Shown: positions 1 through 64,000 of the stretch, in pieces
Position numbering within the stretch: position 1 is the first letter of the stretch
Layout: each line of letters starts with the position of its first letter
Program-made: the position numbers and the translations under genes
Assembly: GCA_900319955.1 (NCBI GenBank)
Contig: ONQM01000003.1
Location: 17,654-81,653, forward strand
DNA length: 64,000 nt
Direction of reading: 5' to 3'
Source of the DNA: an uncultured Eubacteriales bacterium
GTDB lineage: Bacteria; Bacillota_I; Bacilli_A; RF39; UBA660
Notes under the pieces: model-generated
Told to the model about the DNA's origin: nothing
The model's input: the letters and a program-made list of their open reading frames with translations, nothing else
The model's database searches: none

Positions 1-3000
1 TTATGATCAACAGGCCTATGTACATGTAAAGTATAAACTCTAACACTTCCAGCTTCACTAGTAACAGTAAATGTAACATCAGTGTCACCAGCTTCAAAAA
101 TATAATTACCATTTCCGGCAACAGAAGCTGTATCACTTGCAGGAACACCCTCCAAATTAACATGCGTATCTTTAGATTCTAATTGAAGGTCGTATTCAAA
201 TGTATTATAATCCCAATTTTCAGGAGTAATGGTACCCTTGTCAGAAACAATACCAGCAAGATAATCATTTTCACTTGGTTGATAAGGAATAGAAACTTTA
301 ACATAACCATCTCCAGCATGACCAGTTTCAACACCTTTACCATTAACAGTAGAAAATTGTTGAGTTCCAGCTAAAGTACTTGCATCAGTAAGTTCATAGT
401 CTTTTGGAACAAGCCATCTATTACCAGAGAAATCATCTGAAAAATCATCGGTAACTAGTGAATAAGTATCCTTTGTAAATACAAATCCAGATCCACCGCC
501 ACCTCCAGATGACCAACCGCCTGTAGCACCAGATCCACCACCGTAGAAGCCGCCTCCGCCGCCTCCACCATAGTAGCCGCCTCCTGAATTAGAAGCATTA
601 GCACCATAAGCAAATTTTCCATTAGCACCTCTATGAGAACCATAAATACCATAAACACCGCCAGATGTTTGAGTAGCACCACCAGCACTAGTACCACATG
701 AACCTTGACCAGTACGGCCAACACCATTAAGTCCACCACCGGCACCACCTGCAGCACATCCATCACTTCCGTGACCGCCGCCGCCACCAGCGATTAATAT
801 TCTATTATAAAGAGTATTTTGATCATATCTAATGTCTGATGCACCACCACCATAACCAGCAAGTGAAGTACCACCACCATTAAATCCACCATTATCTCCA
901 GAACCACCTGGACATAAGTATAACTTTGTACCTTTAGCAAGATATACAGAACCTTTTGAGTAGCCACCTAGACCACCATTACGTCCTCCTTGTGCTCCCC
1001 AAGCCTCTAATAAATAAACATGATCATAAGGAGCAACCCAAGTAGTACAAGAACCATTATAACTTGCAACTTCTTCATAACCAGCAATAGAAATTCTTGT
1101 TACATTAAATACATATAAAGTATCATCAACATGTGGTTCATGAACCTTAACAGTTATTGTATAATGATCATTTCTTATATAGCCATCTCCCTCTACTTTA
1201 GCAGTAGCCTCTCCATCATAAAATTCAGGAATAAGAGTAGCAGCAGCTATATAACTTTCAAGTTCAATATTGTAAAAAGTCTTTCCATCTTCCATCTTAT
1301 AATCAAAAGCTTTACCAGAACCAGAAGTCAAAGTAATTTTCTTTAATTTAGATGAATGAGGATAAGTAACATGAATTGTATAAGTCTTTGTACTAGTATT
1401 TAACTCATTAGTAACTTTGACAACTAAATAATAATCATTCTTTTTAACCTTAACATGAGCCTTACTAACAGCATGATCAGTTTCAACATTAAATAATTTA
1501 TCAGGATTATCTTTTTCATATATTTCAATCTTTTGATCAGCAGATCCTTTGTCAATATTTAAATCATATTCATCTCCAGTATAAGGAAGATTAGCAGAAT
1601 AATTGTAATTACCAGATGAAAAATCAGTACCACCATAACTTGAGAATGATTTACCATCAATCTTTAAATCATTTAAAGAATCAATATCATTAGCTTCCCT
1701 ATTAATATTATAAGTAAATACATCAATAGCACCATTAACATAAGTAATAGAAACTGGATAGGCATTATCTCCTACATGAATCTCATGTTTACCATCACCA
1801 GAATATTTAAGTACAGATTCATCATCAGTAGTATCAACTGAAAATTCAACAATTGAAGAAGTTTTATCAACAGTACCATTATAAGATTTTGTATCATAAT
1901 CGAATTCATGATCTAAAGTGACATTATCACTAACATTAATTTTATATTTATAAGAAAGGGTAAAATTAATTCTAATATATCCATCTCCAGCATTACCTGT
2001 CATAGTTGAAGTACCATCATGAGTTGGCATAGCTGAATAACCATTTATAATAATAGGATCAGTCATATAGTGAAGTTTAGATACCTCATATCCTTCAGGT
2101 GCATACTGCGAATAAGCGCTGCACCAAACATATGAAGAACCACCACCTGCACCATCATCATCATCACCACTGTAATCAGGATAGTTATAACCACCACCAT
2201 ACCAGCCACCACCACCGGCTGATATATAAGTGCCAGCAGTAGTAAATGCATTAGCACCATATCCAAATGAACCACCATCGCCAGCACCAGACATAGTTCC
2301 AGGATTACCAGGATTACCACAACCAGCACCATTTCCAATAGAGTCTCCCGGACCACCAGTACCGCGTGCACCGGCAGCACCACCGCCACCAGCAACTAAT
2401 ATTCTATTATAAAGTGATGTTCCACCAATTCTAACATCTGATGCACCACCACCATAGATATTTACAGGAATAACAAGATTTTGGTTTCCATCTCGGTATG
2501 AATATGGCTTGCCACCACCATTCCAGCCTTGACCAGTAGAACCATTACAACCAACATATAAATAAATTGTTTGTCCTGCAGATAAGAATGTTTTTCCACT
2601 TGCATAGGAACCATTTCCACCAGCAGGACCACGATTTCCACCTTGTGCACCCCATGCTTCTATTGTATAAATTCCAGAAGCAGGAGCAACAAAATATTGA
2701 ACATCATGAGTACAAGTAAAGCCATAACTTCCGGTTGTATCTTTTTGCCAGTAATAACTAGGTTTATGGAAAGTAATTGTATATTTATTTTCAACACCCG
2801 TAATATTATTTGTTACAGTAAATGTATAAACATATTCTTTTAAATCACTGCTTGATATGTCATAATCACCTGTGTGACTTTCAGATAATGAATATCCAGC
2901 ATTAATTGCAACATTAACACGTATAGACTTAGTAGTTTCAGGTATAGTTAAAATATAATCATGTTTTGTATAATCAAAATCAATAGGAATATCTCCACCA

Positions 3001-4919
3001 TTTATACTAATTGTATTAATACCATTTAAAAGTTTTGGAGTAAGTCTTATATAACCATTTCCAGATTGACCAACTTCATTTCCACCAGCAGGATTTTTAA
3101 AAGTTTCCCATCCACCATGGATAAAACCATTTGTCATATAATACTTACTAGAAACAGCATAATCAGATGGTGCAGATGAAGAATTAGCCTCTGACCAAAT
3201 CCAGCCAGAACCGCCTCCACCACCAGAATCATCATCGCCAGAGCCATCAGGTGAAGCATGACCGCCGCCATACCAACCGCCGCCACCAGGACCGCCGTAG
3301 CCACCAGCATATAAAATTTCATTTCCACCAGTAAGCCAAGTACCATTTGCATAACCACCAGCAGTTAAAGTTCCAGGCTGACCGCCACTACCACAGCCAC
3401 CGCTACCAGCGCCACCATTTCCAGCACCACCGACACCTCTTGCACCAGCACCAGCACCACCTCCGGCAACTAAAATTCTATTATTAAGTGTATTACCACC
3501 AATTCTAACGTCAGAAGAACCACCACCATAAACATTTGTAGGTGCAGTATAAAATCCACCATTAGTATAATAATAGTAGCAGTGTCCACCACCATTCCAT
3601 CCTTTTTCACGTCCATTGTAAACAGTTGTTCCAGCACCACCAACATAAAGATATAATTTATCCCCCTGTGAAAAATCAACATCGGCAACTGTATACCCGC
3701 CTTTTCCACCTGCAGGACCACGATTTGCACCTTCAGCTCCCCAAGCTTCAACTGTCCAAGTACCAGTTGATGGAATATAAAATTCCTGATATTGACCGGT
3801 ATATGGAATATCATAATAAACACTATTACCATCTTGAACAAGATAATGATTTACTTGATTTATTGTAACTGTATATACACGAGTTAAACCAGTTGCAATA
3901 TGAGTAACTGTAATTGTTTCAGTACCAGTATTAGATGAAACATCAAGGTTTTTTTGAGAATAAGAAATAACATATCCTTCTTTTGGAGTAACATTAAAAT
4001 TTACTGAAGAAACATTATTATCCACAGTAATTGTATAACTATATATGTCTTTATCATAATTAATATTAACTTTTCCACTATTTAATTTAATACTATCAAT
4101 TCCATCTGGTGAAATTGTAGTAATTCTTGCTTTTCCATCTCCAGATTGAACGCCAGAAGAATAAGAAAAATCAGTCATTTGAAGACGTGTAGGTACAGTA
4201 TAACCATTAGGCACATTAGAAGTAGTTCCTTCATTCCAAACAAATGAAGAGCCACCTCCGCCACCTTTATCATCATCGCCAGAGCCATCTGGATCAGCAC
4301 CGCCACCGCCATACCAGCCGCCGCCTCCGGCACCACCGTAACCACCGGCCCAGTTAGCACCATCGCCGCCTTTTCCAAATTCACCACGAAGACCTCCAGC
4401 ACCAGAGATAGAAGCACCGCCGCCACCAGAACCATAGCCTCCGCAAGTACCGCCACCATTTAAACCACCGGCACCTCCACAATATCCATCAGCACCATCA
4501 GTACCGCCACCTCCAGCAACAATAATACGTGAATAAAGTGAGTCTGTATCAAATCTAATATCAGTAGCACCACCACCATATTGGTTCCAAACTCCACGAC
4601 TTCCGCCACCATTAAAACCTTTATGATTGTTTCCATCTCCGCCAACATAAACAAAGAAGTGATCACCTTTTTTAGCATAAACATAACCCTTAGTATAACC
4701 ACCATGACCAGAATTATCACCGCCACGGTATCCACCTTGAGCTCCCCAAACTTCAAATAAATATGTTCCATCGGTAGGTGCAGTCCATTCTTGTTTCTCT
4801 CCATTATATTCAAAATCATAAACAGTTTGTCCTTTTTCTTCTGCATAAACAAATTTAGGCATACAAATAAAAGAAAAAATTACAATTAAAACAAACATGA
4901 ATTTATATTTATGTTCCAT
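1..4919 (-). CDS. Giant secreted surface protein, partial (the start codon is at 4919, the C-terminal end lies beyond window position 1; its 3' portion is off-window). It contains at least 4 tandem glycine-rich (Gly_rich/ALK-LTK-like) modules alternating with Ig/cadherin-like beta-sandwich domains
   Basis: A continuous minus-strand reading frame with no stop runs from ATG at 4919 to the window edge, which is why it is absent from the ORF track. The N-terminus MEHKYKFMFVLIVIFSFICMPKFVYA-EEKG is a signal peptide with an AxA-type cleavage site. A divergent module of about 350-530 aa recurs at least 4 times: WTAP..GTYxFEVWGAQGG..GGYTKGxVxxxKGDxLYVYVGG.G..NGGG..GGGATDIRxxxxxLxxRIIVAGGGGG followed by GGxGG/GWYGGG/PDGSGDDD stretches. 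The RI(I/L)VAGGGG motif lies near 4530, 3480, 2400 and 790. Segments between modules have Ig-like-fold character (e.g. ITTISPDGIDSIKLNSGKVNINYDKDIYSYTITVDNNVSSVNFNVTPKEGY). A GGGTAG Shine-Dalgarno-like sequence precedes the ATG. Confidence 0.75.
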   Translation of the reverse strand, partial: MEHKYKFMFVLIVIFSFICMPKFVYAEEKGQTVYDFEYNGEKQEWTAPTDGTYLFEVWGAQGGYRGGDNSGHGGYTKGYVYAKKGDHFFVYVGGDGNNHKGFNGGGSRGVWNQYGGGATDIRFDTDSLYSRIIVAGGGGTDGADGYCGGAGGLNGGGTCGGYGSGGGGASISGAGGLRGEFGKGGDGANWAGGYGGAGGGGWYGGGGADPDGSGDDDKGGGGGSSFVWNEGTTSNVPNGYTVPTRLQMTDFSYSSGVQSGDGKARITTISPDGIDSIKLNSGKVNINYDKDIYSYTITVDNNVSSVNFNVTPKEGYVISYSQKNLDVSSNTGTETITVTHIATGLTRVYTVTINQVNHYLVQDGNSVYYDIPYTGQYQEFYIPSTGTWTVEAWGAEGANRGPAGGKGGYTVADVDFSQGDKLYLYVGGAGTTVYNGREKGWNGGGHCYYYYTNGGFYTAPTNVYGGGSSDVRIGGNTLNNRILVAGGGAGAGARGVGGAGNGGAGSGGCGSGGQPGTLTAGGYANGTWLTGGNEILYAGGYGGPGGGGWYGGGHASPDGSGDDDSGGGGGSGWIWSEANSSSAPSDYAVSSKYYMTNGFIHGGWETFKNPAGGNEVGQSGNGYIRLTPKLLNGINTISINGGDIPIDFDYTKHDYILTIPETTKSIRVNVAINAGYSLSESHTGDYDISSSDLKEYVYTFTVTNNITGVENKYTITFHKPSYYWQKDTTGSYGFTCTHDVQYFVAPASGIYTIEAWGAQGGNRGPAGGNGSYASGKTFLSAGQTIYLYVGCNGSTGQGWNGGGKPYSYRDGNQNLVIPVNIYGGGASDVRIGGTSLYNRILVAGGGGAAGARGTGGPGDSIGNGAGCGNPGNPGTMSGAGDGGSFGYGANAFTTAGTYISAGGGGWYGGGYNYPDYSGDDDDGAGGGSSYVWCSAYSQYAPEGYEVSKLHYMTDPIIINGYSAMPTHDGTSTMTGNAGDGYIRINFTLSYKYKINVSDNVTLDHEFDYDTKSYNGTVDKTSSIVEFSVDTTDDESVLKYSGDGKHEIHVGDNAYPVSITYVNGAIDVFTYNINREANDIDSLNDLKIDGKSFSSYGGTDFSSGNYNYSANLPYTGDEYDLNIDKGSADQKIEIYEKDNPDKLFNVETDHAVSKAHVKVKKNDYYLVVKVTNELNTSTKTYTIHVTYPHSSKLKKITLTSGSGKAFDYKMEDGKTFYNIELESYIAAATLIPEFYDGEATAKVEGDGYIRNDHYTITVKVHEPHVDDTLYVFNVTRISIAGYEEVASYNGSCTTWVAPYDHVYLLEAWGAQGGRNGGLGGYSKGSVYLAKGTKLYLCPGGSGDNGGFNGGGTSLAGYGGGASDIRYDQNTLYNRILIAGGGGGHGSDGCAAGGAGGGLNGVGRTGQGSCGTSAGGATQTSGGVYGIYGSHRGANGKFAYGANASNSGGGYYGGGGGGGFYGGGSGATGGWSSGGGGGSGFVFTKDTYSLVTDDFSDDFSGNRWLVPKDYELTDASTLAGTQQFSTVNGKGVETGHAGDGYVKVSIPYQPSENDYLAGIVSDKGTITPENWDYNTFEYDLQLESKDTHVNLEGVPASDTASVAGNGNYIFEAGDTDVTFTVTSEAGSVRVYTLHVHRPVDH

Positions 4920-5004
4920 AGTGTCACTACCCTTATCCTTATATAATGAATTATATCACATATAAAAAAAAATAACTATATTTTAGTTATTTTTATATTA
5001 AAAA

Positions 5005-5547
5005 TTATTTTGATTTTTTACTAGAAGTATTCTTCTTAGAAGATGTAATTTTCTTAGAATTATTTGATGTATTACTATTTTTAGCAGCTACTGTTCCTTT
5101 AGCTTTTTTTTCTGATTTACATACCAATCTTACAGACATTTTATAATCATTCTTCCCATAAGGTTTTTGTGGATAAATTGTTACCATAGTTTGTGTTTTA
5201 TCACAATCATCGCCAGTCTTAGGATCTTTAAATTCATAATCTTTAGGCTTACTTAAAGTATTTTGATATCTAGTCAAACTATCAAGAGAAACTTTAAGAC
5301 CTATACTACTAAAACTTTCCAAAAACTTTTCTCTATCATCTTTATTTTGACCTGTTGTTTTATAATAGTATGAATAAAAATCTTTACCTAAATCTTTCAA
5401 ATTATTTTCCATCTGTTTTTCTTTAGCAGATGCTGAATATTTATTATTATAAATACAAATTCCTGCAATTAAAGCAGCAATAACTATTACAACAATTATT
5501 AAAATAATCTTTTTATTTTCATTAAAAAATTTCTTTGCCTTCTCCAT
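5005..5547 (-). CDS. Hypothetical N-terminally membrane-anchored protein with a Lys/Ser-rich C-terminal tail
   Basis: 180-aa ORF. One N-terminal transmembrane helix (ILIIVVIVIAALIAGICIY) and a low-complexity KKxTSSKKSK C-terminus. No recognisable family. Confidence 0.55.
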   Translation of the reverse strand: MEKAKKFFNENKKIILIIVVIVIAALIAGICIYNNKYSASAKEKQMENNLKDLGKDFYSYYYKTTGQNKDDREKFLESFSSIGLKVSLDSLTRYQNTLSKPKDYEFKDPKTGDDCDKTQTMVTIYPQKPYGKNDYKMSVRLVCKSEKKAKGTVAAKNSNTSNNSKKITSSKKNTSSKKSK

Positions 5548-5713
5548 TTTTTTCTACCTCCGATAATTAAATTATACATATTTTGCAAATATTTGTAAAT
5601 ATATTATTAAAATTATTAATACTAAAATAATTGGTGTATGTAGGTTATCACCTATAAAAAATATTTAACTTTCATATTACTACTTTACATATTTTCATAA
5701 ATCATATATTTTA

Positions 5714-7250
5714 ATAGCTCTCCACTTTTTAGTGGGGTGCCTTTTTTTGGTCTTTTGTTGATATAAAAAGCAGAAAGTTAGATTTTTAGCACTATAAAAA
5801 CTTTCTGCTATTTTTAGTACCTAAAATACTAAATTTTAAGAATATTTATTTTTTCTTGTATTTTTGATTTTAGTATTTTTTAAATTTACTGGAGCATAAC
5901 TTTTGTGTAAAATTGCAAGTGTCCTTAATCTAAAAAATCCAAATTTTTTTATATCCATATGCTCTATCAATTATCTTATCAATTGTATTGTTATTTGCTT
6001 CAGTAAATCCATTTGAATATCTTTCATCTTTAAATGAATTAACAATAGGCTCTAACCAGTTTTTGATTATTTTAGCAGCGTCTATCATCTCAGGTATTTC
6101 TGATTTATTAAATTTCTTTATCCATTTTTCTAACTCTTCTTTTGTATTTTCATATTTAACATTTATTGTTATCCTTAAAAATTCTTCTTTTAATGAATAT
6201 GCTTTTGCAAGGTCTGTATCTATCTTTAACACTTCATTAAGTCTATCTATTTTAAATACCTCAACAAAAGTATTATTCCTTTTTATTTTCATAACACCAT
6301 ACCAAAAATCATTAAACTTGTCTTTAGTTTTTTTATTGGTTATTCCTTTATTATATTTTTCTTCTTTATCCTTTCTTTTTCTTATCTCACTTTTTGTTTC
6401 ACTAAATGATTTTAATAACAATATGCAGTTTATTCTATTCTTTAGAAGTCTATATCCATAACTAGTTTTATCACTTTCATATTTATGGACTAATCTTAAT
6501 CTGACATTGTCTAGACCTTTTGTTACATAACTAGTATAATGAAATGGGTCGGCGACAAATATAGCGTTTGGAAAACATATTTTCACGACCTCGTAATATG
6601 GTTTGTATAAATCATATATTACAACTTTAACAGACTTTCTATTTTTTACTTTTTTAAAGTATTTAATTAGAAAGTCTTTTTTTTGTTGGTAATATATCAA
6701 GTGTTATTCTTCTTAATGGATCATTTAATATAAATGAATACAATCCTGCATCTGTTTTAGTCGATGTTTCATCAAATGATATAACTTCTGGAAGTATTTC
6801 TACATTACTTGGATAATTTTTCATTGCCTCTTTTAATGTTTCTCTTACAAAGTTTGATGAAACATTATTTTCTTTTGCAATATTATCAATAGTTTTATCT
6901 CTATCAAATAAATCTTTTAGAACATTCTGTCTTGTTTTATTTGATATTTTTTCACCTTTACCAAGTGTTTCTATTTTTCTGTAAAAGATTTATCACAATC
7001 TTTCTTTCTATTAGATTTTATATAAACATATTTAATCTCTTTTCCTCCTTCCTTATCACTTTCAACATTAATTATGTCTAGTGAATCGTCAAGTCCTAAT
7101 ACTTTTCTTATTTCTTCTCTTTTTATTCTCTTTAACTCCTTCTGTAACACTCTATGTTACAGTAGAATTATTGCATATTATTGTCTCTATTGGAACCCCA
7201 CTAAACCTCGGAGATTTACAAAAAAAACCCCACCAAAAGGTGGAGACCCC
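5714..7250 (-). mobile_element. Degraded ISL3-family insertion sequence, about 1.5 kb, with imperfect terminal inverted repeats and a pseudogenised transposase
   Basis: The left end at 5716-5750 reads AGCTCTCCACTTTTTAGTGGGGTGCCTTTTTTTGG. The reverse complement of the right end at 7222-7250 reads GGGGTCTCCACCTTTTGGTGGGGTTTTTTTTG, matching about 27 of 31 positions. Between them lies an ISL3-type transposase remnant. Confidence 0.6.
5930..7150 (-). pseudogene. ISL3-family transposase (DDE_Tnp_ISL3) pseudogene, disrupted by at least two in-frame stops and one frameshift
   Basis: The 256-aa ORF 5930..6700 carries the ISL3 catalytic-domain signatures VADPFHYTSYVTKGLDNVRLRL and SNGFTEANNNTIDKIIDRAYGY. 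Upstream on the minus strand, other frames encode the ISL3 N-terminal region (IRKVLGLDDSLDIINVESDKEGGKEIKYVYIKSNRKKDCDKSFTEK*, then IETLGKGEKYQIKQDRMF*, then ...LPEVISFDETSTKTDAGLYSFILNDPLRRITLDILPTKKRLSN*). The junction with the 256-aa ORF (MIYYQQKKDFLIKYFKK) falls on an 8-T homopolymer at 6676-6683, so there is a -1/+1 frameshift there. No in-frame Met start is visible at the 5' end. Confidence 0.7.
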
Positions 7251-7338
7251 AATTTCTTACATTCTCATCTATAAAATCAATTAAATTGTAGCAATGCTAA
7301 TTTTTATTCACCAACACTACTTGAAATTTAATCTGATT

Positions 7339-8127
7339 TTAAACAGCAGTAGAAAACATACCCATCATCGCAATTAAAAGTATAAGCATAACACCAATAC
7401 CAGTACAAATAAGCATTGTCATTGTTTGATTTTCCATATGTTCTAGACGCTCTTTATATTTTACTTCACGAGCCTTATTTTGAAGATTAGAAACACTTCT
7501 TGAAAACATCATTAATCTTTCTTGTTTTCTCTCTTGAGAACCAATTCCAAGTCTATATAAAAGTCTCATCATACGCATTGAATCTCTAACAGGATAATCA
7601 TTAGCAAACTCCATATAAGGATCAACTGTAGAATCACCTGCATTAATCTCTTCAACCATCTTCTTTAAACCAGGCTTAAAAACATCAGGAGCATCATCAA
7701 TTGAACGTGCAAGAGCAACTGGAACAGTATAATGCTGTATTAATATTTCTAGTCCTTTTAAGTAATAAGGAAGTAGTAAATCTATCTCATGTAAATGTTT
7801 CTTATAGAAATTTTTTAAAGACCAATAACTAGACTTAAATGTTAAGAAACCAACAACAACTGATATAACAATATTTAAAAGACTTACAGTATTCATAAAA
7901 AGTATTAAAAATACTATTCCAACTATTAAACCATTTCTAAGTCTTTGTTCAAAAAGTACATCAGGATCTACTTTATCTCCATACTTCATACGAACTAAAA
8001 AGTCATAATCACTTTCTCTTAAAAGATTAAAAAGTTTAGAATTATCTTTAGCAAACTTTTTTGTATCAATAGTTTTATTGTATACAAGAACAAATAAAAT
8101 AATTCCACCAAATATAAGGACTTCCAT
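7339..8127 (-). CDS. TadC-like inner-membrane platform protein (type II secretion system F-domain family)
   Basis: 262 aa with the TM/cytoplasmic domain/TM/TM layout typical of TadB/TadC/GspF-type platform proteins. It sits immediately downstream of a second paralogue and of a CpaF ATPase gene, and its start at 8127 overlaps the upstream stop, suggesting translational coupling. Confidence 0.55.
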   Translation of the reverse strand: MEVLIFGGIILFVLVYNKTIDTKKFAKDNSKLFNLLRESDYDFLVRMKYGDKVDPDVLFEQRLRNGLIVGIVFLILFMNTVSLLNIVISVVVGFLTFKSSYWSLKNFYKKHLHEIDLLLPYYLKGLEILIQHYTVPVALARSIDDAPDVFKPGLKKMVEEINAGDSTVDPYMEFANDYPVRDSMRMMRLLYRLGIGSQERKQERLMMFSRSVSNLQNKAREVKYKERLEHMENQTMTMLICTGIGVMLILLIAMMGMFSTAV

Positions 8128-9020
8128 TACTCAGCACCTACATTCTCGTTATAATATTTTTCTCCTTTAATGAGAAAATAACTATTAATCAAAATTATAC
8201 CATGAAGTAATAATTTAACATACCATCTATCAAGTAAAAGGATATAACTTTCCTTACCTAGTAAATACTGAACTAAAAGGACAAGTACATATAGCATAAT
8301 ACCAAATTGTAAGAACCTCTTATGGAAGTTAGCTCTATCAATTCTATCTCTGTAAACACCTTCAACAAGAGTATCGATATCAAGTTGCATCTGCTCTAGT
8401 GAGTCTGCTGAGTTTCTCGCACCTTCCTTAGTTATCTGTAAGAATAATTGATGCATATTTTTAACTATATAAAACGGATATAAATTATTAAAATATTTAA
8501 TTGATTCATCAATGGAACCATTTTTATAAGCAAGCTCTATCATTCTATCAACATCACCAGCAACTGGATCTTCAAGAAGTCCAGATTCTCTAACACCTTC
8601 CAAACTTTTAACAAAAGATTGTCGAGTTGCAAATTCCATAATAGTGTTAGATGTATATACCTGTATTTGTTCAAAGATAAACTCACTATATATTCTTTTA
8701 CTTCTCAAATAAGCAAGATAAGGAACAAGTAAAATACCAAGAAAAACATATAAAGCTGCAGTAAAGATGTTATAGAAATATAAGTATGCAATAAGTCCTG
8801 CAAAACCACCTATTAAAACACACTGTATAATATAATCTCTAGGCTTATATTCCTTACCCAACTGCTTTGTCTTCTCTCTTACTTTTTTATATGAATAAGG
8901 AGCAAACTTATCATAAATAGATGTTATTTGGTCATTAATAAATCTAGTCGCATTCTTACCACTATAACCTCGATACATCATTACAAATATAGCAATAACT
9001 AATAGTATAAATAATTCCAT
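8127..9020 (-). CDS. TadB-like inner-membrane platform protein (T2SS-F domain family)
   Basis: 297 aa with an N-terminal TM, a roughly 200-aa cytoplasmic domain and two C-terminal TM helices. It is a paralogue-like partner of the adjacent gene and sits directly downstream of the CpaF-type ATPase. Confidence 0.55.
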   Translation of the reverse strand: MELFILLVIAIFVMMYRGYSGKNATRFINDQITSIYDKFAPYSYKKVREKTKQLGKEYKPRDYIIQCVLIGGFAGLIAYLYFYNIFTAALYVFLGILLVPYLAYLRSKRIYSEFIFEQIQVYTSNTIMEFATRQSFVKSLEGVRESGLLEDPVAGDVDRMIELAYKNGSIDESIKYFNNLYPFYIVKNMHQLFLQITKEGARNSADSLEQMQLDIDTLVEGVYRDRIDRANFHKRFLQFGIMLYVLVLLVQYLLGKESYILLLDRWYVKLLLHGIILINSYFLIKGEKYYNENVGAE

Positions 9021-9025
9021 ATATC

Positions 9026-10435
9026 TTAACCTCCGTTACTCATATTTTGCATGACGTTACTTGCATCTATTTGTGGCATTACTGGAACTTGTATATTAGA
9101 AGTTTGTGCATTACTAGGAATATTTACTTGTGCAGCACTTTGAGCATCTACATTAACACTTGAATTTAATGATGAATTTTCACTTGCTAAATTAATGTTA
9201 GTTGCAGGAATATTTTCAGTACCTGCTACAGCTTTCTCTTCCATTGTACCACCATTAAGTGCATTATTTAAAGCATTACTTTTTTCTTCACTTGGACCTG
9301 TTTCAGATTCTGCTTTCTGTGAAGCTTCAGCAAATCTCTTTGATTCATTCTCTTCTATTACCTTCTCAATATCAACATCAGGTAAATGAGCAAGAATATC
9401 ATCAATATTAAGATTTTGATTTTCTAGATATTCAACCAAATGTTTAGAAGGACGAGACATAATAGGATCCATATCATAAAGTTTTCTATAAAGAGTATGA
9501 CATACAGGTTTGTTATCTTCATCAACATAAAATTCAACAACCTCATCTACTTCACGATGGAACTTACCATACTTTTTAGAATAATAAGCTTTAATATGAA
9601 CACCAATTTGTACATAACGATAAATTGTATTTAAAAACTGATCAACATCAATATCTGTCTCAAGTAATGAATAAAGACGATAAGGAATTGCACTAGCTTT
9701 ATCAGCATGGATTGTTGATAAAATATTGTGTCCTGATGAAATAGAGTTACGTACAGCAGTAACTGCCTCAGCTGAACGAACCTCAGATAGTAAAATCCAT
9801 TTTGGATTCTGTCTCATACAGGTAACTAATACATCAGAGTATGATGCAACGTTATTAGTCTTCATTGCAACAATATCTCTAGTTGGAAAAATCTTATCAA
9901 GATGAAGTTCTAGAGTATCCTCAATTGTTATTATCTTTTCAGTCTCTTTAATATGACTTGCAAGATACTTAACAAACTCAGTTTTACCAGAACCAGTTTC
10001 ACCTGAAACAATTATGTTACAGTGTCCTTCAACACATTTCATTAATAAATCATGAATATCAGCAGTAAAATAATCTTCTGCAAGTAATTTTTCTTTCTTT
10101 AACCTTATCTTAGCAGGTGTTTTACGAATAACACATGCAATACCATTAGTAGCAATAGAAGGATGTACAAAGTTAAGACGTAACTCACTACTTTCTGCAT
10201 CTAGAAAAGGCTTAGCATTATTAAAGGTTGTACCCATAACATTAGAGCACTGAAAAGCAAGCTTTTCCATAAACTCTGGAGTACAACCTGGAACTTCTAC
10301 ACGAATGGAACCTTGAGATAAAGAACGAATCCAGATTTGTCCGCCATTACAATACGAGATATCGGTTATATCATCATTATCAAGTAGTGGTCTTAAAGGG
10401 CCAAAATCTAACTTATCAAATATATTTTCATTCAT
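9026..10435 (-). CDS. CpaF/TadA-family (VirB11-superfamily) secretion ATPase with a roughly 100-aa Ser/Asn/Ala/Gln-rich C-terminal tail
   Basis: Walker A motif GETGSGKT, Asp box ITIEDTLEL, Walker B-like LSEVRSAEA and His box STIHA, in the order characteristic of CpaF/TadA/VirB11 hexameric ATPases. The C-terminal low-complexity extension is ...ASQKAESETGPSEEKSNALNNALNGG...SSLNSSVNVDAQSAAQVNIPSNAQTSNIQ. Confidence 0.85.
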   Translation of the reverse strand: MNENIFDKLDFGPLRPLLDNDDITDISYCNGGQIWIRSLSQGSIRVEVPGCTPEFMEKLAFQCSNVMGTTFNNAKPFLDAESSELRLNFVHPSIATNGIACVIRKTPAKIRLKKEKLLAEDYFTADIHDLLMKCVEGHCNIIVSGETGSGKTEFVKYLASHIKETEKIITIEDTLELHLDKIFPTRDIVAMKTNNVASYSDVLVTCMRQNPKWILLSEVRSAEAVTAVRNSISSGHNILSTIHADKASAIPYRLYSLLETDIDVDQFLNTIYRYVQIGVHIKAYYSKKYGKFHREVDEVVEFYVDEDNKPVCHTLYRKLYDMDPIMSRPSKHLVEYLENQNLNIDDILAHLPDVDIEKVIEENESKRFAEASQKAESETGPSEEKSNALNNALNGGTMEEKAVAGTENIPATNINLASENSSLNSSVNVDAQSAAQVNIPSNAQTSNIQVPVMPQIDASNVMQNMSNGG

Positions 10436-10473
10436 TATCTCACTTCCACTCTTTTATTCTTTTATTCTTAATC

Positions 10474-11280
10474 TTATTGCATTGAATCTGTCCAATAAGT
10501 GACATTATTGATAAAGTCTTTAATATCTTTAGATGAAAGCTTTAAATCACCTGGATTAGACTTCTTACTTTCTGCAGTAGGAACTGGAGAAAGTTCAGTA
10601 CTATAGTTTCTTAAGTAATCTGCTTTCTTAAGTAAGATATAATATTCTTCTGGTACAGCAAATATTAACTGAGATGGTACTGCATTTTCATTTGTATTAG
10701 AGAATACATTCTTACCACTACTATCTCTAACAGCAAGTACTTTAACATTCTCAAGTAACTTACCAACCATAACTTTACCATTATTAGGATCATTTTCATC
10801 AGTAGATCCATAAGTAGCCTTAAAGTAAAGATCAATATAATTACCAGGGTATATTGAATTACTATAAGTAGTTTCCATATTAACACTCATATAATATAGA
10901 ACATATCCTTTTGGATAATCAAGAATAATACTATCAGGTAATTGATCTTTTTCAACAACACATCTAGTATAGAAAAGACTTCCAGAAGGAATCAAACAAT
11001 CTGCACCAGAGTATTTATCAATAACACTCTGTTTAGATCTATAAATATCACCTTTTATCATAGAAGGAGGAACTTGAGCTTCCCCAACCATGTCTTCTGT
11101 TATTTGAGTACTTGGATTAATTTCCTGAAGAGCATAAGGAACACTAATTGGATTAGTAGCTTGTTTAACTCTCCAGTTATAACCTATATATAATACAAGA
11201 ATAGCAAGTATTACACCAAGAACTGTAACAGTATTCTTATTAGTTAAAAATTTCTTTAAGCCAACCGTTATATTATTCAT
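10474..11280 (-). CDS. CpaB-like Flp/Tad assembly protein (N-terminal TM anchor plus SAF-like domain)
   Basis: 268 aa. TM helix VTVLGVILAILVLYIGY followed by a SAF-like segment (...PYALQEINPSTQITEDMV...), resembling the CpaB/RcpC N-terminus. It is positioned directly upstream of the CpaF-type ATPase, as in tad loci. Confidence 0.5.
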   Translation of the reverse strand: MNNITVGLKKFLTNKNTVTVLGVILAILVLYIGYNWRVKQATNPISVPYALQEINPSTQITEDMVGEAQVPPSMIKGDIYRSKQSVIDKYSGADCLIPSGSLFYTRCVVEKDQLPDSIILDYPKGYVLYYMSVNMETTYSNSIYPGNYIDLYFKATYGSTDENDPNNGKVMVGKLLENVKVLAVRDSSGKNVFSNTNENAVPSQLIFAVPEEYYILLKKADYLRNYSTELSPVPTAESKKSNPGDLKLSSKDIKDFINNVTYWTDSMQ

Positions 11281-11290
11281 TTTATTCCTC

Positions 11291-11794
11291 CTATTTACTT
11301 GGTAAATTATTTAAACCATTATAACTTGTAATCTTTAAATCTTTAATATAATCCTTATTTTTAGTTGTAACAGCTAAATTGTCTTTATTCTTAGTTTCAA
11401 TAATCATATCTGCAGTAGTTGTAATATCAACTTTATTTTCCCCACCTAATGCTTTTACAACAACAGTATTCTTAGGAGAAATTACTCTTATACTAACCTT
11501 AGGAGGTGTTTCATTAATATCATAAACTTTAATGTCATAATCACGAGTTCCCTCAACATTATTAGCAAAACGTTTTACAAAACTTTCCATAAACTTCTCT
11601 TTATCCATTCTGAGTAAGCCACTCTCTCTAAAGAAAGTATTATCAACTGCATCATTCATAGCAGCTTCTGTTGTCTCTTTTAATAGATAATAATCAAGTT
11701 CAGCACCAGTTTGTTGTCCACTAATAACACTAATTGAATAGAAACCTAATATTGCCATTAATATAATTCCAATTGTTAAAAATGCCTTATTCAC
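11291..11794 (-). CDS. Hypothetical small membrane-anchored protein (candidate pseudopilin-like or accessory component)
   Basis: 167 aa. N-terminal hydrophobic segment AFLTIGIILMAILGFYSISVISGQ, then a soluble domain. No TadE/Flp consensus was recognised. Confidence 0.5.
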   Translation of the reverse strand: MNKAFLTIGIILMAILGFYSISVISGQQTGAELDYYLLKETTEAAMNDAVDNTFFRESGLLRMDKEKFMESFVKRFANNVEGTRDYDIKVYDINETPPKVSIRVISPKNTVVVKALGGENKVDITTTADMIIETKNKDNLAVTTKNKDYIKDLKITSYNGLNNLPSK

Positions 11795-11811
11795 TATTAA
11801 TCACACTCCTA

Positions 11812-14800
11812 TTAACTAGCACTCTTTATAAAATTATTAAGAGTAGTCTTAGTATCCTCATCTATATCATAACTTGTTAAAGGATCACATGCTGTTCCAT
11901 TAAGAATATTATTACATTTTAATGCTTCTTCACTAGGCTTTCTAAGTAAAGAACCATAGCCTTCTGTAGTATTCTTACTACCCTCTGGTGAAGTTCTTAA
12001 AAATTTACTTACATAATACTTAATAGTTGGAATATCACTGCTTGGAGCATCATAGCCACCTTTTTCAGATGTATCTAATTTTGTAGCATCAGTATAATAT
12101 CCTGCATTCTTATATGCATCCCAATAATCTTCATTATTAATTGTCTTATAAGTACCATTTTTAAAATAAGTATAATCTTTATCACCATTTGTAATTTTAC
12201 GAATATTTTCTATATTCTTTTTATTTAAATAAATTTCATAATCAAGTTCATTATCATTGTTATAAATACTATCACCTTGAGATTTAATCTTAGCTGCTAA
12301 AAGTGTTGGTGTAATAGGATAATTAGCTATAGATAAATTAGTAGCATTAACACTCCAGTTAAAACCAGGTTGTCTGGAAGCAGAAGCACTTGTTTTTGCA
12401 TCTGCAACCTTCTTTACATTACCTGCTTGATACTCTACAGTACTTGTTGAAACTTTAGTAGATTTAGAAACCTTATTAGATGTTGGTTTAGTTCCACTTG
12501 ATGTAAACATATTTTGACTGTCATATGATCTAGCAACATAGTTACCCATTCTAGTTGTACATGTTTTATCAGTCTTATTATCACATGATGAATCAGGAAT
12601 TGATGAACATCCAGTACCAGTACAAGATACAGTCTTACAATTTGGATCCTTTGTTGTATCACAACTTGAAGTTTTTGTAGGATTTGGACAATTCTTAGTA
12701 TTAATTGGTTCAGGATCATCATCAAGTGCATAATAACATCCAGTCTTAAACTTCCAATCAAACATACCAAAGCTTTCTACCTTACTTATAATGTTATAAA
12801 CATCTGGTGTTGATTTACTAACTTTATCAAGTGTACAACCATTCTTAGCTCTTAGATATTCATCGAAGAATTTAACATTAACTTTCTTAGCAGTTGATGG
12901 TGTACAATACTTACCACTAACTTTCTTATACCATTGAGATTCTGCTGACATATCATCATAAACTACATAACCATGTTTATTTTCAATCCAAGCACCAGGG
13001 AATGTAATTATACCATGATATTGTGTAATTAATGCTTTAGTATTATTTTTCCAAGTACAATCAATCTTATTTCCATTTGCATCAGTATAAGAATCAGTCT
13101 TACCATCACAACCATCTACAACCTTACCAGCACACTGTCCAGCATTTAATTCAACAACTGTTGGGAATGAATGTGAAGCATTATTTAATTCTTTCTTCTT
13201 CTGCTCTTCCCCTTTTGCACTTGGGAACTTTCTACATAATTCTTGATCATAATTGCTTCCCTCACAAGATTGCTTATCAGTACTTGTATTATCAGTATCA
13301 TCATTTGCAGTCATAGTATAAGTGATACTATTGTCTTTACAATCATTTGCAGTATTTATACAATCAGCAATTTTACCAGTAAATGAAGATAAATCTTTTT
13401 CAAATTGTTTTTCAATCTCACCGGCAGTATCATAACAAACTGAAGTTGATGAAGATTTAGACCATTTGCAATTCCAAGTACAATTTTCATTTCTTCTAAA
13501 TCCAACACCATCATTATGTTCATCTTTAGTAGTATTTGGATAATATGAAGCACCTTTTTCATACATACCTAAGAAGCATTTATTCCAACCAAGTTTCTTA
13601 CATTCACTATAATTTGTTTCAGGAGAACATGTTGTGCTACCAACTAGCCAACTATTCTTATAATGATAATCTGTACAAACAGTTAAAGCTGCCATAGATT
13701 TATTCTTAAAATAATACTTAGCATATTTAGTCCAATAGCAATCAGAACTTGTTGCACTATCAGAGCCTTGAACATGTGAGTTAACATAATCATAAACTGC
13801 ATCAATATATCCATCAGGAACTTTTCCAGGAGTCGTACCACTTGCTAAAGTACCAGGGAAGTTTTTACATATTTCAGATTCTGTAAATTTAGAACCCTTA
13901 ACAGTATCGGTTTTCTTTAACTTAATTACATCACTAGATGTTGATTCTTTACCTTCTGTTGTTAATACATTATTATTTGAATTTTGTGCTAAATTATTTG
14001 ATACTTTTGATGTACTTGATACTTTTGTACCATATGCTTTATTAAAACATTTATTTATACATTTATCAGAATATTTTCCACCATCACAATCCAAAACGCA
14101 TAAATCAAATTCATCATCTGGTCCAGCTGATGCTGTATGTAAATCAGGTTTATTAGAATTTCCACCACCACATATAGGTGTATCTTGACAAGAAGCATTT
14201 TCATATTTTCTAAAATCAGGAATCTTATCAAAATCAGGTTTTACCACACATGATGTAGTACTCTTAATTTCTACTTTATATGTAAAACAATTACCAGGAG
14301 TTACAGCTTGAGGTGCATCAAATGCTATTGCAAGTTGTTCACGACAAGTATAACTGCAAACATTTTGAGCAACAGTTTTCTTAGAAGTTAATCCACTTTG
14401 ATTGAATAAAAGCATATCAGCTTTTACATCTTCAGCCTTATCATAATATAAATATTTATAAGTTTTTTCATTATCAAGTCTATTATCACAAGTTAACATA
14501 TCTTTTTTATTAGATTCTGCATTTTCATAACCAGTTTTATTAGTAGCTTGGTCTTTTAATTTGTCTTTACTGTCACGACCCTTTTTACTTAAGTCAGGAT
14601 CATCGACCTTTATCCATTTTTTATCTGATCCTTGAGTTAAATCAGGTAGTTTTGGATTATCAGGATCAATTCCTAAATCTCTCATTTTAGCTCTTTCAGA
14701 AATATAGTCTTCAAAAGTTTTTTCAAATGATGCCATATCTTCCTTTATCTTAGTAAGAATTTCATCTGAAATATTATAATCAACATAAGCATCTTTTGCA

Positions 14801-15969
14801 TCGTATCCTACAACCTTATCTCCACTAACAGAAACAGCTAAATTACCATTAGAATATCGAGGGAAACAAGGACCCATTGTTTTATTAACAAGAGCATCAG
14901 TATACTCATTCCATTCAGAATCAGATGCATGCTTATAGTATGATTTTACTGCCCATTCACATGCAGAGCCAGAACTAAAATCAGCAGATGTAGTTCTGTT
15001 TGTATTAGATGCAGCTATATTATTCAATATATTTGCTTCATCCTGTAAATCGCCACCATATGTTGTGTAATATGATTTTATTGTCATCTTCTTTTTGTTT
15101 TTCTTAGCATAAACTATGAATATTGCATATTCTCCACTATTTTCCACTTTAAAATCATATGTTGTATGCTTTGATGGTGTATAAGTTATAACTTTATCAT
15201 GTGGACCATTTGCATGATTTGCATACCACCAGTTTGTATATGCTTCTGCGCAAGTCTTATTGTTTACTCCTTTTTTGTTGCACGCATCTTTTTTCTTATA
15301 ATGTTTTACTTTTGCATCATATTCATCTTTATCAAAATCAACTGCTGCAATTTTTATTTTTTTATCTGTTGCATCCCCATTAGATATAAAAGTAACTGTT
15401 GAAGGGTCTGATATATGAAATTGGACTTGAAATCCAAATAATGATACATCAACTGGTTCTGGGTCAGTTAATGAACCTACATCAACTGAATCAGGATCAT
15501 CAACATCCTCATCTACATCAGGTTCTTCAGCTGTAGTAGTTGTAGTACTTTCATTTGAAGTTGTGCTTGAACTATTACTTGATGGTGTATATGAATTATT
15601 GCTAGTAGAACTGCTGCTTGAACTTGAGTTTGAATTAGAACTGTTAGAGCTTGCTTTAGCAACACATTCAGCATGTTTAGAATCAATTACATGTCTAGCA
15701 AAACCATCATTACATTTACAATTTGTACCTTTACTAGAAGCCCAAGAAGCATTTGCTTCGCAAGAACAAGTACTTCTACTAACTTTCTTACAATCACCAT
15801 TTTTCTTTTTGGCACCTGTACAATGACTTAATGTACCGCATCCATCAGCTGCATATACATTACTTTTGTTATTAAAATTTACATCGATTGTAAATCCAAA
15901 TAACATTACAATGGCTAGTAAAAATATTCCAACCCTCTTTTTATAACTATTTTTAGACATCTTCGCCAT
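11812..15969 (-). CDS. Giant cysteine-rich secreted protein (1385 aa) with a Ser/Thr-rich linker, an acidic region and many CxxC/C-rich modules
   Basis: Signal peptide MAKMSKNSYKKRVGIFLLAIVMLFGFTIDVNFNNKSNVYA-ADGCG. Poly-Ser/Thr linker SSNSSNSNSSSSSSSTSNNSYTPSSNSSSTTSNESTTTTTAEEPDVDEDVDDPD. Dozens of Cys are spread through the protein (e.g. TSSCDTTKDPNCKTVSCTGTGCSSIPDSSCDNKTDKTCT). There is no LPXTG-type C-terminus. The start overlaps the upstream sortase gene by 17 nt. Confidence 0.8.
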   Translation of the reverse strand: MAKMSKNSYKKRVGIFLLAIVMLFGFTIDVNFNNKSNVYAADGCGTLSHCTGAKKKNGDCKKVSRSTCSCEANASWASSKGTNCKCNDGFARHVIDSKHAECVAKASSNSSNSNSSSSSSSTSNNSYTPSSNSSSTTSNESTTTTTAEEPDVDEDVDDPDSVDVGSLTDPEPVDVSLFGFQVQFHISDPSTVTFISNGDATDKKIKIAAVDFDKDEYDAKVKHYKKKDACNKKGVNNKTCAEAYTNWWYANHANGPHDKVITYTPSKHTTYDFKVENSGEYAIFIVYAKKNKKKMTIKSYYTTYGGDLQDEANILNNIAASNTNRTTSADFSSGSACEWAVKSYYKHASDSEWNEYTDALVNKTMGPCFPRYSNGNLAVSVSGDKVVGYDAKDAYVDYNISDEILTKIKEDMASFEKTFEDYISERAKMRDLGIDPDNPKLPDLTQGSDKKWIKVDDPDLSKKGRDSKDKLKDQATNKTGYENAESNKKDMLTCDNRLDNEKTYKYLYYDKAEDVKADMLLFNQSGLTSKKTVAQNVCSYTCREQLAIAFDAPQAVTPGNCFTYKVEIKSTTSCVVKPDFDKIPDFRKYENASCQDTPICGGGNSNKPDLHTASAGPDDEFDLCVLDCDGGKYSDKCINKCFNKAYGTKVSSTSKVSNNLAQNSNNNVLTTEGKESTSSDVIKLKKTDTVKGSKFTESEICKNFPGTLASGTTPGKVPDGYIDAVYDYVNSHVQGSDSATSSDCYWTKYAKYYFKNKSMAALTVCTDYHYKNSWLVGSTTCSPETNYSECKKLGWNKCFLGMYEKGASYYPNTTKDEHNDGVGFRRNENCTWNCKWSKSSSTSVCYDTAGEIEKQFEKDLSSFTGKIADCINTANDCKDNSITYTMTANDDTDNTSTDKQSCEGSNYDQELCRKFPSAKGEEQKKKELNNASHSFPTVVELNAGQCAGKVVDGCDGKTDSYTDANGNKIDCTWKNNTKALITQYHGIITFPGAWIENKHGYVVYDDMSAESQWYKKVSGKYCTPSTAKKVNVKFFDEYLRAKNGCTLDKVSKSTPDVYNIISKVESFGMFDWKFKTGCYYALDDDPEPINTKNCPNPTKTSSCDTTKDPNCKTVSCTGTGCSSIPDSSCDNKTDKTCTTRMGNYVARSYDSQNMFTSSGTKPTSNKVSKSTKVSTSTVEYQAGNVKKVADAKTSASASRQPGFNWSVNATNLSIANYPITPTLLAAKIKSQGDSIYNNDNELDYEIYLNKKNIENIRKITNGDKDYTYFKNGTYKTINNEDYWDAYKNAGYYTDATKLDTSEKGGYDAPSSDIPTIKYYVSKFLRTSPEGSKNTTEGYGSLLRKPSEEALKCNNILNGTACDPLTSYDIDEDTKTTLNNFIKSAS

Positions 15970-16756
15970 CTCCTTCTAATATTTTTTTGATTTTTTTATA
16001 GTCCTTCTTTTCATGCATATCATAATTATACCCTTTATTACTATTTTTTACAAGTTTTCCATCAACTTTTAAATAATAATGATAAGGACCTAATAATCTC
16101 GTACACGTATATAAAGAAATTAACTTATCTTCTTTATTTACATCAATATCATATTTATAAATACTTTCTTTTAATGAGTCTTTTATAAATTTTTTCTTAA
16201 TTGTTTTTGTAATGCTATTAGGAAAATAATAAACTTCATTATCATTTATTATTGAAACACCATATATTTGATATAAATAATTAACATTGTTAAATGTAAA
16301 TTGTATATACTTATTTTTATCAGCAAAATCACTATAAACAAAAGCCATTAATGGTTCAAATCTTTGCAATTTCTTATCATTTACCTTTGGATGTGGTCCA
16401 ACATTAATATAGTTGTGACCAAAAATTGGAATAAAATCTGAAAGTTTTTTTTCAGGTTTATTAATCCAAGCATAATTATCAAGTGATGGATATGTTTCAG
16501 ATGAAACTGGCATATCAATGTTAGTACCTTGTACCTTAATCCATCCAATTACCTTATCTTTTTTACTTTTCTTTTTCAACTTCTCAACATTTTTTGTTCT
16601 ATCTTCTACCTTATATATAGGGAAAAATTTATTACTGATTTTCTCTCTATTTATAACAAGAATTATAGCAAACAAAATGAGAAGTAATAAAAGAATTATA
16701 ACATGTTTGTTTATCATCTTTGATGCTTTTTTTTCTTTTCTTATATTTCTTTTCAT
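15953..16756 (-). CDS. Class B sortase-like transpeptidase (SrtB family)
   Basis: N-terminal TM anchor. KVIGWIKVQGTNIDMPV matches the SrtB N-terminal signature (compare S. aureus SrtB IVGWIKLSGTSLNYPV and C. difficile SrtB IGWLQVQDTNINYPV). The His motif is IFGHNY and the Cys motif is KLISLYTCT (TLxTC-type). The position aligned to the catalytic Arg is uncertain and may be His. Confidence 0.7.
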   Translation of the reverse strand: MKRNIRKEKKASKMINKHVIILLLLLILFAIILVINREKISNKFFPIYKVEDRTKNVEKLKKKSKKDKVIGWIKVQGTNIDMPVSSETYPSLDNYAWINKPEKKLSDFIPIFGHNYINVGPHPKVNDKKLQRFEPLMAFVYSDFADKNKYIQFTFNNVNYLYQIYGVSIINDNEVYYFPNSITKTIKKKFIKDSLKESIYKYDIDVNKEDKLISLYTCTRLLGPYHYYLKVDGKLVKNSNKGYNYDMHEKKDYKKIKKILEGDGEDV

Positions 16757-16775
16757 ATTACTCCTCTATCCTATA

Positions 16776-18527
16776 CTAATAACTTATTGTATATGGGTCT
16801 TGCTTAGTTCCAGAACCACTAACAACTACTGCATCATTTCTTAAATAACCTGCAATCTTTGTTGAAGATGCATAAGCAAAATTTGCAATTGGAAAATAAA
16901 TTGTACCATTTCCACTACCATAATATTGCTTATATTTTTTACTATACTCTATATACCAAGTTTGACCATTAATATTTGAGTAAAAATCAAATAAAGATGG
17001 CAACGATATTTTAATATTATATGTTTTTGATTCATGTTTTCCATTGTATGTTGGATATGAACTATATATATTTGCAGAAACTTTATGTTTTTTAAATATA
17101 TTAGTACTAATTTGTCTAGAAATATTATTTTCTACTGAATAACCAATATTATTATTTTTATTTGGGTTGTATTTACTATTATTAACTATGTTATCATCAA
17201 ACTCATAAGAATAATTTGATATAACTTTAACATTTTTTGAATCATTAGAAGAAACTCTAAATAATTGTCCTCTATATGAAATATACTCTCCTACTCTTAG
17301 TTTACTAACTTTTGTTCCACCTTTTAATTCCTTGAAGTTATCTATTACATATGGATTCTCATAAGATCCAGTTCCTTTTTTAATTAAAGTACTCTTTTTA
17401 ATAACAAAAACTGGCCTAACACTAAATATATAGTTCTTATTATAGTCTAAATATTTACTAGACTGACCATTAAATGAATATCTAGTTGTCCATGCCTCTT
17501 TACTATTTTTACTATTATACGTCCAACTAATAGTATCAGGATAAAGAAAACTTCCCCCCTCCTTTGTTAAGCTACTATTATACTCATTTATTGACAAAAG
17601 TCCAGAATTTCCAATATTTTTCTTTGAATTACATGTTGTTATTTTGTCTTTATCTTTAGATGAAACGGTATCAGAACAGAAATTATAGTTTGTAACAACA
17701 TACTTCTTACTATCATTAGTTAAAGTGTCATAAAAATCATTCAAGTAATCTTTTATTGAATTAAAATCAATATGACCTACATCTTCATTTGCAACTATCT
17801 TTGTATTACCATCACTATCAAGTCCTACTATTCTATAAAGTTGTCCACTAAACATTATGTAATTATCTCCATCACCAACATAAACATTACTCTTACCAGT
17901 AGCTTTCTCAACTGTCTTAGAAAGATTTTGTGTAACCTTAACAGTTCTAGTTACTTCAGTTTTATTCTCTAAAGTATCAACAGCACTATAAGTAATAGTA
18001 TATACTCCATTCTTACTTGTATCAACATCACTTGATACAGCAACATCTTTTGCATTTATTTTACCATCATTATTATCTATAACACTCTTAACACCAGGAT
18101 CTTTAAATTTAGAATATCTTTCTACATTAATAGTATCATTACCATTTAATGTAATAACAGGTCCAGTATGATCTATATTAGAAGAAAATATACCACATTT
18201 TAAATAAGTATAATATAAATACTGTCCTTCTTTTCTTTTTACTTTAACAAAACTATGTCTAGTATCACAAGTATCATGATTATAAGCAGTTCTTAAATCA
18301 GGAATATACTTTTTATCTAAAAGTTCAACACCATTAATAGTTCTAATTTCTCCTTCTTCTGGTAAAAGATTTTTATTTATTTCAAAATATCTTTTAGCAC
18401 CTTTAAGTAAAGTACTTTCATTTTCATTAAACTTAATTAATGGAAATATAAATAATAAATAAATAATTAGTAAAACTCCCGCAATTACAAGTATTTTAGT
18501 AACTGACTTTTTAGTATCATTTTTCAT
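16776..18527 (-). CDS. N-terminally anchored surface protein with a bacterial Ig-like (DUF5011-like) domain and GxGxxxxPY(V/T)I motifs
   Basis: 583 aa. Type-II-style N-terminal TM (ILVIAGVLLIIYLLFIFPLI). HTGPVITLNGNDTINVERYSKFKDPGVKSVIDNNDGKI matches the DUF5011 Ig-like pattern. GTGSYENPYVIDNF and GSGTKQDPYTISY occur in the C-terminal half. No C-terminal sorting signal. Confidence 0.65.
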   Translation of the reverse strand: MKNDTKKSVTKILVIAGVLLIIYLLFIFPLIKFNENESTLLKGAKRYFEINKNLLPEEGEIRTINGVELLDKKYIPDLRTAYNHDTCDTRHSFVKVKRKEGQYLYYTYLKCGIFSSNIDHTGPVITLNGNDTINVERYSKFKDPGVKSVIDNNDGKINAKDVAVSSDVDTSKNGVYTITYSAVDTLENKTEVTRTVKVTQNLSKTVEKATGKSNVYVGDGDNYIMFSGQLYRIVGLDSDGNTKIVANEDVGHIDFNSIKDYLNDFYDTLTNDSKKYVVTNYNFCSDTVSSKDKDKITTCNSKKNIGNSGLLSINEYNSSLTKEGGSFLYPDTISWTYNSKNSKEAWTTRYSFNGQSSKYLDYNKNYIFSVRPVFVIKKSTLIKKGTGSYENPYVIDNFKELKGGTKVSKLRVGEYISYRGQLFRVSSNDSKNVKVISNYSYEFDDNIVNNSKYNPNKNNNIGYSVENNISRQISTNIFKKHKVSANIYSSYPTYNGKHESKTYNIKISLPSLFDFYSNINGQTWYIEYSKKYKQYYGSGNGTIYFPIANFAYASSTKIAGYLRNDAVVVSGSGTKQDPYTISY

Positions 18528-18545
18528 AATCTCTAACCTTCCTTT

Positions 18546-20102
18546 TTATTTTATATCTAATATGTACCTTTTATTTCTTATTGTACATATTATATCTAAA
18601 TCATTACTTGATGCCTCTTTATTTGTTAATTTAATAAATACTTCTTTACCATCATTATGAGTTGAAACTGCATTTTTTACATCATCATATTTATATTTTT
18701 TACTCTTTCCTACTCTGTATTTAATTTTACCATACTCATTTAAAAAGTCAATAAAATCTTCCCCTTCAAAGTCACTACCAGCAAAAGTAATTTTGAGTAT
18801 TTTGCCTTTATTATTTCTTACACTATCTGTATTTACCTTACAGTCATCAGCAGCTTCACAGTAGTATCTTCTATAAGTAAAATTATCACCAATCTCTGCA
18901 GTTAATGGAGTTAACTCTTTATAACTTCCATCCATATATTCAAATTTAATTTTTTTATTTAAATTATAAGTACCAATATCTTTGATATTGCTTATATCAG
19001 TAATATTTAATTTTATTTTTCTTAATATATTTAGATTATCTAGCTCCTGATAATATAAAACAAACTTATTATTCTTAAGCTTCTCATCTTCCTTAAATAT
19101 TAAATAAACTTTCTTGCCTTGTCCACTATATAAGTTGATGTTATCATCAACCCCACTACCAATATCTTTAAATGAATCATTATAAAATGTATTATAAATT
19201 TTTATAGATGATTTATTAACTAAATGATATCTATCAAAATTAACTGTAACTCTTCTATTAGATCTATTAATAACATTAACACCAATTATTACAAACTTAT
19301 TTCCCTTTTCTATAACATTACCTGCATAATCTTTATCAGTAACATAAGCATCAGTAATAGTAATATTATAAATACCAGCATTAAAGCTTTTACCTTGCTT
19401 ATAACTTCTATGTGTTATAAAGAAATTAAATATATTAAATATAAGTATTATTGAAAGTCCAGTAAGAGCTATATTACAAACAAGCTTATGTTCAAAGTAA
19501 AAATACTTAATATTTCTTAAAACTCTATTAAATACCCTTCTAATACTTCTTTTATCAAAGTCAAAAGATACTTCAAACTCTGCTCTATCATCTTCAGAAA
19601 GCTCTAAGAATTCTTTATCTTTTTCGAATCCAAACTTCTTAATATCTGCTCCAAGTATTCTAGCAAGTAAAAGAAACATAATAGGATACATTAGGAAATG
19701 ACTTATATTAATAATATCTCTATAAGGAAGAATACCTGAAAGTTCTGAAAGAGGAGTATAATCACTAAAGTAATTTGAAGCTCCATTAACGCCAACAAGA
19801 ACTAAAACAAATATAGCAAAATAAACAAGATAAATCTTCCAAGGTTTTTTCTTTCTAACAAGAAGTACCATTAAAGCAAGACATGCAAGAATAACAAATA
19901 TAACTGCTAAATAGAAAAGTACTCCAACATGACTTGAAAAGGACTCTACACTAGCATCATAAGACTCAAATCTAATAAACTCCTTAACAAAATTTAATAT
20001 ATTAAGAAGTTTAAAATAAATGAAAACTACACATGCTAAAATAACTATATGTATTTTCTTAAAGTTTTTAATTAAAAAGGCATAAGGTTTTCTAAATATC
20101 AT
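18546..20102 (-). CDS. Polytopic membrane protein (4-5 N-terminal TM helices) with a large C-terminal extracytoplasmic domain; first gene of the operon
   Basis: 518-aa ORF, hydrophobic N-terminal third and a soluble C-terminal domain. It is preceded by a 190-bp intergenic region. Confidence 0.6.
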   Translation of the reverse strand: MIFRKPYAFLIKNFKKIHIVILACVVFIYFKLLNILNFVKEFIRFESYDASVESFSSHVGVLFYLAVIFVILACLALMVLLVRKKKPWKIYLVYFAIFVLVLVGVNGASNYFSDYTPLSELSGILPYRDIINISHFLMYPIMFLLLARILGADIKKFGFEKDKEFLELSEDDRAEFEVSFDFDKRSIRRVFNRVLRNIKYFYFEHKLVCNIALTGLSIILIFNIFNFFITHRSYKQGKSFNAGIYNITITDAYVTDKDYAGNVIEKGNKFVIIGVNVINRSNRRVTVNFDRYHLVNKSSIKIYNTFYNDSFKDIGSGVDDNINLYSGQGKKVYLIFKEDEKLKNNKFVLYYQELDNLNILRKIKLNITDISNIKDIGTYNLNKKIKFEYMDGSYKELTPLTAEIGDNFTYRRYYCEAADDCKVNTDSVRNNKGKILKITFAGSDFEGEDFIDFLNEYGKIKYRVGKSKKYKYDDVKNAVSTHNDGKEVFIKLTNKEASSNDLDIICTIRNKRYILDIK

Positions 20103-20244
20103 AATTACTATTCCCCTTTACTCTAAGATAATTATAAACTTTTAAAGCAAATTTGACAATAAGAAAGTAATAGGTTATATCATTAAGCAGAAAGAGGTGT
20201 CCCGCATCAAACATTTTTTACTGGTGGGAGGCTCCCCTTTTTCT

Positions 20245-20274
20245 CTTGATTAAATAATTATATATATGTTATAA
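20245..20274 (+). promoter_or_regulatory. Sigma-A-like promoter for the thioredoxin-like lipoprotein gene
   Basis: TTGATT (20245-20250), a 17-18-nt spacer, then TATAAT-like ttataat (20268-20274). GAGG lies 8 nt upstream of the ATG at 20296. Confidence 0.4.
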
Positions 20275-20295
20275 TTTTTTCTGGAATGAGGTTAG

Positions 20296-20703
20296 ATGAT
20301 GAAAAAAGTAGTAAAAGTATTATTAATAGTTATTTCTTTAATGTTACTAACTGGTTGTAAAAATAATATGGAAAGAATTACATATAGTGATTTAGAAGAT
20401 AAAATAAAAGATAAAGATACATTTATAATGGAAGTATCACAAGATGGTTGTAGTCATTGTGAAGAATATAAACCAATTATAGATGAAGTATTAAACGATA
20501 ATAATTTAACAGCATATAATTTAAATATAACTTATCTAAGTGAACAAGATTATAATAAATTTGATAAAAAATATACATTTGAAGGAACACCAACAACTAT
20601 GTTCTTTAAAGATGGTAAAGAAGTTTTATCAAGTAGACTTGTAGGTACAGTTAGTAAAACAAAATTAAAGAAAGAATTAAAAAGATTAGGTTACATCAAA
20701 TAA
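20296..20703 (+). CDS. Secreted thioredoxin-fold lipoprotein (CxxC thiol-disulfide oxidoreductase-like)
   Basis: Lipobox LLTGC. CxxC motif CSHC. cis-Pro-type motif EGTPTTMFF. 135 aa. Confidence 0.75.
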   Translation: MMKKVVKVLLIVISLMLLTGCKNNMERITYSDLEDKIKDKDTFIMEVSQDGCSHCEEYKPIIDEVLNDNNLTAYNLNITYLSEQDYNKFDKKYTFEGTPTTMFFKDGKEVLSSRLVGTVSKTKLKKELKRLGYIK

Positions 20704-20722
20704 CCTAATCTTTTATTATTTA

Positions 20723-21175
20723 TTACTCTAAAAACATCTTTCTAGTTACAAAATTAAATACCATAACAATTACTGTTGAGATAACTTTAGATATCATTGC
20801 ATTCATAGATAATATATTAATAAATAAATGTAGTAAAATTTCTGTGATAATAAGACCAACAATACTAAATATCATAAATTCTATAAACATTTTCTTCCTG
20901 CTCTTATTCTTATTAACATCAAATACCCATCTTACACTAGCACTATAATTATAAATTACAGAAACAGAAAAAGATAAAATATTTGCAATTAATGGATCAA
21001 CATGTAAAAACTTATAAACTATATAATAAACTATCCAGTCAATAAGTGTTGCAATACCACCTACTATTCCAAACTTAAATATTTGAATTAATAAGTTAGT
21101 AGTTTTATCACTTGTTTTTATATGTAACTTCTTTAAAACTTTTCTTACAAATCTACTTGTCTTGTCATCTTTCAT
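20723..21175 (-). CDS. gtrA: GtrA-family membrane protein (polysaccharide biosynthesis/translocation)
   Basis: 150 aa, 4 TM helices. FGIVGGIATLIDWIVYYIVYKFL is typical of GtrA-like proteins. Confidence 0.75.
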   Translation of the reverse strand: MKDDKTSRFVRKVLKKLHIKTSDKTTNLLIQIFKFGIVGGIATLIDWIVYYIVYKFLHVDPLIANILSFSVSVIYNYSASVRWVFDVNKNKSRKKMFIEFMIFSIVGLIITEILLHLFINILSMNAMISKVISTVIVMVFNFVTRKMFLE

Positions 21176-21197
21176 AATCTTTTCCTCTAAAAAGATT

Positions 21198-22973
21198 TTA
21201 CTCTACTGTTACACTTTTAGCAAGATTTTTTGGCTTATCTATATCACAACCCCTCAGATCTGCAACATAATAAGAAAGAAGCTGTAAAGCTGGAACTACT
21301 ACCATAGGTTCAATAAAGTATTCTGCATAAGGAAGTGTAAGTTTTAAATCATAAGGAATATCAAACTCATCTGTTGTAATAAGTATACCTCTAGCACCTC
21401 TTGACTCAACCTCTTTTAAATTAGAAAGGGTCTTATCTTTAATATTTTTATCAGTGATAATTGCAAAAACCACTGTTCCATTTTCTATTAATGAAATAGT
21501 ACCATGCTTAAGCTCACCTGATGCATAACATTCACTATGAATATATGAAACTTCCTTTAACTTTAAAGATGCTTCCATAGAAATTGCATAATCTATAAGT
21601 CTTCCTATAAAGAAACAATTATCTATTTTATATACTTTATTAGCAAGATCTTTAATTTCTTCTTTTTTACTATAAACATTTTCAATTAAAGAAGGTAACT
21701 TTTTATATTCATCAAGAACATTTTTTTCGAGTTTACCAATTTTAATAGATGTCTTAATGCCCATTAATGAAAGAACAAGTACTTGCATAATATATGCTTT
21801 AGTTGTTGCAACAGCAGTTTCAATACCAGCATCAGTCATAATAACCATATCTGACTCCCTTGCAATAGTTGAGCCTTCTCTATTAACTATACCAAGAGTT
21901 TTAATACCACTTTCTTTAGCTTCTCTTAAAGCTGCAATAGTATCTGCTGTCTCACCACTTTGTGATATTAAAATAATTAATGTATGTTCTTTATCTAAAT
22001 ATATTTTATCTTCATATCTATATTCACTTGCCATATTAACACTTACCTTAATAGATGCATACTTTTCAATTATATATTTACCAGCAAGTCCTGCATGCAT
22101 TGCAGATCCACATGCAACAATATCTATGTATTTATAAGGAGTAAGATCAAACTCACTAAAATCACTATATAAATACTTTGAAAGAAAACACCTAACTAAT
22201 TGAGCTTCTTCCATTATTTCTTTAAGCATATAATGTTTATATTCTCCCTTAGATGTATCAAAATTATAATTTTTAATATCAACTATTTTTTCTTTTACTT
22301 CTTTTAAATCTTTATAATATTTAATATCTTTTTGAGATAATACAGCGACAACATTTGTATCTAAATAAACTATTGATTTAACTTTATTTCCAAGTGCACT
22401 AATATCAGATGCTGCAAAAAACTCATTATCACCATACCCAATAATTAAAGGACTATCTTTTCTTATTGCATAAAGTTTTGTATCACCATCAAACATAATA
22501 ACAAGTGCATAACTTCCCTCTAAATCTTTAACTGCATCACAAATAGCTTTTAGTGCATCACCCTTATAGTAATAATTTATTAAAGCAGCAACTACTTCAC
22601 TATCAGTATCACCATAAAACTTAACACCTTTTTTCTTTAAATTCTCTTTTAATGAATCACTATTTTCAATAATTCCGTTATGAACAAGTGTTACCTTACC
22701 ATTTGTATGAGGATGAGCATTTGATAAAGTAACACCCCCATTAGTTGCCCATCTAGTATGTGCTATACCAAATAAACCATCCATCTTACTTTCATTATTT
22801 ACTTTGTCTTCAAGAGCTTTAACTCTTCCAACACTTTTAATTATTTCTTTATTTTTACCATCAGAAATAGCTATTCCTGCTGAATCATATCCTCTATACT
22901 CTAATGCTTTAAGCCCCTCTATTAAAATCTTTTTAACATTTCTTTTTCCATTATAACCAATTATTCCACACAT
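21198..22973 (-). CDS. glmS: Glutamine--fructose-6-phosphate aminotransferase (isomerising)
   Basis: The true N-terminus is MCGIIGY, with the Ntn Cys2. The ORF-track start at 23069 is a spurious extension that reads through the ribozyme leader. The protein has a glutamine amidotransferase domain followed by two SIS domains, and GGAGG lies upstream of the ATG at 22973. Confidence 0.95.
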   Translation of the reverse strand: MCGIIGYNGKRNVKKILIEGLKALEYRGYDSAGIAISDGKNKEIIKSVGRVKALEDKVNNESKMDGLFGIAHTRWATNGGVTLSNAHPHTNGKVTLVHNGIIENSDSLKENLKKKGVKFYGDTDSEVVAALINYYYKGDALKAICDAVKDLEGSYALVIMFDGDTKLYAIRKDSPLIIGYGDNEFFAASDISALGNKVKSIVYLDTNVVAVLSQKDIKYYKDLKEVKEKIVDIKNYNFDTSKGEYKHYMLKEIMEEAQLVRCFLSKYLYSDFSEFDLTPYKYIDIVACGSAMHAGLAGKYIIEKYASIKVSVNMASEYRYEDKIYLDKEHTLIILISQSGETADTIAALREAKESGIKTLGIVNREGSTIARESDMVIMTDAGIETAVATTKAYIMQVLVLSLMGIKTSIKIGKLEKNVLDEYKKLPSLIENVYSKKEEIKDLANKVYKIDNCFFIGRLIDYAISMEASLKLKEVSYIHSECYASGELKHGTISLIENGTVVFAIITDKNIKDKTLSNLKEVESRGARGILITTDEFDIPYDLKLTLPYAEYFIEPMVVVPALQLLSYYVADLRGCDIDKPKNLAKSVTVE

Positions 22974-22989
22974 ATTTTTCCTCCACAAT

Positions 22990-23130
22990 AAAAATATATA
23001 TGATTCATCTTTTGTTATAATGTTAATTTTATACTTTGTAATGAATCTAACGATTTCCCGTAATAGCATCCGCCGAATAATTCGATAACTATTAACCTCG
23101 TTAACTTTAGAAGTCTGGCGCTTATAATAA
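22990..23130 (-). ncRNA. glmS ribozyme: glmS ribozyme (GlcN6P-dependent self-cleaving riboswitch) in the glmS 5' UTR
   Basis: The minus-strand RNA reads ...A^GCGCCAGACUUCUAAAGUUAACGAGGUUAAUAGUUAUCGAAUUAUUCGGCGGAUGCUAUUACGGGAAAUCG... This matches the conserved core AGCGCCAGAACU / GACGAGG / GUUAUCGAAUUUUCGGCGGAUGC, and the cleavage-site A-G maps to 23122/23121. Confidence 0.8.
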
Positions 23131-23217
23131 ACTTACAACCTTTCTCATTTATTATATTAAAATAATTATAATATTAAAAAAAAAGAAAGTCAAAATACTT
23201 TTGAAAAAAAATATATT

Positions 23218-24051
23218 CTACCTCTTTACATAAATTTTATTTTTCTTTTTACATTTTTCTTTAAATCTATTTTCTAAATACTTTAAAGCAGTATTAAACT
23301 TATACTCATACTTTTCTCTTTCATCAAGTGTTTCAATTTCATAATCTAAACTTATTAAATCATTAACATTTACCGAATTATCTAAGTCATAATCAAAAAT
23401 ATAATCATCATCATCTTCAAATTCATCAAAATCCATATCAGCATCAGGATCATCTACATCGTATAAGTCTTTCAAAAAGACACAATCATCAGTAAAGCTT
23501 GATGATATAACATTAGTTTCCATATTATCGATATTTAAGTAATAATAAATTGTATCTTTATATCCTGTATCTTTATCTTTTAAATATCTTTCACAATATA
23601 CATTATGTATATTAGAAAGACCTATTTCATAATCATCTTCATCATCTATTCTGTCAGCTTCCTCATAAACTCTTAACTTAGAATTATAAATAATATCTTT
23701 ACCACATTTATTATTTAAAACATAAACATCTTTATTTAAATTAAGATCTGTTGGATATTTAACTCCCTCCATATATATTGCAGGACTTAATTTAAATGTA
23801 AAACTATTAATAACATTTACTTTATCTTTAAACTCTATATGATCAAAAAAGCTAAGCTTGCTTTCACCATCATAACAAATAATTATAAATTCACCAATAC
23901 CAGCTTTATGTACTAAATAAATATCATTAGTTTTAAATTTATAAAATAAATTACCATTTACTAAATATTTATCTTTACCTATATCTTTTATTTTATAGTT
24001 ACTTTCTTCTTCTATAATTCTTTTAACTTTCATAACAAACTCCTTTAGCAT
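23218..24051 (-). CDS. Hypothetical protein with a strongly acidic C-terminal region
   Basis: 277 aa. C-terminal DVDDPDADMDFDEFEDDDDYIFDYDLD. No recognised family. Confidence 0.55.
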   Translation of the reverse strand: MLKEFVMKVKRIIEEESNYKIKDIGKDKYLVNGNLFYKFKTNDIYLVHKAGIGEFIIICYDGESKLSFFDHIEFKDKVNVINSFTFKLSPAIYMEGVKYPTDLNLNKDVYVLNNKCGKDIIYNSKLRVYEEADRIDDEDDYEIGLSNIHNVYCERYLKDKDTGYKDTIYYYLNIDNMETNVISSSFTDDCVFLKDLYDVDDPDADMDFDEFEDDDDYIFDYDLDNSVNVNDLISLDYEIETLDEREKYEYKFNTALKYLENRFKEKCKKKNKIYVKR

Positions 24052-24063
24052 AGTATTATAACA

Positions 24064-25248
24064 TTAATTATTTTTTTCTAAAAGACATAATGTTTCAAAA
24101 TGGTATGTTCTAGGGAACATATTAAATATCTTAATAAAAATAACATCATAATTTGTAAAAGATTTAATATCTCTACCAAGTGTTATTACATCACATGAAA
24201 CATAAATTATATTTTTTAAATTACTATCATTTAACATGTTAACTGTCTTATTATCAAGCCCTCTTCTTGGAGGATCAACTATTACTAAATCATATAAGTC
24301 TAAATTAATATTACTATTTTCTACTTTATTATTTATAAATCTAATATTATTTATGTTATTTAATCTTTTATTTTCTTCTGCATCTTTAATAGCATCACTT
24401 TCTACTTCAATACCTGTTACATTCTTAGCACAATCTGCGATATAGATGCCAATAGAACCTACTCCGCAGTATAAATCTAGTACATTCAAAGGTTTTATTT
24501 TACTAACTAATGCTCTAATATTTTCATACAAAAGATATGCAACTTCATCATTTACCTGAAAAAAAGACTTATTTCTAATATGATACTTCTTACTACCTAA
24601 CTCTTTAGTTATATATTTATTTGTTATACATTCATCATTTATATATAAACTAGTACATATTTTTTTAAATTTATCAATATTTTTAACATTACCATATAAA
24701 GAAAGCATAATGCCATCACCTGTTCTAATAACTATTTTATTAATATCTTCATCTTTTATTAAAGATCTTAAAATACTTATTTCTTCATTTATTTTTTTGT
24801 CTGCTATTAAGCATTTATCTATAAAAACAATATTATTACTTTCTTCTTCTAAAAGTCCTAATTTCCCATTTTCAACTCTTAAAGTTATTTTATTTCTATA
24901 TCCTAAAAATTTACTGAAAGATACATCTATATCCTTTATAGAAATACCAGCATAGTGAAGTAAAAGATCTTTAGCTCGCATCTTTTTAAACTCAAGTTCT
25001 TTTTCTTCCTTCATGTGAAAAATATTGCAACCACCACACTTTAAAAAGTATGGACAAACATTCTCTTCTCTTTCCGTGCTTTTATCAAGTACTCTATTAT
25101 TCTTACATATAATATACTTTTTATGCTCTTCTAATCTTTCTAAATCAATAAGTTCACCATCTAAAGCATTAGGAACAAATGCTATTTTATCATCTATATA
25201 TGTAATACCTCTTCCAAAATTATCTAATTTTTCTATTCTTTTATTCAT
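24064..25248 (-). CDS. rlmD: 23S rRNA (uracil-C5)-methyltransferase, RumA/RlmD family (TRAM plus 4Fe-4S plus SAM methyltransferase)
   Basis: Fe-S cysteines CPYFLKCGGC. SAM motif LDLYCGVGSIG. VIVDPPRRG and the nucleophile context HFETL. Confidence 0.85.
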   Translation of the reverse strand: MNKRIEKLDNFGRGITYIDDKIAFVPNALDGELIDLERLEEHKKYIICKNNRVLDKSTEREENVCPYFLKCGGCNIFHMKEEKELEFKKMRAKDLLLHYAGISIKDIDVSFSKFLGYRNKITLRVENGKLGLLEEESNNIVFIDKCLIADKKINEEISILRSLIKDEDINKIVIRTGDGIMLSLYGNVKNIDKFKKICTSLYINDECITNKYITKELGSKKYHIRNKSFFQVNDEVAYLLYENIRALVSKIKPLNVLDLYCGVGSIGIYIADCAKNVTGIEVESDAIKDAEENKRLNNINNIRFINNKVENSNINLDLYDLVIVDPPRRGLDNKTVNMLNDSNLKNIIYVSCDVITLGRDIKSFTNYDVIFIKIFNMFPRTYHFETLCLLEKNN

Positions 25249-25303
25249 ACAACCACCAAAAACAATTATACATAATATTATTATTTTTTGCCATAATAAT
25301 AGT

Positions 25304-26656
25304 ATGGAAAATATAAATAATGATTATAAAGAAAAAAGTCTTATATTAAATAATAAAGAATTAAAAATTTGTTATAATGAAGTATTAATTAATGGAGAGC
25401 GTGCTGAAAGAAATATATTAAAGCCTCTTATTAAAATTAAAGATTATAAAGATTTAGATAAAAAATTACCAACTTTAAACACAATTACTATTAAAGAAAA
25501 AGATTTAAACTATTATATAAATAATGGATTTGTAATAATTAAATATGACAAATATTATGCTATAGAATGTAGAAATACATATATGCTTGATAAACTAGAA
25601 TATGAAAAAAGTCAGTTTGCATCAAATATATCTTTTACAGAAAATATTAATAATAATTTATATTTAATTAGAAATAGAATTAAATCAAGTAAGTTAAAGT
25701 CAGTATCATTAGATATGGGGTCACTTACAAATACAAGATGTATAATTTTATATATTGATGGTATTACAGAAGAAAAACTTGTAAAAAAAATATATAAAAG
25801 ATTAAAAAGTATAAAAATAGATGGAATATTTGACTCATGTTATTTAAAAGATTATTTAAATAAATTTAGTATATTTCCAACAATTACAAGTACATTAAGG
25901 CCTGATAAAGCAAGTAGTATGCTCTTAGAAGGTAAAATAGTAATAATATCAGATAACTCTAATAGTGCAATAGTACTACCTAATATATTTATAGATTTCT
26001 TTCATACAATGGATGATTATTATTCATCCTATATACTTTCTTCTTTTATAAGAATAATAAGATTAATATCATTCTTTATAAGTGTATATTTACCAAGTAT
26101 TTATATGCTATCTATAAAAGAAAATTATACTTTCTTAAATAAAGAATTTGTAAAAATAATAAGAAAGTCATGTAATGGAACTATATTTAATATATTTTTT
26201 CAAATAATATTTTTAATAATAATATTTAATATATTAAGAGAGTCAGACCTACATAAAAGTGAAAATGGATCTGCAACATTTTCTCTTCTTGGAGGATTAG
26301 TCTTAGGTTCATCTGCTGTATTTTCTAAAATAGTAAGTCCAATATCACTCATTGTAATATCATTATCTACTATCTCAAACCTAGTATTTGATTCATATGA
26401 ATTTCAAAATACATTAAATATATTAAAACTATTTGTAGTTGTTATGTCATATATATTTAATACAAATGGATTTATAATATCAATAATTTTAATATTTATA
26501 GTGATAGTAACAACTAAATCATTTAATAAGAATTACTTCTATCCATTTATTCCATTTAATAGAAAATCTATAATAGATAGTATATTAAGAATAAAAGTTC
26601 ATAATAAATATAGAAATAAAATATTTACTAAGAATATAAAAAGAGGTAGAATCTAA
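25304..26656 (+). CDS. Spore germination protein, GerA-family A subunit (orphan)
   Basis: The true start MENINN is at 25304. The ORF-track start at 25025 overlaps rlmD on the opposite strand. LRPDKASSMLLEGKIVIISDNSNSAIVLPNIFIDFFHTMDDYYSSYI plus C-terminal TM helices are typical of GerAA/GerKA. No adjacent B or C subunit genes. Confidence 0.7.
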   Translation: MENINNDYKEKSLILNNKELKICYNEVLINGERAERNILKPLIKIKDYKDLDKKLPTLNTITIKEKDLNYYINNGFVIIKYDKYYAIECRNTYMLDKLEYEKSQFASNISFTENINNNLYLIRNRIKSSKLKSVSLDMGSLTNTRCIILYIDGITEEKLVKKIYKRLKSIKIDGIFDSCYLKDYLNKFSIFPTITSTLRPDKASSMLLEGKIVIISDNSNSAIVLPNIFIDFFHTMDDYYSSYILSSFIRIIRLISFFISVYLPSIYMLSIKENYTFLNKEFVKIIRKSCNGTIFNIFFQIIFLIIIFNILRESDLHKSENGSATFSLLGGLVLGSSAVFSKIVSPISLIVISLSTISNLVFDSYEFQNTLNILKLFVVVMSYIFNTNGFIISIILIFIVIVTTKSFNKNYFYPFIPFNRKSIIDSILRIKVHNKYRNKIFTKNIKRGRI

Positions 26657-26730
26657 TCTATCTATTTTAATCTATCCCAAAGTATATGGTCTATTCTTAG
26701 TTCCATATCCTCGCATACCCTTATGGTATC

Positions 26731-26765
26731 AAAAAAAAAAAAAAAAAGGTCAATATTTTTGACCT
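26731..26765 (-). terminator. Rho-independent terminator (minus strand): hairpin followed by a 17-nt U tract
   Basis: Read on the minus strand, the sequence is AGGTCAAAAATATTGACCT followed by T17 (plus-strand A17 at 26731-26747). It lies about 250 nt downstream of the gene ending at 27015. Confidence 0.5.
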
Positions 26766-27014
26766 AAAAAGTGTAAAGTAACTATTTATATTTTTTATTG
26801 TGATAGATCTATTACAAGATATGCTATTTCTTCTTTTACTGAAAATAATTCTTAAGAATTAATTTGAGGGGACAAAAATCAAGCGCTTAACTTTAACCAG
26901 TTAGGCGCATTTCTATCATTTTTGAGATTACCTAGCATATGGAAACTAGATATTTCTCTTTTTTATTGTATGCAAGAATTTTCTTGCTATCTAAGTATTA
27001 GCATATTTATTTTT

Positions 27015-27452
27015 TTATTTCAAGCTTTCTACTGTAAATGTATATGCATTTAGTGCTTCAGTGTCTACTATTAAGTCTATGCTTATTTCTTTACCTGTTG
27101 CTATATCTGGTATTAATGTTGATGACTCATAAATCTTTTTATTTTTATCATTTAAAAATATAAAATTTACAGATTCACTTTTGAAATCTTCTTTACTATT
27201 ATTTGTAATAGTCATTGTTATATGATTTAAATTGCCATCATTATATGGATTAATATTAGTAATATCTAAGTCTTTATATTTTTTATTTTTTATTAATGAA
27301 TCGTTTTTCTTTTTTACTTCTTTTGTTTTAGGTATATTATTATTATTTTTAGCATTATTTTCATATCTTTGTAGTGAAAATTCTAATATAATTAAAACTA
27401 ATACTATTATTATAATAATTATAAAGATAATATTCTTTTTACTCTTCATCAT
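27015..27452 (-). CDS. Hypothetical membrane-anchored protein
   Basis: 145 aa. N-terminal TM IIFIIIIIIVLVLIIL. Overlaps the upstream response-regulator gene by 14 nt. Confidence 0.5.
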   Translation of the reverse strand: MMKSKKNIIFIIIIIIVLVLIILEFSLQRYENNAKNNNNIPKTKEVKKKNDSLIKNKKYKDLDITNINPYNDGNLNHITMTITNNSKEDFKSESVNFIFLNDKNKKIYESSTLIPDIATGKEISIDLIVDTEALNAYTFTVESLK

Positions 27453-28206
27453 TACCCTCCACTACTTCTTTAATACTTTTTTCATTAAAAGGTTTTAAGA
27501 GAATATGTTTAATTGGATACTCTCTAGCTTTTTCAAGTACGTTTTGATCTCCAACGCCTGTAATTACAGTTACTGGAATTTTATCGAATAAATTATTTTC
27601 TTTAAAATATTCAAGTACTTCAAGTCCATTAAAATTAGGCATGTTAAGGTCAAGTAGCATCATCTTTATATGACCTTCATTATTATTAATTATATCTATC
27701 GCTTCTTTGCCATCACCTGCAGTTAAACAATTATATTTATTATTAAATATATTATCAACAAACTTCTTAATAACTAATGAATCATCAACAACAAGTATTA
27801 TACTATCACTTTTTAAATTAAATCTATTCTCTTCTATAGTATCTTCCCCTAAATATTTATTTGCAATATTAACACATCTTATTATTTCTTTTTCAAATTC
27901 ATTGAAGTTTTCTGATACATAAAACATATTATTGTTTTTGGACTCTTCTTCATTTTTTAAAGCAATATCAGCAAGACGAGTAAATCCAAAGTATTTGGCA
28001 TCACTTTTAATTGAATGAGCATATATTGAGTAATTTTTCATATCAGATATTTCTTTATACTTTCTTAATTTGTTTAAAGACTCCATTGCATCTTTTGAAA
28101 AATCTTTTAATGTGTCATTATATGTTTCAATATCACCAAAAAGATTTAAAGCACTATCAATATCAACACCATTTTTTCTTAAAAAATCAGTATCCATAAC
28201 AATCAC
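27439..28206 (-). CDS. Hpt-domain / receiver-domain fusion protein (phosphorelay component without a DNA-binding output)
   Basis: N-terminal Hpt-like motif YAHSIKSDAKYFGF. C-terminal CheY-like REC domain (IILVVDDS ... LLDLNMP ... ITGVGD ... KPF). Confidence 0.65.
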   Translation of the reverse strand: MIVMDTDFLRKNGVDIDSALNLFGDIETYNDTLKDFSKDAMESLNKLRKYKEISDMKNYSIYAHSIKSDAKYFGFTRLADIALKNEEESKNNNMFYVSENFNEFEKEIIRCVNIANKYLGEDTIEENRFNLKSDSIILVVDDSLVIKKFVDNIFNNKYNCLTAGDGKEAIDIINNNEGHIKMMLLDLNMPNFNGLEVLEYFKENNLFDKIPVTVITGVGDQNVLEKAREYPIKHILLKPFNEKSIKEVVEGNDEE

Positions 28207-28279
28207 TATCCTTATCTAAAGTATAGCATTTATAAATAAAATAAACAATAGAAAAAAGGTATTCAAAATACCCTTTCCA

Positions 28280-28720
28280 TTAACGCTTAGCATTTCTTCT
28301 TAAAGAAAATGTCTTAGGTCTTTCTCTAAATGATATTTCAGAAACAATTAGATTTTCTACATTTACTTCATGAACTTCTGTTCTACATGGATCTGCTTTT
28401 GATGGATCAGATGCTGCTTCTAGTGCTGTTTTACATCTTATGTATGTTTTAGCATCATCAAGTGTTGTCCATGGTTTAATTCTATCAGTGTAGTCTTCCA
28501 AAGTTGGTTCAAATGTACAAAAGTCATTATGATTCTTACTTTCATATATAATGAATGACCTATAATTATCTTCTTGTCCGTCAACATTTACAACATAAAT
28601 TTTAGCACGACGTCCATTTTTATTTAACCATGAGCATGCAAATACTGGATCATAATTTTCCATATTTTCTCTTATGTACTCACAAAGCTCACTCGGCTTG
28701 TGTATTTCTTCGTATTTCAT
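28280..28720 (-). CDS. Hypothetical protein
   Basis: 146-aa ORF with a short RBS-like region. No recognisable family. Confidence 0.5.
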   Translation of the reverse strand: MKYEEIHKPSELCEYIRENMENYDPVFACSWLNKNGRRAKIYVVNVDGQEDNYRSFIIYESKNHNDFCTFEPTLEDYTDRIKPWTTLDDAKTYIRCKTALEAASDPSKADPCRTEVHEVNVENLIVSEISFRERPKTFSLRRNAKR

Positions 28721-28785
28721 TTTTATTCACCCTTTAATTATATGCCTCAAATTAGGCGTGCTTGCTAATTATAGCATAAAATTAT

Positions 28786-30666
28786 TTATTTAGCAAGAAG
28801 GTCTACTATTAAATCACTTATCTCTGTTGGATTATCTAGTGTAACTCCTGCCATTAGTGCTGCTTCACTATAAAGAATCTTAGTATATTTATTGAATTCA
28901 TCTTTATCATTCTTATATAAATCTTTTAATTTTTCTGCAATCTTATGATTTTCATTTATTTCAAGAACTTTTTCAGCATTTATTGGCATATCAGTTCCCA
29001 TTGATTTAAATACTTTTTCCATTTCAATTGAAATATCACCTTTAACAGATAATGCTACTGGATGATCTTTAAGTTTATTAGAGAATCTTACTTCTGATAC
29101 TCCAGGAAGTACTTTCTTCATATCTTCAAACATTTTTTCAGAGTCTTTATTCATTTTATCATTTTTTTCTTTTTCTTCTTTTGAAGATAAATCAAAATTA
29201 TCACTTAAAACATTTACAAACTTCTTACCTTCATATTCTTGAAGTGCAGTAAGTGCAAACTCATCAACATAATCTGTTAAATACAAAATATCATATTTAT
29301 CTTTAACCTGATCAAGTTGTGGCATTTTATCAATCTTATCTACTGTTTCACCTGATGCATAATAAATAGAATCTTGTTCTTTTGACATAGCATCAACATA
29401 TTCTTTTAATGTAATTAAATCTTGCTTCTTAGCAGAATAGAACATTATTAAATCTTTAAGTTTATCTTTGTTAGTTCCAAACTTGTCATAAACACCATAT
29501 TTTAAATTAGCTCCAAATACTTTAAAGAATTCTTTATATTTTTCTCTGTCATTTTTAAGCATAGACTCAAGTTCTTTTCTTATCTTGCTTTCAACTGATT
29601 TTGCAATTACTCTAACACTATAAGATTTTTGTAAAGTCTCACGTGAAATATTAAGAGGTACATCTTCTGAGTCTATTACACCTTTTACAAATGAAAAATA
29701 GTCTGGTAGCAAGTCACTACATTTATCCATTATCATAACGCCACTTGAGTAAAGTGCTAAACCTTTTTCGTAATCTTTTGTATAGAAATCATATGGAGCT
29801 TTCTTTGGAATAAACATCAATGCTTTATATGTTGCATCTCCTTCAACATTTGATGTAATTGTATAAAGAGGTGCTTCATAATCATTAAATCTATCCATAT
29901 AGAAGTTATCATAGTCTTCCTGCTTTACATCTTTTTTATCTTTCTTCCATAGAGGTATCATTGTATTTATTGTTTCAATCTCATTTTTATCAATAAACTT
30001 GTCTTTATTTTTAGGATCTTCTACATGTTTAGTGACTTCCATCTTAATTGGATATCTTATATAATCACTATACTTCTTAATAAGTTCTTTTAACTTATTT
30101 TCATCTAAGTAATCACTATATTTAACTTCATCTGTATCATCTTTTAAATAAAGAGTAATCTCTGTTCCATTATCTTTTTTATTTGAAACATTTACAGAAT
30201 ATCCATCTATTCCAGAAGACTCCCAAAGATATGATTTATCACTCTTAACACTTTTAGTATCAACAGTTATTTTTTTAGCAACCATAAAAGCACTATAGAA
30301 TCCAACACCAAACTGACCAATTATATCAATATTCTTAGAGCCTTTATCTAAACTCTCTTTAAAAGCTTCAGATCCTGACTTAGCAATTGTACCTAAGTTG
30401 TCATCTAACTCCTTATCAGTCATACCAATACCATTATCAGTAATTGTTATAGTACGTTTTTCTTTATCATAGCCTATATTTATTGCAAGTTTATCTTTAT
30501 CTACTTTAATCTTTTTATCAGTTAAACTTTCAAGATAAACTTTATCAAGAGCATCACTAGCATTACTAATTAACTCCCTTAAAAATATATCTCTATTAGT
30601 ATAAATAGAATTAATCATTAAATTTAAAAGCTTTTTGCTTTCTGATTTAAACATTTTTTTTGACAT
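28786..30666 (-). CDS. htpG: Molecular chaperone HtpG (Hsp90)
   Basis: MSKKMFKSESKKLLNLMINSIYTNRDIFLRELISNASDALDK is the canonical HtpG N-terminus. The start is placed at MSKK (30666) because GGAGATGGTGAT lies just upstream. The ORF-track start at 30681 adds 5 aa. Confidence 0.9.
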   Translation of the reverse strand: MSKKMFKSESKKLLNLMINSIYTNRDIFLRELISNASDALDKVYLESLTDKKIKVDKDKLAINIGYDKEKRTITITDNGIGMTDKELDDNLGTIAKSGSEAFKESLDKGSKNIDIIGQFGVGFYSAFMVAKKITVDTKSVKSDKSYLWESSGIDGYSVNVSNKKDNGTEITLYLKDDTDEVKYSDYLDENKLKELIKKYSDYIRYPIKMEVTKHVEDPKNKDKFIDKNEIETINTMIPLWKKDKKDVKQEDYDNFYMDRFNDYEAPLYTITSNVEGDATYKALMFIPKKAPYDFYTKDYEKGLALYSSGVMIMDKCSDLLPDYFSFVKGVIDSEDVPLNISRETLQKSYSVRVIAKSVESKIRKELESMLKNDREKYKEFFKVFGANLKYGVYDKFGTNKDKLKDLIMFYSAKKQDLITLKEYVDAMSKEQDSIYYASGETVDKIDKMPQLDQVKDKYDILYLTDYVDEFALTALQEYEGKKFVNVLSDNFDLSSKEEKEKNDKMNKDSEKMFEDMKKVLPGVSEVRFSNKLKDHPVALSVKGDISIEMEKVFKSMGTDMPINAEKVLEINENHKIAEKLKDLYKNDKDEFNKYTKILYSEAALMAGVTLDNPTEISDLIVDLLAK

Positions 30667-30757
30667 TATCACCATCTCCATTGTATGTTATATAATAAAA
30701 ATTAGCACTTGTCAAGTTTAAGTGCTAATTTTCTGCTAAAAAAAAGTAGAATCTAAT

Positions 30758-31147
30758 CTACTTCAATCTTTTTTCAAGTTTCTTAACAGGTTCACTATAC
30801 TCTCTTATGTCTATTTGAGTATTAGTATTAATACCATCTGATGTTATTTTTCTTTTTATTGTACTATCAAGTACGAATTCTTCAACGTTATTGTAATGCA
30901 TAGTACCTCTATAAGTAGTTTTATAGTGTACACCATTGTTTCCAGTAATATAGCTTGTTATTCCAACATTTACTTTTTTGTTATTTTTTAAAACTATATT
31001 TCTTTCTTCTGAAATACTTAGGTTTTCATCTTCTACTGAATCATTTGTTAGTTTTCTATATTCATTATATCCATCAGATTCTTCAATAACATTCATTAAC
31101 TTATCTAAATTTCTTTTATAAAATATTAATTTTTTTATTTCTTTCAT
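30758..31147 (-). CDS. Hypothetical protein
   Basis: 129 aa, no family recognised. Tightly packed with the next gene (2-nt gap). Confidence 0.45.
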   Translation of the reverse strand: MKEIKKLIFYKRNLDKLMNVIEESDGYNEYRKLTNDSVEDENLSISEERNIVLKNNKKVNVGITSYITGNNGVHYKTTYRGTMHYNNVEEFVLDSTIKRKITSDGINTNTQIDIREYSEPVKKLEKRLK

Positions 31148-31148
31148 A

Positions 31149-31694
31149 TTATTTAACTCCCTTCAAAATATAAACTTTACCATGACCACCTTTAGTATGG
31201 TCATAATTTCTAATTTCGTTTGCTTCTTCCATAGAAACACCATAGTATATTGCAAGATTAGTTGTCATCTGTTCATAATCCGTAATAGCTTTTAAATAGT
31301 TTTTATCTTCTATTTCATTTGAAATTTTAACTAAATATATATCATAAATAGTACTGCAAAAATCTTTATCTTTTTCTTTATCAATATATCCTGCAATTAC
31401 TGGTCCAACAGTATCATATTCTTTTAAGATTTCACTAAATTTTTCATCTTTTTGCATAAATTCATCACGTAAAAATCTTAAATTTTGCATAGTTTTACAT
31501 TTATCATCTTTGCCTAATACTTCATGTACTACTGTTGTGATATAGCATAGTGATGGACTATTATAGTTTTTATCTTTAAAGTTAGAACAAGCTGATTCAT
31601 TTCCATAATAGTACTGTCTATATCTTTCACAGTATCCTTTAGAGCTTGGAGAAAATCCTGGATCAAACCAAGTACAATCAAAACAGTTTCCCAT
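31149..31694 (-). CDS. Hypothetical protein with a Cys-rich N-terminus (MGNCFDCTWFDP...C...C)
   Basis: 181 aa. Cysteines suggest a possible Zn-ribbon-like N-terminus. No family recognised. Confidence 0.45.
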   Translation of the reverse strand: MGNCFDCTWFDPGFSPSSKGYCERYRQYYYGNESACSNFKDKNYNSPSLCYITTVVHEVLGKDDKCKTMQNLRFLRDEFMQKDEKFSEILKEYDTVGPVIAGYIDKEKDKDFCSTIYDIYLVKISNEIEDKNYLKAITDYEQMTTNLAIYYGVSMEEANEIRNYDHTKGGHGKVYILKGVK

Positions 31695-31696
31695 AA

Positions 31697-31915
31697 TTAT
31701 ATTTTCTTAACGTTTGATGAGTCCATACTATCAGAAAATTCATCAGGATTCATACTATTATACATCATCATATATTCTTTTCTTCCATCAGCTATTGTCG
31801 ATTTAGTAAGAGTAAATGGAACACCACTTATCTTACGTAAATTATCTACTCTTAAACCTAATATAGTAGATTTGATAAGCTGCTTTTCTTTTTCTTTATT
31901 CCAATTATTATTCAT
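31697..31915 (-). CDS. Hypothetical small protein
   Basis: 72 aa, 2-nt spacing to the downstream gene. Confidence 0.35.
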   Translation of the reverse strand: MNNNWNKEKEKQLIKSTILGLRVDNLRKISGVPFTLTKSTIADGRKEYMMMYNSMNPDEFSDSMDSSNVKKI

Positions 31916-32269
31916 AATTCATATCTCCCCTCTGAATTAGTAAGCTGATTATATCACTTTTTTCTTTATTTTTCAAGTTATCTCAATAATTATTTTCATA
32001 TCTTCTTTTAAACTTTTCTATTGCAGATTCTCTTTTTATTACCATTTCTTTTTTTATATCATTATTAGGTTTATTTTTTATAGTAGTAACTTATTCTATT
32101 TTGTCTTCTGGATACATTGTTATAATATCTGTTATAAAGTTAGTTATAACTGTTATATCAAGTCCATCAACACAAACATTATATCTTGCAAAGAATTCAT
32201 CTATTATTGGAGTTTCATTTTTTATTTCCATTATTTATCTAAATTCCCCACCTTAAAATAAAAAGAAAA

Positions 32270-32611
32270 CTACTTTTTAATTTTCTTCTTACTCTTACCA
32301 GTATTAAGATTAAATATACCTATTAATCCTTCTGCTTCTCTAGCAGCTTCTTCTACTTCTAAATCATCCATTAAATTAGATATATGTTTAATCTTACTAT
32401 ATGTCATTAAATCAAGCTCATGACTATTACATGATGAAAGAAGTCTAACAAGTTTAGGGCCTATTTCATCATATCTTTTTAAAGAACCTTTATAATTATA
32501 TTTATTAACTATTTTTCTTAACCCTTTAACATTTTTTAGGACTACATTTCCATCCTTAATATTTAATTTATTAATTAAATATTCTGTTAAATAGCATCTA
32601 TCAGTTTCCAT
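32270..32611 (-). CDS. Hypothetical protein, tandem paralogue A
   Basis: 113 aa. RCYLTEYLINKLNIKDGNVVLKNVKGLRKIVNKYNYKGSLKRYDEIGPKLVRLL aligns with GCYVTGYLISKGYKIDKKVINDMYGLIKNAKKYKDYNGPLNDYERIGKDTRDEL of the adjacent upstream gene. Confidence 0.5.
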   Translation of the reverse strand: METDRCYLTEYLINKLNIKDGNVVLKNVKGLRKIVNKYNYKGSLKRYDEIGPKLVRLLSSCNSHELDLMTYSKIKHISNLMDDLEVEEAAREAEGLIGIFNLNTGKSKKKIKK

Positions 32612-32612
32612 A

Positions 32613-33038
32613 TTATTTCCTTAAAACTTTAACTTTATTATCTCTTTTTATTATAATACTATTAATAGAGCTAATATCATTATTTATGAGTGCTACTAAA
32701 AGATCAGCATCTTCTAATGCTTCACTATAACAAGATTGCACTACTTTATCATCTATTCTAAGTATTCTTTTATAAACATGATTATTAATTTCTTTATCAT
32801 TAAGACTTATTAATTCATCTCTAGTATCTTTTCCAATTCTTTCATAATCATTTAATGGTCCATTATAATCCTTATATTTCTTAGCATTTTTAATTAATCC
32901 ATACATATCATTAATAACTTTCTTATCAATCTTATAACCTTTACTTATTAAATAACCTGTTACATAGCATCCTCTTGCATTTGCATATTTTTCATTTTTT
33001 CCTTTAAATAACATAATACACACTCTCCATTTACACAA
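32613..33038 (-). CDS. Hypothetical protein, tandem paralogue B
   Basis: 141 aa. Paralogous to 32270..32611 (see the alignment above). The real start may be the internal Met (MLFKGK). Confidence 0.5.
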   Translation of the reverse strand: MCKWRVCIMLFKGKNEKYANARGCYVTGYLISKGYKIDKKVINDMYGLIKNAKKYKDYNGPLNDYERIGKDTRDELISLNDKEINNHVYKRILRIDDKVVQSCYSEALEDADLLVALINNDISSINSIIIKRDNKVKVLRK

Positions 33039-33040
33039 TA

Positions 33041-33946
33041 TTATAAATTATTTTCTAATTTTTGCAAGTATTCTTGGAATTCTTTTGGTGGTTCTACATC
33101 AAAATGTAAATGTTTTTGTGTTATTGGATGCACAAAATCTATAGAATATGAATGAAGCATTTGACCAAAACTACTTGCATTTTTATTTTCATATAAAGGA
33201 TCATTTGTAATAGGATGTCCAATATATGCCATATGAACCCTTATTTGATGCGTTCTTCCAGTATCAAGTTTACATAAAACAAGTGTATTGCTTTTAAATC
33301 TTTTTAACACTTTAAAGTGTGTTATAGCATTACGACTATTTTCACTTGTTACACACATTTTTTCTCTATTCTTAGGATCCCTCCCAATTGGTGCATCAAT
33401 AGTGCCTGATGCTGGTCCAATTATTCCATCAACAATTGCTAAATATTTTCTTTCTATTTCTTTATTTTTTATCATCAAACTTAACTTTTCTAGTGCATCA
33501 TTCGTTTTTGCAACAACCATTAAACCACTAGTATCTTTATCAATTCTATGTACTATTCCAGGTCGCATATTCTTAGTTTTTCCTTTGCCAAGGTGATAAA
33601 GTACTGCATTTACAAGTGTATGATTATAATTACCAGGTGCTGGATGAACAACCATACCACTTTCTTTATTTACAATCATTAAGTAAGGATCTTCATAAAC
33701 GATATCTAGTTTTAAATTTTCTGGTTCAACATCTATCGAAAAGTCTAAATCATCATCAACTTCTATCCTATCGCCATTTGATACTTTAAAACTTTCTTTT
33801 TCAGTCTTTCCATTTACTTTTACTTTATCTTGTTTAATTAAATTTTGTACTTTGCTTCTAGAAATATCTAAAACATTACTTAAATATTTATCTAGTCTTT
33901 CAGTGCCTTCTTCTACTATTAATTCTTTCACTATTATCACTTCCAA
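33041..33946 (-). CDS. rluD: 23S rRNA pseudouridine synthase, RluA/RluD family
   Basis: S4 domain (ERLDKYLSNVLDISRSKVQNLIKQDKVKVNG). Catalytic motif HRIDKDTSGLMVVAKT. lspA-rluD adjacency as in Bacillus. Confidence 0.9.
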   Translation of the reverse strand: MEVIIVKELIVEEGTERLDKYLSNVLDISRSKVQNLIKQDKVKVNGKTEKESFKVSNGDRIEVDDDLDFSIDVEPENLKLDIVYEDPYLMIVNKESGMVVHPAPGNYNHTLVNAVLYHLGKGKTKNMRPGIVHRIDKDTSGLMVVAKTNDALEKLSLMIKNKEIERKYLAIVDGIIGPASGTIDAPIGRDPKNREKMCVTSENSRNAITHFKVLKRFKSNTLVLCKLDTGRTHQIRVHMAYIGHPITNDPLYENKNASSFGQMLHSYSIDFVHPITQKHLHFDVEPPKEFQEYLQKLENNL

Positions 33947-34376
33947 TCATAGAAATTATAAGTATTATAACACCAAATACTACATATGTATCTGCTAAAT
34001 TAAATATAGGGAAGTAGTATTTAAATATAACTATACCAATAAAATCTATTACTTTACCAAATACTACTCTATCTATTAAATTACCTATTAATCCACTAAT
34101 AATTAGTATTATAGATATCTTAGAAGCTTTTTCATCTAACTTCTTATAATAACTAATTAAGAAATAAAGAACTATTAAACTTATAATTATAAGAAGCCAT
34201 CTTTTACCTTCAAAAAGACTAAAAGCAGATCCAGTATTAGTAACATAAGTTAAATAAAATTTATTTTTAATTATATCAATAACCTCCAAGTAATTAATAA
34301 ATTTAGTAGCTAGCACTTTCGTTATTCTATCAGTTAAAATCAAAATAATCGTTAAAATTAAATCTTTCTTTTTCAT
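33900..34376 (-). CDS. lspA: Lipoprotein signal peptidase (signal peptidase II)
   Basis: NTGSAFSLF, GNLIDR and FNLADT motifs. 4 TM helices. Confidence 0.85.
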   Translation of the reverse strand: MKKKDLILTIILILTDRITKVLATKFINYLEVIDIIKNKFYLTYVTNTGSAFSLFEGKRWLLIIISLIVLYFLISYYKKLDEKASKISIILIISGLIGNLIDRVVFGKVIDFIGIVIFKYYFPIFNLADTYVVFGVIILIISMIGSDNSERINSRRRH

Positions 34377-37309
34377 TTTTCACCTTTTAATATAGTAACA
34401 TTATTAATTATTATTTGGTAATTAGAAAGTCTCCTTTCAACTCTTCCATTTATTTTTAATATGTCTTTGTTATTTACATCATATAATTTGTAAGCTTTTG
34501 GAAACAAAGTATATTCTATACTTCCAGTTGCATCACTTCCTTTAATGAATGCCATATCTTCTCCCTTCTTAGTTTTAATTTTTCTTACATTTTCAACATA
34601 TATAAGTGTATTAACACCTCTATTTAAATACTTAGGTATATCTTTTATTAAAACTACATCGTGACTTTCACTAAAGTATTTGCTTGTAGGATGTCCTGTT
34701 AAGTAAAATCCTAATAAATCTTTTTGTTTTTCAAGTAATATACTAAAGTCAAATTCTTCTTTTAGTGTAAGTTCAGGCTTCATTACCATGTCATCATCTA
34801 AATCTTTTGTAAGTGTTGCATAATTATATAGGTTATCCAAATTTTCTATTAAAGTATTTATATTTATATTAAATCTTCTAAATGCACCAATATATATTAA
34901 ACTTTCTAGAGATCCTTTTGAAACTCCTTCTTTTACAAGATGAGAAAAAGCATCATATATATCTTTAAAAGGTTCACGCCTTGCATCAATTATTTTATTA
35001 GCAACTGCTTCCCCTACTTCTTTAACTGCACTAAAAGGCATATAAATGTTTTTATCATTATAAATATAATTTTTATCACTTATATTTATTTCAGGAAGGC
35101 AAATGTTTATTCCTTTTTCTCTAGCTTCTCCAATATATTCATATGTCTTTAAAGAAACTCCTATAACATTATCAAGTAAATTCTTGTAAAATACTTCTTT
35201 ATAGTATGTTTTAAAGTATGCTAAACGATATGCAATAGTTGAATATGCAACAGAGTGAGATCTATTAAATCCATATCCTGCAAATGCTAAAATATTGTCA
35301 TATACTTTTTTTGAAATAATAGGATTTCTTCCCATTTTAGATGCTTTATCCATAAATTTTGTTTCTTCTTCTTTTAATAAATCAATTTTTTTCTTTGACA
35401 TAGCACGGCGAAGTATATCAGCTTCTCCTAAAGTATATCCTGCATAAACGGAAGCAGCCATCATAATCTGCTCCTGATAAATAAATATACCATATGTATT
35501 TTTTAGAACTGGTTCTAAAGATGGGTCTAAATACTCTACTTTTTCTTCTCCATGCTTTCTTCTAATATAAGTGTCAATATTATGACTAGGTCCTGGTCTA
35601 TAAAGAGCGATAGATGCAAAGATATCTTCAAATGAATTTGGTTTTAATCTTCTTAAAAATTCTTTCATACCATCACTTTCAAATTGAAATATACCAGTTG
35701 TATCACCGCGAGAAAATACTTCTAATACTTTCTTATCATTAAGAGGTATCTTATAAAAATTAATGTCTTTTTCATAAAATTCTTTTATATCTTTAAGTAT
35801 ATTAGAAATAATAGTTAAATTTTTAAGTCCCAAAAAGTCCATCTTAAGAAATCCTAAAGACTCTAGATATTCTGATGAATATGATGTTAGATACATTCCA
35901 TCTTCCTCTTTTAAAGGTACCATTTCATCTAGGTCAATCTTACTCATTACAATACCTGCAGCATGGGATGACGTATGTCTAGGAAGTCCCTCTAGTCTTA
36001 AACTTATATTAAATACTTTCTTTAGTGTATCATCGCTTTCAATCCGAGTTCTAAAGTTAATATTATCTTTATAAATAGTTTTTAAATCATCTTTAGAGTT
36101 TATAATAAGTTTTGAAAGAGAATCTATTTTATATTGAGGAATATTAAGGCATCTTCCTGTGTCCCTTAAAACTTGTTTAGAGGCCATTGTTCCAAATGTT
36201 ATGATACCTGCAACTTTTTTTACACCATACTTTTCTCTAACATATTTTATTACATCCTCTCTTCTTGAATCAGGAAAATCTGTATCAATATCAGGCATTG
36301 TCTTTCTTTCTGGATTTAGAAATCTTTCAAAAAGTAAATCATATTTAATTGGATCAATTTCTGTTATACCAATTGAGTATGCAACTAAGCTTCCTGCAGC
36401 AGATCCTCTTCCCGGTCCTACTAATATTCCATTTTTTTTAGACCACGCAATAAAATCAAATACAATTAAAAAGTAATTTGTAAACCCCATTTTAGTTATT
36501 ACATCTAGTTCATATAATAATCTTTTTTTATAAACATCAGTAACATTACCATCAAGTCTTTTATAAAGCCCTTTTTCTGAAAGAGTATAAAGATACTTTA
36601 CACTATCCTCTCCATTTGGAGTTTCAAAAATTGGTAAATAATTTTCTTTAATAGGAAAAATTACATTACAAATTGATAATATTTTCTCTTCATTAATTAA
36701 GCCTAATCTATCAGTATACTCATAAATATTTTCTTCATATAAGTTTTTATCTTTTATATCATAATTTAAATCATCACTTATTTTCTTTCCATCACGTATT
36801 AAAAAAGCATATTCTAAATACTTATAATCTTCTTTTTTTAAATATAAACATCTTCTAAAAAAAACTATATTTTTTGTAATTAAAAGAGCTTCTTTTTCTT
36901 CATTTAAATTTTCATAACCTAAATATAAATCAGTATAAACATTACTTAATTCTTTAAATTTATCTTTATATTCAAAGTATAAAACACATATTAAATCACT
37001 ATTATACTTTCTTAAATCATCAAATGAAAGCTTATTACTATTTTGAAGAGTTGATATTTTAACTAAGTTTTGATACCCTTTAAAGTTTTTCGCATATAAA
37101 TTAACTTCTAAATCATCTAAGATAGCATCAAGAGAAAATACGGGTTTTATACCCTCTTTCTCTGCTAAAGCTTTAAACTTCATTAAAGCATACATATTAG
37201 TATCAGAAAGTGATATCTTAGTTAAGCCACTTTTCTTAGCATAATTAATTATATCTTCAACTCTAATTAGAGATGATAAAAGTGTGTAGCAGCTTCTAAT
37301 ATTAAGCAT
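34373..37309 (-). CDS. dnaE: DNA polymerase III alpha subunit, DnaE-type (978 aa, with a degenerate PHP domain)
   Basis: GIITFGTMASKQVLRDTGRCLNI and NRSHSVAYSTIAYRLAYFKTYY match the DnaE palm/fingers. A C-terminal OB fold is present. In the N-terminal PHP region the HxH is replaced (MLNIRSCYTLLSS; ...SLSDTNMY). Confidence 0.85.
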   Translation of the reverse strand: MLNIRSCYTLLSSLIRVEDIINYAKKSGLTKISLSDTNMYALMKFKALAEKEGIKPVFSLDAILDDLEVNLYAKNFKGYQNLVKISTLQNSNKLSFDDLRKYNSDLICVLYFEYKDKFKELSNVYTDLYLGYENLNEEKEALLITKNIVFFRRCLYLKKEDYKYLEYAFLIRDGKKISDDLNYDIKDKNLYEENIYEYTDRLGLINEEKILSICNVIFPIKENYLPIFETPNGEDSVKYLYTLSEKGLYKRLDGNVTDVYKKRLLYELDVITKMGFTNYFLIVFDFIAWSKKNGILVGPGRGSAAGSLVAYSIGITEIDPIKYDLLFERFLNPERKTMPDIDTDFPDSRREDVIKYVREKYGVKKVAGIITFGTMASKQVLRDTGRCLNIPQYKIDSLSKLIINSKDDLKTIYKDNINFRTRIESDDTLKKVFNISLRLEGLPRHTSSHAAGIVMSKIDLDEMVPLKEEDGMYLTSYSSEYLESLGFLKMDFLGLKNLTIISNILKDIKEFYEKDINFYKIPLNDKKVLEVFSRGDTTGIFQFESDGMKEFLRRLKPNSFEDIFASIALYRPGPSHNIDTYIRRKHGEEKVEYLDPSLEPVLKNTYGIFIYQEQIMMAASVYAGYTLGEADILRRAMSKKKIDLLKEEETKFMDKASKMGRNPIISKKVYDNILAFAGYGFNRSHSVAYSTIAYRLAYFKTYYKEVFYKNLLDNVIGVSLKTYEYIGEAREKGINICLPEINISDKNYIYNDKNIYMPFSAVKEVGEAVANKIIDARREPFKDIYDAFSHLVKEGVSKGSLESLIYIGAFRRFNININTLIENLDNLYNYATLTKDLDDDMVMKPELTLKEEFDFSILLEKQKDLLGFYLTGHPTSKYFSESHDVVLIKDIPKYLNRGVNTLIYVENVRKIKTKKGEDMAFIKGSDATGSIEYTLFPKAYKLYDVNNKDILKINGRVERRLSNYQIIINNVTILKGEK

Positions 37310-37320
37310 ATAAAAATCTC

Positions 37321-38148
37321 CTATTCATCTATTCTTTCAACACTATAAAAGTAATAATTTGTGCCTTCTAATTTAAATGTATATTTATATCTAGTAAGTT
37401 TACTGTAATCTACTTTTTTCTTTATTTCATCAAGTGTACCAGTATAAGTTGCAAGACTATTTGAATCCATATCTTTCTTAATAATTATATTTCCAGTAGA
37501 CTGATAAACGCCATCAGATATCTTCTCCTGCTCTTCTTCTGCAAAACCAACTCTTGCATTAATTTCTATTCTATCATTATATTGATATGCAGATGTTATC
37601 TTATCAAAATATACATAGCCATCTTTATTGGTTGTATCACAAGTTTCATTTTTATTTATTGTATAAGTTCCAGCATCAGCATCATACTTAACATAAGAAC
37701 ATATTGTTTCAAAAGATCTGTTCTTATAAACACTGTTAGACCCCACAATATTCTTATAACCACTTTCTAAAATAGATGCTGAAAAAGAATTATTATTATC
37801 AAGAGTAAGACGAGAAAGTGCCATTTCTTTTATAAAAGCACTATCCATATACTCTGCATATACTTTGTCTTCAGAGTAAAAATAATAGTGTCTTAAAGCA
37901 GCATAGCTTCTACCAAGTTCAACACTCTTATAAAGACTTTGTACTTTAGAGTCATTAATATCAAGCTTAACTTTAGTCTCACTATCTTTCACTTTGTCAC
38001 TTTCAACTTTAACATTCTTAGTAGTTATCTTAATTACACCACTTAAAAATAATATATAAACTAAAAGTACTAAAACAACAACTAATAAAACATTATTAAG
38101 AACTCTATCAGTCTTTAATATTTTCTCATCTTTTTTATCCTTTTTCAT
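37321..38148 (-). CDS. Hypothetical membrane-anchored protein
   Basis: 275 aa. N-terminal TM VLLVVVLVLLVYILFLSGVI. No family recognised. Confidence 0.5.
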   Translation of the reverse strand: MKKDKKDEKILKTDRVLNNVLLVVVLVLLVYILFLSGVIKITTKNVKVESDKVKDSETKVKLDINDSKVQSLYKSVELGRSYAALRHYYFYSEDKVYAEYMDSAFIKEMALSRLTLDNNNSFSASILESGYKNIVGSNSVYKNRSFETICSYVKYDADAGTYTINKNETCDTTNKDGYVYFDKITSAYQYNDRIEINARVGFAEEEQEKISDGVYQSTGNIIIKKDMDSNSLATYTGTLDEIKKKVDYSKLTRYKYTFKLEGTNYYFYSVERIDE

Positions 38149-38666
38149 TTATATCATCCTTTTCTTTTTAATATATTAATTAATTTTTTATCAAACACTA
38201 TTAAATCGTTTTCATCAATAAACATCTGTCTTCTCATGCACCAAGCATTGTAGTTAATGCCATATCAGTTGCACATATTTTATGAAGATTACAAATATAT
38301 GAAAAATTAATAGAATCATTTACAGTATCAAGCATAAATTTCCAAGCATTTTTTATTCTTAAAAATTTTTCTATGTCTTTAACTGAAACATTATTAACTA
38401 CAACTCCCTCATATATAGCTCATGTTTGAGAAAAAGTTACATTAATACTCTCAAGTTTAGCATTCTTAAAAATAGTATCAACTATATTTCTTTTTGACCA
38501 AAATATATTATCTTCTAAAGCTATTTTATATTTATTTTCCATATGTATCACCTGACTATATTATACACGATAAAACGAGTGTATGAAAGCTAAATAATAT
38601 ATTTTTGATAAATATTTTTCTCATTTTTTTAAAATTAAAAAGATTAAAGTCTTTATTCTCTAATCT

Positions 38667-40685
38667 CTAATTATAAATAATAAGTTCATGTTCTGCACGA
38701 GTTACTGCAACATATAAAAGATTTTTTTCTTTTCCCTTAAATGAATTTACTCTGTCATTATAAATAATAACTCCTCCAAACTCAAGTCCCTTAGAAAGAT
38801 ATGCCGGTACTATAATAATATTTTTATTAAAATCTTTATCTTCTTCTTTTAGAAGTGTTATTTCAGGGCTAGCAAGTAGTTTATATATCTTTTCAGCTTC
38901 ATTATCATCTTTAGTAATTATTGCAATATCAGTATATAAATCCTTTAAATAATTAATATCATCTTCTAAGCTTTTCTTTAAATCAGCAATATTCTTTCTT
39001 ATAATTACATCTTTACCTGTTTCATTTCTAATAGCATTTACATGGTTAAGTCCAAGTATTTTATTAGAAAAATTAATTATTTCTGGAGATGATCTATAAG
39101 TTTTATTAAGCATCATAAAGTTAGTATCACCTTTAAAAAGTCCTTTTAATGTTTCTAGCGAATCATAATGATAATAAGGATTTATATTTTGGTTAGTATC
39201 TCCAAGTATTGTAAAATGAGCTTTCTTAAATATATTTTTTAGTATAACATATTCAAGTATATTATAGTCTTGAGCTTCATCTACAACTACTTCTTTAATT
39301 AAAAGGTCTGTTTTATATCCTTCTAGTTTTCCTTTTATAAATGTAATTAATAAAGCATCTTCGTAATTAGCTTCTTTTTTATTAATAAATGATTTTATTT
39401 CATCATCTGATAATTTCATTCTAGAATATTTGCTTTTAAAGAAATCACTATAAATATTCTTAAAATCTAAATCAAAATTAATAGTTTCTTTAATAATTCT
39501 TTTAAAAGTTGTTTTTTTCTTTTGCGTTCCTTTATAAAATCTTTCGGAAAGTTTTGATGCTATTTCATCTAATCTTTCAAAAAGGGGCATTCTATTATAT
39601 TTGTAATGTAAATAATCATTTAACTCCTTCTTACAAATTAAATTCTTGTCGAGTATAATATCACCATTAAATGAAGCATTTTTTTCAAAATCATTTAAAT
39701 AATAAATTAAATCTCTTAATATTTCATCACTTTGTTTATATCTTACTAATTCTTCATCATCTTCTTCTCCCATGTAATAACGTGATAAAAAATGTGTATA
39801 AGATTCTACTCCTTTATATTCTGTTAAGAAGTGTCCTAAATACTCATGGAATGTTGTCTCTTTAGTATTTCTCTCACCAAGAGAAGGTAGTACTCCACTA
39901 ATATACTCTGAAAATACATTATTAGGAGAAAAAATAAGTATTTTAGATGATGTTAAATCTTTTTCTTTGTAAAGAAGGTAAGCTATTCGGTGAAGTGCTA
40001 CTGTTGTTTTACCAGATCCAGCTAGTCCTTCAACAATTAAATTATCTGACCTTGTGTCTCTAATTACTCTATTTTGTTCTTTTTGTATAGTGTTTACAAT
40101 TGACTTTAATTTGTCAGATGTGTTTGATGCTAAGGCATCCTGTAAAAACTCATCAGTGATATTAAGATTACTATCAAATACACTAATTAATTTTTTATTC
40201 TTTATCTTATACTGTCTTTTTCTTTTTAATACACCTTTAACCAGTCCACCTGGTGCATCATATTCAGATGGACCTAACTCATAATCATAGTAAAGAGAAC
40301 ATATTGGACTTCTCCAATCATAAAGAATGTTTTCATCTTTATCTCTTAGATATGTTGTAGAAATATATATATTAAATTCTTCACCATCTTCATCTTCAAA
40401 AATAATAGATGCAAAGAAAGGATTATTTTCTATATTTTTAAGTCTTTTAAAACGTTCGTATTTAGAGTCTTTCCTAGAAACTTCTCTTGCATCTTCTTCC
40501 ATCCTACTTGCAATATCACCAGCATCAAGTGATGCAAAATCATCCCACATCATCTTTTGAAATTCTTTATAGTTTTCTTCTTCCTTTATATTTTTAAAAC
40601 CTAGTGTATCAAGTTCTTCTTTTAATTTTTTATTAACTAATTCTAAATGTTTTTTTTCTTTCTTTATCTCTTCTTCTGTAATCAT
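38667..40685 (-). CDS. helD: HelD-type (helicase IV, UvrD-like superfamily 1) DNA helicase
   Basis: Walker A EGLAGSGKTTVALHRIAYLL, DEAQD box VVVDEAQD, NKTYRSSPEI, and C-terminal LYVAVTRAEHEL. Confidence 0.8.
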   Translation of the reverse strand: MITEEEIKKEKKHLELVNKKLKEELDTLGFKNIKEEENYKEFQKMMWDDFASLDAGDIASRMEEDAREVSRKDSKYERFKRLKNIENNPFFASIIFEDEDGEEFNIYISTTYLRDKDENILYDWRSPICSLYYDYELGPSEYDAPGGLVKGVLKRKRQYKIKNKKLISVFDSNLNITDEFLQDALASNTSDKLKSIVNTIQKEQNRVIRDTRSDNLIVEGLAGSGKTTVALHRIAYLLYKEKDLTSSKILIFSPNNVFSEYISGVLPSLGERNTKETTFHEYLGHFLTEYKGVESYTHFLSRYYMGEEDDEELVRYKQSDEILRDLIYYLNDFEKNASFNGDIILDKNLICKKELNDYLHYKYNRMPLFERLDEIASKLSERFYKGTQKKKTTFKRIIKETINFDLDFKNIYSDFFKSKYSRMKLSDDEIKSFINKKEANYEDALLITFIKGKLEGYKTDLLIKEVVVDEAQDYNILEYVILKNIFKKAHFTILGDTNQNINPYYHYDSLETLKGLFKGDTNFMMLNKTYRSSPEIINFSNKILGLNHVNAIRNETGKDVIIRKNIADLKKSLEDDINYLKDLYTDIAIITKDDNEAEKIYKLLASPEITLLKEEDKDFNKNIIIVPAYLSKGLEFGGVIIYNDRVNSFKGKEKNLLYVAVTRAEHELIIYN

Positions 40686-40815
40686 AAATCTTCTCCTAGT
40701 ATACTATTTAATTTTATCACAAACTAAATATAATAAAAGGAAAAAATGTAAATAAAGATGTAAAACAATTAAACTTTTAATGACATTTGCATATTATAAA
40801 TTAGAGGTGGAGATT

Positions 40816-41088
40816 ATGTACAATAATCCATTTATGTATAATCCTGGGACATCAACTGGACTCTTAGGATCTCTTAAAAATATTGGTTTAGGAACAATTC
40901 TTTCAAATACACAAAAAACACTTGGAATAATAAATCAAGCTATTCCAATTGTATATCAAGTAAAACCTTTAATTAACAATATGAGAACTGTTTTTAAAAT
41001 TGCAGGTGAAATGAATAAACCTGATTATAAAGAAACTGCTAAAGAAGTTTTAAGTGAAGAAAGTGGAAAACCAGTTTTTTATATATAA
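40816..41088 (+). CDS. YqfQ/VrrA-like small sporulation-associated protein
   Basis: GAGGTGGAGA RBS, then MYNNPF... The segment LGTILSNTQKTLGIINQAIPIVYQVKPLINNMRTVFKI and the C-terminal ...KPVFYI resemble the C-terminus of B. subtilis YqfQ (SMLNNTQQVLRAAETVGPMIQQYGPLVRNVPAMWKLY...KPKLYI). Confidence 0.5.
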   Translation: MYNNPFMYNPGTSTGLLGSLKNIGLGTILSNTQKTLGIINQAIPIVYQVKPLINNMRTVFKIAGEMNKPDYKETAKEVLSEESGKPVFYI

Positions 41089-41091
41089 TAA

Positions 41092-41115
41092 AAGAGCCTT
41101 TAATAGGCTCAAAGT
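41092..41115. terminator. Candidate bidirectional terminator hairpin between convergent genes
   Basis: GAGCCTttaatAGGCTC stem-loop directly after the plus-strand stop at 41088. On the minus strand it is followed by a T-rich run (tttattatatat) downstream of the RNB gene. Confidence 0.35.
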
Positions 41116-41271
41116 TAAGATAGAGAGTATTTATAAAAAATTTAAATACAAAATATATGTTTTAACAAAAGCATATAAAATTTATCCTAAATTACCACAC
41201 TTCTTTCTTTTTACACACTAATCATAACAATATTTTATGTAATAAATATAAAAAGATTATGTGAAATTATG

Positions 41272-43074
41272 TTATTTTTTTATTTTTATCTTATAGTTAT
41301 TATAATCTCTTTCAAATGATGAAATATTTTTAACTTGATTATTTATATAATCAATTTCTTTTTCTATGTAATTGTATAGCTTTTTAACATCACTATTTTT
41401 TGATGTATTAAAGTAACAATTATCCATTACATACATATTTAAAATATCAGGTATTCTTCTAAGTGGAGATGTAATAGGCGCATAAATATAATTTTTTGAT
41501 TCTGGATCATCAGGCATAATTCCGTATGTTTTTTTAGATGGACATGAAGAAAGCATATTAAGAAGTACTTTATAATCATCACTTAAGAACGCTCTTTTAT
41601 TTTTTACAAGTTCTTGTGAAAGTTCACTATTATTTACTACTTCATCAAAATTATAATAAACAGCAGGTAAAGAATTTGAGTAAAAGTAATTACCTATTTC
41701 TGTATTAAGTCTTTTTGAAAAATAGTTTATAATATAACTTGATTTACTTTTTCCTTTTTCTTCAGTAAGTTCAAGTAAATTTCTAATACTTTTTGGTTCA
41801 TTTTCTGTTTTTATTAAATTATCCATAGTTTTAAAATTATATGAATATGTATTAATAATATTTGCTTTTAAACATTTCTTATCAAGTATTTCACCATCTT
41901 TAGTTAATTTAATAAAATAACATCTAGCAGGTGTCTTTTTATTAACGCCTAATGAATTCATTTCTAAAACTACATCTGGAAATAAATTAAATCTTGTTTC
42001 ACTATCTATGTATATTGGCATAGCGCGTCTCAATGATTCTTTAATAATTGGAGAATCAATTGGATAACTTGCAAGTATATCAGCAACATAAATACCCACA
42101 AGATAAGTACCATCCTTTAATTTTTCACAAGATATAGCATCATCCATAATTTTAGTGCCTGGTTGATCAATTGAAATAATTTTCTTTTTTATTACTTTTA
42201 ATCCACTTGTATCTTTTATTGTTTCAATACTATCCATAATATCTTTATTAAATTTTACACTAACAGAGTATTTCTTTGAAAGTTCATCTAATGTATCTTC
42301 TTTTTCTTTTTTAGCTCCTATTAAAAATTCATATAAATTATTTAAATAAAATAATTTTGTTTCATAATTTTTATCTTTTTTAGCATTTTTTTCCAAATCT
42401 TCAATACATATTTTTAATTTTCTTAATATTAAACGCTTTTCTTTATAATCTAGTTTAAATTTATCTTCTCCATACATTATGTTTAATAAATCTCTATAAA
42501 AAGGTAAATCACGTCCAAGTGTATCAATACATTCAATTATCTCTATGTATTTGCTACATACATTTTTAAAAAGTGATGTGCCAGTTTTATCTTTTATGTT
42601 TACTAATGAATTTGTTCTATTAAATATTTCTTCCAAGTAATCAATATTTCTTTTATCTATTGCCTCCATAATAAATGCATAAGAACTAGACTCTTTATTT
42701 AAAATATAATTTTCTAAATGTTCTAGAGCTTTTCTAAATTTATATAGTCTTTTTCTTACATCCTCAGGTAAAGCATTATTTAATGATAAATCTTCAATTA
42801 AAGCATAAATTCCTTTAATTTTTCTAAGTATTGATTTTCTATTAATTGATGGATTAACATCAAGTACATTTTTAATAGATTCAACTGAATTAAAAAGAGT
42901 GTCAAAATCTATATAGAAAAATTCATTATAATCAAAGAGTTTATCTCTCATAAGAGCAAACAAATAATTTGTTATATGATTGTTTGATAAATCTCCTGTT
43001 TTTTCTTTTATTGATTCTACTGAAATATTACATTTTCCATTTTCTATATTTAATTTTTTAACACTCTCTTGCAT
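41272..43074 (-). CDS. RNB-domain exoribonuclease (RNase II/R family) without obvious N-terminal cold-shock or C-terminal S1 domains
   Basis: IDQPGTKIMDDAISCEK matches the RNB ID..(4-5 aa)..D.DDA motif. ITSPLRRIPDIL matches the RNB FTSPIRRY.DL motif. 600 aa. Confidence 0.6.
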   Translation of the reverse strand: MQESVKKLNIENGKCNISVESIKEKTGDLSNNHITNYLFALMRDKLFDYNEFFYIDFDTLFNSVESIKNVLDVNPSINRKSILRKIKGIYALIEDLSLNNALPEDVRKRLYKFRKALEHLENYILNKESSSYAFIMEAIDKRNIDYLEEIFNRTNSLVNIKDKTGTSLFKNVCSKYIEIIECIDTLGRDLPFYRDLLNIMYGEDKFKLDYKEKRLILRKLKICIEDLEKNAKKDKNYETKLFYLNNLYEFLIGAKKEKEDTLDELSKKYSVSVKFNKDIMDSIETIKDTSGLKVIKKKIISIDQPGTKIMDDAISCEKLKDGTYLVGIYVADILASYPIDSPIIKESLRRAMPIYIDSETRFNLFPDVVLEMNSLGVNKKTPARCYFIKLTKDGEILDKKCLKANIINTYSYNFKTMDNLIKTENEPKSIRNLLELTEEKGKSKSSYIINYFSKRLNTEIGNYFYSNSLPAVYYNFDEVVNNSELSQELVKNKRAFLSDDYKVLLNMLSSCPSKKTYGIMPDDPESKNYIYAPITSPLRRIPDILNMYVMDNCYFNTSKNSDVKKLYNYIEKEIDYINNQVKNISSFERDYNNYKIKIKK

Positions 43075-43075
43075 T

Positions 43076-43981
43076 TTAGTCCCTCCTATCCTTACTTATA
43101 AGCTTCATTTCGATTGAAAGAGATTTAATTCTTTCAATAATTCTTCTAGCTTTCACTCTAGACGGGGAACTATTTGATGTTAGATGCTCTTCTAATTCTT
43201 CCAAGGTTAAGTTTGATGTAAAAAATGTAGGTAAATTTTCATTCATTCTATATTCTAGTATTGGAAGAAGTATCTCATCTCTATTCCATTCCGTAACACT
43301 TTCTGCACCAATATCATCTAAAAGTAGTATTGGAGCTTTTTTTATTTCATCATATCTTTCATCATATGATACACCAAATGATGCTTTAAGACTTCTTAAA
43401 AATTCAGGATAATGCACAATTATTCCCTTTACACCTTTTTTTGCAAGCTCATTAAAAAGTGCTGATATCATATATGTTTTACCAGATCCAAAAGATCCTG
43501 TTAAATAAATTCCTTTAGTTTCAGTGTTACTTAAATAATTATCAGTAAATTCTTTAAAATATTTAATTATTGGTAATCTATTCTTATCATCTTTATAAAG
43601 ATTTTTATAAGATGAAGTCTTTAATCTTTCAGGTTCTTCATAAAATTTAATACTAGATGTTTTTAAATACTCATCCATTTTAGAGCATGGAACTTCACTA
43701 AATATAATTCTATCATTATATTTTTCCGGTGTTAAAAGATATCCCTTTACATCTTGTTTACATTCTGAAAGATTATTACAACCAGCACATTTTTTTCTCA
43801 TTTCAACACAAGACTTTAAAATACTTGTATACTTATAAAGCTTTTCTCTTGGAATATCTAAACTTGCAACATAATTTTTAAAATCTTTATCAAGCAATTC
43901 TTTATCAAAGTTTTTTTCTAAGTCAAAGTGATGAGTATTTTTTACAATGTTTTCTAATTTTTCCATAAACTCACCACCCAA
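43076..43981 (-). CDS. dnaI: Primosomal helicase loader DnaI
   Basis: N-terminal Zn-binding Cys cluster (CAGCNNLSEC...C). AAA+ Walker A GIYLTGSFGSGKTY and Walker B ILLLDDIGAE. Collinear with B. subtilis DnaI. Confidence 0.85.
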   Translation of the reverse strand: MGGEFMEKLENIVKNTHHFDLEKNFDKELLDKDFKNYVASLDIPREKLYKYTSILKSCVEMRKKCAGCNNLSECKQDVKGYLLTPEKYNDRIIFSEVPCSKMDEYLKTSSIKFYEEPERLKTSSYKNLYKDDKNRLPIIKYFKEFTDNYLSNTETKGIYLTGSFGSGKTYMISALFNELAKKGVKGIIVHYPEFLRSLKASFGVSYDERYDEIKKAPILLLDDIGAESVTEWNRDEILLPILEYRMNENLPTFFTSNLTLEELEEHLTSNSSPSRVKARRIIERIKSLSIEMKLISKDRRD

Positions 43982-44022
43982 ATCTATTTTTATTTTAATA
44001 TGAAAATACTGATATGTAAATA

Positions 44023-46071
44023 TTAAAATTCTAATTTTTTCAAATTATCTGTAAAATTAATTTCTATCGTACCAGATTCTTTTGTTGACAATATTTTTGC
44101 ATTTATTTTTTTTAGTCTTTCAAGTGTTTCAATGCTTGGGTGATTAAACTTATTATTAACGCCAGCTGAAATAAGTGCATACTTAGGCTTTATTTCCTTT
44201 AAAAATTTATCACTTGTACTTGTCTTACTTCCATGATGCCCTACTTTTAAAATATTTATATAAGGTAAATTGTAATGCTTCATAATATATTCTTCTGAAT
44301 TAAAATTAGCATCTCCCATAAAAAGCAAACTAATATTTTTATATTCTCCATATAAAACATTACTGGATGAATTTTCATCATTTAAATTTGTATTAATTTC
44401 TGTAAAATGAAATGCTCCTATATCAATATTATCCCCTTCATAAAGGATATAAACTTTATAGTATCTTTCAAGTTCTCTTTCTAAATAATTTTTTCTATTA
44501 CTATTAATATATATTTTATCTATATTAAAATTATTTGTTAAATAAAGTGCATCACCCATATGATCCATATCACCATGTGTAAGAACTAAATAATCTATCT
44601 TTCTAATTCCTTTACTTTTTAAATATGGTATTGTCGTATTAGTAATTGTTTCATGACTTGATTTTCTTTTATACATTAGTTTACCACCTGTATCAATCAT
44701 CATATTAGTGCCCTCACTATGAATTAAAAATGAATCTCCCTGTCCTACATCAATCATAGTTATATAATCTTTATCAAATATTTTAAAATAATTATAATGA
44801 AATAAAAATAAACAAAAATATACAATTATAAAACTTTTCTTTTCTAGTATAATAAATAAAAATATAAGTATAATATAAATAACGTAAACAATTATATTTA
44901 GTTTTCCTACTATAATATATGTATTTATAGATGAAAGTAACATTAGACTTTTTTCAAGTATAAGTATAAACAAGTTATAAATAGGTTCAAATATAGGGAG
45001 CAATAAAGAAATTATTGATGATGGAAAAAGTATGTATGTAACAAATGGAACATAAAACAAATTATATATTATTGATAAAGCATTTATACTATAAAAGTTA
45101 TATAAAGTAACAGGAAGGCTTACTAAAAATGATAAAGTACTAGTAAAAAATAATTTAATAAAATAATTATCATATTTATTTAAGAGTTTACTTCCAATTA
45201 TTAAAGTAAAACTAATTAGAAATGAATAAATAAAACCAATATCAAATATAAAGAATGGATTAATTAAAATAGTTATAGAGAAAGTTAAAAAGAAAATACT
45301 TATACTATCTACATAAAAATAATAAATCTTATTAATAGATAAAAGTATAAAGAATAAAAATGCTCTAATAATAGATGGAGATGATCCAATTAAAAGTGCA
45401 TAAAGTGTAAGAAATAATATTGTTAAAAAATATCTTTTCTCTTCTTCTATTTTTAATTTCTTAAATACTTTTAAAAGAAAACTTGTGATAAATCCAACAT
45501 GCATACCACTAATTGCAAATAAATGGCTTATTCCAACATCTCTCATAGCATTAATATATTTCTTTTGTACACCACTTTTATCTCCAAGCAAAGTTAATTT
45601 TAAGTAACCATTATTTTTAAACATACTAAAGTAATTATTAATAATATTTTTAATAAAATAGATTGAATTATAAGATTTACCAATTTTACTTATTTTTTCT
45701 ATTTTTAGCATATAAAATATTTTTCTATAGTAAGAATATTTTTGGTAACTGAATGTATTAGGGGTTCTGTTATTAGGAATCTTAGACAAATCACCACAAG
45801 CATTAACCTTATCACCTAATTTAAATTTAACTTTTTTGTAAAGGTATCCATTAACTGATTCTTTTTTAAGTTTTAAAGTAATACTTGTTTTACCATCTTT
45901 ATATGAATAAGATGTAATAATTCCTCTTAAACATTTAATATTTTTATTTAAGCTAGTTTTATGTCCTATATTAATTCTAAATAAAGATATAATTAAACTA
46001 ATTATTAAAATAATTATATATGTCTTTTTAGATAGTAAAATGATCCTTAATTTTATCATATATACTATCAC
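44023..46071 (-). CDS. comEC: DNA internalisation competence protein ComEC/Rec2 (competence domain plus metallo-beta-lactamase domain)
   Basis: Multi-TM competence domain (ISHLFAISGMHVGFITSFLL). C-terminal MBL motifs MIDVGQGDSFLI and LVLTHGDMDHMGD. Confidence 0.85.
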   Translation of the reverse strand: MIVYMIKLRIILLSKKTYIIILIISLIISLFRINIGHKTSLNKNIKCLRGIITSYSYKDGKTSITLKLKKESVNGYLYKKVKFKLGDKVNACGDLSKIPNNRTPNTFSYQKYSYYRKIFYMLKIEKISKIGKSYNSIYFIKNIINNYFSMFKNNGYLKLTLLGDKSGVQKKYINAMRDVGISHLFAISGMHVGFITSFLLKVFKKLKIEEEKRYFLTILFLTLYALLIGSSPSIIRAFLFFILLSINKIYYFYVDSISIFFLTFSITILINPFFIFDIGFIYSFLISFTLIIGSKLLNKYDNYFIKLFFTSTLSFLVSLPVTLYNFYSINALSIIYNLFYVPFVTYILFPSSIISLLLPIFEPIYNLFILILEKSLMLLSSINTYIIVGKLNIIVYVIYIILIFLFIILEKKSFIIVYFCLFLFHYNYFKIFDKDYITMIDVGQGDSFLIHSEGTNMMIDTGGKLMYKRKSSHETITNTTIPYLKSKGIRKIDYLVLTHGDMDHMGDALYLTNNFNIDKIYINSNRKNYLERELERYYKVYILYEGDNIDIGAFHFTEINTNLNDENSSSNVLYGEYKNISLLFMGDANFNSEEYIMKHYNLPYINILKVGHHGSKTSTSDKFLKEIKPKYALISAGVNNKFNHPSIETLERLKKINAKILSTKESGTIEINFTDNLKKLEF

Positions 46072-46732
46072 CTATTCCACTTATTTCTTTAAGCTGTTCA
46101 ATACTTGTAAATGATCCATGTTCTTCTCTATATTTAATTATTGAATCAGCTTTAGCATCACCTATACCAGAGATTGTCATCAAATCTTCTTTAGTTGCAG
46201 TATTTAGGTTTACTATTGCATTAGTACTTGAACTATCATTATTTTCAGTATTACTGCTATCTATACATGCATCGTTTTCTACATCACCTACTCCTTCTTT
46301 GCATTTATCTATTTTTATATTTTCTTCCTTTTTTGTTTTTACAAAATCAGCAACTTCTGCTTTAGAGTATATTATAATTACCATTTCATCTTTTAATTTC
46401 TTAGACAAATTAATAACATCAGTTGACGCATTATAAGTAAGTCCACCTGCAGCATTAATAGCATCTTCTACTCTTAAATCACTATTAAGTGTATAAAGTC
46501 CAGGATTTATAACTTCTCCTTTTACATCAACTTTAACTTCATAATTTTCCTCTTTTTTTTCATCTACTTTATCCTCCTTCTTAGAAATCATAACTTTTTT
46601 CTTAACAACTTTTACTTTTTCTTTTTGAAATATCTTTTTATTTGAATAAAGATAAAATAAACTAGAAATAGATCCAAGTACTATTAAAAAAATAATAATT
46701 AAAACTTTTCTATGTCTATACGAAAAACTCAT
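46028..46732 (-). CDS. comEA: Competence protein ComEA (membrane-anchored helix-hairpin-helix DNA receptor)
   Basis: N-terminal TM. C-terminal tandem HhH: NLNTATKEDLMTISGIGDAKADSIIKYREEHGSFTSIEQLKEISGIGDSIYDKI. Confidence 0.8.
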   Translation of the reverse strand: MSFSYRHRKVLIIIFLIVLGSISSLFYLYSNKKIFQKEKVKVVKKKVMISKKEDKVDEKKEENYEVKVDVKGEVINPGLYTLNSDLRVEDAINAAGGLTYNASTDVINLSKKLKDEMVIIIYSKAEVADFVKTKKEENIKIDKCKEGVGDVENDACIDSSNTENNDSSSTNAIVNLNTATKEDLMTISGIGDAKADSIIKYREEHGSFTSIEQLKEISGIGDSIYDKIKDHFTI

Positions 46733-46834
46733 TTTTTCACCTCCCTATATATAATATTCGACAAAACTTTTAAGAAGTGCAAAAAAAAATGAAAAAAGTT
46801 TAATTTTTTCATTTTTTAGTTTTATTATAAAAAA

Positions 46835-48142
46835 TTATTTTAGTAACTCTTCAAATCCTTTTATTAGATGTGAATTATCAGCACATCCAAGGAATAAAAC
46901 AACATTCCCTTTTTCTTTTTCAAGTTTGTCAATTGTATCTTCCTCAACCATTTCAGAATCTTTTATTTTATCTGCAATTATATGAGAAGTAACTCCCGGA
47001 TAATCCTCTTGCTTTTCTCTATTTGCCCTTATTTCTGTCATATATACTTTATCTGCTAAACTTAAAGATTTTATAAAATCATCTGTAAAGTCTTTTGTTC
47101 TTGAGAATGTATTTGGGCGAAATACTGCAACTATTTTCCTTTTTGGATATCTTTGTCTAGCTGCTTCAATTGTTGCTTTTATTTCTGTTGGATGATGTGC
47201 ATAATCATCTACTATTATAGTACCATTAATTTCTGTTACTTCAAATCTTCTTTTTGCATTAACAAAGGTTAATAGTTCACTCTTTATTTTATCTATTCCT
47301 ATACCTAGTTTATTTGTAAGGATAATTGCTGCAGTTGCATTCATAACATTATGTTTTCCAAAAAGAGGTATTTCAAAATTACTTAATAGTTTATTGCTTT
47401 CATATAAGTCAAATGAAGATCCTTTTTCATCTAATTTTACATTTTTTATAATATAATCATTATTATCATTAAAACCATAATATAACATTTTTGTTTTAGA
47501 ATTAATTCTTCTTACAGTTTCATTATCTCCATTTGCAATAACAAGTTCTTTAGTATTATTTGTAAATTTTTCAAATGTTTCTTTTAAGTCTTCTATATCT
47601 TTATATATTTCCATATGTTCTTCTTCAATATTTGTTATTATTGAATATACTGGATGATAGTATAAAAAATGTCTATTAAATTCATCACTTTCTACTACAT
47701 AATATTTATTTTTTCTCGATGCATATCCATCTCCTGCTCCTATAAAATAGTTTGTACCTAGTGTATCTTCTAAAATATGTCTTATTAGAGAAGATGTAGT
47801 TGTTTTACCATGTGTTCCAGATACACCAATTGTTGTAAATTCATCTATAACTTTTCCCATTATTGCAGCATAAGGTTCTACAGTAAGACCCATTTCTTTT
47901 ACTCTTTTAAGCTCTGGATTATCACCCTTTACTGCAACACTATATGTTACAATTGTATCTTTTTCTATATTATGTTCATGATCATAATATATTTTTATTC
48001 CTCTTTTATTAAGTCCATCTTCTGTAAATTTGTATCCTTTAGCATCATCATATCCTGAAACCTCATTTCCAAGATCATATAGAATTTGTGCTAACGTTGA
48101 CATGCCAGTTCCTTTTATTCCAATACAATAATATTTAGCCAT
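46835..48142 (-). CDS. murC: UDP-N-acetylmuramate--L-alanine ligase
   Basis: MAKYYCIGIKGTGMSTLAQIL; Mur ligase P-loop GTHGKTTTSSL; 435 aa. Confidence 0.9.
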   Translation of the reverse strand: MAKYYCIGIKGTGMSTLAQILYDLGNEVSGYDDAKGYKFTEDGLNKRGIKIYYDHEHNIEKDTIVTYSVAVKGDNPELKRVKEMGLTVEPYAAIMGKVIDEFTTIGVSGTHGKTTTSSLIRHILEDTLGTNYFIGAGDGYASRKNKYYVVESDEFNRHFLYYHPVYSIITNIEEEHMEIYKDIEDLKETFEKFTNNTKELVIANGDNETVRRINSKTKMLYYGFNDNNDYIIKNVKLDEKGSSFDLYESNKLLSNFEIPLFGKHNVMNATAAIILTNKLGIGIDKIKSELLTFVNAKRRFEVTEINGTIIVDDYAHHPTEIKATIEAARQRYPKRKIVAVFRPNTFSRTKDFTDDFIKSLSLADKVYMTEIRANREKQEDYPGVTSHIIADKIKDSEMVEEDTIDKLEKEKGNVVLFLGCADNSHLIKGFEELLK

Positions 48143-48157
48143 ATAAATTATCTCCTT

Positions 48158-48571
48158 TTATTTATTGCTATCTGCAATTGATTTATTCGATTTATCATTA
48201 GCAGAATTCATAGAAGAGTCTCCACTTACAGTTTTTGCTTCACTCCAACATGATGAAACATCAAAAGTAACTGTCTTTTTCTGATCTTCATCATAAACTC
48301 CAACATTTGCTGTTGCTAGTATTGACATAACAAGATTTACAATCACCGGTATAAAGAATACTATAACTGCTGCTGCAAAAGAATTAGCAACTGCCTTGGT
48401 TTCATTTTGATTATCTGGATTAAGCATAAGCTTTAAAAATTGTATAGTACCTGCGACTAAAAGAATTATTGGTACAACTATTTGGATTAAAGTCATACCA
48501 TTTTTAATTATACCAATAAATCTTGCAAGTATTGGATCACTACATATAGCTCCTATTAACATAACAATCAC
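48158..48571 (-). CDS. Hypothetical membrane protein (3 TM helices)
   Basis: 137-aa ORF with hydrophobic helices. No family recognised. Confidence 0.45.
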   Translation of the reverse strand: MIVMLIGAICSDPILARFIGIIKNGMTLIQIVVPIILLVAGTIQFLKLMLNPDNQNETKAVANSFAAAVIVFFIPVIVNLVMSILATANVGVYDEDQKKTVTFDVSSCWSEAKTVSGDSSMNSANDKSNKSIADSNK

Positions 48572-48579
48572 CTACATCC

Positions 48580-49290
48580 CTATTTTATAATAAATTTGAA
48601 ATCATTTCTAGTAAAATACTCTTCTTCTTTATATTTGCTATATACATTATATGCTTTATACACTACAAGTTTTCCATTTTCAGTATATAAATTAGCACCT
48701 TCAATATAGCTTTTAATTCCTCTTAAGTCTAAATAACATGTGTTGTAATCACAGTTTGTTATTATACCACGTTCTACTTCATCTGCATACTTTATTTTCA
48801 TTTCATTTTCTATTTTAATGCTTATTTCATTATAATTAGAATTAAACATTTTTAGTATTTCATCATCTGTTAAAAGTTTACCATTTTCTAGATTAAATAC
48901 ATATGTTTTAAATGAATAGTTATATGTTTCTCCATCATAATCTTTAAACATTAATACAACTGAAAGCGTATTTTTATATGCATTAAATCTATATGTAACA
49001 TTTGTATCCTTAGTATCAGATGATAAATAACTAGAAGTAATACTCTTTATTTCATTATTTACATCTTTAGCATCGTTACTATTTAGATTTATATATGGAA
49101 CAAATGATGAACTTTGTTTATTGTTATATCTTATTATTACATATTCTCTTTTTGAATCAATCTTAGATGCAGTATATCTATTCTTTACAAATGCATTAAC
49201 AAGTCCTAATACTAATGCTACTATAATCAAAGCTATAACAACAATTACAAGTTTTTTATTTATCTCTATTTTAACATTTTTTATTTTCAT
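48580..49290 (-). CDS. Hypothetical membrane-anchored protein
   Basis: 236 aa with an N-terminal TM (LVIVVIALIIVALVLGLV). Confidence 0.5.
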   Translation of the reverse strand: MKIKNVKIEINKKLVIVVIALIIVALVLGLVNAFVKNRYTASKIDSKREYVIIRYNNKQSSSFVPYINLNSNDAKDVNNEIKSITSSYLSSDTKDTNVTYRFNAYKNTLSVVLMFKDYDGETYNYSFKTYVFNLENGKLLTDDEILKMFNSNYNEISIKIENEMKIKYADEVERGIITNCDYNTCYLDLRGIKSYIEGANLYTENGKLVVYKAYNVYSKYKEEEYFTRNDFKFIIK

Positions 49291-49292
49291 AA

Positions 49293-49892
49293 CTACTCAC
49301 CTTTTTTATGACTAACTGCTATCCCATCACCAATATCTAAAAACTCTGTATCAAACTCTTGGTTTTCTACTAAAAACTCTTTATACTCTTTTATCTTTCT
49401 TACTATTCCTCTTACATTTTTACTTTCTATTTCTTTTTCATCTTTTAATGCAAGTCCATGAAAGTTCATATTATCTGTTACGATATAACCATTATCATTT
49501 AAGTTATATTTAAATTTTTCAAAGAATTTTTCATTTTGTGCTTTAGCAGCATCAATAAATATTAAATCATATTTAGAATCTAACTTAACATCAAAAGCAT
49601 CACTAAATATAAGCGTTATTCTGTTATCTAATTTAACATTATTTACATTATTAACAGCTTCTAAATATCTTTTACTATCTCTTTCAATAGATGTTACAGT
49701 TACATTTTTAGATGTATTTGCCATTTTAATTGCAGAATATCCTATTGCAGTACCTATTTCTAAAATACTCTTTATGTTATGAGATTTTATGAAATTAGAA
49801 AGAAAGTTTATTCCATCTTTTTGCATAATAGGAATATTATTTTCTAAAGCATATTCTTCTAATTTAGTTAATTCTTTTTCTACCATAACCAA
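49293..49892 (-). CDS. trmR: Class I SAM-dependent O-methyltransferase, YrrM/TrmR-like (tRNA 5-hydroxyuridine methyltransferase family)
   Basis: ILEIGTAIGYSAIKMA (SAM motif I), IFIDAAK, and synteny with mltG/ruvX/ireB as in the B. subtilis yrrM-yrrL-yrzB-yrrK-yrzL block. Confidence 0.7.
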   Translation of the reverse strand: MVMVEKELTKLEEYALENNIPIMQKDGINFLSNFIKSHNIKSILEIGTAIGYSAIKMANTSKNVTVTSIERDSKRYLEAVNNVNNVKLDNRITLIFSDAFDVKLDSKYDLIFIDAAKAQNEKFFEKFKYNLNDNGYIVTDNMNFHGLALKDEKEIESKNVRGIVRKIKEYKEFLVENQEFDTEFLDIGDGIAVSHKKGE

Positions 49893-50965
49893 TTACCTTC
49901 TTTTTTTAATTTTGCAACTAATGCATTATGTTCATTTTCAGTTTTAGTAAAATATATTTTTTTACTTTTGTCTGCAACAAAATAGAAATAATCACTTGGC
50001 GTATAATTTATACTTGCATCTATACTATCTTTTCCAGGATTACATATTGGTCCAACTGGAAGTCCTCTCATACTTCTAGATCTTGTATTATAACTATTAA
50101 CAGAATTTAACTCATCACTTGTTAGTGCCTCATTCATAGATTTACCTACACCATAATAAGTTGTTACATCACTTCCTAGGTTAATACCTCTTTCAAGTCT
50201 ATTTTCAAAAACACCTATTATTAATTTTCTATTTTCACTATTTGTACCTTCAAGTTCTGCAATAGAAGCTAGTGTCAAATATTCATGAAGTGAATGTCTT
50301 GTAAGGTCGATCGTACTTTTATATTTAGATAAAACTTTGTCTTCTTCATCAAGTAATTTTTCAATAATTTCTTTTGATGTAACATCCTGACTTCTAAAAT
50401 TATATGTATCAGGATATAAATATCCTTCTAGTGGATAATAAATATTATTATTTAATATATCATCTGTTAAAAACCAATATTTATTTATTAATTCTTTTAA
50501 ATACATTCTATCATTTGCAACACTTAAAAAATCATCTTCTGATATATTTGTATTTTCAGAAACTATTTTAGCATAATCTGTAAGCCTTAATCCTTCCCTA
50601 AAAGTAATATTAATACTATTTTTGGTATAGTCTCCAGAACACATAATATCAAATATATCACTTAAAGACATACTACGAGATAAATCATAGCTTGATGCTT
50701 TAAGAGATGTACATCTATTTAACTTATCGTATAAAAGAAAAAAATCAGTACTTTTAATTAAATCTTTTTCTTTTAACATTTTTGCAATACTATAAGTTGA
50801 CATTCCACTTTCTATTGTAATTTCTTGAGTTGTAATATCCGTTTTGTCAACAGGAGAAGAATAAAAAATATATAAAATACTTGTACCTATTAATGCAAAA
50901 CTAATAAGAACTAATATAAAGCATATTTTTACACTTTTTTTTAATCTTAATTTTCTCTTCTTCAT
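49880..50965 (-). CDS. mltG: Endolytic murein transglycosylase MltG (YceG-like)
   Basis: N-terminal TM plus a YceG domain. 361 aa. Conserved position between ruvX and trmR. Confidence 0.8.
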   Translation of the reverse strand: MKKRKLRLKKSVKICFILVLISFALIGTSILYIFYSSPVDKTDITTQEITIESGMSTYSIAKMLKEKDLIKSTDFFLLYDKLNRCTSLKASSYDLSRSMSLSDIFDIMCSGDYTKNSINITFREGLRLTDYAKIVSENTNISEDDFLSVANDRMYLKELINKYWFLTDDILNNNIYYPLEGYLYPDTYNFRSQDVTSKEIIEKLLDEEDKVLSKYKSTIDLTRHSLHEYLTLASIAELEGTNSENRKLIIGVFENRLERGINLGSDVTTYYGVGKSMNEALTSDELNSVNSYNTRSRSMRGLPVGPICNPGKDSIDASINYTPSDYFYFVADKSKKIYFTKTENEHNALVAKLKKEGNWLW

Positions 50966-50966
50966 A

Positions 50967-51266
50967 CTATCCTTGATTATTCTTCTTAGATAATTCTTCC
51001 TCTATGGTTTTAAGTATTGTATCTATTATTTTCCACTCTTTATCAGTAGTGATTGCCTCTAGTCTAGAATGCTCTTCTTCTGGATGATAAATTGATGCAT
51101 AAACTTCAACATTTCCATTTTCATCTTTAGTATTATCAGTATATACTATGTAGTCATGACCAGTTTCCTCACTACTAAATGTAAATAGTACATCAAACTT
51201 TCTTTCATTTCCACTATCATCTATTAGTGTAAATGAGTTTTTTTCTAATTCATTATTATTATTCAT
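50967..51266 (-). CDS. DUF1292/YrzB-like small acidic protein
   Basis: 99 aa, acidic, conserved position between ruvX and mltG. Confidence 0.55.
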   Translation of the reverse strand: MNNNNELEKNSFTLIDDSGNERKFDVLFTFSSEETGHDYIVYTDNTKDENGNVEVYASIYHPEEEHSRLEAITTDKEWKIIDTILKTIEEELSKKNNQG

Positions 51267-51268
51267 TT

Positions 51269-51685
51269 TTATTTCCCTTTCTTATTTAGATATGTTTCAA
51301 GTATTATACATGCTGCCATACTATCTATTACTTTTTTTCTTTTTTTTCTACTAATATCACCTTTAATTAGCACATCTTGTGCCTCCTTAGTTGAGAGGCG
51401 TTCATCTTGAAGATTTACTGGAATTTCTATCTCATCTTCTAGTTTTTTCTTAAACTCTTCAGAAAGTTTTGCTTTATATCCTACTGTATTATCCATGTTT
51501 TTAGGATACCCTAGAACAATTTCATCTACACCATATTCCTCTACTATTTCTTTTACTTTAGGAACTAAAGAATCATAATCTTCATTATGTCTTATTATTT
51601 CTAAGTTTCTTGCAATAGTGCCACTTTTATCTGAAATAGCAACTCCAAGTGTTCTTGATCCTAAATCAAGTCCTAAATATCTCAT
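51269..51685 (-). CDS. ruvX: Putative pre-16S rRNA nuclease / Holliday-junction-resolvase-like RuvX (YqgF)
   Basis: MRYLGLDLGSRTLGVAISD with the catalytic Asp pair context; ERLSTKEA; 138 aa. Confidence 0.85.
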   Translation of the reverse strand: MRYLGLDLGSRTLGVAISDKSGTIARNLEIIRHNEDYDSLVPKVKEIVEEYGVDEIVLGYPKNMDNTVGYKAKLSEEFKKKLEDEIEIPVNLQDERLSTKEAQDVLIKGDISRKKRKKVIDSMAACIILETYLNKKGK

Positions 51686-51969
51686 TTCGATCTTCTTTCA
51701 AAGTCCTTTAATAAAACTTCAACTATACGAGCCCTATCCATACTTTGCATTTTCTTTCTAGCATCTTTATGACTAGAAATATATCCAAGATCTCCACTTA
51801 TTAAATAGCCAACAATTTGATTAACTGGATTATATCCACGTTCTTCTAACGCATCATAAATTTCTTTTAATTTTACACGTATTTCTTCACTTTCTAAGTC
51901 ATCAAACTCAAAAAGAGTAGTTTTTTCATTATCCATCATATCGCCTCCATTATAAGACAATTTTAGCAC
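51682..51969 (-). CDS. ireB: IreB/YrzL-family (UPF0297) regulatory protein
   Basis: Small protein with NPVNQIVGYLISGDLGYISSHKDARKKM. Position upstream of ruvX. Confidence 0.6.
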   Translation of the reverse strand: MLKLSYNGGDMMDNEKTTLFEFDDLESEEIRVKLKEIYDALEERGYNPVNQIVGYLISGDLGYISSHKDARKKMQSMDRARIVEVLLKDFERRSK

Positions 51970-51994
51970 TTAAGTATATATTTATCAATTACTT

Positions 51995-53167
51995 TTACAA
52001 GGCAGGTGTAAATCCCATATATATTAAAAATATAAGATAAATAATAGACATTATATAACCATTTACTTTTTCAAATGTTGTTTCTTTATATTTTATTCCA
52101 AGTCCTACTGTTATTAAAAATCCTCCTATTAATCCTCCAATATGCGCATAATTATCAACACCTTTAATAATAAATCCTAATAAAAGATTTAAAATTACAA
52201 GTGGGATTATTTCTCTTTTAAGTACTTGTTCCAAGTAAACTCTATAATGAAACCCAAAGTAAATTAAACTTCCCATAAGTCCAAATATTGCTCCACTTGC
52301 TCCTACTGATACACCATTTCCTAGGAATATAATTGACATAAGTGAGCCTGTTATTGCACTAAACAAATATACAATTAAGAATTTAAAGTGTCCTATATAA
52401 CTTTCAAGTTCACGTCCAATTACATAAAGTGCATAACAGTTAAATACAATATGTGCAATATTAGCATGCAAAAATGTTCCAGTTAATAATCTATAATACT
52501 CACCTTTCACTATTGCAGGTTTATAAACTGCAAAAAGACTAATAAATTCATTAAACTTTCCTGTTAAATACGGTATGATAAAAGCAAGGACACATATTGC
52601 TATCAATGTATAAGTTACAAAAGGTGTTTTCTTTCCAAAAATCTCTCCAAACTGTCTACTATCTTCCCTACTATGTTCATTAATATCGTTTGTAAGATTT
52701 GCAAATAATTCTATCCCTTTTTCTTTCATTTTAACTTCTTTTGGAAGATCAGGAAATTCTTTTAATATTACATCACTTTTACTTAAGTCTTTTTCTGAAT
52801 CAATTTTTATCATTGTATTGTCATGTGGACTTTCCTCAATGTTTTCATGAAGATTTAAGAATATGCTTAAAGTCTTCATCTTAAGAGTTAATGTTTTTCT
52901 TTTTATCTTATTAACAATTCTCTTAGTTTTAAAGATATCAAATCCAAGCTGTTCTTCATTTAATATATTTTCTGATACTATTCTTACTATTTCATAATCC
53001 TCATCCATATTCTCAAGCCATATTTCATTTTCAACACCTTGAATTATTATTGGATTATAATTTTTCTTTGTTATGAAATAATGAAGAAGTTTCATACTAA
53101 GAACATTTGTTTTATTTTGAGTTAGTTCATCTAATTTTTCATCCATTATATCGCCTCCAATACTCAT
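51995..53167 (-). CDS. Rhomboid-family intramembrane serine protease (GluP/YqgP-like) with an N-terminal cytoplasmic extension
   Basis: GASGAIFGLMG (catalytic Ser) and AHIGGLIGGF (catalytic His) in the C-terminal 6-TM core. The start may be the internal MDEKLD. Confidence 0.8.
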   Translation of the reverse strand: MSIGGDIMDEKLDELTQNKTNVLSMKLLHYFITKKNYNPIIIQGVENEIWLENMDEDYEIVRIVSENILNEEQLGFDIFKTKRIVNKIKRKTLTLKMKTLSIFLNLHENIEESPHDNTMIKIDSEKDLSKSDVILKEFPDLPKEVKMKEKGIELFANLTNDINEHSREDSRQFGEIFGKKTPFVTYTLIAICVLAFIIPYLTGKFNEFISLFAVYKPAIVKGEYYRLLTGTFLHANIAHIVFNCYALYVIGRELESYIGHFKFLIVYLFSAITGSLMSIIFLGNGVSVGASGAIFGLMGSLIYFGFHYRVYLEQVLKREIIPLVILNLLLGFIIKGVDNYAHIGGLIGGFLITVGLGIKYKETTFEKVNGYIMSIIYLIFLIYMGFTPAL

Positions 53168-53206
53168 ATATTATATAATATTTTTAAATTTAAGAAAAGA
53201 GGGACA

Positions 53207-54208
53207 TTATATTAAATTGTCTCTCACAAAAAACTTTATTTTCCTATCTAAATATATATTAAATTTTCCTTTATAAGTAGCTTTTATAAATCCAAGTCCA
53301 CTAATTACTATATCATTATTATGATGTATGTTAAATTCTGTTTTATTAAGATTCATTAAATCATCATGTTTATCAGTAAGTACTTTTTTACATTCTACAC
53401 TATCACTCATATAAAGTGTTAAACTATTTTTTTCACCATCAACATAGTCAATACGTACGTACTTATCAATAATTAATGAATATCCTTTCTTTATTTGATA
53501 TGTTCTAGGTCTTATTTCTTTTTTAGAATTAATTTTTTTCAGTTCATCAGTATCTACATAATTTGTAAGAGAAGATGTATCAACAAGTCCTGGAGTATCA
53601 ATAAGTGTTAGATGATCATTTATATCAATATGAATAGTACTAAGTGTTGTTGTAGGAAGTGGTGATATAGTTAGTTCGCGATCACTTTCACTATAATTTT
53701 TAATAAGTTTATTAATAAGTGAAGATTTACCTGCATTTGTATATCCTACAATATAGACATTTTTAGACGTCTCATAATATTTAATTTTTGAAAGAAGTAA
53801 ATCTATGTTATAGTTTTTCTCACTAGATATTACAATAACATCATCAAAGAAATCATATCTTGTTTTAAAATAATCAATTAATTTATTATCATTAACAGAC
53901 TTTGGTAAAACATCTCTTTTATTAATTACAAGAAGAAGCTTATTATGAAGTCTTTTTCTTATTATACTTAAATCTTCTGGTATATTTAAAGCATCAACTA
54001 AATAAACTACTAAGTCATTTGTTTTATTAATACTTTCAAGCATTTCTAAAAACTCTTTTTCATCTTTTGAAGCACTTTCATATTCCCCATAATTTTTTAG
54101 TCTAAAACATCGCATACAGTAATCATTATCAAGTGACGTTGTGTATCCAGGAGTTTTAACATTTTCATCTTGAAGCATTATTCCACATCCTAAACATTTT
54201 TTACTCAT
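53207..54208 (-). CDS. yqeH: Ribosome-biogenesis GTPase YqeH
   Basis: N-terminal Zn finger MSKKCLGCGIMLQ...CMRCF. G-domain GYTNAGKSSLINKL and DTPG. The start is chosen at MSKK (compare B. subtilis MSEEIQCIGCG); the ORF-track start at 54244 adds 12 aa. Confidence 0.8.
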   Translation of the reverse strand: MSKKCLGCGIMLQDENVKTPGYTTSLDNDYCMRCFRLKNYGEYESASKDEKEFLEMLESINKTNDLVVYLVDALNIPEDLSIIRKRLHNKLLLVINKRDVLPKSVNDNKLIDYFKTRYDFFDDVIVISSEKNYNIDLLLSKIKYYETSKNVYIVGYTNAGKSSLINKLIKNYSESDRELTISPLPTTTLSTIHIDINDHLTLIDTPGLVDTSSLTNYVDTDELKKINSKKEIRPRTYQIKKGYSLIIDKYVRIDYVDGEKNSLTLYMSDSVECKKVLTDKHDDLMNLNKTEFNIHHNNDIVISGLGFIKATYKGKFNIYLDRKIKFFVRDNLI

Positions 54209-54716
54209 AATACTCACCTTTCTTAAATTTACCATCTTTTTCATATTTTTTTAATTTTATATTTTCAAAAAATCTATTTATATAAGTTACTTTTAAATCC
54301 TTCTTGCCTAATGGATCAACAAGAATAGTCTTTATTCCGAATCTTTTACCAGATTTAATATCTGTCATTAACTGATCTCCAATCATTACCATTTCAGATT
54401 TTTTAAAATGATATTTAGACTCTATTTCTCTAAGACCTTTAGTAAATGGTTTTAATGCCTTTGATATTACATATATGTTTAATTTATTTTTATAAGGAAG
54501 TGCTCTTTTACCTGTTCCATTTGTTATAATAAAGCATGTAAAATCTTTAGAAAGTTCATTTATTAAGTTTGCAACTCTTTCAGGACAATCCTTTTCATCA
54601 AGTAATGCTAAAGTATTGTCAAGATCAAATATAAGCGCTTTTACTTTTTCTTCCTTAAGCTTATTATATGGAATATCTTCTACTTTATGTACATATATGT
54701 CAGGAATTAAATTCAT
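54201..54716 (-). CDS. yqeG: YqeG-family HAD-IIIA phosphatase
   Basis: HAD motif I FDLDNTL; 171 aa; yqeG-yqeH adjacency. Confidence 0.75.
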   Translation of the reverse strand: MNLIPDIYVHKVEDIPYNKLKEEKVKALIFDLDNTLALLDEKDCPERVANLINELSKDFTCFIITNGTGKRALPYKNKLNIYVISKALKPFTKGLREIESKYHFKKSEMVMIGDQLMTDIKSGKRFGIKTILVDPLGKKDLKVTYINRFFENIKLKKYEKDGKFKKGEYYE

Positions 54717-55311
54717 AGTTAGTCACCACTTTGTTATTATATAATAGAACTTTATTTAAAACAAGTTTTCTAATTCGTACTTATTGTAATTAAAAACAAA
54801 TAATGATACAATATAAACGTATTAGATGAAGGAAGACTTCATATAATATATAAAATGAGAGAGAACATGCTTTTAATAGCAACTTCCATATTATATATTT
54901 TTTCTAATTTGGATTCTTTGATTGTCTTTTTTCATATGTTAATAAGGCATTATAACTCCTTACTTATTTTCGGATGATTCAGACTTTAATATCTTAATCT
55001 ATTTAGAAAATCTATTCTCTTTCATTTTCATTATAATACTTATAATTTAACAATAAAAGAACTATTTTTAATCAGTAGTTCTTTTATTATTAGATTTCAA
55101 TGCACTCAATTTAATTTAATTCTATTACTATAGATATATTTTCTTTAAGCATATTCAAATTTTCAAATTCAGTATCCTCTTATTCATAATACTCTCCAAG
55201 TATCATGTCATCTCCAATTAATGCTTTATACTCTTCTACTAAGTCTGCAGTAAAAATTTTTAAAGCTTTTATCTATACCTTTAGTATATTCTTCTTTTTC
55301 TAATTATAATA

Positions 55312-55770
55312 TCACTTTTTATCAGTAGATCCAAAGCCACCAATTCTTTCTCCTGTTGCATTATCATTATCAACAATTAAGAATTTAGTAAATACAACTT
55401 GTCCTATAATATCACCTTTTTTAACTTCAATGTCATGATCACTGCAATTAAAATATGCAAAGAAGAAATGTCCATCATTATCAGGATTTCCATAATAATC
55501 ACTATCAATTAATCCCACACTATTTGCAAGTATAAATCCTTTTTTTGGTCCACTACTTCTATTTAATAATAAGAAACATTCATCATCAGCACAATATGCT
55601 TTTAGTCCGGTTGGTATAAGTGTTGGCTTAATACCAGGTTTATACATAGGAATTGTTATATCTTCTGCTGCTTCTATATCATATCCAGCACTATGTGCTG
55701 TTTTTCTTTCTGGTAAATGTATATCTTTATTTTCGTATCCTTTAACTACTTCAAATCCTCTTTTTTTCAT
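55312..55770 (-). CDS. dut: dUTP diphosphatase (trimeric dUTPase)
   Basis: Motifs AGYDI, RSSG, GLIDSDYYG and a C-terminal GGFGSTD. Confidence 0.85.
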   Translation of the reverse strand: MKKRGFEVVKGYENKDIHLPERKTAHSAGYDIEAAEDITIPMYKPGIKPTLIPTGLKAYCADDECFLLLNRSSGPKKGFILANSVGLIDSDYYGNPDNDGHFFFAYFNCSDHDIEVKKGDIIGQVVFTKFLIVDNDNATGERIGGFGSTDKK

Positions 55771-55784
55771 TTTAAAAATCCTCC

Positions 55785-57959
55785 TTAATTTTCATACATT
55801 CTTAAATTTACTTTATTTTTTTCTTTATTTATACTATCAACATAACATGTAACTATATCTCCTGCACTATATAAATCACTTGGATCTTTTACAAAGTTAT
55901 GTGAAAGTTTTGAAATATGTGCTAGTCCATCATCATGAAGACCTATATCAATAAAAAGGCCAAATGGAGCGACATTTCTAACTGTTCCTTCCAGTTTTTC
56001 TCCAACATATAAATCTTTGAGTTCTAACACATCACTTTTTAAAAGTGGCTGAGGCATTTCATCTCTTGGATCAAGATTAGGTTTTTCAAGTGACTCAATT
56101 ATATCTTCAAGCGTATATTTGTCAGTGCCTAATTTCTTAGATTCTTTTTCTATATCAACTGATTTTAATTTATCTTTTAATTCATTTGTACCTAAATCAT
56201 TAGTAGTAAATCCAAGTTCTTTTAAAAGAGCTTCTGCAACAGAATAACTTTCTGGATGAACTCTAGTTTTATCAAGAGCGTTATCGCCATCTTGAATTTT
56301 TAAAAATCCAATTGCTTGTTCATATGCTTTTGGTGTTAATACTTTATCTTTTTTTAACTCTTCACGTGATTTAAATTTACCATATTTATTTCTATAATCA
56401 ATTATTTTCTCTGCAGCCTTTTTAGTAAGTCCTGAAACATATGAAAGTAATGACACACTTGCAGTATTTACATTAACTCCAACGTTATTTACACATTTTT
56501 CTGTTGTAAATGAAAGAGCTTCGCTTAAATCTTTTTTAGGAACATCATGCTGATACATTCCAACTCCTATTCCATCAGGTGGTATCTTAACAAGTTCTGA
56601 TAAAGGATCTTGAAGTCTTCTTCCAATTGACACAGCACTTCTTTTTTCTATTGCAAGATCTGGAAACTCTTCTTTTGCAACATCTGATGCAGAATAAATT
56701 GATGCTCCTGCTTCACTTACAATTACATATTTACAATTTAAATTGTATTCTTTAATCATTTCACTACAGAATCTTTCACTTTCACGAGATGCAGTTCCAT
56801 TTCCAATTGATATTATGTCAACATTATATTTTTTTATTAAATCTGCAACTATTTTTTTAGAAGATTTAATTCTTTCATCTTCATTTTCTTTTAAAAAAGG
56901 TTTTATTACAGTACTATCTAAATATTTACCAGTTTTATCAATAACTGCTAATTTGCAACCATTTACATATCCAGGGTCAAATGCAAGTACAGTCTTTTCT
57001 TTTAATGGTGGTGTTAAAAGAAGAGACTCTAAATTCTTACTAAATGTTTTTATTGCATCATTGTCAGCTTTCTCAGTAAGTTCTGCTCTTATATCTCTTT
57101 CAATTGATCCTTTAATTAATCTTTTATAACTATCTTTTATTGCATCACATACAAAGTCTTTAACAAAACTATTTTTGTTTTTAATTACCTTAGATTCAAT
57201 ATAACTTATAATATTTTCTAAAGAAACATCAATTGATACACTAACTACTTTTTCTTTCTCTGCTCTATTAATAGCAAGTACTCTATAATGTTTTATACTT
57301 TTAACACTTTCTGAAAAATCATAGTACATATCATAAATTTTTTCTGGATCAAGCTCTTCTTTAGATTTTTTCTTTTTTGAAACCAAAACTCCATTAAAAT
57401 ATGTATATTTTCTAATGCTTTTTCTTAAGAAAGCGTTATCACTTATCCACTCTGCAATTATATATCCTGCACCTTCTAATGCATCATTTACACTCTTAAC
57501 TTTATCTTTGACATAAGGTTTTGCAAGTTCATCTAATGACCCATTTACTGGAAAAGACATAATTTTCTTTGCAAGAGGTTCTAATCCATTATTGATTGCA
57601 TCAGTTGCTTTAGTTTTTTTCTTTTCTTTATATGGCCTATAAAGATCTTCAACATCAACTAATTTTTCACATTTTAAAATTTGATTCTTTAATTCATCAG
57701 TTAAAAGACCTTTTTCATCAATTAATCTTATTACATCCTCTTTTCTTGTTTTTAAATTTAACTGATATTTATAAGCATTTTCAATACTTCTTATTTCATC
57801 TTCAGAAAGTGCTCCAGTTGCTTCTTTTCTATAACGAGCGATAAAAGGAACTGTTGCTCCTTCCTCAAGCATTTTAAGTACTGTCTCCACTTGCTTTACA
57901 CTTATATTATTTTCTTTTGAAACTATTTCTATAACATTATTATCCATTTTTACCTCCAA
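55785..57959 (-). CDS. tex: Tex-family transcription accessory protein (HhH, YqgF-like and S1 domains)
   Basis: N-terminal VPFIARYRKEATG is the Tex signature. C-terminal S1 domain (GEKLEGTVRNVAPFGLFIDIG). 724 aa. Confidence 0.9.
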   Translation of the reverse strand: MEVKMDNNVIEIVSKENNISVKQVETVLKMLEEGATVPFIARYRKEATGALSEDEIRSIENAYKYQLNLKTRKEDVIRLIDEKGLLTDELKNQILKCEKLVDVEDLYRPYKEKKKTKATDAINNGLEPLAKKIMSFPVNGSLDELAKPYVKDKVKSVNDALEGAGYIIAEWISDNAFLRKSIRKYTYFNGVLVSKKKKSKEELDPEKIYDMYYDFSESVKSIKHYRVLAINRAEKEKVVSVSIDVSLENIISYIESKVIKNKNSFVKDFVCDAIKDSYKRLIKGSIERDIRAELTEKADNDAIKTFSKNLESLLLTPPLKEKTVLAFDPGYVNGCKLAVIDKTGKYLDSTVIKPFLKENEDERIKSSKKIVADLIKKYNVDIISIGNGTASRESERFCSEMIKEYNLNCKYVIVSEAGASIYSASDVAKEEFPDLAIEKRSAVSIGRRLQDPLSELVKIPPDGIGVGMYQHDVPKKDLSEALSFTTEKCVNNVGVNVNTASVSLLSYVSGLTKKAAEKIIDYRNKYGKFKSREELKKDKVLTPKAYEQAIGFLKIQDGDNALDKTRVHPESYSVAEALLKELGFTTNDLGTNELKDKLKSVDIEKESKKLGTDKYTLEDIIESLEKPNLDPRDEMPQPLLKSDVLELKDLYVGEKLEGTVRNVAPFGLFIDIGLHDDGLAHISKLSHNFVKDPSDLYSAGDIVTCYVDSINKEKNKVNLRMYEN

Positions 57960-58004
57960 GTAAAAGACGGCTAATTACTTAAAACCGTCTCCTTTTTTAT
58001 CTTT

Positions 58005-60011
58005 TTAATCTTTATAATTATTAACAGCTTTACCATAAACATTAACTCTTAATGCAAATTTCTTATTCTTACTATCAGTATTATATGATTTATCGAGCCA
58101 CATTCTTAATCTGTAATGATATACTACTGATTTATTTGTTGTTACTTTATCAAGTACCATCATTCCCTTTTTAGCTCCATAAGAATCTGCTTTATTTATT
58201 CCCTTATATATTGTTGGAGCAAGAACTTTATAACTGTAAGAAGTATCTTCTGATCTTTCAAGATAAAGTTTAATATATTTTGAATCAATTGTTGATTTAT
58301 CATCTTTTTCTGCAACTACTTCATAACTTACATCACTTGACTTATTCTTTATATTAACACTTACTGTAAAGTCCATATATTCATTAGGATTAGTAAGTAC
58401 CATACCAACACTATCTTCAATTGGAAGAGCATTTGTAAGTGCAATCTTATTTGATCCTTCTGTGTAAACTATTGTAACAGAACCATTTTTGAATGGGTTT
58501 TCATCATCTGGATTATCACAGTTTTTATCACATTTTCCATCGCCGTCTTTATCACAGTTATGATCACACTTGCCATCGCCATCATCATCACAATTTAGAT
58601 TGCATTTGCCATCACCATCTGTGTCGCAGTTTCTATCGCATTTCCCATCGCCATTATCATCACAGTTTCTGTCACATTTGCCGTCGCCATTCGTATCGCA
58701 ATTACGATCGCATTTTCCATCACCATTGTCATCACAGTTTCTGTCACATTTGCCATCGCCATTCGTATCACAGTTTCTATCACATTTACCGTCGCCATTC
58801 GTATCGCAATTACGATCGCATTTCCCATCGCCGTTATCATCACAGTTTCTATCACATTTTCCATCGCCGTTATCATCACAGTTTCTGTCACATTTGCCAT
58901 CGCCGTTATCATCACAGTTTCTATCACATTTGCCATCGCCGTTGTCATCACAGTTTCTATCACATTTTCCGTCGCCATTCGTATCGCAATTACGATCGCA
59001 TTTGCCATCGCCATTGTCATCACAATTTAATTTACAATCTTCTGCACATTTTCTATCACATTTGCCATCTCCATCATCATCACAGTTTCTATCGCATTTT
59101 CCATCGCCATTATCATCACAATTTAGATTGCATTTACCATCTCCATCTGTATCGCAGTTTCTATCGCATTTGCCATCTCCATCAACATCACAGTTTCTAT
59201 CGCATTTTCCATCGCCATTATCATCACAATTTAGATTGCATTTGCCATCACCATCTGTGTCGCAGTTTCTATCACATTTGCCATCACCGTTGTCATCACA
59301 GTTTCTATCACATTTTCCATCTCCATCATCATCACAATTTAGATTGCATTTACCATCTCCATCTGTATCGCAGTTTCTATCGCATTTGCCATCTCCATCA
59401 TCATCACAGTTTCTATCACATTTTCCATCTCCATCATCATCACAATTTAGATTGCATTTACCATCTCCATCTGTATCGCAGTTTCTATCACATTTGCCAT
59501 CTCCATCATCATCACAGTTTAAAATACATTTTCCATTTTCATCATATTCTATGCATTTATCTTTCTCACATACACTTGTTGTACATTTAGTTCCTTCACA
59601 ATTTTTAATAGTACATTTTCTTCCTTTACATGAAACATCTGTACAAGAACTACCATTACAGAAATTATCAGAACACTTATTAGTATTATTACAAGCTCTA
59701 CACTTACTTCCATTACATATTTTATATGAACAAGTATTCTTCTTTTCATTACATATTACATAAGTACAAGCCTCACCTTTACAATATCTATATGTACAAA
59801 CATCTCCATCACATTCTTTATATACTTTGCTAAAAGATCCAATATTATATAGATATTCATAATCATCACCATTTTTATTATTTGTTGGTGAAAACAATCT
59901 ATATGACACTCCTACTATCAATATAACTAATAAAAAAATTAAAAGTAAAATTATGAATATTGCTTGTTTATCAAGATCATATTTTTTATTTTTCTTATTT
60001 TCTTTTCTCAT
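58005..60011 (-). CDS. Cysteine-rich secreted/anchored protein with about 27 tandem 12-aa calcium-binding-like repeats (NCD[DT][DN]GDGKCDR; TSP type-3-like)
   Basis: N-terminal TM (IFIILLLIFLLVILIVGV). About 20 short Cys-spaced units (CTYRYCKGEACTYVICNEKKNTCSYKICNGSKC...) before the first 12-aa repeat. The central array is CDDDGDGKCDRNCDTDGDGKCNLN..., about 27 copies. A C-terminal domain of about 170 aa follows. On the DNA, the 36-bp units are nearly identical. Confidence 0.8.
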   Translation of the reverse strand: MRKENKKNKKYDLDKQAIFIILLLIFLLVILIVGVSYRLFSPTNNKNGDDYEYLYNIGSFSKVYKECDGDVCTYRYCKGEACTYVICNEKKNTCSYKICNGSKCRACNNTNKCSDNFCNGSSCTDVSCKGRKCTIKNCEGTKCTTSVCEKDKCIEYDENGKCILNCDDDGDGKCDRNCDTDGDGKCNLNCDDDGDGKCDRNCDDDGDGKCDRNCDTDGDGKCNLNCDDDGDGKCDRNCDDNGDGKCDRNCDTDGDGKCNLNCDDNGDGKCDRNCDVDGDGKCDRNCDTDGDGKCNLNCDDNGDGKCDRNCDDDGDGKCDRKCAEDCKLNCDDNGDGKCDRNCDTNGDGKCDRNCDDNGDGKCDRNCDDNGDGKCDRNCDDNGDGKCDRNCDDNGDGKCDRNCDTNGDGKCDRNCDTNGDGKCDRNCDDNGDGKCDRNCDTNGDGKCDRNCDDNGDGKCDRNCDTDGDGKCNLNCDDDGDGKCDHNCDKDGDGKCDKNCDNPDDENPFKNGSVTIVYTEGSNKIALTNALPIEDSVGMVLTNPNEYMDFTVSVNIKNKSSDVSYEVVAEKDDKSTIDSKYIKLYLERSEDTSYSYKVLAPTIYKGINKADSYGAKKGMMVLDKVTTNKSVVYHYRLRMWLDKSYNTDSKNKKFALRVNVYGKAVNNYKD
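58515..59520 (-). repeat. Intragenic tandem repeat array: 36-bp period, about 28 near-identical copies, coding
   Basis: Repeating units such as gtttctatcgcatttcccatcgccattatcatcaca are visible directly (plus strand). All three minus-strand frames and two plus-strand frames are open across the array, which produces artefactual ORFs. Confidence 0.85.
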
Positions 60012-60113
60012 AATAACATATCCTCATCTTTTATCTTTAATTATATTTTAGCAAGTAAAGGAAAGAATGTAAATACTAACAACAACAAAAATGTAAAATA
60101 AAAACTCTAAAAA

Positions 60114-61301
60114 TTATTTTACTAATTTCTTAGAGTCTTCTTCTTTAAATAATATATTTTTTTTATATCTTTCATATGCATCTTTATATGTTCTTGAATT
60201 TAAAGGAATTCCTTTGCTAACAATATAATCCATAATAGATAATTTTTCTTCCTCAGTTATTTTTCTACCAGACCCAGGTATAATATTTCCATATTTATCA
60301 AATTCAGGATTTAATGTAACTATGCCTTTAACTAAAGTTTCTTTTTCATATCTTGTCAAAGGCTTCAAATCATTCTTTCTTATGAAACTAGATATTTTTC
60401 TTTTATCACTTGGATTACATTTAAAATTAACAAGTTGTTCTTTTAAAGAGCTTATAGGAAGTTTGGTAAGACTATAATAGTCTAAACTATCAAATTCTCT
60501 TATTCCCATATCACCATCAATTCCATTTACGATATTTTTAAATATTTTATTAGCAAGCTCAGTATCAAATGATACTTCTTCTTCTATTTTTATACCTAAT
60601 TTTTCTAAATATTCCATAAATATATCAATATTTATTCTTCTTTTATAGCAAAATTTTTTTATATCATAACATGATTCATTTTCAAATTCTTTAACATAGT
60701 TTATATACTTTTCTTCTTTTTCTTTTTCTAACACTTTAGAATATTCATTTAAATAATATTCATAAAACTCATTTGTATTTTTTATAACAAGTTTCCTATC
60801 AGTATCACTTAAATATGGATCATTATTTAAATAGTTTTCAACAGATTTTCTAAATGTTTCTGGTGTTTTTAACATTTTTATGAATTCATCATATTTAGTT
60901 TTATCGTTAAATATAACTATTAAGTTAACAATATAGCCTGTCTCTTTACAAGCTGCTACTTGCATATAATTTCTATTCTTTCTTAATCTATACTCAGGTA
61001 TTTTTTCTTCTAAAAATTTATGATCTACATAAGAATATACACTTTCATTTTCTTTTAAATATAAATTAAGTGATTGTCTAAAAGAAGCAAGAGAAAGTAT
61101 TCTCCTTGAATTGTATGACATATTTTTAAAAATAGTAAATGCATTATTAACTATTTCATCACTTTTTCTTTCTGTATCAGACATTTTGTTAAAGCACTTT
61201 AAAACATCTGCACAAAGCTGATGTTCTATATTATTATCTTGTTTTCCTTTTAACACATCTAATAATTCTAATATTTCATTATATAAACTTTTATTTATCA
61301 T
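60114..61301 (-). CDS. Hypothetical protein
   Basis: 395-aa ORF. No family recognised. Confidence 0.5.
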   Translation of the reverse strand: MINKSLYNEILELLDVLKGKQDNNIEHQLCADVLKCFNKMSDTERKSDEIVNNAFTIFKNMSYNSRRILSLASFRQSLNLYLKENESVYSYVDHKFLEEKIPEYRLRKNRNYMQVAACKETGYIVNLIVIFNDKTKYDEFIKMLKTPETFRKSVENYLNNDPYLSDTDRKLVIKNTNEFYEYYLNEYSKVLEKEKEEKYINYVKEFENESCYDIKKFCYKRRINIDIFMEYLEKLGIKIEEEVSFDTELANKIFKNIVNGIDGDMGIREFDSLDYYSLTKLPISSLKEQLVNFKCNPSDKRKISSFIRKNDLKPLTRYEKETLVKGIVTLNPEFDKYGNIIPGSGRKITEEEKLSIMDYIVSKGIPLNSRTYKDAYERYKKNILFKEEDSKKLVK

Positions 61302-61315
61302 ATTAACCCTCTAAA

Positions 61316-61744
61316 TTATTTTCCAAGCATATCAATTAAATTAACTTTAAACATATCTCTTTTTGCATTTTCTTTTGATATCATTACACCTTTATATGCT
61401 TTTAATTCTGTTCTGTGTCCTTCATCAAGAATTTCTTCTGGTGTTATATTAGTTAGAAGTATTATTTTCTTATTATAATACACTGTATAATGTAACATAA
61501 TATCACCATGTACAAGTGCAGAACGTTCATCTGTTGGAAGTTTTAATTCAAATGATGCAGTATTTTTTGACTCATCTTCAGATACTTTCTCACCTATAAA
61601 ATTGCCAACTCTAAGTGCAGGATAAAAATCAAATGTTAGTTTCTTATAAGCAAGTTTACTATATTTTCTTATACTTCTTTCTTTCTTTCTAAAATCATTC
61701 TCATCAAGATATTCAAAAATATATTGATCCTCTATCTCTTTCAT
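61316..61744 (-). CDS. Hypothetical protein
   Basis: 142-aa ORF immediately upstream of the 395-aa gene, in the same orientation. Confidence 0.45.
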   Translation of the reverse strand: MKEIEDQYIFEYLDENDFRKKERSIRKYSKLAYKKLTFDFYPALRVGNFIGEKVSEDESKNTASFELKLPTDERSALVHGDIMLHYTVYYNKKIILLTNITPEEILDEGHRTELKAYKGVMISKENAKRDMFKVNLIDMLGK

Positions 61745-61850
61745 AATTTAACCCCCTTATTATTGAAATACCATAGATACTTCATCCTCAAAGTACACAT
61801 ATTATAACATAAACTCCTTTAAAAATCAAGAAAAACATAAAAAAAGATGT

Positions 61851-62441
61851 TTAATCAACACCTCTTTGAACTAAATTAATTAATATTCCACATATCGCAC
61901 ATATTAAAACCTCAATTCCTGTAACTGCAAGAAAGCTTGACCATAATGTTGTTGTAAAACTAAGATTTAATGTTACAAGATAATAGAATAAATTATATAT
62001 TAGGCAAGCAAAAACTAGATTTATTATTACAAGTGGAAGTGGAGTTTTAAAGTTTGCAAGCATATAGTTATATATTAATAAATTTAAGAAATTACTTATA
62101 AAGAATGCAAAACATATTCCAAAATAACTATCAAGTGTAAAATTTTCTCCAAATATTAAATCCAAAAGAAAATTCATAACAACAAACATAATAGTTCCAA
62201 TAATAGTTGCAATAACACCAGATTTATACCCAACTTCTTTTAGAATCACATCAATAAGGAAAAATATAAATGGAAGTATAAATATATTGTAAGAGAATTT
62301 CATATCAAATACATAAAATGTAAATGAATTTAAAGATACATAAAATATTATAGTCGCTATATAAAGAAATGTGTATGAAAAGCTTAGACTTCTTGCATCT
62401 TCATCTATCCTCTTCTTCTCTTTTTTAGATAATTTTTTCAC
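61851..62441 (-). CDS. YhhQ/Vut_1 (DUF165)-family membrane transporter (queuosine-precursor transporter family)
   Basis: 196 aa, about 6 TM helices. LIDVILKEVGYKSG resembles the conserved F..DV..E.YG motif of the family. Confidence 0.5.
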   Translation of the reverse strand: MKKLSKKEKKRIDEDARSLSFSYTFLYIATIIFYVSLNSFTFYVFDMKFSYNIFILPFIFFLIDVILKEVGYKSGVIATIIGTIMFVVMNFLLDLIFGENFTLDSYFGICFAFFISNFLNLLIYNYMLANFKTPLPLVIINLVFACLIYNLFYYLVTLNLSFTTTLWSSFLAVTGIEVLICAICGILINLVQRGVD

Positions 62442-62555
62442 AATAACACCTCTTTTTATTTAAGTATATAATATCACAAATATTTACACTTTACAAATAC
62501 TATTATTTGCAAATTATTTAAAATAATAATATTTCATGCTAAAATTATTCTAAAG

Positions 62556-63443
62556 GTGATTCTTATGATAACTAGTAGAGAAGAAAAGATGAGAGAAGTA
62601 CAAGAAGAAATTGAACAAGTAGAACAAAAAAAGAAAAGAAAAAAATTTATAAAAAAATTAATAAAAATTATAACTATATTAATAATTATTATATTAATTT
62701 TATATTTATACATTGAAAATATTTCAACACATTCCATAAAAGTAAGAGAGCAAAGAATTGTTGACAGAAATATACCAGAGAATTTTGATTCATATAAAAT
62801 AGTTTATTTTTCTGACCTTTATTATGATGGTAAAGACAAAAAAGATTTAGATAATCTTGTTAAAATAATTAATGAAAGAAAGCCAGATCTAATACTTTAC
62901 AGTGGTGATATTATAAAAGGAAATATATCTAATAAAGATAAAGAGTATTTAATAAGTAAATTAAAAGAATTAAATGCTATTAGTGGTAAATATGCATTAA
63001 CAGATAATGATGATATTAAGAATATGCTTTTACAAAGTGAATTTGGTACTCTTGATGATAGTTCCGAGCTTATATATTATGGTGATGGTAGCCCAATAAA
63101 TCTTGTAGGTATTAATAGCAAAGAAAAGAATAAAGAAATACTTAACAATACTATAAGTGGTGGATTTAAAATATTTATATTAAAAGATCCTGATAATGCC
63201 AAAAAAGTACGTAAAAAAGCATCAATTATGCTTGCAGGTAAAAGCTTAAATGGTGAAATTTGTTTAGTTCCAGACTACTTATGTTTGTATAATGTAGATG
63301 GAGCTAAAAAGTATTATAGAAGTTTCCATAACGTAAGTGGTGTTCCACTTTATATATCAAGTGGAATTGGAACAAACAAATTTAATTTTAGATTTAATTC
63401 AAGACCTTCTATTTATTTCTTTAGATTATCTTCTGGAAATTAG
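62556..63443 (+). CDS. Membrane-anchored calcineurin-like metallophosphoesterase (YkuE-like)
   Basis: N-terminal TM. Metallophosphatase motifs KIVYFSDLYYDG and DLILYSGDII. Confidence 0.7.
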   Translation: MILMITSREEKMREVQEEIEQVEQKKKRKKFIKKLIKIITILIIIILILYLYIENISTHSIKVREQRIVDRNIPENFDSYKIVYFSDLYYDGKDKKDLDNLVKIINERKPDLILYSGDIIKGNISNKDKEYLISKLKELNAISGKYALTDNDDIKNMLLQSEFGTLDDSSELIYYGDGSPINLVGINSKEKNKEILNNTISGGFKIFILKDPDNAKKVRKKASIMLAGKSLNGEICLVPDYLCLYNVDGAKKYYRSFHNVSGVPLYISSGIGTNKFNFRFNSRPSIYFFRLSSGN

Positions 63444-64000
63444 AAAATGCCTTTTAGGTTTTTTCTTTTTTACATAAATGTTTATTTTCTTTATTGTAGT
63501 ATTATAAAGTTTAACATCTATATACCCTACTTTATCATTATTTTTATATTTTTTAATTTTATATATTTTATAAATTAATTTTATATTTCTCTCTTCATCT
63601 TCTGTAAGAGGATAGTAAAATTTTCCCTTTATATATAATTTGTCTTTAAAGAATGTTTTTGATATGTTAATATTATCTACTAATTTAACTCTCCTATATT
63701 TATTAAATAAATATTCATAAGTACTTTCTTGTGAATTATAATGACTAGAATCATTTAATGATACCATTGTAAGTGTTAAATTATTTTTCTTAGCAACAGA
63801 AACAAGTGTTCTACCAGCTTTAGGAGTATATCCAGTTTTTCCACCTTTTAAATATTTATATTCTTTTAAAAGTTTATTTCTATTAAACCAGATATAGCTT
63901 TTTTTATTTGTTTCAAGTGAATATTTATATGTTCCAATAACCTCTCTATAAAATTTACTTTTATTATAAATGTATCTCGAAAGACGTGCCATATCTTTAC
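63426..64000 (-). CDS. D-alanyl-D-alanine carboxypeptidase (PBP5/DacF-like), C-terminal part only; the gene continues beyond the window end
   Basis: GGKTGYTPKAGRTLVSVAKKNNLTLTMVSLND is the KTG-motif region of class A low-molecular-mass PBPs. The Met at 63992 is internal, because the reading frame is open to position 64000. Confidence 0.7.
   Translation of the reverse strand, partial: KDMARLSRYIYNKSKFYREVIGTYKYSLETNKKSYIWFNRNKLLKEYKYLKGGKTGYTPKAGRTLVSVAKKNNLTLTMVSLNDSSHYNSQESTYEYLFNKYRRVKLVDNINISKTFFKDKLYIKGKFYYPLTEDEERNIKLIYKIYKIKKYKNNDKVGYIDVKLYNTTIKKINIYVKKKKPKRHFLISRR

Follow-up and report, generated by a model that had tools for sequence, protein, structure and literature searches.

A thioredoxin-fold lipoprotein encoded head-to-head with a Tad-like operon is a probable disulfide-folding helper in uncultured gut and rumen bacteria

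Thiol-disulfide oxidoreductases associated with pili and secretion systems are an already known theme, and the type of enzyme considered here is a familiar one. Among Gram-positive bacteria, the extracytoplasmic oxidoreductases BdbD/BdbC and MdbA are examples on which components of type IV or sortase pili depend for their disulfides, MdbA being the oxidoreductase for pilus assembly in Actinobacteria. BdbD and MdbA both resemble DsbA in having a helical insertion and work with a membrane partner (BdbC/VKOR), whereas the thioredoxin-fold (Trx) lipoprotein of this study is minimal and no partner was found for it in the 64-kb stretch of DNA that was analysed (the window). The a-domains of eukaryotic PDI (CGHC) have the CxHC dipeptide and the classical Trx fold in common with the window Trx; the latter, however, is a single-domain, lipid-anchored bacterial protein without the b/b′ substrate-binding domains. 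For BdbDC of Bacillus subtilis, a passage of PMC10246001 (citing Meima 2002) states that it acts on the competence pilin ComGC.

Precedents for a substrate-linked oxidoreductase are PedC, for bacteriocins (PMC4919988), and TrbB of the F plasmid, for the F-type T4SS (PMC11315126). Like the window Trx, PedC, BrcD and BdbA are small (~120-150 aa), exported or membrane-anchored proteins of Firmicutes with a classical Trx fold and a CxxC motif; their genes adjoin those for a Cys-containing client, and theirs is the best-scoring curated family for the window Trx. In contrast, the window gene lies beside a Tad-like pilus/secretion operon with large candidate clients, and genes for a bacteriocin, an ABC exporter or immunity are missing from its vicinity. 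TrbB and the Trx-fold isomerases of T4SS and pili are likewise CxxC proteins whose genes accompany a pilus/secretion apparatus and which are believed to fold the Cys-rich components of that apparatus in the periplasm (PMC11315126), and the parallel extends to the Tad-like operon of relatives, which continues into T4SS-like genes. TrbB is nevertheless a Gram-negative periplasmic protein recycled by DsbD, whereas the window locus is without DsbD or CcdA. The window Trx has no significant sequence relationship to TrbB, and one group of its relatives (group B, below) gives a weak match (E = 0.0047).

The apparatus itself has a described counterpart in a DUF5411, CpaF and PilC system of gut Clostridia, predicted in the relevant passage to be secretion-related (Miller et al., PMC9523054); a literature search for DUF5411, DUF6568, PF17424 and PF20207 found a mention for DUF5411 only. 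The window operon also has DUF5411, a CpaF-type ATPase and platform-like membrane proteins. Relative to the system in that passage, which mentions neither a Trx nor a Cys-rich giant, it adds a sortase-like protein, an Ig-like protein and a giant secreted protein. Because Firmicutes are reported to exclude Cys generally from exported proteins (PMC2823432), exported proteins with invariant Cys and a linked Trx are mildly unexpected. The features of the window are collected in Table 1.

Table 1. Features of the trx locus and related genes, in window coordinates
Feature	Position	Strand	Details
TadB/TadC position, two membrane proteins	7339..9020	-	No family match
TadA/CpaF/VirB11-type secretion ATPase	9026..10435	-	T2SSE E = 1.1e-28
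CpaB/RcpC-like pilus assembly protein	10474..11280	-	RcpC 30.8 bits vs cut-off 28.8
DUF5411 protein	11291..11794	-	E = 9.7e-45
Giant: 1385-aa secreted Cys-rich protein	11812..15969	-	51 Cys (3.68%); Sec signal peptide ...VYA/AD
267-aa class-B-sortase-like protein	15953..16756	-	FGHN...LYTCT; one Cys, invariant
Ig583: 583-aa membrane-anchored Ig-like surface protein	16776..18527	-	4 Cys, all invariant in 43 homologues
First operon gene: 518-aa polytopic membrane protein	18546..20102	-	Extracellular domain, weak DUF4352 match; invariant C415/C421
Divergent intergenic region	20103..20295	.	193 bp between trx and operon
Promoter-like site for operon	20131..20159	-	TTGTCA-17-TATAAT; sigma-70-like, 11/12
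GC-rich hairpin insertion between both promoters	20180..20250	+	Missing from relatives compared
Promoter-like site for trx	20246..20275	+	TTGATT-18-TG-TATAAT; extended -10, 10/12
trx, Trx-fold lipoprotein gene	20296..20703	+	135 aa; alternative start 20299 gives 134 aa
Signal peptide with lipobox LLTG-C21	20296..20358	+	Cys codon 20356..20358; read from sequence
Active site C52-S-H-C55	20449..20460	+	C52, H54, C55 invariant
cis-Proline loop T98-P99-T100	20587..20595	+	P99 codon 20590..20592; aligns to PDI/Trx cis-Pro
Bidirectional terminator-like hairpin	20680..20714	.	Common to trx and convergent gtrA; overlaps trx stop codon
LspA (signal peptidase II)	33900..34376	-	Required for lipoprotein processing
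668-aa signal-anchored protein	58005..60011	-	76 Cys (11.4%); ~28 repeats of 12-aa unit CDxDGDGKCDRN

The trx reading frame begins with ATGATG, and because the second ATG is the start in homologues, translation of trx may in fact begin there. The protein opens with MMKKVVKVLLIVISLMLL-TG-C21, a classic lipoprotein signal with a positively charged n-region, a hydrophobic h-region and a lipobox of the form [LVI][ASTVI][GAS]C, which is kept across the closest relatives (group A, below). The window encodes LspA, which makes lipoprotein processing plausible; no Lgt gene was seen within the 64 kb. Residues C21, C52, H54, C55 and G97-T-P-T100 are all invariant among 20 homologues. The Pfam Thioredoxin model (PF00085) scores 36 bits against a gathering cut-off of 23.5, which places the protein in the superfamily, and its AF2 model, made with an alignment of homologues (pLDDT 89.8), has a minimal classical Trx fold in which C52-C55 lie just before and at the start of helix H53-68 and a DsbA-like helical insertion is absent. 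Foldseek matches to the model were thioredoxins and DsbD-gamma-type domains only, the top matches being all thioredoxins, many with a probability of 1.00. In a profile search of PDB sequences, the best matches were PDI a-domains carrying CGHC (E = 6.5e-15). CxHC is found in oxidising or isomerising enzymes (CGHC in PDI, CPHC in DsbA) and CGPC in the reducing thioredoxin, while a Thr before the cis-Pro, as in the window Trx, is found in DsbC/DsbG-type enzymes. The sequence-only reading of this DNA had described a small Trx-fold protein with an LLTGC lipobox and a CSHC site, all of which are present, and the window has no other Trx-like ORF.

Two narrower families were considered and rejected. 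For the DsbA/BdbD/MdbA family, there is no helical insertion, no DSBA match even at E <= 10 and no DsbB/VKOR partner found; for the TlpA/ResA/CcmG reductases, there is no Redoxin or AhpC-TSA Pfam match and no CcdA/DsbD nearby. DUF6568 (PF20207) depends on the version of the model: version.5 has precomputed matches for all 19 homologues, and version.4 has none for the window Trx (E <= 10) and matches a separate 171-aa protein, 'trx2', of the group-C loci described below. By these profile comparisons, the window Trx would belong to the generic thioredoxin superfamily only, and possibly also to DUF6568 in the newest Pfam.

Across the spacer from trx is the Tad-like operon, whose giant matches nothing in Pfam or NCBIfam and has no cell-wall anchor. 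The operon has the TadA/CpaF ATPase and CpaB expected of a Tad/type IVc system, the ATPase also matching the NCBIfam TadA/VirB11 models with scores under their cut-offs; a Flp-type pilin, pseudopilins and a prepilin peptidase were not found in the window, where ISL3 transposase fragments directly follow tadC. In intact relatives, the region past tadC encodes a Flp-like pilin (MKEA[T/S]GELNMTVV...), minor pilins, a 325-aa protein and T4SS-like genes, one of them for a TrbL_4/VirB6-like protein (Pfam E = 4.5e-8). A further gene there has a 93-aa start that looks VirB4-like by eye and no Pfam match, and no prepilin peptidase was identified in the relatives' loci inspected. DUF5411 had no match in a plasmid collection, which thus gives no evidence for a plasmid-borne operon. 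This Tad-like/DUF5411/sortase/giant apparatus, with the T4SS-like genes of its intact relatives, is arguably a more novel object than the Trx.

The promoter region common to trx and the giant's operon, estimated beforehand at about 190 bp, is a spacer of about that size with promoter-like sites on both strands. An Rfam search of it gave no credible match, and its GC-rich hairpin has a single occurrence in the window. In relatives, the corresponding spacers are 90-130 bp and keep a TTTACA...TGTTATAAT promoter back-to-back with the operon -10. In the window, the Tad-like operon flanks trx on one side, and the genes for GtrA and GlmS flank it on the opposite side. It is possible that trx and the operon are co-regulated from their common promoter region.

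As the sequence-only reading had claimed, the giant is Cys-rich, its Cys content standing against an average of 0.98% in 48 other window ORFs. Among the giants of nine group-A species, Cys is the most conserved residue type (mean 65%, followed by Tyr with 44%), and 18 of the 51 Cys are invariant in a protein that is otherwise fast-evolving and mosaic. For example, the giant is 65% identical overall to that of relative P0026, with a diverged N-terminal part and ~560 virtually identical C-terminal residues. A homology search with the giant found five relatives, none with Pfam domains, and AF2 gave an unusable model of residues 480-1385 (pLDDT 30.4, four-sequence alignment). An HMM from group-A giants did not detect those of group B, but profile-profile comparison did, and the two have a C-terminal module in common (hhalign 95%). 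The Cys count is even in 16 of 27 giants, which with a crude signal-peptide cut is no clear even-number bias. In the 518-aa membrane protein, C415 and C421 are invariant in 39 homologues. We considered this protein as a DsbB-like partner and rejected it, for its C-x5-C pair is in an extracellular domain and not in a TM loop; it therefore looks like a client and not a partner. The pilins of group B have 4-6 Cys per ~50 mature residues.

A separate observation concerns the 668-aa Cys-rich protein, which is encoded 38 kb from trx. It had been described as secreted and more Cys-rich than the giant; the latter is correct, while its N-terminal signal-anchor helix suggests that it is probably membrane-tethered and not freely secreted.

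One genome per GTDB species was scanned with a sequence pattern, which recovered 48 Trx loci, one per genome; these fall into three groups by context. All are from MAGs labelled uncultured Bacilli, 'Tenericutes', Erysipelotrichaceae, Ca. Coprovivens or 'Clostridiales'; an initial description of the host as a Clostridia-type organism is accordingly uncertain, the other labels being as frequent as Clostridiales. Group A consists of the window, L001-L008 and L030, with lipoprotein Trxs that are head-to-head with the same operon in 10/10 loci, identity declining in parallel for the Trx (88% to 37%) and for the first operon gene (70% to 32%). Group B, of ~28 loci, has TM-anchored Trxs (~150 aa), with a CPBP protease and a metallophosphoesterase encoded after them. 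Where there is sufficient upstream DNA, the group-B Trx is head-to-head with a differently organised Tad-like operon in 18 of ~21 loci. The products of this operon are a secreted protein of 250 aa, a giant (890-2506 aa, 27-66 Cys), DUF5411, CpaB, TadABC and pilins; the operon's first genes differ from those of group A, and it keeps the Trx but lacks the sortase-like gene. In the three remaining loci (L011, L026 and L036), the Trx is kept beside its CPBP and metallophosphoesterase neighbours and there is no Tad operon in 4-10 kb upstream. The 11 loci of group C have a motif that is often CSAC, in a LysM-Trx-AAA-DUF6568-TrmL context; the six with readable upstream DNA have no Tad operon in 4-10 kb. 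The Trxs of this sister group are related at 30-37% identity. The CxHC dipeptide is kept in groups A and B, and the gene on the far side of the Trx changes between species, even inside group A.

Metagenomes were scanned with a DUF5411 alignment, which yielded 80 operon-bearing contigs, ~28 of them including the first operon gene and upstream DNA. A divergent Trx is present in 11 of these; in the other ~17, GreA or DUF6568-TrmL is found upstream instead, and the giants are equally Cys-rich (29-41 Cys). The head-to-head arrangement thus totals 28 GTDB species genomes and 11 metagenome contigs, a positive outcome for the conservation check that the sequence-only reading had proposed. In an NJ tree built on the first operon gene, the deepest branches have the Trx-adjacent state and the contigs without Trx split into two groups, which suggests that the adjacency is ancestral and was lost at least twice. 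In the Trx tree, group A goes with B, and C with L030, a topology that suggests one family tracking the lineages, not an operon-specific paralogue.

The reading that we favour, with reserve, is that the Trx is an extracytoplasmic oxidase or isomerase whose main clients are the products of the Tad-like operon. Through lipidated Cys21, the mature domain would be anchored on the external side of the cytoplasmic membrane, where C52-S-H-C55, next to cis-Pro99, would act as a thiol-disulfide oxidoreductase on Cys-containing proteins as they exit the Sec channel. Both the direction of catalysis (oxidase, isomerase or reductase) and the identity of the clients are matters on which we infer; an oxidase and/or isomerase is suggested by the CxHC dipeptide, which is of the PDI/DsbA type and not the reducing CGPC. 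Principal clients would be the giant, Ig583 with its two invariant Cys pairs, and the 518-aa protein with its one; in relatives, they may include the minor pilins and, in group B, the Cys-rich major pilins. The clients may extend to further exported proteins rich in Cys, for instance the 668-aa repeat protein. Genes for DsbB, VKOR, CcdA and DsbD were absent from the window and from the vicinity of trx in every locus examined, so a small-molecule disulfide may recycle the Trx, as for the DsbA of C. botulinum, for which partner-independent recycling by small disulfides has been shown (PMC12453122). A point that counts against an oxidative helper is the anoxic habitat (rumen or gut), where disulfide formation requires an oxidant.

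The alternative to be taken most seriously, possible if not probable, is that the Trx is the lineage's general housekeeping extracytoplasmic oxidoreductase, with many exported clients, and that its adjacency to the operon is inherited synteny. This differs from the favoured reading in specificity only, the chemistry being the same. A general role would fit the conserved context of the 11 group-C loci, in which no Tad operon was seen where the upstream DNA could be read, the three group-B loci in which the Trx stays with its protease and phosphoesterase neighbours when the operon is missing, the many operons with no adjacent Trx, and the single Trx locus that the pattern scan recovered per genome (in the window, a single Trx-like ORF). 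It would also fit the Trx tree, which looks like that of a single lineage-following family and in which L030 has a C-type Trx yet adjoins the operon. Inherited synteny is less easily reconciled with a head-to-head order that is still seen at ~30-37% Trx identity although the genes on the other flank have changed, with a pairing that has outlived a replacement of the operon's first genes between the two groups (A and B), and with a control region that is compact and common to both. The sequence-only reading had named independent conservation as what would speak for a housekeeping protein, and it is seen in part, namely in group C and in L011, L026 and L036.

Other alternatives concern the chemistry or the substrate. 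It is improbable that the Trx is a reductase arm (Etrx/ResA/CcmG-like) that keeps extracytoplasmic thiols reduced or repairs oxidised proteins, even though the single invariant, catalytic Cys of the sortase-like protein is a possible target, the fold is a classical minimal one without the DsbA insert, the Thr before the cis-Pro is of the DsbC/DsbG type, and the organism is probably a strict anaerobe. CxHC, kept throughout groups A and B, is typical of oxidising or isomerising enzymes; an electron supplier (CcdA/DsbD) and a Redoxin or AhpC-TSA family match are both missing, as noted above, and group-B operons have lost the proposed sortase target and not the Trx. We regard as very unlikely the idea, raised beforehand, of a PedC/BrcD/BdbA-type accessory for maturation of a nearby disulfide-containing peptide. 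The PedC/BrcD isomerase model TIGR01295 is indeed the best NCBIfam match in all three Trx groups (35-43 bits, also for groups B and C), a profile search matches 1zma, a 'bacteriocin transport accessory protein', and the nearest homologues with an annotation (42% identity over 81 aa) are on Enterococcus faecalis plasmids. These scores, however, are far under the cut-off (38.7 bits for the window Trx vs 120), no precursor, C39-ABC exporter or immunity gene adjoins trx in the window and ~60 related loci, and the window neighbours are GtrA/GlmS and the Tad-like operon. The E. faecalis homologues, annotated as 'thioredoxin family proteins', are themselves beside ABC-transporter, glycosyltransferase and DUF6568 genes.

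Returning to a helper for the operon products, the recurrence of the pairing in dozens of uncultured gut and rumen bacteria suggests that the Trx is probably a disulfide-folding helper. A strictly dedicated one is less likely, because ~17 of ~28 operon contigs have no adjacent Trx and yet equally Cys-rich giants, because group-C Trxs are in an unrelated LysM/AAA/TrmL context, and because three genomes keep the Trx with no Tad operon upstream. The original proposal of an oxidoreductase as the expected folding or isomerisation helper is therefore sustained as to the Trx fold, the PDI/DsbA-like CxHC, the synteny and the conserved Cys of the operon products, whereas the pairing with the operon is not obligatory.

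A stronger version, which we consider rather doubtful, is that the Trx is an integral and anciently linked part of an undescribed Gram-positive surface machine, with a PDI-like CxHC enzyme and disulfide-dependent assembly independent of DsbB/VKOR in strictly anaerobic gut and rumen Bacillota. Such a machine would combine a DUF5411/Tad-like pilus, a sortase-like enzyme and a fast-evolving, mosaic, Cys-rich giant adhesin, to which intact versions would add T4SS-like (TrbL/VirB4-type) genes. If this were true, the 'cysteine exclusion' rule of Firmicutes would have an exception here.

Finally, hardly any work has been done on oxidative folding in the anaerobic Bacillota of gut and rumen, and Firmicutes are thought to avoid exported Cys. 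The locus provides a concrete candidate pair of enzyme and client, a Trx lipoprotein and exported proteins with invariant Cys, in a lineage that is uncultured yet widespread. Attention is also drawn to the Tad-like/DUF5411 apparatus, as yet uncharacterised, with a possible part in adhesion or mating. Should the link between the two hold, the Trx would be a handle for heterologous expression and study of the apparatus, and an example of disulfide catalysis that is independent of DsbB/VKOR.

The thioredoxin-fold lipoprotein (Trx) that diverges from the Tad-like operon has its closest annotated homologue on the E. faecalis plasmid pBE32_1, where its neighbours are a glycosyltransferase, fragments of ABC transporters and a gene annotated as "DUF6568 family protein"; this arrangement resembles a bacteriocin cluster of the glycocin/sublancin type. 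The pairing of Trx with DUF6568 is common to this plasmid and to the group-C chromosomal context (LysM-Trx-AAA-DUF6568-TrmL).

Between the divergent promoters of Trx and the Tad-like operon lies an insertion, a GC-rich hairpin followed by a T-run. It is missing from all eight of the related intergenic regions compared, has no second copy within the window and gives no Rfam match. Farther along, the listed glmS ORF overlaps the glmS ribozyme upstream of that gene, and the real start is therefore probably an internal Met (MCGIIGY...).

Coordinates of features in the window and in related loci (L-numbers)
Feature	Location	Strand	Details
GC-rich hairpin	20180..20250		~70 nt; -23 kcal/mol on + strand, z = -2.1
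glmS ribozyme	22992..23133	-	Rfam RF00234, 60.7 bits
Listed glmS ORF	21198..23069		
Giant Cys-rich protein	11812..15969	-	
ISL3-family transposase fragments	5930..7150	-	DDE_Tnp_ISL3, E = 2.8e-41
Signal-anchored protein	58005..60011	-	668 aa, 76 Cys
Very large secreted protein	3..4955	-	>1639 aa, extends past window edge
Small ORF	31149..31694	-	Cys 7/181, no family match
Small ORF	28280..28720	-	Cys 5/146, no family match
Membrane ORF	48158..48571	-	137 aa; weak T4SS_pilin Pfam match, E = 1.2e-3
Trx homologue	L129 (pBE32_1, NZ_CP110051.1): 36316..37100		
T4SS-like genes after Tad-like operon	L085:16058-20420, L058:16940-20396, L116:16070-20420		
Flp-like pilin pairs, group B	L009:1564-2067, L012:441-911		

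In the signal-anchored protein, a 12-aa unit, CDxDGDGKCDRN (36 bp), is repeated approximately 28 times and is followed by a non-repetitive C-terminal domain of ~200 aa; the repeats have no Pfam match and resemble calcium-binding thrombospondin-type-3-like repeats. The very large secreted protein contains a cadherin-like domain and four glycine-rich domains of the ALK/LTK type (E = 2.6e-120); only 0.8% of its residues are Cys. The two small ORFs, both elevated in Cys, are probably cytoplasmic metal-binding proteins, because neither has an obvious signal peptide.

Within the operon itself, the giant protein is a mosaic. It is 65% identical overall to its relative P0026, with ~560 C-terminal residues virtually identical, and two other relatives, P0027 and P0028, are near-identical to each other in their C-terminal halves. 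These patterns suggest that a variable N-terminal part is shuffled by recombination. The pilins also vary: group-B Tad loci, in which Trx is TM-anchored, encode paired Flp-like pilins of 71-79 aa with 4-6 Cys per ~50 mature residues, whereas no Cys occurs in the examined pilins of group-A type.

The last Tad gene in the window is directly followed by the transposase fragments, at the point where relatives carry pilin, minor-pilin and T4SS-like genes, and it therefore looks as though an insertion truncated the window's operon. In intact relatives the Tad-like operon is continuous with the T4SS-like genes, which encode a small membrane protein resembling VirB2, a PrgI-like protein of 63 aa and a protein of ~700 aa that is TrbL_4/VirB6-like (Pfam E = 4.5e-8); the 93-aa start of one further gene is VirB4-like by eye, without a Pfam match. 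The window's membrane ORF shares 30-34% identity with the VirB2-like proteins of these relatives and lies among housekeeping genes (MurC, ComEC). Together, the Tad-like operon and the T4SS-like genes may constitute a conjugation-type or hybrid machine.

Follow-up and report, generated by a model that had tools for sequence, protein, structure and literature searches.

A tandem 12-residue Dx[DN]xDG repeat array between the membrane anchor and head of a predicted surface protein from an uncultured rumen Bacillota: a candidate Ca2+-stiffened stalk

A predicted surface protein of 668 aa, encoded in the window (the whole stretch of 64,000 nucleotides analysed here), carries a Cys-spaced module and a long array of 12-aa units between its N-terminal membrane anchor and its C-terminal head. 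From comparison with related proteins, these ~440 aa are to be read as a lineage-specific insertion placed exactly between anchor and head. The array unit is, judged from alignments, a Cys variant of a widespread and undescribed repeat, N-[IV]-D-T-[DN]-G-D-G-K-P-D-[ILV], in gut and rumen Firmicutes surface proteins, and it is the repeat peptide, not the DNA, that is conserved. We lean, with modest confidence, towards the interpretation that the array forms a Ca2+-stiffened stalk of adjustable length on a membrane-anchored surface protein.

Results

Gene and overall plan of the protein

The initial annotation had described an N-terminal anchor, a Cys-spaced prefix, about 27 copies of a 12-aa unit and a C-terminal domain, and this plan holds, with a C-terminal domain of 163 aa (Table 1). 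An identical protein is encoded on at least two other contigs from independent assemblies. There is just one strong hydrophobic segment (aa 17-35, KD19 maximum 3.65), and the exported part of the protein contains 76 Cys (11%). Promoter-like sites around the gene were no more numerous than the shuffled expectation, so that position is the sole argument for the site listed in Table 1. On the 3' side, the weak hairpin in front of Tex was not called by the terminator scan, and since there is no convincing terminator before Tex, co-transcription of the two genes is possible. Two plus-strand open reading frames (58493-59590 and 58570-59763) were rejected as genes, being antisense frames made by the repeats, with His/Ser/Pro-rich nonsense translations.

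Table 1. Features of the gene and of its product, with positions in the window
Feature	Position	Strand	Basis
Complete CDS, 668 aa + stop, 2,007 bp, ATG start	58005..60011	minus	ORF list
Ribosome-binding site GAGGA, 9 nt 5' of ATG	60021..60025	minus	read from sequence
Promoter-like TTTACA-17-TAAAAT with extended -10 TG, ~35 nt 5' of ATG	60045..60073	minus	consensus scan
Weak hairpin AGACGG-14 nt-CCGTCT then TTTA, between stop codon and Tex start	57965..57990	minus	read from sequence
Basic cytoplasmic tail, aa 1-16, net charge +4	59964..60011	minus	
Single TM helix / signal anchor, aa 17-36, ending in family motif GVSY	59904..59963	minus	
Short linker, aa 37-66, RLFSPTNNKNGDDYEYLYNIGSFSKVYKE	59814..59903	minus	
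Cys-every-5th-residue module, aa 67-165	59517..59813	minus	
Repeat block 1, aa 166-321, 13 units x 12 aa	59049..59516	minus	
Interruption CAEDCKLN, 8 aa, aa 322-329	59025..59048	minus	
Repeat block 2, aa 330-497, 14 units x 12 aa	58521..59024	minus	
Junction CDNPDDEN, aa 498-505	58497..58520	minus	
Predicted beta-sandwich (jelly-roll-like) head, 163 aa, aa 506-668	58008..58496	minus	family profile, AF2

The head family and the site of insertion

The two ends of the protein belong to an anchor-plus-head family from uncultured gut and rumen Bacilli, represented by 4,723 cluster representatives (E<=1e-3, 50% identity). Its members are mostly ~200 aa long, consisting of anchor and head, and in most representatives the head comes directly after the anchor. 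Against the family profile, the 668-aa protein matched (hmmsearch, E 7e-61) in two pieces with nothing between them, the anchor piece at aa 18-52 corresponding to profile positions 7-41 (E 1e-5) and the head piece at aa 506-666 to profile positions 40-198 (E 5e-55). It has the hydrophobic N-terminal segment ending in G-V-S-[FY] and the head motifs T-[IM]-x-Y-T-E, N-A-x-P, F-D-F-T-V, Y-R-L-R-M-W and V-N-V-Y-G-K that mark the family. The head, modelled by AF2 with a pLDDT of 87.5, belongs to a family with no Pfam annotation, and a profile search of the window returned no other copy of it.

The syntenic orthologue P0003, which like the 668-aa gene lies directly upstream of Tex, encodes 223 aa with zero Cys and zero repeats. 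From this orthologue without repeats, together with the short family members, the repeat region is read as a lineage-specific insertion. Low-complexity linkers occupy the same anchor-head site in P0037, P0085, P0105, P0129 and P0148.

Conservation of the repeat peptide

The array comprises 27 in-phase units over aa 166-497 (regular expression CD..GDGKC...), in agreement with the first count, and the unit consensus in this protein is C-D-x-[DN]-G-D-G-K-C-[DN]-x-N. Tandem Repeats Finder, which had been suggested as a check, returned a period of 36 with 28.3 copies (score 910) and a period of 108 (score 1117). Every one of the 27 units carries Dx[DN]xDG, the calcium-loop motif noticed at the outset and an established Ca2+-binding motif (PMC3123361). 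Acidic residues outnumber basic ones in the repeat region by 107 to 51, which amounts to a net charge near -56 across its 332 aa.

The initial annotation had also taken the DNA repeats to be nearly identical and the array to be recently expanded, and neither point could be upheld. Mean pairwise nucleotide identity between units is 79%, with a minimum of 61%; the 27 units comprise 22 distinct DNA versions, and the same 12-mer peptide, present in 10 units, is encoded by 9 different DNA sequences. Between units, pS is 0.73 against a pN of 0.10 (dN/dS ~0.04), i.e. synonymous divergence is near saturation and the repeat peptide is under strong purifying selection. A recent higher-order repeat of 108 bp, or 3 units, is found in block 1 only, where units i and i+3 are 92-100% identical, while the units of block 2 are more diverged at the DNA level. 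The longest exact repeat in the array is 89 bp.

Length forms among assemblies

Assemblies of the same species hold forms of 27, at least 25, 10, 10 and 7 units, all five in frame and on contigs whose flanks are 98-99% identical, so the length differences expected earlier are present among assemblies. The interruption CAEDCKLN is seen in the forms with 27 and 10 units but is missing from the one with 7. As the short alleles derive from contigs assembled from short reads with MEGAHIT, and as the array is broken by a 100-N gap in two scaffolds, the short forms may be collapses and the copy-number variation only apparent.

A wider repeat in Firmicutes surface proteins

At least 781 proteins match the 12-aa repeat (E<=1e-3), with best E values of 1e-84 to 1e-32. 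In the commoner I/P form, examples of which are P0167, P0169, P0176, P0177 and P0264, position 1 is Ile or Val and position 9 is Pro; in the form found here both are Cys. Both forms have the 12-aa period, the core D-x-[DN]-G-D-G-K-x-D-x-N and long uninterrupted arrays, and they occur within one chain in P0168, P0170, P0172, P0175 and P0179. The array shares with these proteins the conserved D2, [DN]4, G5, D6, D10 and N12 in long tandem arrangement, and a gap-poor alignment of 38 ten-unit windows had a mean column identity of 70%. Neither Pfam nor NCBIfam has a model covering the 12-aa repeat, whether in the Cys or in the I/P form. In PDB sequence searches, the Cys-form repeat gave only compositional matches to circumsporozoite protein and the I/P-form repeat no match below E 0.02, and our literature search returned nothing specific on the 12-aa repeat strings or on bacterial TSP3-like repeats, neither form being described there.

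In 55 of the 119 best relatives the array lies no more than 120 aa after an N-terminal TM segment, and in 7 it lies at most 80 aa before a C-terminal TM segment or sorting signal; thus in 62 the array is close to an anchor, as it is in the 668-aa protein, where it likewise follows the anchor. The other 57 have no detectable anchor adjoining the array, some of them being fragments and others carrying the array in the middle of the protein. Within the set of 119, all proteins with the Cys form either have an N-terminal TM anchor or are fragments that lack the N-terminus. Overall, the hundreds of repeat-bearing proteins carry unrelated functional domains, including MucBP, cadherin-like, Flg_new and others. 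We also considered a recent transfer of array DNA from P0185, which has identical peptide units; its array DNA is only 71-75% identical, and recent exchange was therefore rejected.

Cysteines of the prefix and of the array

The Cys-spaced prefix proved to be real, with 19 Cys in aa 67-165 at a spacing of mostly 5. It is made of 10-aa units, C-x-G-x-x-C-T-x-x-x, and its final ~14 aa are a degenerate 12-aa unit. The nearest relative, L094, has the same Cys-every-5 module over ~290 aa, with 55 Cys and zero 12-aa units, and its gene has an in-frame TGA. Selenocysteine at this codon was rejected for want of a SECIS-like hairpin (z -0.53), which makes a nonsense mutation or a sequencing error likelier.

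In the array, each unit had been described as cross-braced by two Cys. Co-occurrence instead links the Cys at position 9 of a unit to the Cys at position 1 of the following unit: both positions were Cys in 225 cases, the first alone in 1, the second alone in 40 and neither in 1169. The resulting pair, C-D-x-N-C, flanks a 3-residue linker and not the loop, and takes the place of P-D-x-N-[IV] in the commoner form. These Cys may be reduced, as the rumen lacks oxygen and no enzyme that forms disulfides was identified.

Model of the array

The last 10 units were modelled by AF2 (pLDDT 86.6, pTM 0.74) as a regular non-helical array, with single-residue beta-bridges predicted at unit positions 1 and 11, recurring every 12 residues, and no helices.

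Discussion

The findings can be accommodated by the following pathway. The gene product would be a surface protein of an uncultured low-GC rumen Bacillota, anchored in the membrane with an N-in/C-out topology. Its ancestral form would have had ~200 aa, with a ~160-aa beta-sandwich head coming straight after an N-terminal hydrophobic anchor. Into this form would have been inserted the Cys-every-5th module, common to the nearest relative, and the 27 copies of the 12-residue unit. We infer that outside the cell the contiguous loops would bind Ca2+ and stack into a rigid, regular non-helical rod, with its core filled by the C-D-x-N-C (or P/I) pair, present either as a disulfide or as packed thiols. 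Loop position 12 is Cys or Ile and not the acidic bidentate ligand of EF-hands, so that Ca2+ coordination would need Asp borrowed from neighbouring units. Such a rod could serve as a stalk that raises the head off the membrane and through the wall, with a reach set by the number of units and changed in frame by recombination between units. A structural stalk is favoured by the orthologue that lacks the insert and by the often anchor-proximal position of the repeat elsewhere.

The initial annotation saw in this gene a candidate high-capacity Ca2+-binding or matrix protein, and the array might indeed sequester or buffer divalent cations, or bridge anionic polymers of the wall or matrix, instead of acting as a spacer. 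The 27 Dx[DN]xDG motifs and the strong net negative charge would suit such a role, as would the weak resemblance of the head to TasA, a biofilm matrix fibre protein. However, the repeat is found in hundreds of proteins with unrelated domains, often between the anchor and functional domains, a spread and placement that a structural module fits better than a dedicated ion store, and the orthologue P0003 does without the array altogether. We thus consider cation storage or bridging an unlikely primary role.

Less probable still is that the locus serves primarily for size variation of an antigenic or contingency type, array length having no mechanical meaning. This would be in keeping with the five length forms among assemblies of one species, and with the 92-100% identical 108-bp repeats of block 1 and the 89-bp exact repeat. 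Nevertheless, a 36-bp unit changes length and never shifts the reading frame, so there can be no on/off switching, and slippage is lowered by a mean unit identity of 79% and near-saturated synonymous differences, which point to an old array under selection. The short forms, moreover, may be assembly collapses. For these reasons the contingency-type locus proposed at first finds no footing here.

We give equally little credence to the idea that the Cys are themselves the functional point, whether by binding thiophilic metals (Zn, Fe, Cu, Cd) in the manner of a metallothionein or through post-translational cross-links such as thioethers made by a radical-SAM maturase. It derives its appeal from the high Cys content of the exported part of an anaerobe's protein, from the longer Cys-every-5 module of L094, and from a faint precomputed match to PF27846 (tSAM_targ_Cxxx_rpt) on P0185, which bears the same Cys repeat. 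Our own Pfam scan, however, did not return PF27846 on P0185 (E<=0.1) or on the 668-aa protein (E<=1), and a radical-SAM gene was not found adjoining the 668-aa gene. In addition, C...C is interchangeable in homologous arrays with P...[IV], which is unable to bind metal, and this favours a structural core position over metal binding. Finally, arrays of repeats pose difficulties for assembly, gaps interrupt the array in two scaffolds and the gene of the nearest relative has its in-frame TGA, but an assembly artefact or decaying pseudogene is highly improbable given the same 2,007-bp ORF in independent assemblies, a longest exact repeat of 89 bp that is shorter than the k-mers used (k119-k141), an intact frame, the dN/dS of ~0.04 and a good ribosome-binding site.

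Returning to the stalk, a bolder version can be envisioned, which we offer as speculation and judge, for its two parts jointly, to be improbable. Here, the 12-residue unit would define an undescribed Ca2+-loop solenoid fold, each coil taking up 12 residues around a core built from either the Pro/Ile pair or the C-x3-C pair. This fold would serve many uncultured gut and rumen Firmicutes as their generic wall-spanning stalk. The head, in turn, would be a donor-strand subunit of the TasA type. The 668-aa protein would in that case be a fibre subunit that is normally secreted but here stays uncleaved and mounted on a stalk, and might act as the cell-surface anchor or nucleator for TasA-like fibres of its short paralogues. 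The likeness of the head to TasA-type fibre subunits (TasA/CalY, PF12389; PDB 8AUR) is weak. The Pfam-A scan (E<=1) gave no Peptidase_M73 (PF12389) match on the 668-aa protein, and PF12389 was not among the top 25 of the 97 families listed for 61 scanned family members. A SipW-type signal peptide model reached only E 1.7, which is not significant, and no SipW-type or Peptidase_S24/S26 genes lay beside family members in the loci examined. As for pilins, the family profile aligned with those of Sulfolobus (6nav, 8tib) at E 0.014-0.04, largely via the hydrophobic helix; Pilin_N matched 4 of the 61 members, all at E>=0.05, and no G/E cleavage motif of the pilin type was visible by eye.

The strict 12-residue form is shared by several hundred surface proteins, or more, of gut and rumen Firmicutes. 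The locus described here provides a clean natural experiment in three ways: the head is found at a syntenic position both with the array and without it, the Pro/Ile pair of the common form has given way to a Cys pair, and array length may differ between strains. If the stalk reading is true, it names a common cell-surface building block of uncultured gut Bacilli, and a compact, repetitive, Ca2+-switchable rod that can be tested structurally and used in protein design. The head family, with all its representatives unannotated, is a separate and sizeable gap, and is possibly related to TasA-type biofilm fibres.

Comparison with known repeat systems

Extracellular structures that depend on Ca2+ are known to be built from tandem Dx[DN]xDG loops, examples being thrombospondin type-3 repeats, dockerins and RTX proteins; the RTX nonapeptide beta-roll and the dockerin/EF-hand loops are extracellular, rich in Asp and Gly, and need Ca2+ to fold. 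The similarity to TSP_3 or dockerin that had been suggested for the array was not recovered, a Pfam-A scan (hmmscan, E<=1) giving no match to either, and the EF-hand and RTX models were likewise without a match on the 668-aa protein at this threshold. The sole Pfam-A match, to FixQ, lay on the TM segment and was discarded as spurious.

TSP_3 (PF02412), which forms a calcium 'wire' (PDB 1UX6), is like the array in having contiguous Dx[DN]xDG loops with little regular secondary structure, and both have Cys between loops, as is established for TSP_3 (PMC3123361). The array, however, keeps a strict 12-aa period whereas TSP_3 alternates motifs of 13 and 23 residues, its Cys spacing of C-x7-C-x3 is unlike that of TSP_3, and its context is a bacterial N-terminal anchor. 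Set against the TSP_3 pattern DxDxDGxxDxxD, the array has an Asp at loop position 9, and the next Asp is spaced 4 residues on, not 3. The dockerin loop D-x-N-x-D-G-K, as generally established, resembles the D-x-N-G-D-G-K of the array, but EF-hand and dockerin loops carry their acidic bidentate ligand at loop position 12, where the array has Cys (Ile/Val in the I/P form), and they are flanked by helices, of which DSSP found none in the AF2 array model. RTX repeats (HemolysinCabind, PF00353) follow GGxGxDxUx with a period of 9, in contrast to the 12 aa, or 36 bp, of the array.

In NCBIfam, the sole matches were to Clf/Sdr MSCRAMM models (NF033609, NF000535, NF012181, NF033845) at 52-61 bits against cut-offs of 999-2500; membership was rejected, the matches being purely compositional, with the acidic repeat regions alone aligning. 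The Ser-Asp stalks of the staphylococcal Clf/Sdr proteins are, like the array, acidic, of low complexity, variable in length and placed between an anchor and a functional domain. They consist, however, of dipeptide repeats with no Dx[DN]xDG and no Cys, and are anchored by a C-terminal LPXTG, so the analogy is one of function and not of homology. A further parallel to the modelled geometry may be sought in the antifreeze protein of Tenebrio molitor, a Cys-braced beta-helix in which each 12-residue unit forms one coil and contains two Cys. Its coil plan would agree with the bridges predicted by AF2 between residues i and i+12 of the array.

Results

The only long ORF that fits the proposed repeat protein encodes 668 aa from an ATG start, with the ribosome-binding sequence GAGGA 9 nt 5' of the ATG. 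A promoter-like TTTACA-17-TGxTAAAAT lies ~35 nt upstream of the start. All the parts that the initial annotation had described, i.e. a TM anchor, a Cys-spaced prefix, about 27 units of 12 aa and a C-terminal domain, were located in it; two long plus-strand ORFs across the array were rejected as antisense artefacts of the repeat.

Coordinates of the features (window positions unless residues or another contig are named)
Feature	Position	Strand	Remarks
Subject ORF	58005-60011	-	
Basic tail	N-terminus		MRKENKKNKKYDLDKQ, net charge +4
TM segment	aa 17-35		single strongly hydrophobic stretch, KD19 3.65
Linker	between TM segment and Cys module		~30 aa
Cys module	aa 67-165		99 aa, 19 Cys, spacing mostly five
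Repeat array	aa 166-497		exactly 27 in-phase C-D-x-[DN]-G-D-G-K-C-[DN]-x-N units, 13 + 14, CAEDCKLN between blocks
Head	C-terminal domain		163 aa
Gly-rich frame	3-4955, extending beyond window start	-	>1,651 aa, open to window edge; signal-peptide-like N-terminus, long GGxGG stretches
Tad/Flp-like run	7339-20102	-	gene run similar to a locus for a Tad/Flp-type pilus or surface structure
RcpC/CpaB	10474-11280	-	in Tad/Flp-like run
DUF5411	11291-11794	-	in Tad/Flp-like run
1385-aa protein	11812-15969	-	in Tad/Flp-like run; 51 Cys, no Pfam match
Bact_surface_Ig-like protein	16776-18527	-	in Tad/Flp-like run
DUF4352 protein	18546-20102	-	in Tad/Flp-like run
623-aa ORF (listed)	21198-23069		5' end overlapped by glmS ribozyme
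glmS ribozyme	22992-23133	-	Rfam RF00234, 60.7 bits; sole Rfam match in window
Tex start region	57944-57959	-	listed TTG at 57959 (724 aa); GGAGG then ATG at 57946 (720 aa)
Upstream genes	60114-61301, 61851-62441	-	no Pfam/NCBIfam match
Paralogue array	L092 5146-12833		tandem anchor-plus-head, five full + one distant copy
Paralogue array	L090 7298-10042		tandem anchor-plus-head
P0185	L095 6001-7059		GCA_947589375.1
In-frame TGA	L094 734-736		contig ERZ27280385 k141_968574

Elsewhere in the window, the frame at its start appears to encode a very large, Gly-rich secreted protein, to which the first 4 kb owe their higher GC content (35-40%). The two upstream genes enclose a 142-aa gene with no family match on record; the three keep the same order in all strain contigs (L084-L088), an order not conserved in the orthologous locus L001. 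For Tex, the ATG is the more likely start, since GGAGG precedes it and the 720-aa product is the one called in other assemblies.

A search with the C-terminal domain returned 18 close relatives of ~200-300 aa, in which a hydrophobic segment at the N-terminus ends in G-V-S-[FY]-A-x-F, the domain follows directly and repeats are absent. An exhaustive profile search extended this head family to 4,723 cluster representatives at E<=1e-3 (1,932 at E<=1e-10), with no Pfam domain on the head among the members examined. Multiple copies of the family occur in MAGs labelled uncultured Bacilli, Tenericutes, Clostridia or Erysipelotrichaceae, and often in tandem, e.g. five full copies in contig L092. The paralogue arrays of L092 and L090 have tatD / a 3D-domain gene on one side and ksgA on the other; in L090, yabG comes just downstream of ksgA. 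The genomes bear sporulation genes, and the organization of the arrays resembles that of pilin or fibre subunit gene clusters.

Two separate stretches of the 668-aa protein matched the family profile, aa 18-52 at profile positions 7-41 and aa 506-666 at positions 40-198; the 440-aa Cys-rich region is thus inserted exactly between anchor and head. At this junction other members have low-complexity linkers that are unrelated, so it evidently tolerates spacers. P0003, a protein of 223 aa without Cys or repeats, is encoded directly upstream of Tex, as is the 668-aa protein. The nearest non-allelic relative, L094, also upstream of Tex and with a head 66% identical, combines the anchor, a Cys-every-5 module of ~290 aa (55 Cys) and the head, without 12-aa units. 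The Cys-5 module is the earlier element, and the 12-aa array was added later, in the lineage of the window. The L094 gene has an in-frame TGA exactly where its Cys-every-5/3 pattern expects Cys (CEI*KGDKC), with no SECIS-like hairpin after it (z -0.53); this is probably a nonsense mutation or sequencing error, a Cys/Sec position being left as a formal possibility.

Tandem Repeats Finder described the array with period 36 (28.3 copies, score 910) and period 108 (score 1117). The DNA repeats had been taken as near-identical, through recent expansion or concerted evolution. The near-identity does not hold, as 22 of the 27 units are distinct in DNA, mean pairwise identity being 79% for nucleotides and 84% for amino acids, and the ten units encoding CDDNGDGKCDRN use nine different DNA sequences. 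Over all unit pairs, Nei-Gojobori counts gave pS 0.73, pN 0.10 and dN/dS ~0.04. Thus strong purifying selection acts on the repeat peptide, and the array is for the most part old or synonymously diversified. Recent growth is confined to block 1, where units i and i+3 are 92-100% identical and form a 108-bp higher-order repeat.

Forms with different unit counts were found among assemblies. The 27-unit form recurs in L085 and one further contig, and scaffolds L086 and L087 have at least 25 units (7, a 100-N gap, 18; protein not called). Ten units occur in L084 (4 + 6) and L088 (1 + 9), both encoding 464 aa, and seven in L089 (420 aa, interruption absent). The flanks of L084 are 98-99% identical to the window, and four of its units differ from every unit of the window allele. 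Every form is in frame, since any in-register change of the 36-bp unit preserves it. The short forms derive from MEGAHIT contigs (k119, k141), so that assembly collapse is possible, though not forced, because the longest exact repeat in the window allele is 89 bp.

With aa 60-497 as query, at least 781 proteins matched, most of them with a Cys-free form in long arrays of N-[IV]-D-T-[DN]-G-D-G-K-P-D-[ILV], accompanied by MucBP, cadherin-like, Flg_new or unknown domains and in some cases followed by a sorting-signal-like motif and TM tail. In a second group, an N-terminal TM precedes mixed arrays (this Ile/Pro form plus N-C-D-T-N-G-D-G-K-C-D-L) and C-terminal beta domains of several unrelated kinds (P0179, P0185, P0187, P0215, P0239, others). 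Among the best 119 of these proteins, 55 have an N-terminal TM then the array and 7 the array then a C-terminal TM; the Cys form is restricted to the former class and to fragments. No Pfam/NCBIfam model covers either form, the suggested TSP_3 similarity found no match, PDB sequence searches gave nothing significant, and a full-text literature search on repeat sequence strings found no description. P0185 has the same CD(D/T)(D/N)GDGKCDRN units with a different C-terminal domain; a faint precomputed match to PF27846 (tSAM_targ_Cxxx_rpt), not reproduced by a separate Pfam scan at E<=0.1, is a hint that radical-SAM enzymes might act on such Cys-periodic repeats.

The Cys were not paired as proposed, i.e. 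bracing each loop. In 1,435 units of the 119 best repeat proteins, Cys at position 9 and at position 1 of the next unit occurred both in 225 cases, the first only in 1, the second only in 40 and neither in 1,169, while within-unit pairing of positions 1 and 9 was far weaker (84, 168, 142). The inter-unit motif is C-D-x-N-C, with P-D-x-N-[IV] as alternative state, and mixed arrays contain isolated C-x3-C pairs between Cys-free units.

An AF2 model of the last ten units, from a 38-row alignment of Cys-form and Ile/Pro-form arrays (pLDDT 86.6, pTM 0.74), lacked helices and had single-residue beta-bridges at unit positions 1 and 11. Their recurrence every 12 residues indicates a regular repetitive structure in the model. 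The head, modelled on the family alignment, was a confident beta-sandwich (pLDDT 87.5, pTM 0.81) with weak resemblance to known structures in all comparisons. Foldseek listed jelly-rolls (birnavirus VP2, phiX174 G), TasA, which had the highest query TM-score (0.45), and the TasA-like archaeal bundling pilin 7ueg.

Discussion

By the pairing counts, the two Cys lie on either side of the three-residue linker that joins the loops and substitute for a Pro/Ile pair, which marks a structural core contact. The rumen is anoxic. For aerobic Firmicutes, a cysteine-exclusion rule has been described (PMC2823432). Dx[DN]xDG, present in every unit, is an established motif for Ca2+ binding in many structural contexts (PMC3123361).

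The best-supported interpretation is that the array would be a Ca2+-stabilised stalk, adjustable in length, that separates a distal head from the membrane anchor at the N-terminus. It is favored by the insertion point, the existence of an orthologue without repeats, the fact that many unrelated proteins carry the same module close to their anchor, and selection that acts on the peptide and not on the DNA. We infer Ca2+ binding, rigidity and the Cys redox state of the array. A Ca2+ store or matrix role is possible and less well supported than the stalk; so are a metal-thiolate or cross-linked function of the Cys, and pure size variation. An artefact or pseudogene is unlikely.

The head as a TasA-like fibre subunit is a lead, not a membership. 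In profile-profile comparison with a TasA/CalY alignment (its TasA sequence identical to 8AUR), the signal region and first strand alone aligned (probability 52%, E 1.4e-4), and the family profile reached Sulfolobus pilins in the PDB (E 0.014-0.04) largely via the hydrophobic helix. PF12389 did not match, and no SipW-type peptidase gene was present in the head-family loci inspected. In the clade of the 668-aa protein, A-A-F is replaced by Y-R-L-F or Y-Q-V-Y, and the N-terminal segment may thereby be retained as anchor. The joint proposal, that the unit is a new Ca2+-loop solenoid fold used as a generic stalk and that the protein, mounted on a stalk, anchors or nucleates TasA-like fibres, is unlikely to hold in both its parts.

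Tandem Ca2+ loops and repeat stalks as such are already known kinds. What appears undescribed is the strict form of 12 residues, its Cys-for-Pro/Ile variant and the insertion into the head family. The SD-repeat stalks found in staphylococcal adhesins are a functional analogue and thrombospondin type-3 repeats a chemical one; the tests applied did not place the protein in either family.
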